Shown in pieces: positions 1 to 64,000 of a stretch of 64,000 bases of DNA. The DNA comes from Macrostomum lignano (Eukaryota), in assembly GCA_002269645.1 (NCBI GenBank), contig NIVC01002935.1, forward strand, positions 1-64,000. Reading direction: 5' to 3'. The position numbers and the translations under genes were made by a program. Below the pieces are notes generated by a model. That model made no database searches. It saw only the letters and a list, made by a program, of their open reading frames with translations, and had not been told where the DNA came from. Position 1 is the stretch's first letter; each line of letters starts with the position of its first letter.

Positions 1-129
1 TTCGACTTGGCCAGTCTGCCTCCGAATGCATGCAGACACTGCTTCAACAAGCCCTGAGTGATGAAGCCTCATCCCATACAATGGTATACAAGTTGTCAGG
101 AGGCAGCAGTGGCTAATTGAGGAAGATCG

Positions 130-545
130 ACGAGTGAAAGTATCCGGCGCTGGGTAACCATCACCTGAACCCAACCCAGATGCAAGTTCATATTGAGTTC
201 GCAACCTTTCATGCTCAACAAATTTGACAAGGGGGCTTCGAAATTATTGGTGGACACTGGACAACATCCTGACAGGTGATGAAACATGGGTGTACTTCTC
301 AGAGACAAAATTCCAGAGCAGGCAGGGGAGGCCTTCGAAGAGGATGCCCCTGTCAAATTCCTACGAGTGTCGGCAAGGTTCTTGGCAGCATGCGGTGTGG
401 CATTCTGCTACCCATCCTATTCGAGGAAGGTGCCACAGTGACTGGTAACTGGTACTCAGGTGTCTGCTCACCGCAGGTGCTGAAGTTACTCTCTCAGGAG
501 CGGCCTTGTCCTTGTCCTTATATATGACAATTCGACCTCCTATGA
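130..545 (+). mobile_element. Decayed mariner (DD34D-type) transposase fragment
   Basis: Frameshifted translation gives KVS-RWV-HHL, LDNILTGDETWVYF (first catalytic D) and GILLPILFEEGATVTGNWY...YI*DNST (remnant of HDNARPH). Confidence 0.75.
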
Positions 546-589
546 GGCATGCCACTCATTGGCTTTGAGTCGGTTCGCGCGTGCAGACT

Positions 590-1154
590 TTCCGGTGTCT
601 TGCTATATTTGTCTTCGAGATGCTCTTGCTGCAGCCCGGGCAAGCAATCTTCGCCTTCTCGGTGCGTCGGTTGGTTCAGGCCTGTCCGTCGTGTAGGCGT
701 CTTGGTCCTCTTCTTCTTGTTGGTACCCTGTTTGTAGGTCATTGTACTGCGCACAGTTGCGTATGTGCCTCGCCATGTTGCTGGCGCTCCTGGGCTGGAG
801 ACAGTACGGGCATGTCCCTTTCAGGGCGCCTTTACAGATCTAAAAGGTGTTCGTCTCGCTGGCCTTGTTGTTTAGGATGTCTCCGCATCTTGGGAACTTC
901 TTCTCCTCTTGTCTCTGTTCTCGATGCATCCTGGTGTTGTGCATCTTCAGTCCCGTGTGAGTCTTGAACTCTCTGTTGCAGATGGTGCAGTATCTGTTCT
1001 CTGTTTGCCGTCCTGTTTGGTCCCTTGGCATGACCGTGTTCTTGTTCATTGCTTTCACCTCTTCCCATTTTGTTATGTCAGGAGCGGCCAAAGACTTCTT
1101 AGCGGACTTCTTCCTCTTCTCGAAGATATCAAGAAGAATCTCAAAGGAAAGCAC
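590..1154 (-). mobile_element. Degenerate triple zinc-finger fragment, resembling the N-terminus of R2-like (RLE) non-LTR retrotransposons
   Basis: CTICNREFKTHTGLKMHNTRMH (C2H2), then past a stop CPYCLQPRSASNMARHIRNC, then after a frameshift CPGCSKSISKTNIARHRKVC. No RT is present. Confidence 0.45.
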
Positions 1155-1596
1155 TTTGACTCTCGCAAGGAGCTCGAAGGGAGCTGAGAGCAGAGCTCAG
1201 GTGAAATTGAGGGACTGTTTTACAGCATTGGTTTCATCAGATGAAGAAATGCATCAATCTGTCTGGAAACTACGTTGAGAAGTCTCATTAGATGGGGGTA
1301 TATGCGGAAAAAAATTAGTGCCAGAATATTTTAAAAGTGTTTTTTCGCGAACTTATTGAGCACTAATCAGTCATCGTAAATGAGCTCCGAAAATTTGAAC
1401 ATTTTCAGGGTTTACTACGAGCTAAATTGTAGCTCAGATTGAGATATTTGTATGCTATTAGTCTGTCATCATGAATTTTCGATTGTTATCATAATTAAAG
1501 AAGCCTAAGACGAAAGCTGCAATATAAGCTGTACTTGTCGAATTAATATATATTTAGTCGACAATTTTTAAAGCAATGTAAGGGGCATTGCCAGCT

Positions 1597-1877
1597 TCAC
1601 AGCTTGATGCAGTACGCCAGCTTGGCAGCGTCTCCGCCGCAGCTGGCAACCAGGCAGACAGCGATGAGCGGCGGCTTGATGGCCACGCCGCAGCTGATGA
1701 GGTTCTTCAGGATGCACATAGAGCTGGAGATGCCGGCGTTCTTGACGCAGTTCCAGTCCACAGACAGGAAGGGCACAATCTCGTGACGAGGTCATCCAGG
1801 ACCTCCTCACGCTGGGCGGGGGTGTATGCAGCGGAGGCCACGGCCACGAGGCACAGAAGAGCAATGACGGCCTTCAT
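1597..1877 (-). CDS. Small secreted cysteine-rich peptide precursor (~93 aa), with a 1-nt frameshift near 1783
   Basis: ATG at 1877 gives MKAVIALLCLVAVASA-AYTPAQREEVLDDLV. The frame then shifts to EIVPFLSVDWNCVKNAGISSSMCILKNLISCGVAIKPPLIAVCLVASCGGDAAKLAYCIKL* (TGA 1597-1599). The span is 281 nt, one base short of 282, and codon usage is GC3-rich like the other genes. Confidence 0.65.
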
Positions 1878-3066
1878 TCTGTGAATATTCGTAGTAATTG
1901 GAATGCAAAATAGTTATATTGCGCTTACTGTGCTACTATCCACTTATTGAGTAGAGAGTAGAATATTGATTTGTTTTATTTTTAAAAAGGAAGAATGGAA
2001 ATTATTGTCGACGAAACTTACTTGTTACTGGAGTTGCGCTCTTCGAATTCGGTTACTGTCGGCTTATGAGTTTTTGTTAATTGGAGATGGCATCTTAAAT
2101 CAGACTTGCATATATAGACTATCAAAGAAAAGACTGTCGAGTTCACACGATTGGGCGTATCGCTGGTGCGAATCTTTTTTGACATTCATTGACAGTTCTT
2201 AGCTTGTTAACTCTGACGGCTTGTTGGATTGTCCGCTTTTATCTGCACCAGTTCCAGTTCCTTACTCGAAGATCTTCTGGTGGATTTTTTATCTGGCGTT
2301 TCGGCTAGCCGTATTTTGCTACCGTTAATAATTTGAAAGTAACGAGTTTCAAAACTTGTTCCTGCCAGACTTTGGTACTCATAACCAATCTTTACTGCTA
2401 AATTGGTCTTATTTGGTCAAAATTTATGTATGTAAAGTGAAAACTCAAACAGGTGTCTATGCTCGTTGCTATTAAGAATCGATTTTCCTTAAACCCACAA
2501 TATTTCATGCCGTAGCAGTTGGTTTTTAAGCAGTGGATGTTCACTATAGATATGTAAAAAAAGGTTAAATAACTGTTCATTGACTCATGTGTGTACTTGA
2601 AGTTGCCAGCCGAGAAAGTTTGGAGATGAATTTCTGGTATTCAAATTCAGAGCTGGTACTTTTTTGCTGCAAATTTTCTCCACTTGTCCATGCTAGATAA
2701 AATTCACTCTGAGCTCGCAGGCCGTGAATTACATGGAAATTTATCATTTCTGTTTCTACTAATTCAATTAATGACAGTGGTGGACTGTATACAAACTTAA
2801 TGGCATAGGATAGTTTATATTAATATTGAGAATCACTAACAATTACTTAACAAAAAGTCTCAGATAGACTTACAAAGTTAGCATTAAATTAAAAATGAAA
2901 AGTGAATTTTGAACCCCATCCAGGTGCATCCAGGTGCCACCTAGCAATTGGCACCTGGATGCAAAAATGAACCCGAAAAAAACTCCAAAAACTCCGAAAA
3001 AATGAACCCAGCCATCATGGCTAATGATTCAAAACTAAAGTACACTCTGTCCTATCTCCAACCCAG

Positions 3067-6000
3067 GTCTCATAGTTGGCGTTATCATTCGCTACGGCTC
3101 TCCCAGCTACCAGCCTAGCATCACAATGATCTCTATCGAGGACTCACCCGAGCAGTCTAACAAGCTGCCGCCGGAGAAAGTCCTCGTCAACATGTCCGTT
3201 CTGAACGAATCGCAAATCTACGAGTACGATTATAAGCGGCGTCTCTATGGCAACGATATCAACGCCCGATTTTAGACGAGAAGGCGACGTTTAATCCCGA
3301 AGTGTTTTTCAACTTCATACTGCCACCCATCATCTTCTTTGCCGGCTTCAGCATGAAGAGGGTGAGGATGGCGTCCCCAATCTCCATGCATCCCCATCTC
3401 CATGGCGTTCCCAATGTCCCTTCATGACGTCCCAATGTGCCTTCATGATGTTTCCAATGTGCCTTCATGATGTTTCCAATGTGCCTTCATGACGTCCCCA
3501 ATGTGCCTTCATGATGTTTCCAATGTGCCTTCATGACGTCCCCAATGTGCCTTCATGATGTTTCCAATGTGCCCTCATGACGTCCCCAATGTGCCTTCAT
3601 GATGTTTCCAATGTGCCTTCATGACACGACGCTTGCAGGTCCCTTAAATCCCATCGCATGACCCAATCCCACTATGAGGCTTTCAAAACGTCATTGATCA
3701 GATTATGCTTACAGCTTTTACAAGCAATAAATTTAAAGCCCACATTATTGTTCCAGAAACACTTCTTTCGCAATATTGGCTCGATTCTGATGCTGGCATT
3801 TCTTGGCACCACCATATCGTGCTTTGTTATCGGTGAGTTCAGCAACCCATGTTTCTTGGATTTCATCTGATCTGTCACTTTTGAACTGCATCTTTGATTT
3901 CATAAATTGACTCCAGATTTGCAATACTCCCTCATTCCTGATCCCATATAGACACCATCATCCCTGATACCCATATAGACTCCCTCATCCCTAATCCCAA
4001 TATGCACTCCCTCATCCCTGATCCCATATAGACTCCCTCATCCCTGATCCCCATATGCACTCCCTCATCCCTGATCCCCATATACACTCCCTCATCCCTG
4101 ATCCCCATATAGACTCCCTCATCCCTGATCCCCATATGCACTCCTCATCCCTGATCCCCATATAGACACCATCATTCCTGATCCCCATATAGACACCATC
4201 ATCCCTGATCCCCATATAGACACCATCATTCCTGATCCCCATATAGACACCCTCATCCCTGATCCCCATATAGACTCCCTCATCCCTGATCCCCATATAG
4301 ACTCCCTCATCCCTGATCCCCATATGCACTCCCTCATCCCTGATCCCCATATACACTCCCTCATCCCTGATCCCCATATAGACACCATCATTCCTGATCC
4401 CCATATAGACTCCCTCATCCCTGATCCCCATATGCACTCCCTCATCCCTGATCCCCATATACACTTCCTCATCCCTGATCCCCATATACACTCCCTCATC
4501 CCTGATCCCCATATAGACACCATCATCCCTGATCCCCATATAGACACCCTCATTCCTGATCCCTATATAGACACCCTCATCCCTGATCCCCATATAGACT
4601 CCCTCATCCCTGATCCCCATAGAGCAGGGGTTGGAAAACTTCGACCCTCCTGACTTTTGAAAGTTCACAATAGCAATCCGGCCCGGCCTGCTCAAGGTTT
4701 ATGTCTCTTCTAAGCTCTCTTTCTCCCCTCTCCTCTGTCTGCTCTCTTTTCCCTTCTCCCTCCTCTCTTCTCTCCCTCATTTATCTTTTCTCTAATCCCT
4801 TCTCTTATCCCATTCCCATCTCTCTTCTGCAAACCCCTACCATAGAGTCTGCCTCATCCCAGATCCCAACTGTTCTCCCAAATCGCCGTTGAACTCCCGC
4901 AGCGGCGTGACATTCGGCATCAGCCGGGCCAGCGCCAGGCTCGCCTCGATCGTCAGCCTCAGCGAGTGCCTCCTGTTCGGCGCCTTCATATCGGCCACAG
5001 ATCCGGGTGAGAATTTTTAAAACAGCTTCTTTGCCATCGGCATCTGATGTGCTTTCAAGTCAGGCAAGCCTTTGTTTTCATCGCATTCTTCCAGTCACCG
5101 TCCTGGCAATATTCAGCGACCTCCGCGTCGAGCCCGATCTCTACGCTCTTGTATTCGGCGAAAGCGTCCTTAACGACGCCGTTGCCATAGTGCTGTCCGA
5201 GTCTATCGAGACCTACGGTTCGGCCGCGGCGGCCGGAGAGACCGCCGCCATCTCCGTGCTGAAGGCCATCGGCAGCTTCGCCGGGGTGTTCCTTGGCGCC
5301 ATCGGCATCGGCTGCCTGCTGGGCTGCCTCACCGCCCTCATCACCAAGTTCACGCAGGTGAGTCTCGGGTGAGCGTTTTGGAAAGAGAAGAGTCATCTCT
5401 GATCCCACTGTAGGATTTCGGAGAATCAGGCTACTGATCCCACTGTGAGGATTTCGGGAGAATAAGGCTACTGATCCCACTGTGGGATTTCTATAAGAGT
5501 CATTTCCGATCCCACTGTGGGATTTCTTTAAGAGTCATCACTGATCCCACTGAGGATTTGGGAGAACAATGCTACTGATTCCACTGTGGGGATTTCGGAG
5601 AATCATGCTACTGATTCCACTGTGGGGATTTCAAGAGAATCATGCTACTGATCCCACTGTGAGGATTTCGGGAGAATCAGGCTACTAATCCCACTGTGAG
5701 GATTTCGGGAGAATCAGGCTACTGATCCCACTGTGAGGAATTCGGGAGAATCAGGCTACTGATCCCACTGTAGGAATTTCGGGAGAATCATGCTACTGAT
5801 CCCACTGTGAGGATTTCGGGAGAATCCTGCTACTGATCCCACTGTGAGGATTTCGGGAGAATCAGGCTACTGATCCCACTGTGAGGATTTCGGGAGAATC
5901 AGGCTACTGATCCCACTGTGAGGATTTCGGGAGAATCAGGCTACTGATCCCACTGTGAGGAATTCGGGAGAATCAGGCTACTGATCCCACTGTAGGAATT

Positions 6001-9000
6001 TCGGGAGAATCATGCTACTGATCCCACTGTGAGGATTTCGGGAGAATCAGGCTACTGATCCCATGTGAGGATTTCGGAGAATCATGCTACTGATACCACT
6101 GTAGGAATTTCGGGAGAATCATGCTACTGATCCCACTGTGAGGATTTCGTGAGAATCATGCTACTGATCCACTGTGAGGATTTCGGGAGAATCAGGCTAC
6201 TGATTTCACTGTGAGGATTTCGGGAGAATCAGGCTACTGATCCCACTGTGAGGATTTCGGGAGAATCAGGCTACTGATTCCACTGTGAGGATTTCGGGAG
6301 AATCAGGCTACTGATCCCACTGTAGGGATTTCGGGAGAATAAGGCTACTGATCCCACTGTGAGGATTTCGGGAGAATCAGGCTACTGATCCCTGTGGGAT
6401 TTAAAAATGCGGGATCCGAAAGTTGATTATGAGCAGGTTCCAGAGGCCACTATCTGGGTTTCTACTATTTCAAATTCAAAGCCTGGCTCACCCATTGCCC
6501 AGGTCCGCGAGCACCCGCTGCTGGAGACCAGCCTGTTCGTGCTGATGAGCTACAGCACCTTCCTGGCGGCCGAGGCGGTGAAGAGCACCGGCATTGTGGC
6601 CGTGCTGTTCTGCGGCATCTGCCAGGCGCACTACACCTATAACAACCTGTCTGACGAGTCCAAGGCCACCACAATGTCATTCTTTGGCCTGTTGAATTTT
6701 CTAGCTGAAAATTTCACCTTTGTGTACATCGGGTCAGCGTGTTCACCTACAGCTCGCACCTGTGGGACCCGGTGTTCATTGTGGCGGGATTCCTGGCTAT
6801 GATCATCGGCAGGGTGCTGTGCGTCTACCCCTGTGCGGCCTGGCCAATATTGGCCGCAGGCGCAGCGGCTGCGCCATCGGGCTGTCCCGGATGCACGTGC
6901 TGGCCTTCTCCGGCCTGCGGGGCGCCATGGCGTTCGCCCTGGCCATTCGGAACACCTCATCGGATGCCAGGAAGATCATCTTCTCTACCACTCTCATCCT
7001 GGTCATGATCACCGTGCTGGTGTGCGGCGGCCTCGCCACCCAGATGCTGCAGTGGATGCACATTGAGTAAGCCTGCGGCCAGGGGGTCCTTCTGCTTGCA
7101 GTCTCGTGTCCCTCGGTCACTTCCTGCAGGTGGCGTTGGAAAAAACCTTGTACACTTGTACACCTGTACACTTGTTCACTTGTACATCTTTACACTTGTA
7201 CACCTGTACACTTATACATCTGTACACTCATAAAATCTGTACAATTATACATCTGTACACTTATACATCTGTACACTTATACATCTGTACACTTATACAT
7301 CTGTACACTTATACATCTGTACACTTATACACCTGTACACTTATACATCTGTACACTCATAAAATCTGTACAATTATACATCTGTACACTTATACATATG
7401 TACACTTATACATCTGTACACTTATAACATCTGTACACTTATACATCTGTACACTTATACATCTGTACACTTATACATCTGTACAATTATAACATCTGTA
7501 CACTTATAACATCTGTACACTTATACATCTGTACACTTATACATCTGTACACTTATACATATGTACAATTATACATCTGTACACTTATACATCTGTACAC
7601 TTATACATCTGTACACTTATACATCTGTACACTTATACATCTGTACACTTATACATCTGTACACTGGGGTCAAGGATCATGGGACTAAAAGATCAGCCAT
7701 CCAAGAACATCTGCTCTGTGTTCAGAACCTCTCGACCTATTTAAGATCATTGATTTCTGCCGTCTTGAGCACACTTTGAACACTTTTAGAGGCTCAGAAG
7801 ACGCCTAAGTTTAACTGTCAGTTAGCTATGGGGTGCAAATCGCCAACTCAACGTGTTCTAGGTTAGGGTGTACACAGGTACACCCCATTCTGCTTTGTTT
7901 TCAAATACGGGCGTACAAATAGAACTGACTGTCAACACCTCCACAAGCTGTCCTGAATTTGAGTGTACATAAGAGCATACTGTGTGTACCATGCTCAATG
8001 ACTGTTAACCATTGCGCGCTCATAATTCATATTCACTTGCATCGCAGAGTTGGAGTTGAAGAGGAACCAAATCGTCAGCGTCTTGACCGGCAAGACTCCA
8101 CAGGGGAGGTTCGTAACTGCGATTTCTTTGAGTTTTTTTGTCATGCCAATGTTTAGTCTGTCTCTGCAATTTCATATTTTTTATTTTTTACAGGCGGCTT
8201 CCCAGCCGAGCCTGCGCGACAGGTCTTGCATTGCATTGGGATGGCGGAAGATTGACAAGAAGTGAGCTTTTTATGTTTGCTGCCTCAGAATCTGCCTCTC
8301 CGCTGCCTCAGTCCTTGAGAATATGCCTCTCCACTGCCTCAGTCCTTGAGAATCTGCCTCCGCAGCCTCAGAATCTGCCTCTCCACTGCCTCAGTCCTTG
8401 AGAATCTGCCTCTCCGCTGCCTCAGTCCTTGAGAATCTGCCTCTCCGCTGCCTCAGTCCTTGAGAATCTGCCTCTCCGCTGCCTCAGTCCTTGAGAATCT
8501 GCCTCTCCGCTGCCTCAGTCCTTGAGAATCTGCCTCTCCGCTGCCTCAGTCCTTGAGAATCTGCCTCTCGCTGCCTCAGTCCTTGAGAATCTGCCTCTCC
8601 GCTGCCTCAGTCCTTGAGAATCTGCCTCTCCGCTGCCTCAGTCCTTGAGAATCTGCCTCTCCGCTGCCTCAGTCCTTGAGAATCTGCCTCTCCGCTGCCT
8701 CAGTCCTTGAGAATCTGCCTCTCCGCTGCCTCAGTCCTTGAGAATCTGCCTCTCCGCTGCCTCAGTCCTTGAGAATCTGCCTCTCCGCTGCCTCAGTCCT
8801 TGAGAATCTGCCTCTCCGCTGCCTCAGTCCTTGAGAATCTGCCTCTCCGCTGCCTCAGTCTTTGAGAATCTGCCTCTCCGCTGCCTCAGTCCTTGAGAAT
8901 CTGCCTCTCCGCTGCCTCAGTCCTTGAGAATCTGCCTCTCCGCTGCCTCAGTCCTTGAGAATCTGCCTCTCCGCTGCCTCAGTCCTTGAGAATCTGCCTC

Positions 9001-10006
9001 TCCGCTGCCTCAGTCTTTGAGAATCTGCCTCTCCGCTGCCTCAGTCCTTGAGAATCTGCCTCTCCGCTGCCTCAGTCCTTGAGAATCTGCCTCTCCGCTG
9101 CCTCAGTCCTTGAGAATCTGCCTCTCCGCTGCCTCAGTCCTTGAGAATCTGCCTCTCCGCTGCCTCAGTCCTTGAGAATCTGCCTCTCCGCTGCCTCAGT
9201 CCTTGAGAATCTGCCTCTCCGCTGCCTCAGTCCTTGAGAATCTGCCTCTCCGCTGCCTCAGTCCTTGAGAATCTGCCTCTCCGCTGCCTCAGTCCTTGAG
9301 AATCTGCCTCTCCGCTGCCTCAGTCCTTGAGAATCTGCCTCTCCGCTGCCTCAGTCCTTGAGAATCTGCCTCTCCGCTGCCTCAGTCTTTGAGAATCTGC
9401 CTCTCCGCTGCCTCAGTCCTTGAGAATCTGCCTCTCCGCTGCCTCAGTCCTTGAGAATCTGCCTCTCCGCTGCCTCAGTCCTTGAGAATCTGCCTCTCCG
9501 CTGCCTCAGTCCTTGAGAATCTGCCTCTCCGCTGCCTCAGTCCTTGAGAATCTGCCTCTCCGCTGCCTCAGTCCTTGAGAATCTGCCTCTCCGCTGCCTC
9601 AGTCCTTGCTGCCTCAGTCCTTGAGAATCTGCCTCTCCGCTGCCTCAGTCCTTGAGAATCTGTCTCATCAGCCCTCACATCTCCGCATTTCCACCGCAGT
9701 TTCGTGAAGCCGCTGCTCACTAACGCCCGGCCGCTGCTCACGGAGACCTGCAGCGGCTGCTGCCTGCCGCTGGCCCGCCTGCTCACCACCACCGAGCAGC
9801 TGACTCAGGCCGCTGTGCAGCGGGACCTGTACTCCGGCGGCCAGGAGGACACTGACGTGATAGTGCCGCCAGACAGCGACAGCTTCGCCGGCCTGGGCGA
9901 AGGCGGCCAGGTCAACAAGGCGGGGCCGGCAGCGCCAGCCTCCCTGCAGGTGGCCACCACCGGAGACGCCGACAACAACGGGGCGGCCTCGCCTGTGCTG
10001 TTCTGA
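3067..10006 (+). CDS. SLC9A6/7/9-like: Endosomal Na+/H+ exchanger, NHE6/7/9 (SLC9A6/7/9) family; first exon(s) not found in window
   Basis: Exons 3067-3361, 3757-3832, 4903-5006, 5095-5357, 6503-7066, 8048-8108, 8194-8261, 9700-10006. Motifs: [36 protein letters not shown]|[42 protein letters not shown]. Four 1-nt homopolymer indels (~3266, 3832, 6733, 6830) are needed to keep frame. Confidence 0.92.
3410..3625. repeat. Intronic minisatellite, 22-bp units alternating as a 44-bp dimer
   Basis: CCAATGTGCCTTCATGATGTTT / CCAATGTGCCTTCATGACGTCC. Confidence 0.9.
3930..4622. repeat. Intronic minisatellite, 27 bp
   Basis: CATCCCTGATCCCCATATAGACTCCCT, ~25 copies. Confidence 0.95.
5390..6400. repeat. 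Intronic minisatellite, 37 bp
   Basis: CTACTGATCCCACTGTGAGGATTTCGGGAGAATCAGG, ~27 copies, more degenerate at the 5' end. Confidence 0.95.
7150..7665. repeat. Intronic minisatellite, 16 bp
   Basis: TGTACACTTATACATC. Confidence 0.95.
8282..9662. repeat. Intronic minisatellite, 31 bp, highly homogeneous
   Basis: GAGAATCTGCCTCTCCGCTGCCTCAGTCCTT, ~44 copies in the last NHE intron. Confidence 0.97.
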
Positions 10007-10229
10007 GCCGATGGCCCGGCTGAAGTCGGGTCTGAAACTGTCTGTCTGTCATGCCTGCCTTGACTCTGCACTCTTCAAACTATCTGGGAAATTCCCCCTA
10101 CTCAGAATTTCTGCTTAAAAAGGAATTATATTCCCTACAGAGGAATTCTCTTTCCTACACAAATAATGTCCCCCTCACCGAGATTACCTGCAGTATCGAT
10201 TAATTGCTTTCCCCGTTGCAAGAAGCTCC

Positions 10230-10600
10230 TAGCCTACCTACCTAACCGGGGAATTCCCCATGCCAAGGAATTCCTAGCCCGCCTATCGAACCGGGGAATT
10301 CCAAGCCCACCTACCTAACTGGGGAATTCCCCATGCCAAGGAATTCGAGGCCCACCTACCTAAGCGGGGAATTCCCCATGCCAAGGAATTCCAGGCCCAC
10401 CTACCTAACCGGGAATTCCCCATGCCAAGGAATTCCAAGCCCACCTACCTAACCGGGGAATTCCCCATGCCAAGGAATTCCAGGCCCACCTACCTAACCG
10501 GGGAATTCCCCATGCCAAGGAATTCCAGGCCCACCTACCTAACCGGGGAATTCCCCATGCCAAGGAATTCCAAGCCCACCTACCTAACCGGGGAATTCCC
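10230..10600. repeat. 45-bp tandem repeat with internal palindromes
   Basis: CCCACCTACCTAACCGGGGAATTCCCCATGCCAAGGAATTCCAGG, ~8 copies. Confidence 0.92.
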
Positions 10601-11579
10601 CGTACGAAAGAGCCGAGAATTTAAACATGAATACAGCAAGAAAAAAATTCTTCCCTGTTTGTATCTGAACTTCAAAAAAAGTGGTCTACACAACATATCG
10701 GGAATCAGAATCTGACTGATTATTTCTCAGTCTCACCCAGCATGCAGTCTCTCTGTTCGTGCCTTTCCAAATTATCTCGACATTGATTGCAGGGACCAAT
10801 ACGAGCTAAAATTAAGATAAGAGACGTTTTTCGTTTCTAGGAATTGTTTTGAAGGCCGAAATATTTCGACTAGAATGCACCAGAATTCGAACTCGCTGAC
10901 CTGGTGAAAGTCCAGTCAGACTACTGATAGTAGTAGTCCTTGCGTTATTCGCGTCACGTAGCTGCCTCTACTGTTCTTAAACTCTACTAGCGAACTTTTT
11001 TATTGCATTGTGATACAACCAGTTCCATAGTCTAATCCGTTCAATACCTGGTTTTATCAGTTTTTTTACTTTCACCTGTCTATTGTCCCTTTTTTACAGT
11101 CTTTTTTTCCTTTTCTAACCACAATAAGAGAGTAAGGTGGCTTTTATAATGCTACTGCCAGTAGAATGGAAGTGAATTCAAGTTCGCTTTGATTTGACAA
11201 CCAGCCTGTGGCCTCATTTTTCACGATTTATTCAGTTTTATTGCTTCTGTCTGTAGCTATTTTTGTGTACAATTTCTCCTTAGCTGTAATATTCTCTACT
11301 AAACCCAGCTCACGGGCATTGTGCAAATGCGCTATGCATGCCATTCTTTACTCATTCTCTTTGTTATACCCTGTCTTACTCAGATGTACCCGCTGCGGCG
11401 GCGCTTCTTCACTTTGCTCTTCAAACTGCTTATGCACTGATATTGTGGATTAGCATGCCTACACAGCTCACCACGACTGCCCAGATATTAAATGTGTCTT
11501 TATGCTATATGCCGCTGACATCTTTTCTGACACTTTGTCACTCAGATTATGTTTGTCTCACTGTTTCTCATTTAGTTGC

Positions 11580-12450
11580 TGGGCTACCAGTTTCCCAGTT
11601 GCCAGGCCAGCCTCCCAGATCCTCAGTTGCTGGGCTGGGCTAGCCTTCTAGATCCTCAGTTGCTGGGCCAGCCTCCCAAAGTGTCAGTTGCAGGGCCAGC
11701 CTCCCAGATCCTCAGTTGCTGGGCTGGGCTAGCCTTCTAGATCCTCAGTTGCTGGGCCAGTCTCCCAGAGTGTCAGTTGCTGAGCCAGCCTCCCAAAGTG
11801 TCAGTTGCTGAGCCAGCCTCCCAAAGTGTCAGTTGCTGGGCCAGCCTCCCAGAGTGTCAGTTGCTGGGCCAGCCTCCCAGAGCGTCAGTTGCTGGGCCAG
11901 CCTCCCAGATCCTCAGTTGCTGGGCCAGCCTCCCAGATCCTCAGTTGCTGGGCCAGCCTCCCAGATCCTCAGTTGCTGGGCCAGCCTCCCAGATCCCCAC
12001 TTGCAGGGCCAGCCTCCCAGATCCCCACTTGCAGGGCCAGCCTCCCAGAGTGTCAGTTGCAGGGCCAGCCTCCCAGATCCCCAGTTGTAGGGCCAGCCTC
12101 CCAGAGTGTCAGTTGCTGGGCCAGCCTCCCAGATCCCCAGTTGCAGGGCCAGCCTCCCAGATCCCCACTTGCAGGGCCAGCCTCCCAGATCCCCACTTGC
12201 AGGGCCAGCCTCCCAGAGTGTCAGTTGCTGGGCCAGCCTCCCAGAGTGTCAGTTGCTGGGCCAACCTCCCAGAGTGTCAGTTGCAGGGCCAGCCTCCCAG
12301 ATTCTCAGTTGCTGGGCCAGCCCTCAGATTCTCAGTTGCTGGGCCATCCTCCCAGAGTGTCAGTTGCTGGGCCAGCCTCCCAGAGTGTCAGTTGCTGGGC
12401 CAGCCTCCCAGAGTGTCAGTTGCTGAGCCAGCCTCCCAGATCCTCAGTTG
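11580..12450 (+). repeat. 28-bp tandem repeat, family A, copy 1
   Basis: GGGCCAGCCTCCCAGATCCTCAGTTGCT and variants, ~31 units, ending ~50 nt before the CYB561D2 ATG. Confidence 0.95.
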
Positions 12451-12500
12451 CCCCGCGCAGCCTTCAACCGCAGCCAATCTGCCCCACCCATCCCGCAGCC

Positions 12501-13163
12501 ATGGTGTCGCACTTCCTGTGCATCCTGCTGGTGGGCTTCCTGGTGTACATCGCCCAGCCGGGCAGCAGCCTATTCAGCTGGCACCCAACCCTCATGTCGG
12601 TCGCCTTCGGCCTGCTGCTGTTCCAAGGCGTGCTGTCCTTCAACCGCCAGTCGTCTTTGTTCGCTGGCAACCGGGAACGCCAGACCACCGCGCACGCCCT
12701 GCTGAACTGGGCGGCCCTGGGCGCCTCCTTAACCGGCGGCTACTTCGTGTGGCGCAGCAAGGAGGAGAAGGGCCGGCCGCACCTGACCAGCTGGCACTCT
12801 TGGATTGGCGCCCTGTGCAACATCTACCTGCTGCTGCAGTGCATCGGCGGCGTGTGCACCCGGCTGAAGCTGGGCGGAGTCCGGCCCGCTGACATGAAGC
12901 TGTACCACGCCACCAGCGGCACCTTCATGTTCACCTGCGCCTGCGCCGCCCTGGCTAGCGGCATGTGGTCCGACTGGTTCAGCAAGCAGGTGACTGGCAC
13001 AGCCTGGTACGCCTGCTTCGTGTCCGCCTTCATGCTGGGCTCCATCGTGTGCAAGCAGGTGTGCGACCACTACCTGCCCAAGCTGACCGCTCAGCAGGGG
13101 CGCGCGGAGGCTGCAAGCGGCAAGCCGAGCGGCAGGCCTGCCAGGGCTAAGAAGGAGAAGTGA
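12501..13163 (+). CDS. CYB561D2: Cytochrome b561 domain-containing protein 2-like (220 aa, single coding exon)
   Basis: MVSHFLCILLVGF...; four heme-ligand His in SLFSWHPTLM, TAHALLN, HLTSWHSWIG and KLYHATSG; multiple TM helices. D1 versus D2 cannot be firmly resolved. Confidence 0.85.
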   Translation: MVSHFLCILLVGFLVYIAQPGSSLFSWHPTLMSVAFGLLLFQGVLSFNRQSSLFAGNRERQTTAHALLNWAALGASLTGGYFVWRSKEEKGRPHLTSWHSWIGALCNIYLLLQCIGGVCTRLKLGGVRPADMKLYHATSGTFMFTCACAALASGMWSDWFSKQVTGTAWYACFVSAFMLGSIVCKQVCDHYLPKLTAQQGRAEAASGKPSGRPARAKKEK

Positions 13164-14109
13164 CCGACTGTAAAAGCATAGCTAGATTTTTCATCATGTT
13201 TCTGAATGTTGGAATTGATTAATAATCATATTGTTAGTATTGGTCACAGATACTAAAATAACTAGTCTCGTAGATAGGCCATTCAGGCATATATCCTTAG
13301 TAAAACAGCTGTCTACTTTCAGTTCAGTAGCAAAAAAGAATACATAAGCTATTTTATAAGAATAAAGGCTGCTGAAATGAACTTTGATAAGTTCAGAAGC
13401 CCAAGCTTGCAGTCGTAAACAACTTGCTAATTGGTTTAGCAATAATGTACATTAGCCAGTCCACTGAAATGTACATGGCAGCTTTAGGCTGGAATTCCGA
13501 GAAAGGCAATAAAAACTGGGGCGGGGGGCGGAGGGGGGTTGTGTGGAAAGGCGCCGTTGGAGGTTTTAAGCTTGAGGGGGGGAAAGAGCCAATAAATGAG
13601 CCTTGGCTTTAAAAAACATTAAAATTCTTCAGTTTAACTTACTACTGAACTGAAAGTAGCTGACACGCAAATGTGCCGAGTCGGAGTGGCCCATCTAGCT
13701 ATTCTAGTATCTCATGTGGTATTGATATAATTTATTAATCAAGGATTGTCTTTTTCCTGAAATTCAACAAGTCATTGGACACCCCTGCGGTAGTTTTGCT
13801 TTCCAATCCAATTCAGCCATATGCTGTTTATTTGCAATGTTTTAGCGAACAACCCGCTGGCATAAAAATGTGCTCAGCTCTTTTTTAAAATTTGTATCAA
13901 TGTTTTTAACTTTGCTTTCTGTTGGTTCTGATTCATATTGCTGAATTACTGCCATATCTGTGTCTTTTGTGCTGGGAGACATTCTTCTAATCCACTCTAT
14001 TGTATTCGTGGTCTGATTTTATGATTTTGAACAGAAAAATTTTTATAAGTCAAGAACGAGATTTCAGTTTTTTTTAATTACCATTTTCAATTTGGGTTTA
14101 ATTAGGCTA

Positions 14110-14445
14110 TATGTTTGTAAATCAGTTAATCAATAAATTAAATCTATCAATCAATCAACTAATCAATTTAATTTGTCAAATCAGTCTGGTGATCAACCTA
14201 TCAATGAAATCAGTCTGTCAATCAATCAATCAGTCAATCAACCAATCCATTGATCACTCAGTTAAATCTGTCAATCACTCAGTTGAATCTGTCAATCACT
14301 CAGTTGAATCTGTCAATCAATCAACCAATCAATCAATCAATCACTCAGTTTAATCTGTCAATCAACCAATCTGTTCAATCTGTCAATCAATCAGTCAATT
14401 AGTTCAATATGTCAATCAATCAATCTGTCAATCACTCACTCCTCA
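14110..14445. repeat. Degenerate (TCAA)n-based low-complexity repeat
   Basis: TCAATCAATCTGTCAATCACTCAG variants running up to the CAG just before the RRP15 ATG. Confidence 0.8.
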
Positions 14446-14453
14446 ATCCAGCA

Positions 14454-15308
14454 ATGCGAGTCGCCGCCTCAGCCAAGCCGTCGGCCGCTTCAAAGCAGCC
14501 GCAGGCCGCGGTTCGCGTCACGATAGAGCAGGACCTCGAAGAAGACGACAACGCGGAGGAAGTCGAGGACATCGCCAGCGACAGCGACGCCTCCTCGGAT
14601 CGGCAGAAGCCGGCCGCCGGCCAGTCGAAGGCCCGCGGCAAGCGCAAATCCGCGGAGGCGAGCGGAACGGCCGGACTGGCCAACGTCATCCGCGGCCTGC
14701 TGCTGCAGACCCGCGCCCCCGCCTGCCCCATCCTGGCCAAGGCGCTCACCGACCGCCAGCGGTTCTCCCCGGCCGCCGCCAACGCCACTGCCGACACCGG
14801 CGACGCCGCCGAGGACTCCAATGTCGATCTGGGCCGCCGGCGCAGGAAACTGACGGCTGAGAGGCGTCGTTGGCTATGCGCCGGGCGCCGCAAGCCGCTG
14901 TCGGCGCCAAACGAGCGCGAGGCGGAGCGCCAGCTGGAGCGAATCGCCTGCCGCGGAGTTGTGCAGCTGTTCAACGCCGTCAGGGCGCAGCAGCGCTCGC
15001 TGGAGTCGCGGCTGGCCGGGCGCTCGGAGGCGGGCAGGCAGCGGGTGCTGAGCTCGCTGTCGCGCGGCGACTTCCTCGACATGCTGGCCGGCCGGCGGAA
15101 GGCGACAGACGAAGCGAAATCCAAATCTGGCAACAATGAGTCTTCTTCTGCGGAAGAAGATCGGCAGCAGAAGAAGAAAGCGAAGAAGTCGTGGGGCGCC
15201 CTGTCCGAGGACTACTTGGTGAAGCCCACGCTGAGCATGAAGGACTGGGACCGCGAGTCCTCCGGCGGCTCCTCAGATGCAGAGCAGCCAATGGATGAGG
15301 ATGACTGA
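14454..15308 (+). CDS. RRP15: RRP15-like ribosome biogenesis protein (284 aa)
   Basis: Acidic N-terminus, ERQLERIACRGVVQLFNAVRAQQ, LSRGDFLDML, WGALSEDYL..MKDWD (Rrp15p signature blocks). Confidence 0.88.
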   Translation: MRVAASAKPSAASKQPQAAVRVTIEQDLEEDDNAEEVEDIASDSDASSDRQKPAAGQSKARGKRKSAEASGTAGLANVIRGLLLQTRAPACPILAKALTDRQRFSPAAANATADTGDAAEDSNVDLGRRRRKLTAERRRWLCAGRRKPLSAPNEREAERQLERIACRGVVQLFNAVRAQQRSLESRLAGRSEAGRQRVLSSLSRGDFLDMLAGRRKATDEAKSKSGNNESSSAEEDRQQKKKAKKSWGALSEDYLVKPTLSMKDWDRESSGGSSDAEQPMDEDD

Positions 15309-16459
15309 TTCTGTGTGCTCATAATCATAATCATAACCATTATTAATAAATAAATATTGGTGTTGCATTTCTTCTTGGCTTGATTTGGCTGCTTGTTGTT
15401 GTTGTTTTAAATTCATATTTTTTCAACAATGCCAAGTTTAATTAATGAAATAATTTTTGTCACTAAGGCATGATATAAGCCACTCCATTAGTTAAGGACA
15501 CCTGAGTTGATTGGAAACTTGAAAATTGGCAAACCTGACTTCTTATGTTTGTCGCAAAATCCGACAGCAATTCGCATTTAATATGCCCAATGGGAAGTAG
15601 TCTCAGTAGCAACACGATACAAAAGTTTCGGGATTGTAAAAGAAGCTGCTTTTCCAATGATGATATATAAACCAAAAGCATCGGAGATATGAAACCCTTC
15701 TGATAACAGTGATAAGGACTCAATGAGGTGATTAGATAATAAATTTAGAAAATTGATGATGAAATTTCCTCATTCACTCGTACATGGGTAAAAATTTGAT
15801 TTGGAGCAACTGTAGAATTAATTGTGTCGTGAAAGTTGAGGCTAGGCTTGCATTATAAAGCATCAGGGCTCGAATAAGATTTTCTCCAACGAAGTTTATT
15901 TGCTTGCCCCTTTAGCTCAAGGACAATAAAATTTATCGTCGCAGTTCAAATGTACATCGGCTAACCAATGCCTCTTAAGAATGTACGCAAGCGGAGAAGG
16001 ACGGCAATAAAATTAGGGGTGGGGGATTCGAGGGTAGAGAGTTGGCGCGCGCGTGGAAGACGCGGTCCGAGGGGTCGGGCTGGAGGTGGGTTGGAGGTCG
16101 TCTATGAATAAGCCAATAGAAAATCAGAGGGAGGGGATAGCATGGTTAACTATCAACCAGGCATATAATAGTTGATCAGCGTTAATTGGCGCACTCTTAA
16201 CAGATGTCCAGTCCAATGTAGCTTTAATCATCAGTTTGGTGTATCGTCTACTGACAAGTAGACAGTATCGATTGTTACGCAAAAAGCTTGCATGACGGGC
16301 AAATAGGCAGAGCTATTTTAGATAAGTAGCAATTAATTGTTAACATGAGTATAGAAAACTGCATTCTATGCTACTTAATAAGTAGTTTAAAAATATAAGT
16401 ATCCATCCCGAAATGCTTCAAGCAATAGTTTGACATGGATTTTTCATGTGAAAAAGGCC

Positions 16460-17044
16460 ATGTTTCTGGGCAAACTGAGTCTTCAGCAGGCGGCTACGGG
16501 GTCTTCCCGGCGCCAGCTGCTGTTCCTGCCGCCTCTGTCGCCGTACGATCAAATTCGCACCAGGTGGACTCGAATTATTTTCATATTCGCCCTGGTTCCC
16601 CTGCTCTACCAGGTACAGCGGGTTCAACAAATGGACGAGTCCGACAACTCTTTCAGGTAGGCACAGTTCAAATCCACAGGCTGTGTTGTGTATATATTTC
16701 CCTTTGCAAAGTTATCCACGCTACATATCGGCAATAAAACCTGTTATGAAAAGAGTACAGAAACCTGCACAGGTGCGCTGTAATTTAGCCAGCCTTATTA
16801 AATCACTGAATTCGTTCATCACAGGTCGCTCCAAAATCTGAGCCTAAACGACCGGCTGCAGACACACCTGGCCTTCAGCCAGGCCAACAGAAACAAGATG
16901 ACCTTCGTGCCGCTGGAAGTATTCGAGGGCGGCAAGAAGTTCCACCTGGAAATTCCTCTTGACGACCTGTGCGAGAAAGGATTCAGGAAAGCCAGCCAAG
17001 ACTGCTTGACTGCGGCGATGGCGGCAGCGGACTCTGATGAGTAG
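16460..17044 (+). CDS. Hypothetical 138-aa protein with one predicted TM helix (2 exons)
   Basis: join(16460..16656,16825..17044). Phase-2 junction TTC AG|gtaggc ... cacag|G TCG; 417 nt in frame to TAG; TM segment WTRIIFIFALVPLLYQV. Confidence 0.6.
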
Positions 17045-17240
17045 CTCAGGTTGAGAGGCATTGTTGCCACAGCTTTGCAGAAATAAATCCAATTATTTGT
17101 ATATTATATTAGCACTTTTGCGAATCGTCGCGTGTATGACGTTAAAATTTTCAACTTCGTTTTGTTCTCTGTTTTCCTTTTTTATTTCAAGAAATCTGTC
17201 GTAGAAATTTTCAATAATGTACATGTAGACCCCCGGGTTG

Positions 17241-17450
17241 CAAGGACTACTCAACCAGAATGGCGAGAAACTGGGTTTCTTGGAAAATTTTAGGCCGGTT
17301 TGCCGAAAAAAACTTTGTTTTTAATAGGAGGCAGCCCCAATGTTCATCTTTTGATATGACTTGCATTTCTTATAGCTCATTGATACTCAGAGTGTTTCCT
17401 TTAGAAAAATAGGATTCTTTGTTTAATTTAATTTTATATCCTACATACAA
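17241..17450 (+). mobile_element. Diverged solo left TIR of the P-like element at 18663
   Basis: CAAGGACTACTCAACCAGAATGGCGAGAAAC...ATAGGAGG...TCATCTTTTGATATG...TAGGATTCT is colinear with 18663-18900. Confidence 0.6.
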
Positions 17451-17536
17451 TGGCATATTTATTGTGCATAATAAAAAAAAATGGCACAACTCGACTCAAT
17501 ATATCTCAGTAGTATTTTTCATAGGCAGCTGCGTTT

Positions 17537-18016
17537 CTTGCACGCTGAACTGAATGGCCGTCACCCATAGACAACTCCTCTTGCACGCTGAACTGAATGG
17601 CCGTCACCCATAGACAACTCCTCTTGCACGCTGAACTGAATGCCCGTCACCCATAGACAACTCCTCTTGCACGCTGAACTGAATGCCCGTCACCCATAGA
17701 CAACTCCTCTTGCACGCTGAACTGAATGCCCGTCACCCATAGACAACTCCTCTTGCACGCTGAACTGAATGGCCGTCACCCATAGACAACTCCTCTTGCA
17801 CGCTGAACTGAATGCCCGTCACCCATAGACAACTCCTCTTGCACGCTGAACTGAATGCCCGTCACCCATAGACAACTCCTCTTGCACGCTGAACTGAATG
17901 GCCGTCACCCATAGACAACTCCTCTTGCACGCTGAACTGAATGCCCGTCACCCATAGACAACTCCTCTTGCACGCTGAACTGAATGCCCGTCACCCATAG
18001 ACAACTCCTCTTGCAC
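17537..18016. repeat. 43-bp tandem repeat containing CCATAGACAA
   Basis: CTTGCACGCTGAACTGAATGGCCGTCACCCATAGACAACTCCT, ~11 copies. Confidence 0.95.
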
Positions 18017-18493
18017 TCATGGCAAATCAAATTTTAGAATGGAGCCCGTTCTAAAGGACCGTGGATCGGTACTTTTGATTTGGCAGTCGATGAGATGCAG
18101 CAAATTTCAGAGTCTGTCGCTGTCGCTGCATTCCGATGGCAAGAATCTGGTATTAGCCGAATCGAGGAAGCAGGTAATCCCAGTTCCTGTGTCTGGAGCG
18201 GATCCCGCAAGTATGCCAATAGCTTCAATTAGGCAAGAAGGCGCGGTTGTTTCAACTATCGAGTCAGCGACAATGGTCAGTCAATCAATACATGTACCGG
18301 CTGCCACTGTTACCACGGATTCGTTTGGCAATGGCAATCGACCTATTGCGTTCAATTTCCACAGACCGCTCTACAAATGTTTTGGTTAGAGACATGGCTG
18401 ACGGAATCACTGATTTACGCTGAGTTCACTTTCTAGGAACGGTGTTGAATTTGCTGTTTATAAAAACAGTTAATTGCATGTTGAATAAATAAA

Positions 18494-19956
18494 TATAGCA
18501 TTTTGCAGCCCATTTGGGCTAACGCGCATTGAATTTAATCCAAGATACGTTTGCCAGTGTAACGGAGCTTTTGTCTATGGTAGCAAGGCTGGCACAGCAG
18601 CATTTAATTTGGTCCAACAAGCATCAATTTGGTCCAAACACTCGTGAGCCATTTGGCAAACTCAAGGACGACTTAAGTAGAAGGACGGGAAACCTCGTTT
18701 CTTAGAAAAGTTTTGAAGGCACTTTCTCCCGAAAAAATACACTACGGAGATAGGAAGTTTTCATTTTTTCAGCACAAAAATTGTTATTGCGTTTGATAGG
18801 AGGAAGATCCAGTGCTCATCTTTTGATATGTTGTGCCTTTTTTATTGCTCTATCGATATTTATAAAGCTTTTCGTTCAGAAAATTAGGATTCTATGTTAA
18901 TTTTTTATTCTACGTATATTTTCGCGTGTCTTGTGCTTGAAATACATTAGAATGCCACGGCTCGGTTCTTTAGCTTCATGAGTCTTTTTTATCATTCTTA
19001 CCCGACTGTGTAGCAAATATTTGTAACAGAGATGATAAAATAGGTTCATAAAACCAAATATTGGAGCTGTGTCATGCATTTTTGTGATTTTTAGATACAG
19101 GAAATATACGTAGAATAAAAAATTAACATAGAATCCTAATTTTCTGAACGAAAAGCTTTATAAATATCGATAGAGCAATAAAAAAGGCACAACATATCAA
19201 AAGATGAACACTGGATCTGCCTCCTATTAAACGCAATAACAATTTTTGTGCTGAAAAAATGAAAACTTCCTATCTCCGTAGTGTTTTTTTCGGGAAAAAG
19301 TGCCTTCAAAACTTTTCTAAGAAACGAGGTTTCCCGTCCTTCTACTTAAGTCGTCCTTGGGCAAACTCTTGCCTTCTCGCTACCGTCTGCGGGTTGTTGC
19401 GTACCGTTAGAATGTCAGCGTCTCTACCGACAATTTTCTGTCGCTTTTCCAGAGCTCTGCTGATAGCCGAACTCTGATAACCAACTGGAACTGTTCCTTC
19501 AACTTCTGCTGCATTTTTTTGACCGTCAACAAAGGGTTCGTCTCAACTGCATCGAGCAGCAGTTGAACCTGAGGCTCTCGAGCAACTTGCCTTGGCGATT
19601 GCCCCCCTTTCGCAGGCGATCTCTGCCGGCAGATTTTCAACGCGCTGATGGATGCTGAAAACCATCTTTTCTTTTACATTCAGCAGCCTTTGAGTGTTCA
19701 CCTCTGTCCAGTGCTTCGATCACAAACCAATGCCATTCGTTTGACAGCCTAGCATATGGTCCACAATTCTGGGGCTGATCTTGCTCCTCCGCAGCAGTTG
19801 CAAATAAGGCTATGGACTAAACTGAATGCTTGTTGGACCAAATTAAATGCCGCTGTGCCAGCCTTGCTACCATAGACAAAAGCTCCGTTACATTGGCAAA
19901 CATATCTTGGATTAAATTAAATGCGCGTTAGCCCAAATGGGCTGCAAAAAGCTATA
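18494..19956 (-). mobile_element. Non-autonomous Tc1/IS630-like element, copy 1, interrupted by a P-like insertion
   Basis: Termini TAGCATTTTGCAGCCC...GGGCTGCAAAAAGCTA with TA flanks; the interior is the reverse complement of copy 2. Confidence 0.8.
18663..19359. mobile_element. 697-bp foldback element, ~260-bp TIRs, 8-bp TSD (P-element-like)
   Basis: Starts CAAGGACGAC and ends GTCGTCCTTG; perfect TSD GGCAAACT at 18655-18662 and 19360-19367. CANRG termini with an 8-bp TSD fit the P superfamily. Confidence 0.75.
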
Positions 19957-20575
19957 TACTAATAAATATACTTTTATTTATTTTGGTCAGCGTGTAATCG
20001 ACGCAGTTGTCTATGGTCCAAACACTGGAGTTTCTTACACGCTGACCGCGTTTTGTTTAATGTGTTAAAACCATAGACAACTGCGTTTTCTACACATTGT
20101 CGGCTGATTTTCCATGCAGGAATGGCATTCTTGCACTCTTGCGTGCAGGAATGGATGTCTATGTTAAAATCTCACTGAAAAAGCATTAGGCGCAGAAATG
20201 CATTCCTGCACGGTTTTGTGCATTCCTGCACGATGAATAATCCGACAATGGGATTCCTGCACGGTCACGAGTGCGGGAATGACATCTGCATGAAGGATCC
20301 TGTGATGGTCGCAACGAATGCGGCAAAGTGTCTAGTGGCTTGCCTGAAACTGTACCTCGAGAAGCTCGCGGAATCTGTTCGAAAGTGTACACAGGCCATT
20401 GTGTCAGATCCACAGTCATCGCCGAGTCATCGCCGGACACTCACCGGCTGATATAGCTGCTGTTACTGGCCATAAGTTACTGATCGTTGATTGATATTAT
20501 GATGTTAACATAATTTATAACATATAACATATAAAATAATAAAACATGTCAGTAATTTGCTATTTTTTTTTCAAA

Positions 20576-21326
20576 TATAGCTTTTTGCAGCCCATTTGGG
20601 CTTACGCGCATTGAATTTAATCCAAGATACGTTTGCCAATGTAACGGAGCTTTTGTCTATGGTAGCAAGGCTGGCACAGCGGCATTTAATTTGGTCCAAC
20701 AAGCATCAATTTGGTCCATTTAGTTCATTTGCAGCTCAGTCCCAGAATTGTGGACCATATGCTAGGCTGTTGAACGAATGTCATTGGCTTGTGATCGAAG
20801 CACTCGACGGAGGTGAACACCCAAAGGACATTGCAAGGTTGCTGAATGTAAAAGAAAAGGTGGTTTACAGCATCCAGCAGCGCGTTGAAACTCTGCCGGC
20901 AGAGATTGCCTGCGAAAGGGTGCCAATCGCCAAGAAAAGTTGCTCGAGAGCCTCAGGTCCAACTGCTACTCGATGCAGTGGAGACGAACCCTTTGTTGAC
21001 GTTTCAGAAAATGCAGCAGAAGTTGAGGAAACAGCTCAAGTTGGTTATCAGATTTCGACTATCAGCAGAGCTCTGGAACAGCAACTGGAAATTTTTGGTA
21101 GAGACGCTGACATTCCAGCGGTGCGCAACAACCTGCAGACGGTTGAGAGAAGGCAAGAGTTTGTCCAATGGCTCACGAGTGTTTGGACCAAATTGATGCT
21201 TTTTGGACCAAATTAAATGCCGCTGTGCCAGCCTTGCTGCCATAGACAAAAGCTCCGTTACATTGGCAAACATATCTTGGATTAAATTAAATGCGCGTAA
21301 GCCCAAATGGGCTGCAAAATGCTATA
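20576..21326 (+). mobile_element. Non-autonomous Tc1/IS630-like element, copy 2 (~140-bp TIRs, HTH remnant, no DDE)
   Basis: TIRs at ~20578-20718 and ~21184-21324; internal LVIEALDGGEHPKDIARLLNVKEKVVYSI (HTH) and ISTISRAL...RNNLQTVERRQEFVQWL. Confidence 0.82.
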
Positions 21327-22328
21327 CTGTTGCTACTTTGTACTTGTAATCGTACATAAAAACTTTTCCGTGCAATGATGCTATTGCTGCACGGCATCGA
21401 TGCACGGGCCATAGACAAACAAATGTCTTGGCACGATCGCGCGCGAATTAAGCTATGGAGAGATATATGAATCTTCGATTGTATCATTTTGCTGCGCGCC
21501 CTCGGTCAAAAACATTGGTGCACTCATAGCCATTCTCTACTACATCATTGGTTTTAGGAATCTATTTTATCATTCTGTTACATATTTCGCTACATCGTCG
21601 TTAAATAGCTAAGGTTAATTAGCTGAATTACGTATTTTTTTAAACGAAAAGCGTTATACTCGTAAATATCAGAAAAATAAAAACCTTTTTTATTCGTTTT
21701 TTTTCGGCCAACTGTAGGCTGGCCGGTTTTTCATTTTTACTCCAACAAGTCTGTTCTCTGAGTAGTGATGATCCTCTACTAAAAATATGATGCAGAATGT
21801 CTATCGTTTTAAGAAGTACTTTTGATTGAAACAGTTTGGGTCTCAACCCAATTACCAGAACTAACAAGTTGACCCACTGAAGTTGAATTGACAAACAACC
21901 CTTCCTCCACAATAGACTGAACCTTCGGCTCACCCAAATAATCAGAACCCATTGTAGCTCGAATAAAACGAGCTTCTTATTCGGAATACCATCTTCCCAG
22001 CCGTTGCGCTGGAGAAGCGCAACGGCTTCCCCATTTGGGAAATTTTTCAGTTTCGGAGATGGGGTTGATGGCTTGGACAGCTGTTGGTAGGGGCGATTTC
22101 ACTCCAACCTGCCCGCGGCGCTGGCAGCCGCACCTCATCAGCTTCGCACCTCCTCGCCACCAGCACGCTACAGGTGGCTGCAGTCTGAGTTGACGGCTTG
22201 GACAGAAGCTGGTTGCTAGGGACGATTGAGCTCAACAACGGCAGCTGGATAAATTTTACTGAATGCAGGATTTCTGCCGACTGCCTCATCTCGAGCTCTC
22301 GAATCCGCAATACCGCACTGCAGCCAGC

Positions 22329-23012
22329 ATGGCAACCAGCTTCATCGCTACTCCAGTCTCCGTTCTGCTTGCAGCGGTCTGCCTGGCCCAGCTGGTCCAC
22401 TGCGAGAGCCTGTCGGGCTCCTGGCACCGCTTGAGCAGCCCGCAGTTCCTGCCTGAGAATCTGGCAGTGCGGGCTGCCAAGATTCCGAGAGGCATCATCG
22501 AGTGCCTCGACTACGGCGCCTCGACCGGCCTGCAGGTGGCCCAGTTCGACTCGGACACTCGCCAGTGCTCGCTCTTCCAATACACCGCAGTGTGCCACCT
22601 CATCGATGGACTCGCTGCTGCAGAGAGCTCGCAGTCCCGCCGCTGTGCCACATTCGCCAATGCCAGAGCCGCCAAGTTCCTCACCTTGAGCAGGAAGCTC
22701 ATGCTGGGTGTGGGCTCGAAGCTGAGGGCCGCCTGGGTGATGAGCGACGATGCGGACGCCAGCAGGAGCAACTTGGTGTGCGGCCAGACGCAGCAGTGGA
22801 TGTCGGAGAATGTGGAGTGGAGCAGCGAGGGAGCCAAGCTCGACGGAGTGTCGTCCAAGATGTGGCTGGAGAACGTGAAGCTCGTGACTGTCCGAGTGGC
22901 GGCAACGCTGCTCGAATCCTACAACTGCGACTCCACGGGGAATTGGAGCATAGGCTTCTGGGACGGCTATACTGGCGGATGGGGCCTGTACCTCGATCGC
23001 CAGGTACTATGA
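22329..23012 (+). CDS. Secreted protein with a possible divergent PAN/apple-like module (227 aa)
   Basis: Signal peptide MATSFIATPVSVLLAAVCLAQLVHC; ECLDYGASTGLQVAQFDSDTRQCSLF resembles a PAN fold; GC3-rich ORF. A further exon via CAG|gtacta at ~23004 is possible. Confidence 0.6.
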   Translation: MATSFIATPVSVLLAAVCLAQLVHCESLSGSWHRLSSPQFLPENLAVRAAKIPRGIIECLDYGASTGLQVAQFDSDTRQCSLFQYTAVCHLIDGLAAAESSQSRRCATFANARAAKFLTLSRKLMLGVGSKLRAAWVMSDDADASRSNLVCGQTQQWMSENVEWSSEGAKLDGVSSKMWLENVKLVTVRVAATLLESYNCDSTGNWSIGFWDGYTGGWGLYLDRQVL

Positions 23013-24129
23013 CAACTACCTGCCTCCCGCCTTGAACTCGTTTGACCCGAATCGATCGACCGAGTTCCCCGGACTGCCGCTGCCGTGCCGACATACCAAG
23101 TTTTTATTTGAGCAATATGAGCTATTATTACAAATACACTACGGGCAAACATGACGTGTCAGACTGGCTGTTTATATTCATTTTTTATCACCTTGTCCTG
23201 CTTATAAGAAGTATTCAGTAGACAGTCCCACATTCTTAGCTGGCGGAATTTTCAACACGTGACAGGCCGTGTCAGTTTCGTATGCCAGTAATCTACATGC
23301 GACAGGCTGTTATCATGTGAGCAGACGTCGCCGCACTTTAAGCGTGTGACTGTCCGACTGTCCGGCCTGCTCCCTCTCATCGTTCCCAGGCCGACCACAT
23401 TCCGCTTGTCAGTTAGGCAGCTTTCGGCGTTCCGCGTCTGGAGTCACTCTGGTAAATAAATCAGATAACATCCCAGTCAGGTAATTCATGCGAATCTTGC
23501 AGGGAAAAATTCTGTTATCCTGTTTGTTATCTTGTACCCCAAACAAGGAAATCGGTAGTGAATCTGACAAAATTCGCAAATTATCTTGTGATGTCATCTG
23601 GTCTATTTACCAGAGGGGTGCGCCGCTGGTCAAGAGTGGTCTAGATAGGCAAGTGCCGTCGAAGTTCAAGCATGTTACTCATTTTCTTGTACCGCACCTG
23701 CGACTATTGGAGAAAGTTTGGACTCGCGATAGGCAAATAGGGACAATAGTTTTAAAATCTCCGGTCACTCCAGTAGGTTTGTCTAGGGCCTAAACTATTT
23801 GACATGTCGCAAAAATATATAAATCCTTCAGGCTTTCTAGATAACCTGCTGGATTTGTATTCCTTCTTGATTTTGCGGGCGGGCCGAGAAACGACATTCT
23901 TCGGCCCGCGAGTCAAGCTGCATTTGCTTCAGTCTAAGTTCAGTGCAAGTCCTGATTCTCGGCCCGCAAGAGAATGGAATTTGTCTATGGCACAAAATGC
24001 AAACTGTATTTCATTTTAGCTCTGAGCCTAAAAGAGCGACTGACAAAGTAAATACGCTTGTAATTAGTCTAACTTTTTATTAAAACTGAATTTCATTAAC
24101 TCCTGACCCGAGCGTTCTGAGAACATGAT

Positions 24130-24572
24130 AGACTACTCCTGTAACGCAAGTGCTCGGTAAAAACACCCTGAACGACATGATGGCTCGGATTTCTATACAA
24201 GAGCGAATCTATCACAGACCTACACCAATCTTCGTGCTACGGTTGTCACGACACTAGCAAACAAGGGCATTTCTGCTGGCGACATTCAATGTGTTACCGG
24301 TCACAAGGCCAGAGTCGGTTCAGAGGTACACAAAGCGGATCTCGCCAGGGAAGAAGCGTCAACTGTCCGATGCTCTGACAATGGATTCTTCGCCGCCTGG
24401 TCCAATCGTTAAACGAGTCACGAGCGACGTCCCACTCCAATCGCCTGGTTTTAGCGTTGAGCGTGGCGACCCAAAAGTATCTGATACTGACTGCGAACAA
24501 AGGGACTTTAATGGAGTTCTGCCGACTGCAGTGCTAGAGAAAAATGGATCCCGTGTTCTATTTTTCCTATAA
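24130..24572 (+). mobile_element. Crypton-type tyrosine recombinase, C-terminal fragment (pseudogene)
   Basis: VLGKNTLNDMMARIS, YTN--LRATVVTTLANKGISAGDIQCVTGHK/PESVQRYTK. The HS of the NHSLR motif is deleted and there are frameshifts. Confidence 0.75.
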
Positions 24573-24809
24573 GTGAGTACCTCTGAACGCCATGTACTGT
24601 AAAGACGGCGTGGGTTGCACCACAAGACTATATTAAATCGTTACTGTTGTCCTCTTTGTAATGTTGCACTTTTAACGTTTTAAATACAATCGTTTCGGCT
24701 TCGTCTATGGCCCAGCCCGATATCGGGCAGAGAATGGACCATTTCTTAAGCAGTCTTTCCCGCAAAATCAAGCAGGAATATTTCATCACACTGTTGCAGT
24801 ACAATTGCC

Positions 24810-25728
24810 AGCATTCAGCATGTGACAGGCTGTGTGAGTCCCATATGCCAGCAATCAGCATGTGACAGGCTGTGTCAGTCCCATATGCCAGCAATCAGCA
24901 TGTGACAGGCTGTGTCAGTCCCATATGCCAGCAATCAGCATGTGACAGGCTGTCAGTCCCATATGCCAGCAATCAGCATGTGACAGGCTGTGTCAGTCCC
25001 ATATGCCAGCAATCAGCATGTGACAGGCTGTGTCAGTCCCATATGCCAGCAATCAGCATGTGACAGGCTGTGTCAGTTTCATATGCCAGCAATCAGCATG
25101 TGACAGGCTGTGTCAGTTTCATATGCCAGCAATCAGCATGTGACAGGCTGTGTCAGTTTCATATGCCAGCAATCAGCATGTGACAGGCTGTGTCAGTCCC
25201 ATATGCCAGCAATCAGCATGTGACAGGCTGTGTCAGTTTCATATGCCAGCAATCAGCATGTGACAGGCTGTGTCAGTCCCATATGCCAGCAATCAGCATG
25301 TTACAGGCTGTGTCAGTCACATATACCAGCAATCAGCATGTGACAGGCTGTGTCAGTCACATATACCAGCAATCAGCATGTGACAGGCTGTGTCAGTCAC
25401 ATATACCAACAATCAGCATGTGACAGGCTGTGTCAGTCACATATACCAGCAATCAGCATGTTACAGGCTGTGTCAGTCACATATACCAGCAATCAGCATG
25501 TGACAGGCTGTGTCAGTCACATATACCAGCAATCAGCATGTGACAGGCTGTGTCAGTCACATATACCAGCAATCAGCATGTGACAGGCTGTGTCAGTCAC
25601 ATATACCAGTAATCAGCATGTGACAGGCTGTGTCAGTCACATATACCAGCAATCAGCATGTGACAGGCTGTGTCAGTCACATATACCAGCAATCAGCATG
25701 TGACAGGCTGTGTCAGTCACATTTGCCA
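24810..25728. repeat. 40-bp tandem repeat
   Basis: GTGACAGGCTGTGTCAGTCACATATACCAGCAATCAGCAT, ~23 copies with a 5'-to-3' gradient of variants. Confidence 0.95.
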
Positions 25729-26005
25729 GCTGAGAAATGAGCATAAAGTGGAACAATGCTGGCATTTAAATCTTAGAGCCCCACATTTTTAATAATTCTG
25801 AGTGTCATTTTGTATTTATTTAGGATCGCTAAGGACAAAGAAACAATTCTTTCGTGCTGGTTAATGATAGATTTTTCTCAAGGCTGTTACTTGCTACTTT
25901 CAGTATAGTATAAAGATTATTGTCATATTAATTAATAAGATTTCTAAACTTGGGTTCGCTAGTCGCTAAATGGAGAGTCCAACTGTTCCATAGCGTGCAG
26001 CAGCT

Positions 26006-27149
26006 TCACACGCTCTGCTTCAGCAAGTTGTGGTACAGCCGGATCTTGCTGGCGGTGGACATGTCCACGAACTTGTCCCCGATGGCCACCGTCATGCCGC
26101 CAACGATGCTCGGGTCAACGCGGAACGAAACCTGCAGCTTCTGGCCGGACTTGGCGAAGCTGTTCAGCACCGACTGCAGCTCCTGGGTCTCCTTGGAGTC
26201 CAGCGGCCTGGCGGTGACCACCTCCGTTGGGACCTCGCCTTTGTGGGCGGACATGATGATGGCGAAGGAGGCCAGCACCTGGCCGCTGCGGCCCAGGCGG
26301 CCGTTCAGCCCCAGCACGTTGAACAGGTTCAGGGTGAGGTCCGACACCTTCAGGCCGGTGAGCAGCTTGGCGAATGCGGCTGACTTGGCCACCTTGTTGT
26401 ACAGCGGGTTGTTGAGGAACTCGCCCAGCCTGGGGTCCGACTTGAGCAGCTGGCTGACCTTGCCGAGGTCCTGGTCCACCTGCACGGGGCGCGGGGGGAA
26501 GTTGCGTGTGAAACAGACATTTGCATTATCAGGACGGTCTTGCAGCCTTGGCTTCAGTTTTGGTGCTACTACTACTTCATATCATGTTTGGCGCCATTTT
26601 ATATCAGGTATGGCGCCATTAAATTCAGGTCTAGCGCCATTTCAATTCAGGTCTGGCGCCATTAAATTCAGGTCTGGCGCTATTTCATACGAGCGTATCA
26701 TGTTTGGCGCCATTTCATACCATGTTTGGTGCCATTTCATATCAGGTCTGGCGCCATTAAATTCAGGTCTGGCGCTATTTCAATACAGATCTGGCGTCAT
26801 TTCATATCATGTTTGGCACCATTTCAATTCAGGTTTTGCGCCATTTCATAACAGGTCTGGCGCCATTTTAATTCAGGTCTGGCGCCATTTCAATTCAGGT
26901 CTGGCGTGAAGCCAAAAAACTCATAGCCTCCCCCCCCCTACCGTCCTGCCTGAGAGCCAGCAAAAACTGCCAATGACCGCGCAGCCTCACCTGCTCCAGC
27001 TTCTTAGACTTGACTGCCGCCGAGTACAGAGCGGTGGCGTAGCGGCCCTCCAGCCCGAAGACCTGGGTTGGCGGCACCACGAGCTGACGGAGGGCGCCGC
27101 TGGTGCTGAACTGGCGTCTCAGGATGCTGAACATGGCGCTCGAAGACAT
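26006..27149 (-). CDS. ATP5PO: Mitochondrial ATP synthase subunit O (OSCP), 2 exons, 210 aa
   Basis: complement(join(26006..26479,26991..27149)). RQFSTS presequence, [48 protein letters not shown]. An alternative ATG lies at 27134. Confidence 0.95.
26570..26907. repeat. Intronic degenerate 22-bp repeat
   Basis: GGCGCCATTTCAATTCAGGTCT variants in the ATP5PO intron. Confidence 0.85.
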
Positions 27150-27221
27150 GATGGAGCACTGGCTGCAAGATTGTACAGAAGGCCTGTTTTGACTTCAGCA
27201 ACGTCTGCTGCTTTTGATCTG

Positions 27222-27873
27222 GGAGGATATGGGAGGCTGGCCCAGCGACTGAGGATCTGGGAGGCTGGCCCAGCGACTGGGGATCTGGGAGGCTGGCCCA
27301 GCGACTGGGGATCTGGGAGGCTGGCCCAGCGACTGGGGATCTGGGAGGCTGGCCCAGCGACTGGGGATCTGGGAGGCTGGCCCAGCAACTGAGGATCTGG
27401 GAGGCTGGCCCAGCGACTGGGGATCTGGGAGGCTGGCCCAGCGACTGGGGATCTGGGAGGCTAGCCCAGCAACTGGGGATCTGGGAGGCTGGCCCAGCGA
27501 CTGGGGATCTGGGAGGCTGGCCCAGCGACTGGGGATCTGGGAGGCTGGCCCAGCGACTGGGGATCTGGGAGGCTGGCCCAGCAACTGAGGATCTGGGAGG
27601 CTGGCCCAGCAACTGAGGATTTGGGAGGCTGTTCCAGCGACTGAGGATCTGGGAGGCTGGCCCAGCAACTGAGGATCTGGGAGGCTGGCCCAGCGACTGG
27701 GGATCTGGGAGGCTGTTTCAGCGACTGAGGATCTGGGAGGCTGACCCAGCGACTGAGGATTTGGGAGGCTGGCCCAGCAATTGAGGATCTGGGAGTGGGA
27801 GGATAGCCCAGCAACTGAGGATCTGGGAGTGGGAGGCTGGCCCAGCAACTGAGGATCTGGGAGGCTGGCCCAG
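27222..27873 (-). repeat. 28-bp tandem repeat, family A, copy 2
   Basis: Reverse complement of GGGCCAGCCTCCCAGATCC(C/T)CAGT(C/T)GCT, ~23 units, ending ~70 nt before the ATP5PO ATG. Confidence 0.95.
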
Positions 27874-28289
27874 TGGCCCCCTAAAACTCGATATGCTAAG
27901 CCAAATTTAGCCAAATAAGTGAGAACCAGAAAATGTAAGCAGATAGAGTGCAAAAAGTTTAGCAGTTTAATTTGCACATGCCAGACAAATTTAATTATAA
28001 ACGCAACAGTGGGGTATCAAGCAGCAGTTAGACAAAAATGCAAAAATGCCGGGGCATCCTTTAATAGGAAAAATACCTATGTATAATTTTTTAAAATAGC
28101 TACCAATAAAGTACAAATTTTAACTGCAGCAAACGAATGAGACGAAATGCGAAGAGCGCTACTATAAGTATTAATAGTAGAATTAATGCAGAATAAGTTA
28201 CAATAACAGAGTCGCTTAGTGTGAAATAAAAATTGAAATTTGTTTGTAATTGTTAGATTTACCTCACACTGATTACAATAGGACATTTC

Positions 28290-29070
28290 AATCATAATGG
28301 AATTTCAATCCAATGGGACTTGAATCCAATAGAATTTGAACTTAATGGGATTTGAAGCTAATGAGATGTAAATCCAATGGGATTTTAAATAGAATGGGAT
28401 TTGAATCTAATGGTATTCGAGCCCAATGGGATTTGAGTCCAATGGATTTGAGTCCACTGGGATTTGAGTCCACTGGGATTTGAGTCCAATGGATTTGAGT
28501 CCACTGGGATTTGAGTCCACTGGGATTTGAGTCCACTGGGATTTGAGTCCAATGGATTTGAAAATTTTAGGGATTTGAGTCCAATGGGATTTAAGTCCAC
28601 TGGGATTTAAGTCCACTGGGATTTGAGTCCAATGGGATTTGAGTCCACTGGGATTTGAGTCTAATGGGATTTGAGTCCAATGGGATTTGAGTCCACTGGG
28701 ATTTAAGTCTAATGGGATTTGAGTCCAATGGGATTTGAATCCACTGAGATTTCAGTCTAATGGGATTTGAGTCCAATGGGATTTGAGTCCACTGGGATTC
28801 GAGCCCAATGGGATTTGAGTGAGTCCAATGGGATTTGAGTCCAATCGGATTTGAGTCCACTGGGATTTGAGTCTAATGGGATTTGAGTCCAATGGGATTT
28901 GAATCCACTGAGATTTCAGTCTAATGGGATTTGAGTCCAATGGGATTTGAGTCCACTGAGATTTGAGGCCACTGGGATTTGAGGCCACTGAGATTTGAGT
29001 CCACTGGGATTTGATTCCAATGGATTTGAATATATTAGGGATTTGAATCCAATGGGATTACAAATCGATT
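28290..29070. repeat. 16-bp tandem repeat
   Basis: GGGATTTGAGTCCA(C/A)T, degenerate at both edges. Confidence 0.92.
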
Positions 29071-29143
29071 AGGATTAAATGAGTATAACGCATTAACGAT
29101 TTCCCCTAAAAGCTACGAGATGAAGAGCCAGCCAGCCTCCCCA

Positions 29144-32100
29144 TCAGGCCAGGCCGGGGAACACCAGCGACAGCGCCTTGGCCAGGCGGTGGTTGACAGC
29201 CAGCTGGTCCTGCGCGAGGCCGGCCCGGCACACGGGGCAGGCGGCCAGGCCAGCATCCAGCGAGCGCTGCAGGCAGTCCAGACAGGCGTTGTGACCGCAC
29301 GGCGTGGTGGCTGGCCGCAGTCCGACCAGGTCGCAGCAGACAACGCAGGTGAAAATTCTTTCCACAGCGGAGCGGAACTCCCGGATGCCGTCGGCTCCGC
29401 TGTCCAGGGCCTCGCGCCAGCGGCTCGAGTTCACCTGGTCGGCTTCGATCGCCGCAGTGAGCTCCGAGTCCGGGCTGTAGCGCGGCTTCTTCTGCTGCTG
29501 CTCGGCTGAGGCTGCCGCGGCTTCATCTTCTGCTGCTGCTTTGCGCTTCCTGCCCCGCCGCTTTTTCTCCGCGCTGCCGGCCGCTGCGGCTGCGGGGGCG
29601 GCAGAGGGGGCGGCAGAGGGGGCGGCAGAGGGGGCCGAATTCTCCTGGCCGTCCTCCCGGTAGCCCTCGGGCAGCTCCATCTTCAGGCCCAGCGACTCCA
29701 CTCGCTTGCGGCCCTCCGGGGTCCACGGCGCCGGCACCGGGTCGTCACGGCGCATCAGGTAGCGCCAGACCCGGAAGCCCGACTTGCCGACGTGAGGCCA
29801 GTATTTCACCACCTGCGGGCGGGGGGGTCAGGGCGTCAGTATTTCACCACCTGCGGGCGGGGGGGTCAGGGGGTCAGTATTTCACCACCTTCGGGCAAGG
29901 GGATCAGGAAATCAGTTTTCAGTAGAAGGATGAAGGGAAAGGGGATTACTGCTGGCATCAAGCCTGAAAATGTCAAAAAGCCCACCTTATAAATGCCATC
30001 GTATCTGTTGCCAACGGTGGGCGCGAATTTGCTGTGCTTGGCCGCTTTATAATTCCGCACCACTCGCACGGGTTTGCCTTCGCGCCATCGCGCCCCGGCG
30101 TCGGCGCCGTCCAACTCGTTGATTGGCGCGGCGACGTTGCGCGCCAGGGCACGGTTCATCCTGGTGAGCTCCTGGTCGCAGCTCTGCGCCGCTGTGCGCC
30201 GGTTGCCACTGAGGTCGCGGCCGCCGCTGCCGGTGTACAGAAACTCGTCCCCGTTGTCAACGTCGTCTTCGTAGCCGCCGGACAGCACGATGCTGTAGGC
30301 GCCCTCGGCATCTCGGCCAGCGATGCCGGACACGGGCGGCCGGTGCACGCCGGCCTCGGACACCTTCGGACAGGTGGGTCAGAGATGCTGGATGATGGGT
30401 CAGAGATGCTGGATGATGGTCAGAGATGCTGGATGATGGTCAGAGATGCTGGATGATGGGTCAGAGATGCTGGATGATGGTCAGAGATGCTGGATGATGG
30501 GTCAGAGATGCTGGATGATGGTCAGAGATGCTGGATGATGGGTCAGAGATGCTGGGTGATAGGTCATAGATGCCGGATGATGGGTCCGTGATGCTGGATG
30601 ATGCATCAGATTACTCATAGACTGATAATGACGGGTCATAGACAGGAAATGAGTCAGATATGGCTCTTATGTGTGCAAGTGAGAGTTGAGTCATAGAAAG
30701 TCACTATTGAATGCTTGAACACGGGTTTTATTTGGGTCACGGATTTGCCTGGACTCACCTGCAGGCGAAACATCCAGCTCTGGCCGACCTCAACCGACGG
30801 CACCGGGCCAAAATGATTGGTGGGCACCAGAGTGCAGGTCTTTGTCCGGCCGGAGCAGGCGAAACCTTTGCCCCAGTCGCGCTTGCCTTCGGCTGCGGCG
30901 GCGGCCGCTGCGGCAGCTTTCTTAGTGGCTTTGAGCTTCTGGCCGGCCAGCACCACCTGGCTGGTGTCGCGCTTGCAGTCGGAGCAGTACCAGTCATCGT
31001 CTGGCACGGCCTCCAGCGCTGGCGTCAGGCAGAACGTGTGGAAGGCCTTGTCGCATTCGTCGCAGAGCAGCAGGCGGTCCTGGTCGGCTTTGCCGGCGCA
31101 CACGGAGCAACCGCAGTGCCGGCAGGGCCGGTCGGGCTTGTCGCGGCAGTGCTGGCAGCTGACGGCTGTCGGGCGGAGCTCCTTGTTGGACGATGTCGAG
31201 GATGCCAACAAGACGTCGGTCAGATTCGAACGCCAAGCTTTCGGCCCGTCGGCGGCGACCTCGGCGGCGGATGGGCGGAGCACGGCGTAGACCGTGTCCT
31301 GCGGCCGCAGCCTGCGCTCCGCCACCGGCACCAGCTGCGGGCCCACGTATACGGTGGTGCGGGCTTCGGCGCGGCCGACGCTCTCTACCGTGGCGTCGTA
31401 CCTGCGCGAGTGACAGGTGGGGGTCAGGGGTCAGTGACACTGGGACAGTGTGGGGTCAGGGATCAGTGACACTGGGACAGGGTTGTGTCAGGGGGTCAGT
31501 GACACTAGGACAGGGTGGGGTCAGGGGGTCAGTGACACTGGGACAGGGTGGGGTCAGGGGGTCAGTGACACTGGGACAGGGTTGGGTCAGGGGGTCAGTG
31601 ACACTGGGACAGGGTTGGGTCAGGGGGTCAGGTACACTGGGACAGGGTGGGGTCAGGGGGTCAGTGACATTGGGACAGGGTGGGGTCAGGGGGTCAGTGA
31701 CACTGGGACAGGGTGGGGTCAGGGGGTCAGTGACACTGGGACAGGGTGGGGTCAGGGGTCAGTGACACTGGGACAGGGTGGGGTCAGGAGTCAGTGACAC
31801 TGGGACAGGGTGGGGTCAGGGGGTCAGTGACACTGGGACAGGGTTGGGTCAGGGGTCAGTGACACTGGGACAGGGTGGGGTCAAGGGGTCAGTGAAGATG
31901 GGGTCAGCAATTTCAGTGACAGACAGGGAAGTTTACTGACACTGAGTAGTTTAGGCGAGGTCAAGGGAGGTCAGTGAGGAGTCAAGAATCAAACTTAGCT
32001 CACCAGTATCCAACAGCCGCAGGGTTGTCATAGTTGTGGTTGCACAGCACAGTCTGGCCCTCAGTCAGCTGGCCGAGGGTCACCCGCTGACTCGCCCTGG

Positions 32101-33795
32101 GCCGCAGATTTCGCGTGAAGACGGCGATTTTCAATTCCGCATCGTCTTCGAAGACAACCTGGGGATTGAATTGGTTGAATTGCCTTGCATGTGCTCAGGG
32201 ATCAGCGTGATGGGAAGAGAATCAGCCCCCAGCCTCACCTGATACACGCATCCGTCATTAGCCCCAGCCTCACCTGATACACGCATCCTTCATCAGCCCC
32301 CCCAGCCTCACCTGATGCACGCATTCGTCATCAGCTCCAGCCTCACCTGATACACGCATCCGTCATCAGCCCCCCAGCCTCACCTGATGCACGCATTCGT
32401 CATCAGCTCCAGCCTCACCTGATACACGCATCCGTCATTAGCCCCCAGCCTCACCTGATACACGCATCCTTCATCAGCCCCCAGCCTCACCTGATGCACG
32501 CATTCGTCATCAGCTCCAGCCTCACCTGATACACGCATCCTTCATCAGCCCCCAGCCTCACCTGATGCACGCATTCGTCATCAGCTCCAGCCTCACCTGA
32601 TACACGCATCCGTCATTAGCCCCCAGCCTCACCTGATACACGCATCCTTCATCAGCCCCCCAGCCTCACCTGATGCACGCATTCGTCATCAGCTCCAGCC
32701 TCACCTGATACACGCATCCGTCATCAGCCCCCCAGCCTCACCTGATGCACGCATTCGTCATCAGCTCCAGCCTCACCTGATACACGCATCCGTCATCAGA
32801 CCCTAGCCTCACCTGATACACGCATCCGTCATCAGCCCCAGCCTCACCTGATACACGCATCCGTCATCAGACCCCAGCCTCACCTGATACACGCATCCGT
32901 CATCAGCCCCCAGCCTCACCTGATACACGCATCCGTCATCAGACCCCAGCCTCACCTGATGCACGCATCCGTCATCAGACCCCAGCCTCACCTGATACAC
33001 GCATCCGTCATCAGACCCTAGCCTCACCTGATACACGCATCCGTCATCAGCCCCCAGCCTCACCTGATACACGCATCCGTCATCAGACCCCAGCCTCACC
33101 TGATACACGCATCCGTCATCAGCCCCCAGCCTCACCTGATACACGCATCCGTCATCAGCCCCCAGCCTCACCTGATACACGCATCCGTCATCAGCCCCCA
33201 GCCTCACCTGATACACGCATCCGTCATCAGCCCCCAGCCTCACCTGATACACGCATCCGTCATCAGCCCCCAGCCTCACCTGATACACGCATCCGTCATC
33301 AGCCCCGGCAGCCTCCCAATCCGCCAGGGCCCCAGCAGGCGCACGCGACACCTCATCAACGTCCGTGTCGATCCGTTTTCGAATTGCAGCAACCCGAGCC
33401 TCGAACCAGCAGCCCATGGTGGGATCCCGGACATCGACTCGATCTCCCGGCTCGTACAAACTGCCAGCCAAGCAGTCCTCGTCGTGCTTGAATTCCTCGC
33501 TGGAATCGGCTGGCTCAGCATCCCGAGCTTCATCGGAATTCTCACTGTCACCCCCGGCAACCGGCTGCTGAGCGGCGAGCATCAGCTGAATGACGTCATT
33601 GATCTGCACCCCGTACTCGAACAAGGTGTGCTCGTCCACCAGCAGCTTGCCCCGAAAGAACAGCCGCTGCCGATCAACCGCAGCGTCGGGACGTGCGGCA
33701 GCGATGAGCCGACGGAGCTCCTTGACAGACGTTCGCTTTGAAATGTCCCGCAGCTGCATGGACTGGCCGTCCATTGAGCGCACGTTGATGTACAT
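29144..33795 (-). CDS. UHRF1: E3 ubiquitin ligase UHRF1 (UBL-tandem Tudor-PHD-SRA-RING), 5 exons, 786 aa
   Basis: complement(join(29144..29812,29986..30363,30759..31401,32004..32158,33280..33795)) = 2361 nt in frame. RLFFRGKLL (UBL), MGCWFEA (TTD), [13 protein letters not shown] (PHD), [20 protein letters not shown] (SRA), C3HC4 RING. Confidence 0.97.
29813..29905 (-). repeat. Triplicated splice acceptor (38-bp period) in the last UHRF1 intron
   Basis: CTGACCCCCCCGCCCGCAG|GTGGTGAAATAC occurs with exon starts at 29888, 29850 and 29812. Confidence 0.9.
30376..30600. repeat. Intronic 20/21-bp repeat
   Basis: GGTCAGAGATGCTGGATGAT(G). Confidence 0.92.
31415..31895. repeat. Intronic 33-bp repeat
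   Basis: GGGTCAGTGACACTGGGACAGGGTGGGGTCAGG. Confidence 0.95.
32222..33305 (-). repeat. 36-bp tandem array of the UHRF1 exon 1/intron 1 junction (30 donor sites)
   Basis: GGGGCTGATGACGGATGCGTGTATCAG|GTGAGGCTG; 30 copies of TCACCTGAT counted on the + strand. Confidence 0.97.
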
Positions 33796-33939
33796 AGTAG
33801 AATTTTAAGCTTATAACTAATGGTGACTCAGGTAAATATCTGGTGAGCACTACTAAATGGACGAGCATGAAGTAGTATAGACAGAAAAATATGAGACAAT
33901 CTGATGCATTCGAGAGAACTTTCGCATGAAAGGACACGA

Positions 33940-34100
33940 AGGGGGTTGTAGCCAAGTAGTGGTTAGTGTTGTACCCACTTAACTCTGCATTGCTTCAGTT
34001 CACCCAGCTGTAAAATGGGTGCCAGCATTAGCTGGGGTAATTGAGGATGTGTGGCGACCCCCATCCATGGACTGAACAGCCGTATGCAGCCTTCAGATGC
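33940..34100 (+). mobile_element. Decayed tRNA-headed SINE with a CORE/Deu-like central domain
   Basis: A-box-like GTAGCCAAGTAGTGGTTAG, then CACTTAACTCTGCATTGCTTCAGTTCACCCAGCTGTAAAATGGGT, which resembles SINE conserved central domains. The B box is missing. Confidence 0.45.
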
Positions 34101-35559
34101 AATAAGGTGTAATCAATTGATATTATTATTAATTATTACTTGCAAATTAATGTAAACTGGATTGAAATGAAATCTATATTAGCACACAACTATTTGCTAA
34201 GATTAGCAATCCATACCCCTGTTGGAAAGGCAGCAAAAAAGGAGCAAATGTGTTTGAATAAATTACATTTAGGTCTTGACCCTATATAGTTAGTTAATCT
34301 CTTAAGACAAATGCAAAAAGCAAAAGTGCAAAAGAGCATTCACCTTGAAGGCTAGCAATCAAGCCTAAGATATCAGATCCCCAATAAGTTTTTTTTACAG
34401 CTGTAGCACTTTAGTGATTCCATCATAATCCAAAATATTTACTCAATCAAAATTTTCTATTATTAACTGTATATCAAGTTCCTTTTATACTAAGGAATGG
34501 ATCTAGAATTGTTCTTCTGGGGGTTATTATTATATATATTTGCCATGTTGCTAGATTGGCTGCTTGCTTTATTCAGTAAGAGAAAGAGACACTTGTTTGT
34601 GTCACTAAATTAAAACCGTCTTTTTGTCTCCTTTAATATTTTTATTAAGGCTTCCTAACATTAGAAGGCAAAATCTACAATGGGACTAAATGCATACCAA
34701 TGAAGAAAGTATTATGGGCAAATCTTTACAAAAAGCTTACTGAACAAATAGGATTGGGATTGACAGCTAAATCTTAGTGAGAAAAGCTTAATAGGCAAAT
34801 GAGAGCAAGCAAAACCTGTCTAATAGATAAATCTTAGCAGGAAAAGATTTATAGGCAAATCTTATTTTCCCATGTTACCAATTTATAAATTTAGATATTT
34901 ACAAAAACAAGCTTTTATATTTTTTAAAATTTAATAAATAAGTAATTCTTAAACATAAGGCTGTTTTAAAATGCAAGGCTAAAATATTTTTTTATTTTGA
35001 ACTGACCTTTTTTATTTAATATTATAATTTATTAGATAAGTATTAGATAAAATAAAAATTTAAATGTTGACAAAATTTTGTTGATAGTATTGCATACTTT
35101 ATAATATAGTGTTTTAAGCACTAGATAGAGCAGTTGATAGAGAAGGAAATGGAGCAGCAGATAGAGCAATAGATGTAGCTATCTGATCTTATAGTTAAAC
35201 CATGGAATAAAATAGAATTTTGAAAGTTGTTTACTAGTCTTTAAGTGGTAACAGTATACTTTGATAATAGCCACTTTGGTAACAAAAAATCACTTTGATA
35301 ATAGCTTTTTTGTAATAGCCACTTTGGTAACAAATGAGAATAAAAGTATATATTAATTGATATGTTCCAAAAGAATGCACCAATGAACTTGATATAAAAC
35401 AAAAAAATAATTGAGATAGATTTTTGCACATTTTGAGAGATTTAGATTGATATAGAAAATTGTTAATTTATATGTATTTAACTTGTTTAAAAGTGTTTTT
35501 ATCAATCTATTTTAATTTCTGGATACTTTAGATATATGCAAGCTTACCAGATTAAGCCA

Positions 35560-37420
35560 AGAATATCTCATGTGACAAAATTCTGGAAGTCAGACTTGAG
35601 ATGCTACCAATCATGGCAGAGACAATTAGAACTGCGACACAGAAAGACACAGAACTTCAAAAAGTCATTCACTATTGCCAAAATGGCTGGCTAGAAACAA
35701 GTGAGCCAGGCTTAGAACAGTATTTTTGTAAAAGAAATGAGCTTTGTATTGAGCAAGGAGTGATTTTCTAGGGACTGCGTATTGTTATTCCAGGGAGTAT
35801 GCAACAAATAGTCCTGGAGTTGCTTCATGATGGACACCCTAGAATAGTTACTATGAAGTTTATTGCTAGGCTGCATGTTTGGTTCCTTGGAATCAATAGT
35901 GCCATCAAAGACCTAGTCCAAAGCTGTAAAGGTTTCTAGTTGCAAAGAAATTTACCTGCATAGGCACCTGTACAACCTTGTTTGGCCAGAGAAGCCATGG
36001 ACAAGAATCTAGCTGGATTACATGGGACCTTTGCCACACCACAACGAACTCCTGGACAGTTGCCGACTGCGCCTGGCAGCTCAACCTCCTGGCTAGTAGC
36101 AATACTGTCAGGTTGAAGTGGATCCCGGGGCATGCAAGCTTTCCGGGGAACGAGCTGGCAGATACCCTCGCCAAGAGGGGTGGCTCTGGCTCTTTCTTCG
36201 GCCCTGCCCCCCTGGTCCCTATGCCCTTGACAGTCATCAATTGTTAGATCGACGACTGGGCTGACTCCCTCCATAGGGATAGATGGGCGGGCACTCAAAA
36301 CTGCTGGCAATCTCGTGTCACGGTTCCTTGCCCGTCTTGCAGGCTTAGAAACATCTTTTTGAACCAGAATTGGAGCCCTTGTCATGACCCTTACTGGCCA
36401 TGGCTACCTCACCAGGCACTGCTTTCTCCAAGGTGACCTTGAGAGCAAACTTTGCCCCTTTTGTAAGTACGACAATGAAGATGCTCAGCACTTTGTTTGT
36501 CACTGCCCTTTCTTCAACAGAGACTGGCTACACTACCTACGCCAAACCCATCTATTGATGAGGTCTGCCAGCCCAACAGCATCCCTCGGCTCATCTAGTT
36601 CTTTCGGGCGACTAGACGAGCCAGTTTCTTCCCAATGGAAGATCACGCTGCAGGACAGACTGGTGGACCACCCTGACCGGCCCCACGCCTCTGCCTGTCT
36701 GTGGGCCTTCAGGGGCTAGCGGAATGGACGACCTTTGCCTCTCCGCTGTGTCTACGGACCACCCTGCAGCTAAGTCAAGTAAGTCATAGGACCATTTCGC
36801 TAACAGATTTCTGGCTTATCATTGTTGATGCAACTAGGGCCTAGCAAATAGGTCAAGATTTTTCCTATGAAACATGCGACTACAAGTAAGACAATTGAGT
36901 GCCTACAAAATACTTTCACAAGGTTCGGAATTCTTCAGCAAGTCTTGACTTAAGTGACAATGGCAGTCAGTTTTACTCATTGTGCATTTTTGAAGCAAAA
37001 TAATATTTGTCAGATTTTAATGGCTGCTAGATATCTGCATACTAATGGACTTAGCGAGAGGATGGTCCAGGCTCCAGACTGCGAAGTCTGCTATTAAAGC
37101 TAGAATCAAAATGGATGGAGACCCAATACTGAGTATGCAGAACTTCTTGTTCAAATACAGAAGTACACCTCACTCTATAACTGGTAGGATGCCAGGTGAA
37201 ATGATGCTATGCTACAAGCACCGGACTCAATTAGAGTTTCTTAGGCTGGACACCTATTCAAAAGTACTGGATATGCCCTAAGCAGACTAGTGTGACCGAA
37301 TGACAAAGCCATAGAGGAGCATTGCTGAGAAAGTTCCAGAAGGGAGAAAAAGTTCTGATGCTAGATTTCAGAAGGGAGAAAAAGAATAGATGGATTCCTG
37401 CCGAGGTGGTCATCCACTAG
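35560..37420 (+). mobile_element. Gypsy LTR-retrotransposon integrase remnant
   Basis: LRIVIPGSMQQIVLELLHDGHP (H2C2 region), WPEKPWTRI*LDYMGP, IIVDA, FTRFG..SDNGSQF, AERMVQ, FLFKYRSTPHSITG; many stops. Confidence 0.88.
36030..36785 (+). mobile_element. 5'-truncated RNase H-bearing non-LTR retrotransposon (I/R1/Loa-like) inserted in the Gypsy integrase
   Basis: VRLKWIPGHASFPGNELADTLAKRG (RNase H), LTGHGYL..H...CPFC...EDAQHFVCHCP (CCHC), AAGTC-repeat tail; TSD-like CATGGGACC (36021) / CATAGGACC (36785). Confidence 0.85.
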
Positions 37421-38413
37421 GCGGCTAGGCCTTACAGTCTAGGCCTAATAAAGTCACTATTTTTTGAAAAATAATTAGGCCTTAAATGTGCAAAACTAGA
37501 CTCTAGTCTAGAGGATTGCGCTAATAGGCTTTGGCAAAAATCTCTAGAAATGAAAACTTGATTATAAAAAATATGCATTAGTCATGACTCATTAGGCCTT
37601 CCAAGAACTATATAGCAAAGCTGCAAAGCCATAGACCCTAGCCATTGATTGATTTAGTATTGATTTCTAGTCAGTGGTCACCATACCAATGGCCTGGCCA
37701 ATTTTACAACTGTAAACTGTATAAAGTTTTGGTCGATGCTCAGGGCAGAAAATACGTGAATGGGGCGCACATTCTACGCACGGTAACGGTAAAAACTATA
37801 ATAAAAAATCTCCGCATAAAATTATATAATTATACATAAAAATTAAAAATCTCGATGATTTTAAACGATTTTTTAAATAAAAACAAAATACTGTAGAACG
37901 TACGGCATGAGCACCAATTTTTAGAATAAAACCTTAAACGATTTATCTAATTCAACATTCTAGACTTATTTAACAACTTATAAGGACCTGCGTTATTCCT
38001 GTTGCTTGATGCAGTGGAATGTTTTAAAGCAAAAAAACTAAACCTTTTTCCAATACTGCTGCTCTGGTATTCAATTCACAATATTATGTGACCAGTTATT
38101 GTTCATCGCGTGAGACAAATTAGCCACTTGCAGTTTTACAGCTCGCGAACTTACGAAAACTAATATTGTACATTTTATGTTACCTTTTATAGGCTTTAAT
38201 CAGTCGACATTAAAATTTAGTCCAGCATACTGTATATATATTATATATATGCTGAGCTGCACAGAAAACATCTATTCTTCGTTTTTTAACAGTTAATAGT
38301 TCGTAATAACGTTTGTATCTATCACGATTGACTCAATTACTCAATTTACTTAATTAGTTTGGATGTGTATTCCTATACATGCCTACTTTGACTATTGACA
38401 GGGGTTCACAAAA

Positions 38414-38810
38414 CGAAGAGCTTGCGTGCACGGCAGCCGTTCACGTAAGCTCAGAATTGCGTGCACGGCGGCTATCTACCTAGTGCTTTATTTGCATGTA
38501 TGCAGCCGTACACCTAGTGTTGTAATTGCGTGCACGGCAGCCGGCAATTGGCCGGGACTGGGGTCCTTAAATCCACGCATTGGCATTGGCAAACCTAATT
38601 AAAAAATATTTTTACTATATTGTTTTATAATGTTTTATCCCTCGTACACCATGGACTGCAAATGTAATCTTAATTCATTGTTTTTTTGTTAACTTGAATA
38701 TTAATTCAAATAGTATATGACTTACTGTATAATAAGCCTATAAGATATAGCTCTGCCGTGCACGCAATTCTGAGCTTACGTGAACGGCGGCCGTGCACGC
38801 AAGCTCTTCG
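38414..38810. mobile_element. 397-bp MITE with ~57-bp TIRs and 9-bp TSD (Mutator-like)
   Basis: CGAAGAGCTTGCGTGCACGG...CCGTGCACGCAAGCTCTTCG, flanked by TTCACAAAA at 38405-38413 and 38811-38819. Confidence 0.8.
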
Positions 38811-39417
38811 TTCACAAAATGCTATGTTTTTTTGTAAAAAAAGTAAAATGAGCTATTGAATTGATGTTGATGCATGCCATAAAATATATTTCTATTACAA
38901 ACATGTATGATACTGTTCAACTGTAATTTGAGATGAACTATAAGTAAATTTGACAAATTTATTGCAAACTATTTTATGAAGACCAGCTTGACCAAGGGGA
39001 TTTTTGCATAAATTAAACAGTTGAATCAATTATCAAACTTTTGCATTGACTGCATGATTTTTTAAGAAATTTTGCTGAATCTGGACTATAGATATGAATG
39101 TAATAGTTGCTTAATGGTTGTTTAACTTTCCGCCATTTAAACCCTTTCTACAGATACAACAACAATATTTGTCTGAGGTTGAAATATTCAGGGATTAAAA
39201 TGTATTATTTATAACTTAATTTTGGGGAAAAACTATTATAAGTTAAGTTGAATTCGAACTTTATTCAAATGCACAATTGTTACTTTCTCTATAATTTCAC
39301 CTTATATTATTCTTGCTATTAGAAAAAGAGTGAAAGTTTTCACTTTATTTTATTTTAAATTAATGCTAACTGTGACCTTCAGCTAAACAAGCAGAAGTAC
39401 TACAGCACCCGGCAACT

Positions 39418-41968
39418 ATGAGCATCCCAGAGTACAGCGATAGCGCGGACCTGCAGTCCTGCTCCACCTGCGGCCGGACCTTCCGTCCCGACGTGCTGAT
39501 GAAGCACTCGTCAATCTGCAAGAAAGCGGCTCAGAAAAAGCGCCGCGTGTTCGAATCCGGCAAGCAGCGGGCCACCGGCTCGGACGTGCCGATCACCAAG
39601 ATCATCAAAGTTAACCAGCCGCCCCCGCGCGATCCTGCCAAAGTTCAGGTAAAACTGCAGGGCACTCGATTTGATGCAGGGGGTCCTCAGGGAGCCAAAA
39701 ACTTCGCCCTACAACTTGCGGACTAAACAGAATTGGTGACACCCTGACGCTACGCATTGGGCAAAATCGTCTCACAGCCAATACTGAGGCAATTCTGCCC
39801 ATTGCGCTGACTCCTGAGCGCAAACCAGCGCGCCGATGCCGATGCAGGCACGCGCTCACACGGGGTGTACAGCGGCTCTGGCTTTCTAATCGTTAGGCAT
39901 GTACACTCTGTGTGCCTTGAGGGTTTAACCTTCACGGCTGTGAATCGCACGAACAACCCGCAGGCCGCGGCTGAACGGAAGCACAACTGGCGCCAACGAC
40001 ACGAGGACTTCATCCGGAACATCCGGGCCGCCAAGCAGTACCAGCACGCGGCCGAGACCGGCGGCCCCCTGCCGCCGCCGCCGCCGCCCACCATCGACCC
40101 GTCGCTGATCCTCTGCAACTACTGCGGCCGCCGGTTCAACGAGAAAGCCGCCGATAGGCACATCCCGTTCTGTCGGGAGAAAAATGCTCGCATCAGCGGG
40201 CCGGGCGGCGGCAGCGGAGGCGGTGCAGCAGGTCGCGGCGGCGGCGGAGGCGGCGCAGCAGCTCGCGGCGGCAGCATGGCAACCAAGACAAACCAGTACA
40301 ACACAAGTGACGCCCACCAGAAGATGGCCATCAGGACGCAGTACCAGCCGCCCAAGCCGAAAGTGGCCGCCGGAGCTTCGACGGGCGCCGGCGGCGGGCG
40401 AGTGCCGAGCGGCGGTGCCCCGCTGCGAACAGGCAAAACTGTGAAGGTGGGGGGGCCTCCTTTGCTGCCAATCGCTGTTCTTGTTGGCTTTTGCTACGGG
40501 TTTTGCATTAGCTGGGTGCCATAAACTACAGGTGCTGCATTAGCTGGGTGCCATAAACTACAGGTGCTGCATTAGCTGGGTGCCATAAACTACAGGTGCT
40601 ATAGTAACTGGGTGCCATAAACTACAGGTGCTACACTAACTGGGTGCCAAAACTACAGGTGCTACAGTAACTGGGTGCCATAAACTACAGGTGCTACAGT
40701 AACTGGGTGCCATAAACTACAGGTGCTACAGTAACTGGGTGCCATAAACTACAGGTGCTACAGTAACTGGGTGCCATAAACTACAGGTGCTACAGTAATT
40801 AAGTGCCATAAAATACAGGTGCTACAGTAATTAAGTGCCATAAAATACAGGTGCTACAGTAATTAAGTGCCATAAACTACAAGTGCTACAGAAACTGGGT
40901 GCCATAAACTACAGGTGCTACAGTAATTAAGTGCCATAAACTACAGGTGCTACAGTAATTAAGTGCCATAAACTACAGGTGCTACAGTAATTAAGTGTCA
41001 TAAACTACAGGTGCTACAGTAATTAAGTGCCATAAACTACAGGTGCTACAGTAATTAAGTGTCATAAACTACAGGTGCTACAGTAATTAAGTGCCATAAA
41101 CTACAGGTGCTACAGTAATTAAGTGCCATAAACTACAGGTGCTACAGTAATTAAGTGCCATAAACTACAGGTGCTACAGTAATTAAGTGTCATAAACTAC
41201 AGGTGCTACAGTAATTAAGTGCCATAAACTACAGATGCTACAGTAACTGGGTGGCATAAACTACAGGTGCTACAGTAATTAAGTGTCATAAACTACAGGT
41301 GCTACAGTAATTAAGTGTCATAAACTACAGGTGCTACAGTAATTAAGTGCCATAAACTACATATGCTACAGTAATTAAGTGCCATAAACTACAGGTGCTA
41401 CAGTAACTGGGTGGCATAAACTACAGGTGCTACAGTAACTGGGTGCCATAGACTACAGGTGCTACAGTAACTGGGTGCTATAAACTACAGGTGCTACAGT
41501 AACTTGGTGCCATAAACTACAGGTGCTACAGTAACTGGGTGCCATAAACTACATGTGCAGCAGACCGCCCCATCCCCGAATCGCCAGGACTACATGGACG
41601 CCAGGGAGTTGGCGGCGGAGAGCCGCGGCAACTCCGGCAACGCAGGCGGCCGCAGCTCGGGCGGCCCGGCCAGATACGGCGGAGGCGGCGGCGGTGGCGC
41701 CGGAGGCGCTGCGCGCTACGGGGGTGCCGGCGCCGCAGCCACCGGGCCAGCGCGCTACGGCTATGGCGGCGGCGGTGGTGGAGGCGGCGGCGGCGCCCCA
41801 TCGAACGGCAGCGCCGGCTACGGCAGGGCGCCAGCGGCAGCCCGCGGTGGCAGCGGCGGTGGCAACGGTGGGATGTCGAACTTCTGTCACGAGTGTGGCA
41901 ACAAGTTCCCGACTGGCACCGCCAAGTTCTGCGTGCAGTGCGGCTGCAAGCGGGTGACAATCAGCTGA
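39418..41968 (+). CDS. ZC2HC1A: Zinc finger C2HC domain-containing protein 1A-like (3 exons)
   Basis: join(39418..39648,39964..40446,41561..41968), all phase 0. CSTCGRTF..LMKHSSIC, NWRQRHEDFI..IRAAK, CNYCGRRFNEKAADRHIPFC, C-terminal NFCHECGNKF...KFCVQCG. Confidence 0.9.
40510..41555. repeat. Intronic 32-bp repeat with two CTACAG motifs per unit
   Basis: ATAAACTACAGGTGCTACAGTAA(CTGG/TTAA)GTGCC, ~32 copies, running into the real acceptor. Confidence 0.95.
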
Positions 41969-42022
41969 GCGATTCGAACCCGGGACTGCCGTAGATGGAA
42001 GGCTAGACTCAATTTATCAGGT
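41968..42022 (-). other. tRNA-Gly(TCC)-like fragment or SINE head
   Basis: Minus strand GAGTCTAGCCTTCCATCTACGGCAGTCCCGGGTTCGAATC contains a TCC anticodon loop and a B box, but no acceptor stem. Confidence 0.35.
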
Positions 42023-42269
42023 GTTGTTTTAGAATTTTGTTACCTGTCCAAATCTTTAAAAAATTGTGAGCGCGTTTTCTGAAAGACTATTCAAAATTTT
42101 ACTTGAGAATAACGAACTCTTGCAAGCTTTTTGGTTGCCAAGACTTACTTGAATGGTGTAGGGTTTCTTGCAAAATTTTAGGAGGCAACATTTACCGGAA
42201 ATAATAATAGTAGTGTAACCCTTAACATTAATGTATTACCTTCTAATGTAGGTTTCACCAAAAAGTAAA

Positions 42270-42460
42270 ATCCTAATTTTCTAAACTAAAAGCTTGATGA
42301 ATATCAATAGAGCTATAAGATAAGAACATATCAAAAGATGAAGATTGAGTCTGTCTCATGTCAAAATCAATAACAATATTTGTGCTGAAAAAATGAAAAC
42401 TTACTATCTCCATAATGTATATTTCCGGTAAAACCAGCTTCCTCAAATTTTCAAAGACAT
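42270..42460 (+). mobile_element. Diverged fragment of the P-like element right TIR
   Basis: CCTAATTTTCT...AACATATCAAAAGATGAA...TGTGCTGAAAAAATGAAAACTT matches 19135-19300. Confidence 0.65.
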
Positions 42461-42614
42461 TTGCAATCTGTGGGTTGACCATTTTTTGTTTGAAAAAAAA
42501 AACTAAAATTTTGTTATAATTCATAACTATTTTCTCCCAATGGGTCAGTAGTATGGTTAGTAAAATGCTTCTATTTTGTCATAATTTGAAAGTTTATTGT
42601 TCTGCCAATAAAAT

Positions 42615-42680
42615 ATTTCCATAGCAACGGAAATGTCTACCTTGGATACAGGAGCACCCCTCGTTACTATGCGGTTGCTA
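42615..42680. promoter_or_regulatory. Cluster of RFX X-box-like motifs
   Basis: ATTTCCATAGCAAC (42615-42628, one mismatch to GTHNYYATRRNAAC), GTCTACCTTGGATAC, GTTACTATG, GTTGCTATG. Confidence 0.35.
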
Positions 42681-43438
42681 TGCCCATATTAAAATGCACG
42701 TACGCGAGCAATTCTATTTTTCCTGTTCTTGTCACAAATTCTGCAACTCTTTGGCTAATTGTTTTGTCTGCCGCTTGCTTGGCCTGTCCGTCTTATCACA
42801 TACTCTTCCTCCAGCGGTTCTTGCTACTTTAGTAAGTAGCCTCAATCGATTGTGTGAATGTTTTTTTACTTTCAGCTAGTAAACAAACTCCGTCCTGATG
42901 TGTCCGAATTTGGCACGCCGTGTCTTTTGACACTTTTCGATTCCTGATCTTGGAGACGGCACCGCTTCGATGCTTTCTTTTACAATCCGAGTTTGTCTGT
43001 CGGGCCAAAAACTGTCCTAATGTTAACCCAGTAGAATTTTCTTGCTAAAAAACACATTCCGCTTGCTATTTTCGCTTTTATACGTCTATTAGTAGAGTGT
43101 CGCGTTAAGGCTTCAATAATTTTAATTAATTCAACAATAATTTTCCTCTGTCTGCAAAGATTTCATTCTAACTCTTACAAATGCTTTAGAATTAGAAATC
43201 TGTTTCCACTAGCTTGTGTTATTACTTGTTTGTTTACTTTTTCTTCAAGTTTAGCTTCTTTTTATTGAGCTATAAATATTTGTGAAACCGTTGCAACCGT
43301 ATTTCTGTATAAATTCAATTGACCATAGTCTCAAGTTTGAGTCCCCATCATAAGCCTAAAACTATTAAAATCTTTACCAACAACAGCAGCAGCAAAGTGC
43401 AATTCAGCGGCTGCTCTGACAAGACGTACTTTTGTCGA

Positions 43439-43609
43439 TGACGTCATCTTTTATCAGTGACGTCAGGATCATTGAAATCCGTATAACTAAATACTTGACT
43501 GTCAATTTGAGTTATTTTTACTCTGTTCGTGTGATAGCGAGTCTTTTCATCTTTTTTCAATAATGACGTCATCTTTAAGCTATGACGTCATCTCTAAGCT
43601 ATGACGTCA
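43439..43609. promoter_or_regulatory. Five perfect TGACGTCA (CRE) palindromes in 171 bp
   Basis: At 43439, 43458, 43564, 43583 and 43602. Confidence 0.4.
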
Positions 43610-44777
43610 TGTTTGTTGATCAAGACCCTTCGATTTAAAAGCTTTCCGTTATCAAATCCCACCATGAGTTTTTCTTTTAATATTGGCACTAAAAATACCA
43701 AATACTAAGAATTGCCTCAAAGTTTAATCTGCAACTATTATAACAAAATGATTTTTAACGCAGATAAATACAAAAAATCTGTTCAAACGTGTAATTTTAT
43801 TTATTGATTTCTTCTTTTCGCTTTTTTTTATCAAACTTTTGAACCTTTGTCAATTTGTTTCTTTCTTAGCCTTAGAGCCCGCTAAAGCCGTGAAGGCGCA
43901 CCTTCCAGACTCTTTCTTAGAAGTCCTTTGGTGATCATAGTTATAGCGAAAAAGCTCTTTTTTGTTCCTTTCAATTCTCTTCGGTAAAAAAGGTACAATT
44001 GATTTTTTTAAAACAGCCAACCATCCCTGCAGATCAGCTTTCCATATCTGACATCCGCGATCGGTCCTTCCAGATTCCAGCAATGCGGGACATTTATCCT
44101 CCGCGGGGCACAGGCCGAGTCGCTATTGCTGTTTGGTTTCGATCTGATGCAGCTGCCCAGATGGATGCTTGATTGCCAGAATCCCGGGGCGGGCTTTGTG
44201 TTCCGCGGCGTCTGCATTCCTTTTTTGTTTTAATTTTAACTTCTCAACGAAGAGTAGGAATCAAATTTTGGCATTCTGGCAGGCAGTCCATTGTTTGAAG
44301 GTTATGACTTGTCAGACACTGCATTGTGTTTTGCCTCCTTTGGTTCTTGGCTGTTTGGTTTTGATAAATTTTAATTTCGGATCCGGAAAGTGTCTACTCA
44401 GTCTCTCGTTCAGATTTCACACGCTGGCAGTTGGTCGGACAGCGGCTAAAATTCCTTTTTGAAAGTCACAGCTCTCACTCAGCAAGCATTCGATTCTGTA
44501 ATAAATCCCTTGATAAATCATTACTTTTTCTGATTAAAAAGAAATATTCTCTGAGTGAACTTCCGGGCTCAGCATTCGCTAATTAGTGGAGTAAAAGAAT
44601 CAGCGCCTTTTTCGTTTCTTTCCGCTCCGCCAAGCCTTCAATTTCTAGCCCTAGGAGTTTTCTTATTCGTTGCCTAATTAAAAGGACGAGTTTTAATCTC
44701 CTTTTTTACTGTGTACGAGCGTGTTTAGAATTGAATTAGACGACTGGAACTGTTGCTTACACTCACTCGCATTGGAC

Positions 44778-45320
44778 AGCCACCCCTCCGCACAGCCACT
44801 TCAATCAGACCCCGCTACCCCACTCCGCACAGCCACTCCAATCAGACCCCGCCACCCCACTCCGCACAGCCACTCCAATCAGACCCCGACACCCCACTCC
44901 GCACAGCCACTCCAATCAGACCCCGCCACCCCACTCCACACAGCCACTCCAATCAGACCCCGCCACCCCACTCCGCACAGCCACTCCAATCAGACCCCGC
45001 CACCCCACTCCGCACAGCCACTCCAATCAGACCCCGCTACCCCACTCCGCACAGCCACTCCAATCAGACCCCGCTACCCCATTCCGCACAGCCACTCCAA
45101 TCAGACCCCGCCACCCCACTCCGCACAGCCACTCCAATCAGACCCCGCCACCCCACTCCGCACAGCCACTCCAATCAGACCCCGCCACCCCACTCCGCAC
45201 AGCCACTCCAATCAGACCCCGCCACCCCACTCCGCACAGCCACTCCCATCAGACCCCGCCACCCCACTCCGCACAGCCACTCCAATCAGACCCCGCCACC
45301 CCACTCCGCACAGCCACCCC
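44778..45320. repeat. 37-bp tandem repeat containing CCAAT and GC boxes
   Basis: CAGCCACTCCAATCAGACCCCGCCACCCCACTCCGCA, ~15 copies, ending ~50 nt before ATG 45372. Confidence 0.95.
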
Positions 45321-45371
45321 ACTCTTAGTTATATCACGCAGACCCCGACATCCAATCACCGCATTGCTGCC

Positions 45372-48300
45372 ATGGCTGAGACGGAGCGCAGCTCCCGAGA
45401 CTCCAGCAGACAGCTGGCACTCCCGCCGCCGCACCACACCAGCAAGTACCACCTGATCTACAGTCTGCGCAAAGGTCTCAACGACGATGACGTGCTTGAT
45501 TATGCCGACTTCCTACAGTGAGTGATTTCTTACGAACTTTAAAGAAGCAGATTTTCTTTGTCTGTTTGTCTATTCTTTCAGCGCCTTGTCAAAGTGTCTC
45601 TGACTCGTCACGCAGAAGCTTTTTTACTCCCTCATCCAGCTGTGCTCAAGGCTCTAGAGTGCAATTAGACAGCCTTCTCCTGTTTCACTTGGTCAAACTA
45701 AAATCCTCATCATTAAAATTATACATGCAAACTCTCCAGTGCTCAGAGCTTCCGACGAAATTATCCTGAAATTATGGCTCTCCATATTTGCAGTAATTAC
45801 TCACCTCTCACTACTACTATAAATAACTAATTAATAGCACTACCTGACCTTCCCTTCTCACTCCAAATCGAAATTCGAACAGTTCAAAAGAGCGAATGTG
45901 CTGTCCTGACGGGTACCTGGACAGCCAGAAGCTGGTGTACCAGTACCAGCTGCACTCGCCCAACTTCAGTGTAGATCACCGTCAGGGTGGCGCCGATAGC
46001 GGCGCTCATCAGGATGCCGGCGGCGGAGGCGCCAAAACGGCGCCGAAATCCAAAAGCGGCGGCGCTGGCAGCAGCAGCGGCAGCGCCCAGGCGAAGCTGA
46101 TCGACCTGTCAATCAACCGGCAGCGGTTTGAGCGAGAGTACCGGGCCAAGCTGAAGAGGACTGAGGTGGGCAAGGAGCCGTGCAGTACTTGGCATCTCAC
46201 ACCCGATCCCACACCCTATCTCCCACTTCAATCCTACACCTGATCCCACACCCTACCTCCCACTTCAATCCCACACCTGATCCCACACCCTACCTCCCAC
46301 TTCAATCCTACACCTGATCCCACACCTACCTCCCACTTCAATCCCACACCTGATCCCACACCCTACCTCCCACTTCAATCCTACACCTGATCCCACACCT
46401 ACCTCCTACTTCAATCCCACACCTGATCCCACACCCTACCTCCCACTTCAATCCTACACCTGATCCCACACCCTACCTCCCACTTCAATCCTACACCTGA
46501 TCCCACACCTACCTCCCACTTCAATCCCACACCTGATCCCACACCCTACCTCCCACTTCAATCCTACACCTGATCCCACACCTACCTCCTACTTCAATCC
46601 CACACCTGATCCCACACCCTACCTCCCACTTCAATCCTACACCTGATCCCACACCCTACCTCCCACTTCAATCCCACACCTGATCCCACACCCTACCGCC
46701 CAATTCAATCCCACACCTGATCCCACACCCTACCTCCCACTTCAACCCTACACCTGATCCCACACCCTACCTCCCACTTCAATCCCACACCTGATCCCAC
46801 ACCCTACCTCCCACTTCAATCCTACACCTGATCCCACACCCTACCTCCCACTTCAATCCTACACCTGATCCCACACCCTACCTCCCACTTCAACCCTACA
46901 CCTGATCCCACACCTACCTCCCACTTCAACCCTACACCTGATCCCACACCCTACCTCCCACTTCAATCCTACACCTGATCCCACACCCTACCTCCCACTT
47001 CAATCCCACACCTGATCCCACACCCTACCTCCCACTTCAATCCCACACCTGATCCCACACCCTACCTCCCACTTCAATCCTACACCTGATCCCACACCCT
47101 ACCTCCCACTTCAATCCCACACCTGATCCCACACCCTACCTCCCACTTCAATCCCACACCTGATCCCACACCTACCTCCCACTTCAATCCTACACCTGAT
47201 CCCACACCCTACCTCCCACTTCAATCCTACACCTGATCCCACACCCTACCTCCAACTTCAATCCCACACCTGATCCCACACCCTACCTCCCACTTCAATC
47301 CCACACCTGATCCCACACCTACCTCCCACTTCAATCCTACACCTGATCCCACACCCTACCTCCCACTTCAATCCTACACCTGATCCCACACCCTACCTCC
47401 CACTTCAATCCCACACCTGATCCCACACCCTACCTCCCACTTCAATCCTACACCCCAGTCCACACAGCCCACACCACAAACCCAGGCAACTCTAAACCAA
47501 CCCTCCTGCATGTAGTAACCACTTCGAACACATTTTCCAGGTGTAACCGACAATACTTTGCAGGTACAACATGTACGCTTGGCTAATTAAATGTGTAAAA
47601 ACTGTTGTGCAAAATTACAATTGATAATTGGATTATTTTGTCACTTCTCAATTGCTTCTGACTGATAGCCCAGATCTTATAGATTTCATTTTATGCCATG
47701 TCTGCGATTCACCAGCTCACAAGATCAGAAATTATACTCGAGCACAAATTTCTCAAACTTGGCACAAAATTTGTTTAACTGAATAGCTATAGTTTGCATG
47801 GTTTCTTGTCGTATTGAAACTGGAAAATTGATTCATGAAGCGATTTCGAATGCCCGGGCAATCCGCAGGAGCAGATCGGCCAGTCCAAGCAGACCGAGCG
47901 GGTTGCCAAGCGACGGGAGGGCGACATTTTGAAAGATCAGCGAGAGATTCGCGTTGCCAGGCGGGAGTTCGCTAGAGGTTCGGCACTGAGAACTGTTGAT
48001 GCGTCCTTTGACCCCCTTGACCTCTCTTAGTCCCTTGGTGGGCAGCCGCTTGACCCTTGACCTCATATGATCCTTTGATGGACTGTTGCTTGACTCTTGA
48101 CCTCATATGACCCTTTAATGTCCGTTGCTTGACTATTGACCTCATATGACCTTTTGATGGACCGTTGCTTGACTCTTGACCTCATATGACCCTTTGATGG
48201 ACCGTTGCTTGACCCTTGACCTCATTTGACACTTTAATGGACCGTTGCTTGACTCTTGACCTCATATGACCCTTTGATGGACCGTTGCTTGACCCTTGAC

Positions 48301-51300
48301 CTCATTTGACACTTTAATGGACCGTTGCTTGACTATTGACCTCATATGACCTTTTGATGGACCGTTGCTTGACCCTTGACCTCATTTGACACTTTAATGG
48401 ACCGTTGCTTGACTATTGACCTCATATGACCTTTTGATGGACCGTTGCTTGACTATTGACCTCACTTGACCCTTTGATGGACCGTTGCTTGACCCTTGAC
48501 CTCATTTGACCCTTTAATGGACCGTTGCTTGACTCTTGACCTCACTTGATCCTTTGGCAGGCTGCAATGAACTATTTATGAACTTACCACATTGTGCTTT
48601 CTACTTAATATACCTCCAGCTCACCGAGCCTCATCAATCCAACCCTTACTTAAGAGAATGACCGGCAGCAGCAGACGGAGAACCAGCGACTGAACAGGGG
48701 CATGGAGCGGTACACCGAGATCAAGCGGGACCATCAGCACAAATTGACCACGGTGAGAAAATACAGATTTCACTTCAGCTTTTGAAAGACTTTGGACTCC
48801 TGTAGCCACAAATGCACACTTTGACAGCATCCATCACACCCTCTCTCTCAAAACTCCAGCTGGTGCACCAGCGCATGCAGGAGGCACTGCAACAGAGGGA
48901 GGAGGACTTGAACTCGGGCAGGAAAGTCATGAACAAGAGGTGAGCGCGGGTGATTTTCTTAAAATCTTACATTAAAAATGTATTGCTCTAACCATAATTA
49001 ATTAGCGATCCCCCCAAACACCCCGTCTGGCTCACCTTTATCCAAGGTGTTATAATTAGCGATCCGACCCCCCCCCCAAACACCTCCCTCCCGTCTGGCT
49101 CACCTTTATCCAAGGTGTTATAATTAGCGATCCGACCCCCCCCCCCAAACACCTCCCTCCCGTCTGGCTCACCTTTATCCAAGGTGTTATAATTAGCGAT
49201 CCGACCCCCCAAACACCTCCCTCCCGTCTGTCTCACCTTTATCCAAGGTGTTATAATTAGCGATCCGACCCCCCCCAAACACCCCATCCCGTCTGGCTCA
49301 CCTTTATCCAAGGTGTTATAATTAGCGATCCGACCCCCCCCCCCAAACACCTCCCTCCCGTCTGGCTCACCTTTATCCAAGGTGTTATAATTAGCGATCC
49401 GACCCCCCCCAAACACCTCCCTCCCGTCTGGCTCACCTTTATCCAAGGTGTTATAATTAGCGATCCGACCCCCCCCCCCAAACACCTCCCTCCCGTCTGG
49501 CTCACCTTTATCCAAGGTGTTATAATTAGCGATCCGACCCCCCCCAAACACCTCCCTCCCGTCTGGCTCACCTTTATCCAAGGTGTTATAATTAGCGATC
49601 CACCCCCCCCCCAAACACCTCCCTCCCGTCTGGCTCACCTTTATCCAAGGTGTTATAATTAGCGATCCGACCCCCCCCCCAAACACCTCCCTCCCGTCTG
49701 GCTCACCTTTATCAAAGGTGTTATAATTAGCGATCCGACCCCCCCCCCCCAAACACCTCCCTCCCGTCTGGCTCACCTTTATCCAAGGTGTTATAATTAG
49801 CGATCCGACCCCCCCCCAAACACCTCCCTCCGTCTGGCTCACCTTTATCCAAGGTGTTATAATTAGCGATCCACCCCCCCCCCAAACACATCCCGTCTGT
49901 CTCACCTTTATCCAAGGTGTCATAATTAGCGATCCACCCCCCCCAAACACATACCGTCTGTCTCACCTTTATCCAAGGTGTCATAATTAGCGATCCACCC
50001 CCCCCAAACACATACCGTCTGTCTCACTTTTATCCAAGGTGTCATAATAAGCGATCCGACCCCCCCCCCAAACACCCCCATCCCGTCTGGCTCACCTTTA
50101 TCCAAGGTGTTATAATTAGCGATCCGACCCCCCCCCCCCCAAACACCTCCCTCCCGTCTGGCTCACCTTTATCCAAGGTGTTATAATTAGCGATCCACCC
50201 CCCCAAACACCTCCCTCCCGTCTGGCTCACCTATATCCAAGGTGTTATAATTAGCGATCCGACCCCCCCCCCAAACACCTCCCTCCCGTCTGGCTCACCT
50301 TTATCCATGGTGTTATAATTAGCGATCCGACCCCCCCCCAAACACCTCCCTCCCGTCTGGCTCACCTTTATCCAAGGTGTTATAATTAGCGATCCACCCC
50401 CCCCCCCAAACACATCCCGTCTGTCTCACCTTTATCCAAGGTGTCATAATTAGCAATCCACCCCCCCCCCAAACACATACCGTCTGTCTCACCTTTATCC
50501 AAGGTGTCATAATTAGCGATCCACCCCCCCCCAAACACATCCCATCTGTCTCACCTTTATCCAAGGTGTCATAATTAGCGATCCACCCCCCCGAACGCAT
50601 CCCGTCTGTCTCACCTTTATCCAAGGTGTCATAATTAGCGATCCGACCCCCCGATTCACCCAAAACCTCCGCAGCCTCAGCCTGTCCCGCCAGTACCGCG
50701 CCAAGCTCGACTCGCTGCAGCTGAAGCGGCTGGAGGTGGACCGCCTGATGGCCGACTACGAGAAGCGGTTGCGGTTGAAACGTGAGCAGGAGGAGGCTCT
50801 GCTGCGGGAGCTCAGAGAGCTCGGAGACGACCTGGGCATGGAAGCTATCAAGGGCCGGGAGCTCAGCCTGCAGCAGCTGCGGCAGAGACAGCTGGGCGAG
50901 AAGGAGAAAGTGCGCCAGGACCGCGAGGAGGAGACGAGCGTCGAAGAGCAGCTGAAGTGAGTGGCTGCAGAATATAAAATCTACTTGAAGGCTAAAAATG
51001 GGAACGGATACAACGACAGGTGAGGTGAGAAGAGATGAGGGAGAGGTGAGAGAGGAGATGAGGGAGAGGTGAGAGAGGAGATGAGGGAGAGGTGAGAGAG
51101 GAGATGAGGGAGAGGTAAGAGGAGATGAGGGAGAGGTAGGAGGAGATGAGAGAGGTAAGAGGAGATGAGGGATAGATAAGAGGAGATGAGGGAGAGGTAA
51201 GAGCAGATAAGGCAGAAGAGGTGAGAGAGGAGATGAGAGAAAGGTGAGATAGGAGATGAGGGAGAGGTAAGAGTAGATGAGGGAGAGGTAGGAGGAGATG

Positions 51301-54300
51301 AGAGAGAGGTAAGAGGAGATGAGAGAGAAATAAGAGGAGATGAGGTAAGAGGAGATGAGGGAGAGGTAGGAGGAGATGAGAGAGAGGTAAGAGGAGATGA
51401 GAGAGAAATAAGAGGAGATGAGGTAAGAGGAGATGAGGGAGAGGTAGGAGGAGATGAGAGAGGTAAGAGGAGATGAGGGAGAGATAAGAGGAGATGAGGG
51501 AGAGGTAAGAGCAGATAAGGCAGAAGAGGTGAGAGAGGAGATGAGAGAAAGGTGAGATAGGAGATGAGGGAGAGGTAAGAGTAGATGAGGGAGAGGTAGG
51601 AGGAGATGAGAGAGAGGTAAGAGGAGATGAGAGAGAAATAAGAGGAGATGAGGCAGAGGTGAGATAGGAGATAAGGCAGAAGTGAGAGAGGAGATGAAGG
51701 AGAGGTAAGAGAGGAGATGAAGGGGAGGTGAGAGAGGAGATGAAGGGGAGGTGAGAGAGGAGATGACGGAGAGGTGAGAGAGAAGATAAGTGAGAGGTGA
51801 GAGAGGAGATGAGGGAGAGGTGAGAGAGAAGATAAGTGAGAGGTGAGAGAGGAGATGAGGGAGAGGTGAGAGAGGAGATGAGGGAGATGTGGGAGAGGAG
51901 ATGGAGAGAGCGCAAGAATCCCATGCCCAACTTTTTACATAGCTGAAAAATGAACTCAAATTTCAAAGCAGTGCAGTTTGCAATCGCATTTCAACTGCCT
52001 CCAACGCCACCCCAAGCGGAGAGGTTGCGCTTGAGTCCAGCTCAAACAACTTGCTACTTTTGGTCTGAGAGCAGGCCCAGTCCCAGAGCTTTGCGAGAAA
52101 GTCTCTTCTAGCAGAGCTGTCAAAAAAGCAATTTCCGCTCCGCTATCGGCTCTCAGATTTTCTCAAACTTTCTTATTACAGTTTAAAGAGATTCTCTCGA
52201 CAAGTGCCACTTTTTAACTTGTGTTTATTCACAAACATCTGCGACACAGGAAATATTGCTGGCCTCCTTATGGAATATCAAAAACACCCAAATCGGCGCC
52301 TCATAAACACCCAAATCGGTGCCTCATAAACACCCAAATCGGCGCCTCATGAACACCCAAATCGGCGCCTCATAAACACCCAAATCGGCGCCTCATAAAC
52401 ACCCAAATCGGCGCCTCATAAACACCTAAATCGGCGCCTCATAAACACTCAAATCGGCGCCTCATAAACACCCAAATCGGCGCCTCATTAACACCTAAAT
52501 CGGCGCCTCATAAACACCCAAATCGGCGCCTCACAAACACCCAAATCGGCGCCTCAAAAACACACCAAAATGGCGCCTCAGAAACACCCAAATCGGTGCC
52601 TCATAAACACCTAAATAGGCGCCTCATAAACACTCAAATCGGCGCTCATAAACACCCAAATCGGCGCCTCATAAACACCCAAATCGGCGCCTCATAAACA
52701 CCTAAATCGGCGCCTCATAAACACTCAAATCGGCGCCTCATAAACACCCAAATCGGCGCCTCATTAACACCTAAATAGGCGCCTCATAAACACTCAAATC
52801 GGCGCTCATAAACACCCAAATCGGCGCCTCATGAACACCCAAATCGGCGCCTCATAAACACCTAAATCAGCGCCTCATAAACACCCAAATCGGCGCCTCA
52901 TGAACACCCAAATCAGCGCCTCATAAACATCCAAATCGGCGCCTCAGAAACACCCAAATCGGTGCCTCATAAACACCTAAATCGGCGCCTCATAAACACT
53001 CAAATCGGTGCTCATAAACACCCAAATCGGCGCCTCATAAACACCCAAATCGGCGCCTCATAAACACCCGAATCGGCGCCTCATGAACACCCAAATCGGC
53101 GCCTCATAAACACCCAAATCAGCGCCTCATAAACACCCGAATCGGCGCCTCATGAACACCCAAATCGGCGCCTCATAAACACCCAAATCGGCGCCTCATA
53201 AACACCCGAATCGGCGCCTCATAAACACCCGAATCGGCGCCTCATGAACACCCAAATCGGCGCCTCATGAACACCCAAATCAGCGCCTCATAAACACCCA
53301 AATCGGCGCCTCATGAACACCCAAATCGGCGCCTTATAAATACCCAAATCAGCGCCTCATAAACACCCAAATCGGCGCCTCATAAAAACCCAAATCGGCG
53401 CCTCCTAAACACCCAAATCGGCGCTTCATAAACACCTAAATCGGCGCCTCACAAACACCCAAATCGGCGCCTCATAAACACCTAATTTACGCCCTTTTAA
53501 ACGCCCTTTCGATGCTCCAAACCAACCTCGCCGCTTCCAGGCACGGCTCCGACGACCAGAAGGCGTCGGTGATGCGGCAGCGCCGGCTCTCCGCCGAGCT
53601 CGCCAATCGCAACGAGCGACTCGACGCCAAGAAGCGCCAAGACGATCGAGCGCTCATCGACACGCGCACCGCGCTCAACATGGAGACTCGGCGGCAGCGC
53701 CAGCTGGACAAGGAGCTCCAGCTGGCCGACACGGACAGGCGACGGGTGCGAGTTGAACAGCGCGTCGATGAGGCGCGCGACCGACGCCGACAGCAGACTG
53801 AGGAGCAGATGTCGGAGCGACGCGAGCGGGCCGATGAGAGCGAGGCGACGTACGCGGAACGGGCGCAGCAGCGGGCAGCGGCGGCGCAGCGGGCGGATCA
53901 CGACGAGGCGCTGCGACACTTCCAGGTGCGTAGCTGACGTCTGATCTTTTTCCCGATATGTATCGAAAGTAGCTCTGTAAATCTCACCGATATGTATCGA
54001 AAGTAGCTCTATGACTCTCACCGATATGTATCGAAAGTAGCTATCAATCTCACCGATATGTATCGAAAGTAGCTGTGAATCTCACCGATATGTATCGAAA
54101 TGTTGCTTCCCCCAAATCAGCGAGTGGTTTCCAAGCTGGAGGACGAGGAGGCGTCTCTGTACCAGCGAGTTCGATCCACGGAGGCCAGTCGGCAGGACGA
54201 GGAGCAGCAGGTCCGGCGGCTGGCCGCGCAGCTCCGCCGAGCCCGCGGCCGTGGCGCCAGCGAGTCGCTGCAGCGGCTGGCGGCCAGCAACCGAGAGGCC

Positions 54301-54591
54301 CGCCAGCTGGAGGAGGAGCTGCTGCGGCACCAGTCCCGGCTGGACTCGGTGAGTTGCCACTTTTTGTATTTTTTTACAAAATGCAGAAAAATTCGTACAA
54401 GCTACTTATCGAATAAGTAGTTTGAGTGCGTATTTAACAGTCGACCCGTTTTTCCACAGCTGACGGCGGAGCGGGAGGAGGCCTACCTGCGGCTGGAGGG
54501 CAAGCGGCTGGAGCTGGCCAGGGACCGCGACACGATGGAGCGGGAGAAGCTGGAGAGGGACAGAATGCTCAGCATTGGTGAAAAAAAATGA
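45372..54591 (+). CDS. Uncharacterised coiled-coil (trichohyalin-like, R/E/Q-rich) protein, 9 exons, ~580 aa
   Basis: Exons 45372-45517, 45883-46165, 47869-47977, 48655-48752, 48860-48939, 50675-50956, 53541-53925, 54121-54348, 54460-54591. All GT-AG with compatible phases (2,0,1,0,2,2,0,0). The 3' end may extend via G|gtgaaa at 54577. Confidence 0.75.
46195..47455. repeat. Intronic 37-bp repeat
   Basis: TGATCCCACACCCTACCTCCCACTTCAATCCTACACC, ~34 copies. Confidence 0.96.
48045..48555. repeat. Intronic 41-bp repeat
   Basis: TTGACTCTTGACCTCATATGACCCTTTGATGGACCGTTGCT. Confidence 0.93.
48995..50650. repeat. Intronic ~66-bp repeat with a variable poly-C tract
   Basis: GATCCGA(C)nAAACACCTCCCTCCCGTCTGGCTCACCTTTATCCAAGGTGTTATAATTAGC, ~25 copies. 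Confidence 0.96.
51018..51910. repeat. Intronic polypurine (GA-rich) repeat
   Basis: GAGAGGAGATGAGGGAGAGGT(G/A)AGA variants. Confidence 0.92.
52280..53485. repeat. Intronic 23-bp repeat
   Basis: AAACACCCAAATCGGCGCCTCAT, ~50 copies. Confidence 0.96.
53950..54100. repeat. Intronic 32-34-bp repeat, 5 copies
   Basis: TCACCGATATGTATCGAAAGTAGCT...; CGATA/TATCG mini-hairpin. Confidence 0.9.
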
Positions 54592-55094
54592 TTCACTGAT
54601 CAGGACAAACCGTGAAATCAATTTAAGAGGTGATAAGTAGTACATGATCTCTTCGATAAGTAGTATAGTTGTAGTGCTCTCACACACGACTTCAGAGACT
54701 TTATCTTCCTAAAAAGTACTCCATCTGTTGATTTTGTGGATATTCACTATGCTCAAATTTTTTTTCAAAAACTTGCAAATAAAATTTTTTTTGAATATAC
54801 GGCTCTGCGATTCCTAGAACACACAGAAACTCACCCACAGTGCCTTTTCTGTGACCCGTCCTTTTAATGTCATTTTTATGTAGAGTTTATTTTTGGGAAT
54901 GCGAGATCAAACCAATCACTTGCTTACAGAATGAGTTATATTTTTGACGGATTTTTTTTGTTTAACTGCATTGCCCTGCCGTTATTTGAAAATAAAACGA
55001 ATTCAGAAGTCGTTTGGGCTTCACTAATTTTATAGTTTACTCGTATTTATAAAAGCAGATTCGACTGACTTTTGTGTCAATAAATGTTATTTAG

Positions 55095-57130
55095 ACCCGG
55101 TTGCACCCACCAGGCTTCACCCACCCCGGATTCAGCCACACCAGCTTCAACCACCCCAGTTGCGCCCACCCGGCTTCACCCATTCACAGTTTCACCCATT
55201 CACAGTTTCACCCATTCACAGTTTCACTCATTCACAGTTTCACCCATTCACAGTTTCACCCATTCACAGTTTCACTCATTCACAGTTTCACCCATTCACA
55301 GTTTCACCCATTCACAGTTTCACCCATTCACAGTTTCACCCATTCACAGTTTCACCCATTCACAGTTTCACCCACCCCAGCTTTACAAACCCCAGCTTCA
55401 CCCTCTCTATTTATTCATTTAGTCCAATTTTACTTTCCGAGAAGTTTCTCTGCTCGCTGATCTCCTAAGGAAGCTCATTTCTCTAGCAAAGCTTGAGCCA
55501 GTTGAAAGCACCTGCAACTCACAGAACTGGACACCCAACCGAGGTCCCGTAGCTGTGAACCCTCGATTCAAATTCTATAGCAAAGCTAATAAATCATATT
55601 GAGTCAGCTTGAGCAGTGTATTTTGTTCGAGAGGCGGCTTCTTAGACTCTTAGAGACAGAAACTTCTACATGTAACTCAAGGCGTTTGATCTACCAACTC
55701 TTGTCTCACTTCAAGCTATGAGCAGCGGTTCAGTGTGGCTGAGTTTTAGGATTTTTTCATTTGATTTGATGCTGCTCAACTTTCAGACTACCGACTAAAC
55801 ACCCAAGTTCGAGGTTGGTCATCATGTGAGGGTGATTCTCATGCAGAGGATTTCAGTCGAATGGGGCGCTAGTTCGGGAAATTTACAATTTACAGGCACT
55901 CCATTTTCACCATGTCGCTATTTTCACTCCCAGTTTCACTCCCAGTTTCACTCCTCGATTTTCACTCCCCGATTGTCACTCTCCCATTTTCACTCCAAGT
56001 TTCACTCTTCAATTTTCACTCCCCCATTTTCACTCCCCCATTTTCACTCTCCCATTTTCGCTTCTCGATTTTCACTCCCCCATTTTCACTCCCCGATTTT
56101 CACTCTCCCATTTTCACTCACAGTTTCACTCCTCAATTTTTACTCTCCCATTTTCACTAACAGTTTCACTCCCTGATTTTAACTCTCCCAGTTTCACTCC
56201 TCGATTTTCACGCCCCCATTTTCACTCCACCATTTTCACTCCCCCATTTTCACTCCCCCATTTTCACTCCCCCATTTTCACTCCCCGATTTTCACTCTTT
56301 TTTTACTTCTATCCTATACTAGCTTTCTGAGAATGCTAAATAAGCCCTGCAATTGAAACATCCCTTGAAACGAAATCTCTATTAATTATAAAGTTTCGCT
56401 CCGATTCAGAAGACTAACTCAGTTTCAATTTCTGTCCTTGCTATAAACGTCAAGAAAATCTGCCCCCCCGCCAGAGGACTGCAGGCAGCTCGCTCAACCA
56501 AAATTGCAGTTTCAGTGAAGTGGCGCGAGAGGGGACTGCCAGGCTGTTGGGTTGAGTAAATAAAATAAAGTTCACTGAGCTCCCCTGACTGCGTTGCTGC
56601 AGTTTTCAGACTGAAGTCAGGGAGAGGAGGGTGTGGTAAGCGGTGTGGGATTTCTAGTCTGAAGTGTGGGGTCCGGCGTGTGGGGTGTGGTTGTGAGATG
56701 TGGGGTCTGGGGTCTGGGGTATAGGGTTTGGGGTTTGGGCTCTGGAGTCTGGGGTGTGGGGTCTCGAATGTTAGGTTTAGGGAAAGTAAAAATAATTCTT
56801 TTTTTTCTTAAAATTCTTACAACGAGTAGCTTTATTCTACATTGCATGCATGAAGCGGGGCTAAGGGGCCCACCCCGGTTTCACCCACTCCGGTTTCACC
56901 CACCCCGGTTTCACCCACCCCGGTTTCACCCACCCCGGTTTCACCCACCCCGGTTTCACCCACCCTCGGTTTCACCCACCCTCGGTTTCACCCACCCCGG
57001 TTTCACCCTCCCCAGTTTCACCCACCCCAGTTTCACCCCCCCAGTTTCACCCACCCGGTTTCACCCACCCCGGTTTCACCCACCCCGGTTTCACCCACCC
57101 CAGCTTCACTCGGCCCCAGCTTCACCTACC
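55095..57130. repeat. Three separate 15-16-bp arrays sharing a TTTCAC core
   Basis: CACAGTTTCACCCATT (55160-55375), TTTTCACTCCCCCA (55900-56300), CACCCACCCCGGTTT (56870-57130). Confidence 0.85.
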
Positions 57131-57794
57131 TCATCTTCACCCACCCAACTTCCCCTTACGAGCTTCACGAGTTAATGCGTAGCAAGCATAATTTTCAGTC
57201 CATATAAATGAATTCACTCACCAATACAAGACAAACTATTTAAACCAAACGCATTTTCACTAAAAAATATCCGCAAACCCATTCTAATTCTGCATCATTC
57301 GCATTTCTAAAAAGTGAGACAGGCCTTTCCATGAGCCTGAGAGGACTTGACTGTGAGAGCAATTCTAAATCTTGAGATTTGAATTTTGCATTCTTTTGTA
57401 AAATTTCCATTCAATAAAAAATGTCGCTTTGTCGTTAAAAAGCAAAAGAGAAGCTATTTGCATCTGCAATTCTACCCTACTGACAAATTGAAGAAGCAAA
57501 CTGAAGGTTTTATTCAACCCGGCTCTGTCTGCTTGCCTCAATACAGGGTGCCAGGAGGGGCAGCAGCATGGACCAGAAAAAGAAGTTATTGATTTCCAAG
57601 CTCAGTTGCAGGCAGGCGTAAACAGCCAATACCAAGCTAATAGAGGATTAAGGCTCTTGTCTGGCTATTCTTTCTACTCTTTCCGCTGTATTGTTCTACC
57701 AACTATAGCATACAAGCGGTAGGACTGCCTTTGATCTGCAGTGCATTAATCCAATAAGAGTCCGCTGTATTCGTTATTTTAATGTCATTTTAAC

Positions 57795-60085
57795 ACGATT
57801 AATGTCAGTTTCAGACACTCAATTGTCAGCTTCAGATGCTAAAATGTCAGTTTCAGACACTAAAATGTCAGTTCCAGACACAAATGTCAGTTTCAGACAC
57901 TCAAATGTCAGTTCCAGACACTAAAATGTCAGTTTCAGACACTTAAATGTCAGTTTAAGACACTAAAATTTCAGTTTCAGACACTCAAATGTCAGTTTAA
58001 GACACTAAAATTTCAGTTTCAGACACTCAAATGTCAGTTTAAGACACTCAAATTTCAGTTTCAGACACTCAAATGTCAGTTTAAGACACTCAAATTTCAG
58101 TTTCAGACACTCAAATGTCAGTTTAAGACACTAAAATTTCAGTTTCAGACACTCAAATGTCAGTTCCAGACACTAAAATGTCAGTTTCAGACACTCAAAT
58201 GTCAGCTTCAGATGCTAAAATGTCAGTTTCAGACGCTAAAATGTCAGTTTCAGACACTAAAATGTCAGTTCCAGACACAAATGTCAGTTTCAGACACTCA
58301 AATGTCAGTTCCAGACACTAAAATGTCAGTTTCAGACACTTAAATGTCAGTTTAAGACACTAAAATTTCAGTTTCAGACACTCAAATGTCAGTTTAAGAC
58401 ACTAAAATTTCAGTTTCAGACACTCAAATGTCAGTTTAAGACACTCAAATTTCAGTTTCAGACACTCAAATGTCAGTTTAAGACACTAAAATTTCAGTTT
58501 CAGACACTCAAATGTCAGTTTAAGACACTAAAATTTCAGTTTCAGACACTCAAATGTCAGTTTAAGACACTAAAATTTCAGTTTCAGACACTCAAATGTC
58601 AGTTTAAGACACTAAAATTTCAGTTTCAGACACTAAAATTTCAGTTTCAGACACTAAAATGTCAGTTTCAGACACTTAAATGTCAGTTTAAGACACTAAA
58701 ATTTCAGTTTCAGACACTCAAATGTCAGTTTAAGACACTAAAATTTCAGTTTCAGACACTCAAATGTCAGTTTAAGATACTAAAATTTCAGTTTCAGACA
58801 CTCAAATGTCAGTTTAAGACACTAAAATTTCAGTTTCAGACACTCAAATGTCAGTTCCAGACACTAAAATGTCAGTTTCAGACACTCAAATGTCAGTTTA
58901 AGACACTAAAATTTCAGTTTCAGACACTCAAATGTCAGTTTAAGACACTAAAATTTCAGTTTCAGACACTCAAATGTCAGTTTAAGACACTCAAATTTCA
59001 GTTTCAGACACTCAAATGTCAGTTTAAGACACTCAAATTTCAGTTTCAGACACTCAAATGTCAGTTTAAGACACTCAAATGTCAGTTTAAAACACTAAAA
59101 TTTCAGTTTCAGACACTCAAATGTCAGTTTAAAACACTAAAATTTCAGTTTCAGACACTCAAATGTCAGTTTCAGACACTAAAATTTCAGTTTCAGACAC
59201 TCAAATGTCAGTTTCAGACACTCAAATGTCAGTTTCAGACACTCAAATGTCAGTTTCAGACACTCAAATGTCAGTTTCAGACACTCAAATGTCAGTTTCA
59301 GACACTCAAATGTCAGTTTCAGACACTCAAATGTCAGTTTCAGACACTCCAATGTCAGTTTCAGACACTAAAATGTCAGTTTCAGACACTTAAATGTCAG
59401 TTTAAGACACTAAAATTTCAGTTTCAGACACTCAAATGTCAGTTTAAGACACTAAAATTTCAGTTTCAGACACTCAAATGTCAGTTTAAGATACTAAAAT
59501 TTCAGTTTCAGACACTCAAATGTCAGTTTAAGACACTAAAATTTCAGTTTCAGACACTCAAATGTCAGTTCCAGACACTAAAATGTCAGTTTCAGACACT
59601 CAAATGTCAGTTTAAGACACTAAAATTTCAGTTTCAGACACTCAAATGTCAGTTTAAGACACTAAAATTTCAGTTTCAGACACTCAAATGTCAGTTTAAG
59701 ACACTCAAATTTCAGTTTCAGACACTCAAATGTCAGTTTAAGACACTCAAATTTCAGTTTCAGACACTCAAATGTCAGTTTAAGACACTCAAATGTCAGT
59801 TTAAAACACTAAAATTTCAGTTTCAGACACTCAAATGTCAGTTTAAAACACTAAAATTTCAGTTTCAGACACTCAAATGTCAGTTTCAGACACTAAAATT
59901 TCAGTTTCAGACACTCAAATGTCAGTTTCAGACACTCAAATGTCAGTTTCAGACACTCAAATGTCAGTTTCAGACACTCAAATGTCAGTTTCAGACACTC
60001 AAATGTCAGTTTCAGACACTCAAATGTCAGTTTCAGACACTCAAATGTCAGTTTCAGACACTCCAATGTCAGTTTCAGACACTCA
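57795..60085. repeat. 21-bp satellite with 42-bp dimers and a 714-bp higher-order duplication
   Basis: AAATGTCAGTTTCAGACACTC; the rare variant GATACT recurs at 58776 and 59490 (714 = 34 x 21). Confidence 0.95.
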
Positions 60086-60390
60086 ACCGTCAGTTTTATT
60101 CCAAAGTGTAAATTCTCAGTTCCAGCTGCCTAGCGTTCAGTTGAATTTCGTATCTAAAATCACGGAACTTCTTCATCTACGTGAGCGCAGAACGGGGAAA
60201 ATCTTCACTGGGGATCTTAGAAAATCAATCAAGGACTCAGCAGTTCAAAAATCACGAAGAAGTTATGCCTCTGGCCATATCAGTCTCGATATCCGCCGAG
60301 TGACCAACTCGGAAGTCACACGGCTTAGAGAACTCGCCTCAGGGCGCGGCTGTCCCGTCTCCCGATTCCAAGGGTTCAAATCCTCTACAG

Positions 60391-60555
<165 letters not shown>

Positions 60556-60759
60556 ATCTGGTAGCAATGTGGCTATGCACGACATGGCTGCATTCCGCTG
60601 TCATTGGCTGGGGAGAGGGCAACCAATGATTTCCCGAGAGTCTCTGATGGATAAGTCGGACAGACAGGGGTGAACTGGGGCTCCGAGAGCGATTAGGGAG
60701 CGGCAAAGTCGGCCAGATTATCAAGGAGAACTCTTCGCACGGACGAAAATACTGGCGAA

Positions 60760-62770
60760 ATGTCGCTGCTGCCGTATGAGCAGGGACTTTACTCAAACTA
60801 CTCCGAGTTTCGAGCCTACAAGTGGTTGCTATGGGGCGTGAGCCCGGCTGTGCTCACCGTAGGGACGGTTGGCAACGTGCTGGCCACCTGGGTGCTGTGG
60901 CAGGGCAGCAAGCGGTCCAGCACCTTCGCCTACCTGCTTGTGCTCGGCATCGCTGACCAGGTGGCGCTGCTGTCCGGCCTGCTCCGCAGCTGGCTGACCC
61001 ACCTCACCGGCCTGAACCTCAGCCTGCACAGCGCCTGGCTCTGCGTGAGCGGCCACTTGGTGTCCACGGCGTCAACTTACCTGAGCGTGCTGCTCATTGT
61101 GGCCGTGACAGTCGAGCGGGCCGGCATGGTGCAGCAGAAGACTGTGCGACCCGCCAGCGACTCTGTGCGCAAAGCCCGCATCACCGTGGCTGCACTGGTC
61201 ACCGCCTGCCTGCTGATCAACGCGCACTGGCTGTTCACCCTCGACCTGTACGACCACACCTGGCCGGGCACCAATGAGACCATGCTCATCTGCGAGCTGC
61301 GAGAGAATTTCGTCTACCTGAGGGAGGAACTGGCTTGGATTGACTCCACTCTGTACTGCTTTGCGCCCTTCTGCATCATCTTGGTGAGCTGGCCTCGATT
61401 GGCTTGTTGACTTTTTGTTTCGGTCATAGATTGGTCATAGGTCATAAGTCATTCGTCGGTGAAGGAAGGGAAGAGGGTGTGTTTGGGACAGGGAGTGAGG
61501 TGGGTGTGTTTGGGACAGGGAGTGAGGTGGGTGTGTTTGGGACAGGGAGTGAGGTGGGTGTGTTTGGGACAGGGAGTGAGGTGGATGTGTTTGGGACAAG
61601 GGAGTGAGGTGGATGTGTTTGGGACAGGGAGTGAGGTGGGTGTGTTTGGGACAGGGGGTGAGGTGGGTGTGATTGAGGCAGGGGGTGAGGTGGGTGTGTT
61701 TGGGGCAGGGAGGGAGGTGGGTGTGTTTGGGGCAGGGTGGAAGGTGGTTGTGCTTGGGGCAAGGGAGTGAGGTGGATGTGTTTGGGACAGGGAGTGAGGT
61801 GGGTGTGTTTGGGACAGGGAGTGAGGTGGGTATATTTGGGACAGGAAGTGAGGTGGGTGTGTTTGGGACAGGGAGTGAGGTGGGTATATTTGGGACAGGG
61901 AGTGAGGTGGGTATATTTAGAACAGGGAGTGAGTAAGGGTGTGTTTGGGACAGGGAGTGAGGTGGGTGTGTTTGGGACAGGGAGTGAGGTGGCTGTATTT
62001 GAGGCATCTATATGTATGTATTTCTCACTAAGCCAAATTTTCACTCCCCCTACGACACAACTTACAATCTCCCTAACCTAAATGAACATTCTACCCCGTA
62101 AAATCATTGTACATACTCCATAATCTCACTCTCCCCCCTTGGCCAGATATGCAACTGCCGCATAATCTACGTCCTGAAGACTTCGGCCCGCTACCCAGGA
62201 CCCGCCGTGCAGGGTGGCTCAGCGGCCATGGAGCTGCGGGGACTTCGCGGCGGCGGCGGCGGCGGCGGCGGAGGGCGCAGCACCGCGGACAAGTCGAGAT
62301 CCCGCACAGCCGCCGGCCCGCCGCCCAGCAGCCAGGCGGGCTTCAACCGGAACTTCCGCCAGGTGACGGTGACCCTGCTGTCTGTGTCGGGCCTGTTCCT
62401 GACCACCGCTCTGCCCATCACGGCGTTGAAGGTGGCCACTTCGCTGGGCAATTTCGTCACGGTGGACTACACGGACCCGCTGTTCCACAGCCGCTACCTG
62501 CTGGTGCAGGCGTGCACGGAGCTGCTGATGTACACCAACCACGCCTCCAACTTCTTCCTCTACTGCCTGTGCGGCAAGAAGTTCCGTCGAGAGCTGGCGG
62601 CGAAGCTGGCGGCGCTGCTGACCGCCCTGGGCCGGCGGCCGAGGACCAACAACAACAACACGCTGATTGGCACGAATCACAGCGCCGCGAATTTGCAGTC
62701 GACTCGCGTCAATCAGCGCTGCGCAGTCCAAGTCCAGGTGAGTCACGTGACGGAGAGGGAGATCGAGTAG
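60760..62770 (+). CDS. Class A peptide GPCR, FMRFamide-receptor-like family (415 aa, 2 exons)
   Basis: join(60760..61383,62147..62770), phase 0 TTG|gtgagc..ccag|ATA. GTVGNVLA (TM1), LGIADQ (TM2), TVERA (DRY site), TM7 NHASNFFLYCLCGKKFRREL. Confidence 0.9.
61475..62000. repeat. Intronic 27-bp G/T-rich repeat
   Basis: GGGAGTGAGGTGGGTGTGTTTGGGACA. Confidence 0.93.
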
Positions 62771-63101
62771 CGGTGGAACCGCATGAAAAACCGCATCTCG
62801 AGTGATTCAGACTGGAGGTTGCGGGTTCAGTTATGTTGTCTTGGAGCACCGAGTTGACATTCGCTCAGCCCTGAGCCTTGTCAGCTAGTGTTTGTCAGGG
62901 CAGCAAGGGGGCTCTAAGCATTGGCACTGCCGCAAATCAAGGCGCTGGCAGACCTACAACAAGGGAGAAGGCAATCAGGCCGCTGACTCCTGAGCGCCCG
63001 AACTCAAACCGGGTTTGGGTTAGGATGTCATCTAAAGGTTCATCTTGATATTGGTAAAGTATTGACTTCTAGACACCTGGGAATTTCCGCGATAGGTGTA
63101 C

Positions 63102-63281
63102 TATAGCATTTTGCAGCCCGTTTGGGGCTTGAAAGCATTGATTTTAATCCAAGATTCGATTGCCAATGCAACGCAGCTTTTGTCTATGGTAGCAAGGCTG
63201 GCACAGCGGCATCCACGCTTGGATCGATCGCTTGCATCGACGCTGTGCCAACCTTGCTACCATAGACAAAAGCTGCGTTGC
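63102..63281. mobile_element. MITE-sized derivative of the Tc1-like family
   Basis: Left TIR TATAGCATTTTGCAGCCC..., plus 40-bp inverted arms (GCAACGCAGCTTTTGTCTATGGTAGCAAGG / reverse complement). Confidence 0.75.
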
Positions 63282-63559
63282 TTAGCAATTTGACGGTCAT
63301 TATTCGCATTTTTTATGCAGAAAAATACATTACTACAAACAATGCATTGTTGTCCCATGATTTTGCGGGCCGCACGGCCCACGGAATCGTCAATGTGCGC
63401 CCGCGATTTTAGTCTATGGCATTTATTATTAAGCGTAGAAAAAGATAAACTTATCGAAGTAACAGTACATGCTAGCCAGCATAACAAAAGTACATTTATA
63501 AACAATACGTCAATAGCAGAATAGTTCATCAATGCTTCATCAAAAGCCATGCAGCTTTA

Positions 63560-63833
63560 AAGATAGAAGCTGAGTCTTACACCGTCTTTCTCAAGCACTG
63601 TTTGTCTCCTTTACAAATCGATGGATACTAGCCCGAAAGCCACGAATCGTATCCGGTGCATAGGTCTTCGTTCCAAGCGCAGGATTAGCTCGCAGACTTA
63701 CGTACCAGAGGCGCAGATAGCCGTCTAAGTAGCTTTCAATGTCATCAGGCAGGTTTTTCTCTCGAAGAAATTTCTTGAACCGATTAATTTGATTCTTAGT
63801 GGTTGCTAAGGTGGATGCCGACTTTGACGGCAA
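63560..63833 (-). mobile_element. Crypton-type tyrosine recombinase, N-terminal (core-binding) fragment
   Basis: STLATTKNQINRFKKFLREK..LDGYLRLWYVSLR..KTYAPDTIRGFRASIHRF matches the Crypton N-terminal pattern. Confidence 0.65.
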
Positions 63834-64000
63834 AGCTTAGCAGAGAAGCTAGCGTACACTTACAAGCTCTTTCACTTTCAAATAAACTGTTATTTGACCA
63901 CACACCGTCTCAGAGTCTATGCTCCTTAAGATTTTTAAAGCAAAAGATTGTCTATGGCAGCTGTGTATGGCAAAGCTTGGCAGAAAAGCTAGCGTACACT

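Follow-up and report, generated by a model that had tools for sequence, protein, structure and literature searches.

A 28-bp minisatellite shared by two gene spacers of Macrostomum lignano looks like discarded operon DNA in a repeat-packed genome, not a splice signal

The window analysed here is the whole stretch of 64,000 nucleotides taken from contig NIVC01002935.1 of the Macrostomum lignano assembly Mlig_3_7 (GCA_002269645.1). It contains two co-directional gene clusters, NHE > CYB561D2 > Rrp15 on the + strand and UHRF1-like > ATP5PO on the - strand, so that CYB561D2 and ATP5PO are, as the first-pass annotation had stated, downstream members of their clusters. Each of these two genes is preceded by an array of the same 28-bp repeat. 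The features of the two spacers, in window coordinates and with SL standing for spliced leader, are as follows:

11487..11492, + strand: ATTAAA, putative poly(A) signal of NHE, ~100 nt upstream of array 1
11596..12452, + strand: array 1, ~30 units of the 28-bp minisatellite
12453..12498, + strand: unique 46-nt acceptor-proximal segment ending in cccgcag, presumed to be the SL acceptor for CYB561D2 and situated 2 nt upstream of its ATG
12501..13163, + strand: CYB561D2-like gene, intronless, 220 aa
26006..27162, - strand: ATP5PO/OSCP gene with a 13-nt 5'UTR, its start codon at 27149 and two exons, the first ending at 26991 and the second spanning 26479-26006
27163..27215, - strand: 53 nt of unique sequence with the acceptor cttgcag at the end, in which TTGCAG at 27168-27163 matches YTNCAG
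27216..27873, - strand: array 2, ~23 units of the 28-bp minisatellite of array 1
27971..28070, - strand: three ATTAAA that may signal polyadenylation of the UHRF1-like gene, ~100-190 nt upstream of array 2

The CYB561 ATG at 12501 (Pfam PF03188) lies 48 nt beyond the end of array 1 (12452), and the ATP5PO/OSCP ATG at 27149 (PF00213) lies 66 nt beyond that of array 2 (27216), distances close to the ~50 and ~70 nt estimated earlier. From the NHE stop codon (10006) to the CYB561D2 ATG there is no canonical poly(A) hexamer other than the putative NHE signal; the three UHRF1-like hexamers have their first bases at 28065, 27995 and 27971 of the - strand. The ATP5PO intron contains a further, 22-bp array.

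The report that one 28-bp repeat precedes two unrelated genes, each time in the sense orientation, was confirmed. The unit GGGCCAGCCTCCCAGATCCTCAGTTGCT has four exact matches on the + strand (11693-11977) and four on the - strand (27384-27871), and none in shuffled sequences; with up to three mismatches allowed, 22 and 19 copies are found, every one within array 1 or array 2, and a sensitive blastn search detected neither degenerate nor single copies in the rest of the window. TRF places array 1 at 11596-12451 (30.2 copies, 87% matches) and array 2 at 27223-27873 (22.8 copies, 91% matches). On the sense strand of its downstream gene each array reads GGGCCAGCC... and contains no stop codon, and the two form the inverted pair, 15 kb apart, that had been described. 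The consensus unit carries the two expected pyrimidine-CAG motifs, CCTCCCAG and CCTCAG, and array 2 terminates, as had been read from the sequence, in ...CCTCCCAGATC. The variants GAGTGTCAG and CCCCACTTGCA are private to array 1, CCCCAGTCGCT is the dominant private variant of array 2, and the unit phase at array start and end differs between the two. RNA folding of the arrays is unremarkable (z -1.2 and -0.4). A stretch within the array, GCCTCCCAAAGTG...GCTGGG, resembles Alu/7SL, but Rfam is empty on the array (E up to 10) and in the window (gathering score), and the resemblance was taken to be coincidental.

The repeat is a minisatellite both in its head-to-tail organization, with a unit of 28 bp (minisatellite range 10-100 bp) present in 30 and 23 copies, and in the variation of copy number and variant order between assembly copies. 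Array 1 has 30 units in the window versus 34 in the homologous contig L001, and the 23 units of array 2 are identical in L003 but replaced by 30 units in another order in L002, although the flanks of the assembly copies are 97-98% identical. Every assembly copy of these loci carries its array (three copies for array 2, two for array 1). The geometry of the inverted pair fits the suggestion that it could drive inversion; the four assembly copies share a single arrangement of the block between the arrays, with no inversion among them.

Tandem repeats are abundant in this region, where arrays of at least 150 bp cover 33% of the window. When the 27 arrays whose unit is at least 12 bp long are compared with one another (351 pairs), only arrays 1 and 2 are clearly related (z 20.6, the next best pair scoring 4.7); the statement that the other arrays are private to one site thus holds, with one pair in 351 sharing a unit. 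The Rrp15 ATG follows an unrelated array by 15 nt, and a GPCR ATG follows another by 204 nt. A third, diverged copy of the 28-bp family lies outside the window, inside an ARL3-like gene model or on its 3' side; it is also on the sense strand, which the detection route favoured. A search of the translated array against 5.8 billion proteins and 1.84 billion cluster representatives returned one true relative (P0001), the other matches being unrelated translated repeats from other organisms, and the two-unit pattern had no matches in metagenomes. Alignment scores between the flanks of the arrays are at shuffle level, and neither terminal inverted repeats nor recognisable termini were found within 700 bp of the arrays. 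Of the idea of a mobile minisatellite favouring gene 5' ends, dispersal of the family is supported by the third locus; the preference is not supported, given the density of arrays, the unrelated ones at the Rrp15 and GPCR starts and the location of the third copy away from a 5' end. In the comparison with ATP5PO leaders, one congener 5'UTR resembles unit variant A (p ~0.004); as this was one of 16 tests, an in-situ origin of the array from the ATP5PO leader was set aside.

In M. lignano, SL trans-splicing affects 30% of genes, [T/C]TNCAG is the enriched SL-acceptor motif, and repeats inflate intra-operon distances, the repeat-adjusted spacing peaking near 100 bp; such operon repeats have been regarded as neutral accumulation, and the operon criteria used were an SL-trans-spliced downstream gene and a co-directional upstream gene less than 1 kb away once repeats are subtracted (PMC8629364). 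The TBONE annotation cuts gene boundaries at SL-read peaks, and a name ending in 'g3' marks a gene as the third of one transcriptional unit (PMC5730564). The distance from the UHRF1 stop codon to the ATP5PO ATG is 1994 bp, of which ~1430 bp are arrays, leaving ~570 bp, within the 1-kb limit; from the NHE stop codon to the CYB561D2 ATG it is 2494 bp, or ~1260 bp from CDS to CDS after subtraction of 1231 bp of arrays. Measured from the putative ATTAAA, the array-subtracted spacers are ~130 nt each.

Trans-splicing of the downstream gene is evident for ATP5PO alone. Its annotated mRNA starts at 27162, directly after the unique cttgcag and 13 nt before the ATG, and the annotated partial CDS, which opens with QCSIM, starts 12 nt upstream of the ATG, immediately 3' of the same site. 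That site is one of only two YTNCAG motifs across the 2-kb spacer. The protein matches M. lignano PAA54293.1 ('BOX15_Mlig033465g3, partial') at 100% identity. Trans-splicing is thus indicated by the 5'-partial CDS at the acceptor, the g3 name and the TBONE cut, and congener transcripts carry the SL: those of three congeners read ...TTATTGCATG followed by 9-58 nt of UTR without array sequence. With the annotated 5' end and the congener transcripts as a proxy for the SL acceptor, the ATP5PO 5' end is outside the array, 53 nt downstream of it. The exact 210-aa ATP5PO protein of M. lignano has no database record, and Mlig033465, ATP5O and CYB561D2 are absent from the supplements of Grudniewska 2018. 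CYB561D2 would be SL-spliced at cccgcag, judging from the behaviour of the annotation pipeline, because its annotated CDS is complete at 220 aa despite a frame that remains open for 232 codons upstream, and because the same pipeline extended the ATP5PO CDS in the 5' direction. Its nearest homologues are 44% identical and come from an unrelated organism without the Macrostomum SL, and thus provide no orthologue evidence. On this basis array 1 stops 46 nt short of the presumed acceptor and array 2 stops 53 nt short of its own. The window contains no SL RNA genes or tRNAs.

The explanation we consider probable is that the arrays are two copies of an ordinary, fast-evolving minisatellite residing in discarded operon spacers and related by common descent, with the acceptors located downstream in unique sequence. 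Each array would occupy a spacer or outron, with the poly(A) signal of NHE or the UHRF1-like gene on its upstream side and the acceptor of CYB561D2 or ATP5PO ~50 nt past its downstream end, would be co-transcribed in the precursor RNA and would then be discarded, presumably as neutral sequence, the SL being joined at the unique AG past the array (cttgcag/C for ATP5PO and, presumably, cccgcag/CC for CYB561D2). Since trans-splicing discards all sequence upstream of the acceptor, spacer DNA would be free to expand, and only the ~50 nt adjacent to the acceptor would stay unique. The arrays probably change through slippage or unequal exchange, and the shared unit would reflect an array seed copied as DNA from one spacer to the other, over 15 kb, and also to one further locus or more; inversion-associated inverted duplication and ectopic repair are the leading candidates for the copying step. 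Overall, the first-pass interpretation is partly supported, its support lying in the position of both arrays in intercistronic or outron DNA of SL-trans-spliced, co-directional clusters, in the dispersal of the family and in the inverted pair.

The common sense-strand orientation of the arrays and their near-equal distances of 46 and 53 nt fit a functional spacer element equally well.

The earlier proposal that the arrays are amplified or alternative trans-splice acceptors, whose CAGs take the SL at redundant sites, appeals to the two pyrimidine-rich CAGs per unit, to eight variant units of array 1 that create TTGCAG and so match YTNCAG, and to the sense-strand position of both arrays immediately upstream of SL-type genes. 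It is nevertheless highly improbable, given that [T/C]TNCAG is missing from array 2 and from the consensus unit, that the annotated ATP5PO 5' end falls downstream in unique sequence and that the orthologous mRNAs have short, array-free UTRs. Moreover, because the last three nucleotides of the M. lignano SL are AUG and the sense strand of the array is free of stop codons, an SL joined within the array would open long spurious reading frames. A function of another kind, with the C-rich array acting as a protein-binding platform or length spacer that separates 3'-end formation of the upstream mRNA from SL trans-splicing of the downstream one or promotes that splicing, in the manner of the C. elegans Ur element, would account for the use of the same slot twice (~100 nt past a putative poly(A) hexamer and ~50 nt before an acceptor), for the shared orientation and for the retention of the arrays in every assembly copy of their loci. 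We find it improbable in view of the free variation of unit number and order among near-identical copies, the unrelated arrays that fill the equivalent slot upstream of Rrp15, the third family member away from a 5' end, the lack of a structure signal in the folding scores and the published reading as neutral accumulation (PMC8629364).

Two further explanations address how the repeat reached both spacers. A staggered-break inversion of the 15-kb block may have duplicated a breakpoint array, or the inverted arrays may mediate a recurrent inversion by which the NHE and UHRF1 clusters exchange CYB561D2 and ATP5PO. Exactly two inverted copies bound one block, their homology is limited to the array, and the edge genes both face inward, so that the clusters stay co-directional in either block orientation; yet all four assembly copies show one arrangement, the third locus requires another dispersal route, and the arrays have only the consensus unit in common, which implies that the duplication was not recent. 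We regard this as unlikely; such an inversion footprint is compatible with the copying step of the spacer-minisatellite explanation. Carriage by a transposable element with an internal minisatellite and a preference for transcribed 5' regions would explain an identical core unit at three or more unlinked or separate sites, but it is quite improbable: within 700 bp the arrays have no flanking sequence in common and neither terminal inverted repeats nor recognisable termini, they begin and end at different unit phases, and no transposase or reverse-transcriptase ORF lies next to them. Bolder still, and a long shot in our judgement, is the proposition that the inverted pair records or mediates a minisatellite-driven inversion swapping the downstream genes of two facing operons or, more broadly, that the family is selectively retained in spacers as a processing element. 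If true, the swap would yield NHE > array > ATP5PO and UHRF1 > array > CYB561D2, and spacer minisatellites would be recombination modules that reshuffle operon membership while leaving the acceptors undisturbed.

Under the preferred explanation of ordinary spacer minisatellites, the locus mainly illustrates a known property of M. lignano, the accumulation of tandem repeats in operon spacers that trans-splicing discards. To this it contributes two points, namely that the arrays stop ~50 nt before the acceptor, marking a protected acceptor region, and that neighbouring spacers can share one unit family. Stop-free arrays of this kind are a source of chimeric models among public protein sequences (P0001, P0170), and such arrays should be masked in the design of promoter and operon reporter constructs for M. 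lignano, a transgenic model.

The human INS and HRAS1 minisatellites lie in promoters and modulate transcription; like them, the arrays described here are polymorphic minisatellites immediately upstream of a gene, but they appear to lie in a transcribed spacer that is removed by trans-splicing. In the Drosophila melanogaster group, the staggered-break model explains inverted duplications at inversion breakpoints, and here too two inverted copies of a short segment bound a block without other homology; unlike the Drosophila breakpoint duplications, the repeat has a third copy elsewhere, and one arrangement is seen in four assembly copies. The Ur element of C. elegans is short, single and U-rich and has a demonstrated function. 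Operon intercistronic regions and outrons were reportedly treated by Lasda and Blumenthal in 2011. As with the C. elegans intercistronic region, its Ur element and outrons, our arrays are found between an upstream poly(A) site and a downstream acceptor, in sequence discarded after processing; in contrast to Ur, they are 650-860 bp long, C-rich and hypervariable, and any function is putative. A parallel in anatomy exists within M. lignano itself, where repeat-inflated operon spacers have been described in bulk, without mention of a unit family common to two spacers or of a ~50-nt gap between array and acceptor (Ustyantsev & Berezikov 2021, PMC8629364). In those spacers tandem repeats lie between co-directional SL-trans-spliced genes, and subtraction of the repeats restores a spacing of ~100 nt, an anatomy that the two spacers analysed here appear to share.

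Two gene-abutting arrays with a common unit are the sole unusual feature here. The 28-mer GGGCCAGCCTCCCAGATCCTCAGTTGCT has four exact copies on the + strand (11693-11977) and four on the - strand (27384-27871), and none in shuffles of the window. With up to three mismatches allowed, 22 and 19 copies are found, none outside the two arrays, and sensitive blastn detects no degenerate or solo units elsewhere in the window. Array 1 stops 48 nt upstream of the start codon (12501) of the intronless cytochrome b561 gene CYB561D2 and array 2 stops 66 nt upstream of that of ATP5PO/OSCP (27149), both reading in the same direction relative to the sense strand of the downstream gene. Among 27 arrays with units of at least 12 bp (351 pairs), only these two share a unit (z 20.6; runner-up 4.7). 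Since copy counts, positions, orientation and the pairwise comparison agree, the description in the first-pass annotation (exact copies at two gene starts, in shared orientation, with unit sharing unique to the pair) is accurate.

Features of the two spacers and of the neighbouring Rrp15 spacer:
10006 (+): end of the Na/H-exchanger (NHE) gene
11487 (+): ATTAAA, putative poly(A) signal, sole canonical hexamer before the b561 ATG
11596-12451 (+): array 1 by TRF, 30.2 copies, 87% matches
11596-12452 (+): array 1; a unique 46-nt segment with cccgcag at its 3' end, followed by CC, separates it from the ATG
14118-14438: (TCAA)n-like array, ending 15 nt before the Rrp15 ATG at 14454
29144 (-): end of the UHRF1-like gene
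28065, 27995, 27971 (-): three ATTAAA hexamers, putative poly(A) signals
27223-27873 (-): array 2 by TRF, 22.8 copies, 91% matches
27873-27216 (-): array 2; a unique 53-nt segment with cttgcag at its 3' end, followed by a 13-nt leader, separates it from the ATG
27164-27163 (-): AG of the cttgcag acceptor

The M. lignano spliced leader (SL) is 35 nt long with the 3' end ...TTATTGCATG, and its acceptors are enriched for the motif [T/C]TNCAG, or YTNCAG (PMC8629364). The annotation placed gene boundaries by SL-read peaks and by poly(A) reads, and its MligNNNNNN.gK names mark genes inside one transcriptional unit (PMC5730564). M. lignano PAA54293.1, 'BOX15_Mlig033465g3, partial', matches the spliced ATP5PO protein at 100% identity, and by this g3 suffix ATP5PO is the third gene of a polycistronic unit. 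Its NCBI CDS is 5'-partial in two duplicate assembly copies of the region (L002 and L003), with first residues QCSIM, and therefore begins 12 nt before the ATG, directly 3' of cttgcag. Because gene boundaries were cut at SL-read peaks, this annotated start identifies the position directly after cttgcag as the SL addition site. The whole 2-kb ATP5PO spacer has two YTNCAG motifs, one being TTGCAG at 27168-27163; array 2 and the consensus unit have none, and in array 1 the motif is created by eight variant units only (…GTTGCAGGG…). The ATP5PO start after a unique cttgcag and the absence of YTNCAG from array 2 argue against the proposal that the arrays are an amplified trans-splice acceptor.

Three ATP5PO orthologue transcripts from Logan assemblies (88%, 75% and 70% identity) open with the 3' portion of the Macrostomum SL, followed by leaders of 58, 35 and 9 nt, respectively, free of array sequence; in one of the three, the SL's own AUG serves as the start codon. 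Positions 25-59 of a congener's ATP5PO transcript (L006), within its 5'UTR (CCAACCCCCAGT-CCAGCCT), resemble array-2 unit variant A with a 7-nt gap (p ~0.004, uncorrected, 16 tests), a weak hint that the 28-bp unit may derive from the ATP5PO leader region.

The b561 reading frame is open for 232 codons upstream, across array 1. The annotated product is nevertheless complete at 220 aa, and the ATP5PO CDS from the same pipeline reaches the 5' end of its transcript; this indirect evidence from annotation implies that the b561 mRNA starts <3 nt before the ATG, between cccgcag and CC. Array 1 has no sense-strand stop and lies in frame with CYB561D2, producing a 452-aa ORF (11805-13163, +). A public ARL3-like M. 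lignano protein model (P0001) runs through such an array, and another model (P0170) strings sense and antisense ORFs of the array 1/CYB561D2 region into a 2684-aa chimera; both the read-through and the chained model are annotation artefacts. CYB561D2 itself (12501-13163) is intact on NIVC01002935.1 yet missing from its called genes, its annotation being confined to the duplicate contig NIVC01000451.1.

An exact protein match assigns the b561 gene to assembly GCA_002269645.1, and the Rrp15 match falls on contig NIVC01002935.1 at coordinates equal to those of the window, which is therefore bases 1-64000 of this contig. Three further copies of the region, 97-98% identical to the window, are present in the same redundant assembly (L001, NIVC01000451; L002, NIVC01001156; L003, NIVC01000876). 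The window copy of array 1 comprises 30 units and the L001 copy 34; the two are alike in the 5' part and different in the 3' part. Array 2 of L003 matches that of the window exactly, and in L002 the array comprises 30 units in another higher-order pattern between conserved unique flanks. The modal unit is all that the two arrays have in common: GAGTGTCAG and CCCCACTTGCA are private variants of array 1 and CCCCAGTCGCT of array 2, and start and stop phases within the unit differ. Similarity between their 700-bp upstream flanks, or between their downstream segments, does not exceed that of shuffles, and neither array has inverted termini. A transposon origin appears improbable, as no transposon features, shared flanks or inverted termini were found. 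Shuffled sequence folds as well as array RNA, and a functional spacer element appears improbable. An array 1 variant, GCCTCCCAAAGTG...GCTG(A/G)G (e.g. 11782-11837), resembles the antisense strand of primate Alu/7SL; since Rfam finds nothing in it, the likeness is probably coincidental, and it could set off false repeat or contamination flags.

Simple and tandem repeats constitute 15% of the M. lignano genome, and in the window 33% of the sequence lies in 29 arrays of 150 bp or longer, which are found chiefly in introns and intercistronic spacers. One gene beyond CYB561D2, the equivalent slot before Rrp15 is filled by an unrelated (TCAA)n-like family, and another unrelated array ends 204 nt before a GPCR ATG (60556 vs 60760). 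It is thus usual in this region for a downstream operon gene to have an array adjoining its start. Upstream of the clusters' first genes (NHE, UHRF1-like, ZC2HC1-like; regions 1-3100 and 33800-39400) no arrays were found. Where the host-gene strand is known (at 45-54 kb, as inferred from coiled-coil ORFs and GC3), the sense strand is richer in C than G in 15 arrays, G-rich in four and neutral in two, which suggests that minisatellite strand asymmetry is linked to transcription.

The UHRF1-like gene contains a 36-bp array of ~30 units (32159-33330, -), also present in L002 and L003. The tandemly amplified unit spans an exon-intron boundary, with 24 nt from the end of the exon and 12 nt from the start of its intron, and therefore every unit carries the consensus 5' splice site TATCAG/GTGAGG; this is a real amplified splice site. 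The unit equals 12 codons and stays in frame for ~13 units (ORF 32809-33795), so that a later donor, if used, would insert 12-residue repeats into the protein; the true next exon begins after ccccag at 32159 (VVFEDD...). A Tc1/mariner-like remnant lies at 20596-21306 (near-identical ORF starts facing on opposite strands; weak HTH_29 match), and a non-LTR retrotransposon fragment at 36384-36716 (weak zf-RVT match) in the AT-rich sequence that separates UHRF1 from ZC2HC1.

Translated searches of protein collections returned one true relative of the array, the UniRef ARL3-like model, whose C-terminus runs on into a divergent form of the repeat (…LSCWASLPDAQLLGQPPRSSVAG…). The ARL part of this model has no match in the window, and therefore the family is dispersed. 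The third copy lies within or 3' of the ARL3-like gene, away from its 5' end; the detection route favours finding it in the sense orientation, since read-through is possible on the stop-free strand only. Of the earlier suggestion of a mobile minisatellite favouring 5' ends, dispersal is thus supported and the preference is not supported, given this third location and the local norm of array-abutted starts.

A common unit requires DNA-level copying between the two spacers and to the third locus. An inversion-associated inverted duplication fits as the copying event for arrays 1 and 2, which flank a 15-kb block in inverted orientation, its two edge genes facing inward; the arrangement, however, is the same in all four assembly copies. 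Later recombination between the arrays also fits and, if true, would exchange CYB561D2 and ATP5PO between the NHE and UHRF1-like clusters. Of the idea that the inverted pair could drive inversion, the geometry stands, but no alternative arrangement occurs among the four copies.

The best-supported reading, which we consider likely, is a fast-evolving minisatellite located in discarded spacer RNA. It would be tolerated there because trans-splicing strips everything 5' of the acceptor, array included; the ~50 nt adjoining the acceptor remain unique, presumably since this stretch holds the branch point and pyrimidine tract. After subtraction of the array, the hexamer-to-acceptor distance is ~130 nt in both spacers, with poly(A) sites placed from hexamers alone. 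This spacing matches the published mode for M. lignano operons, in which repeats lengthen intergenic distances and the spacing minus repeats peaks near 100 bp (PMC8629364).
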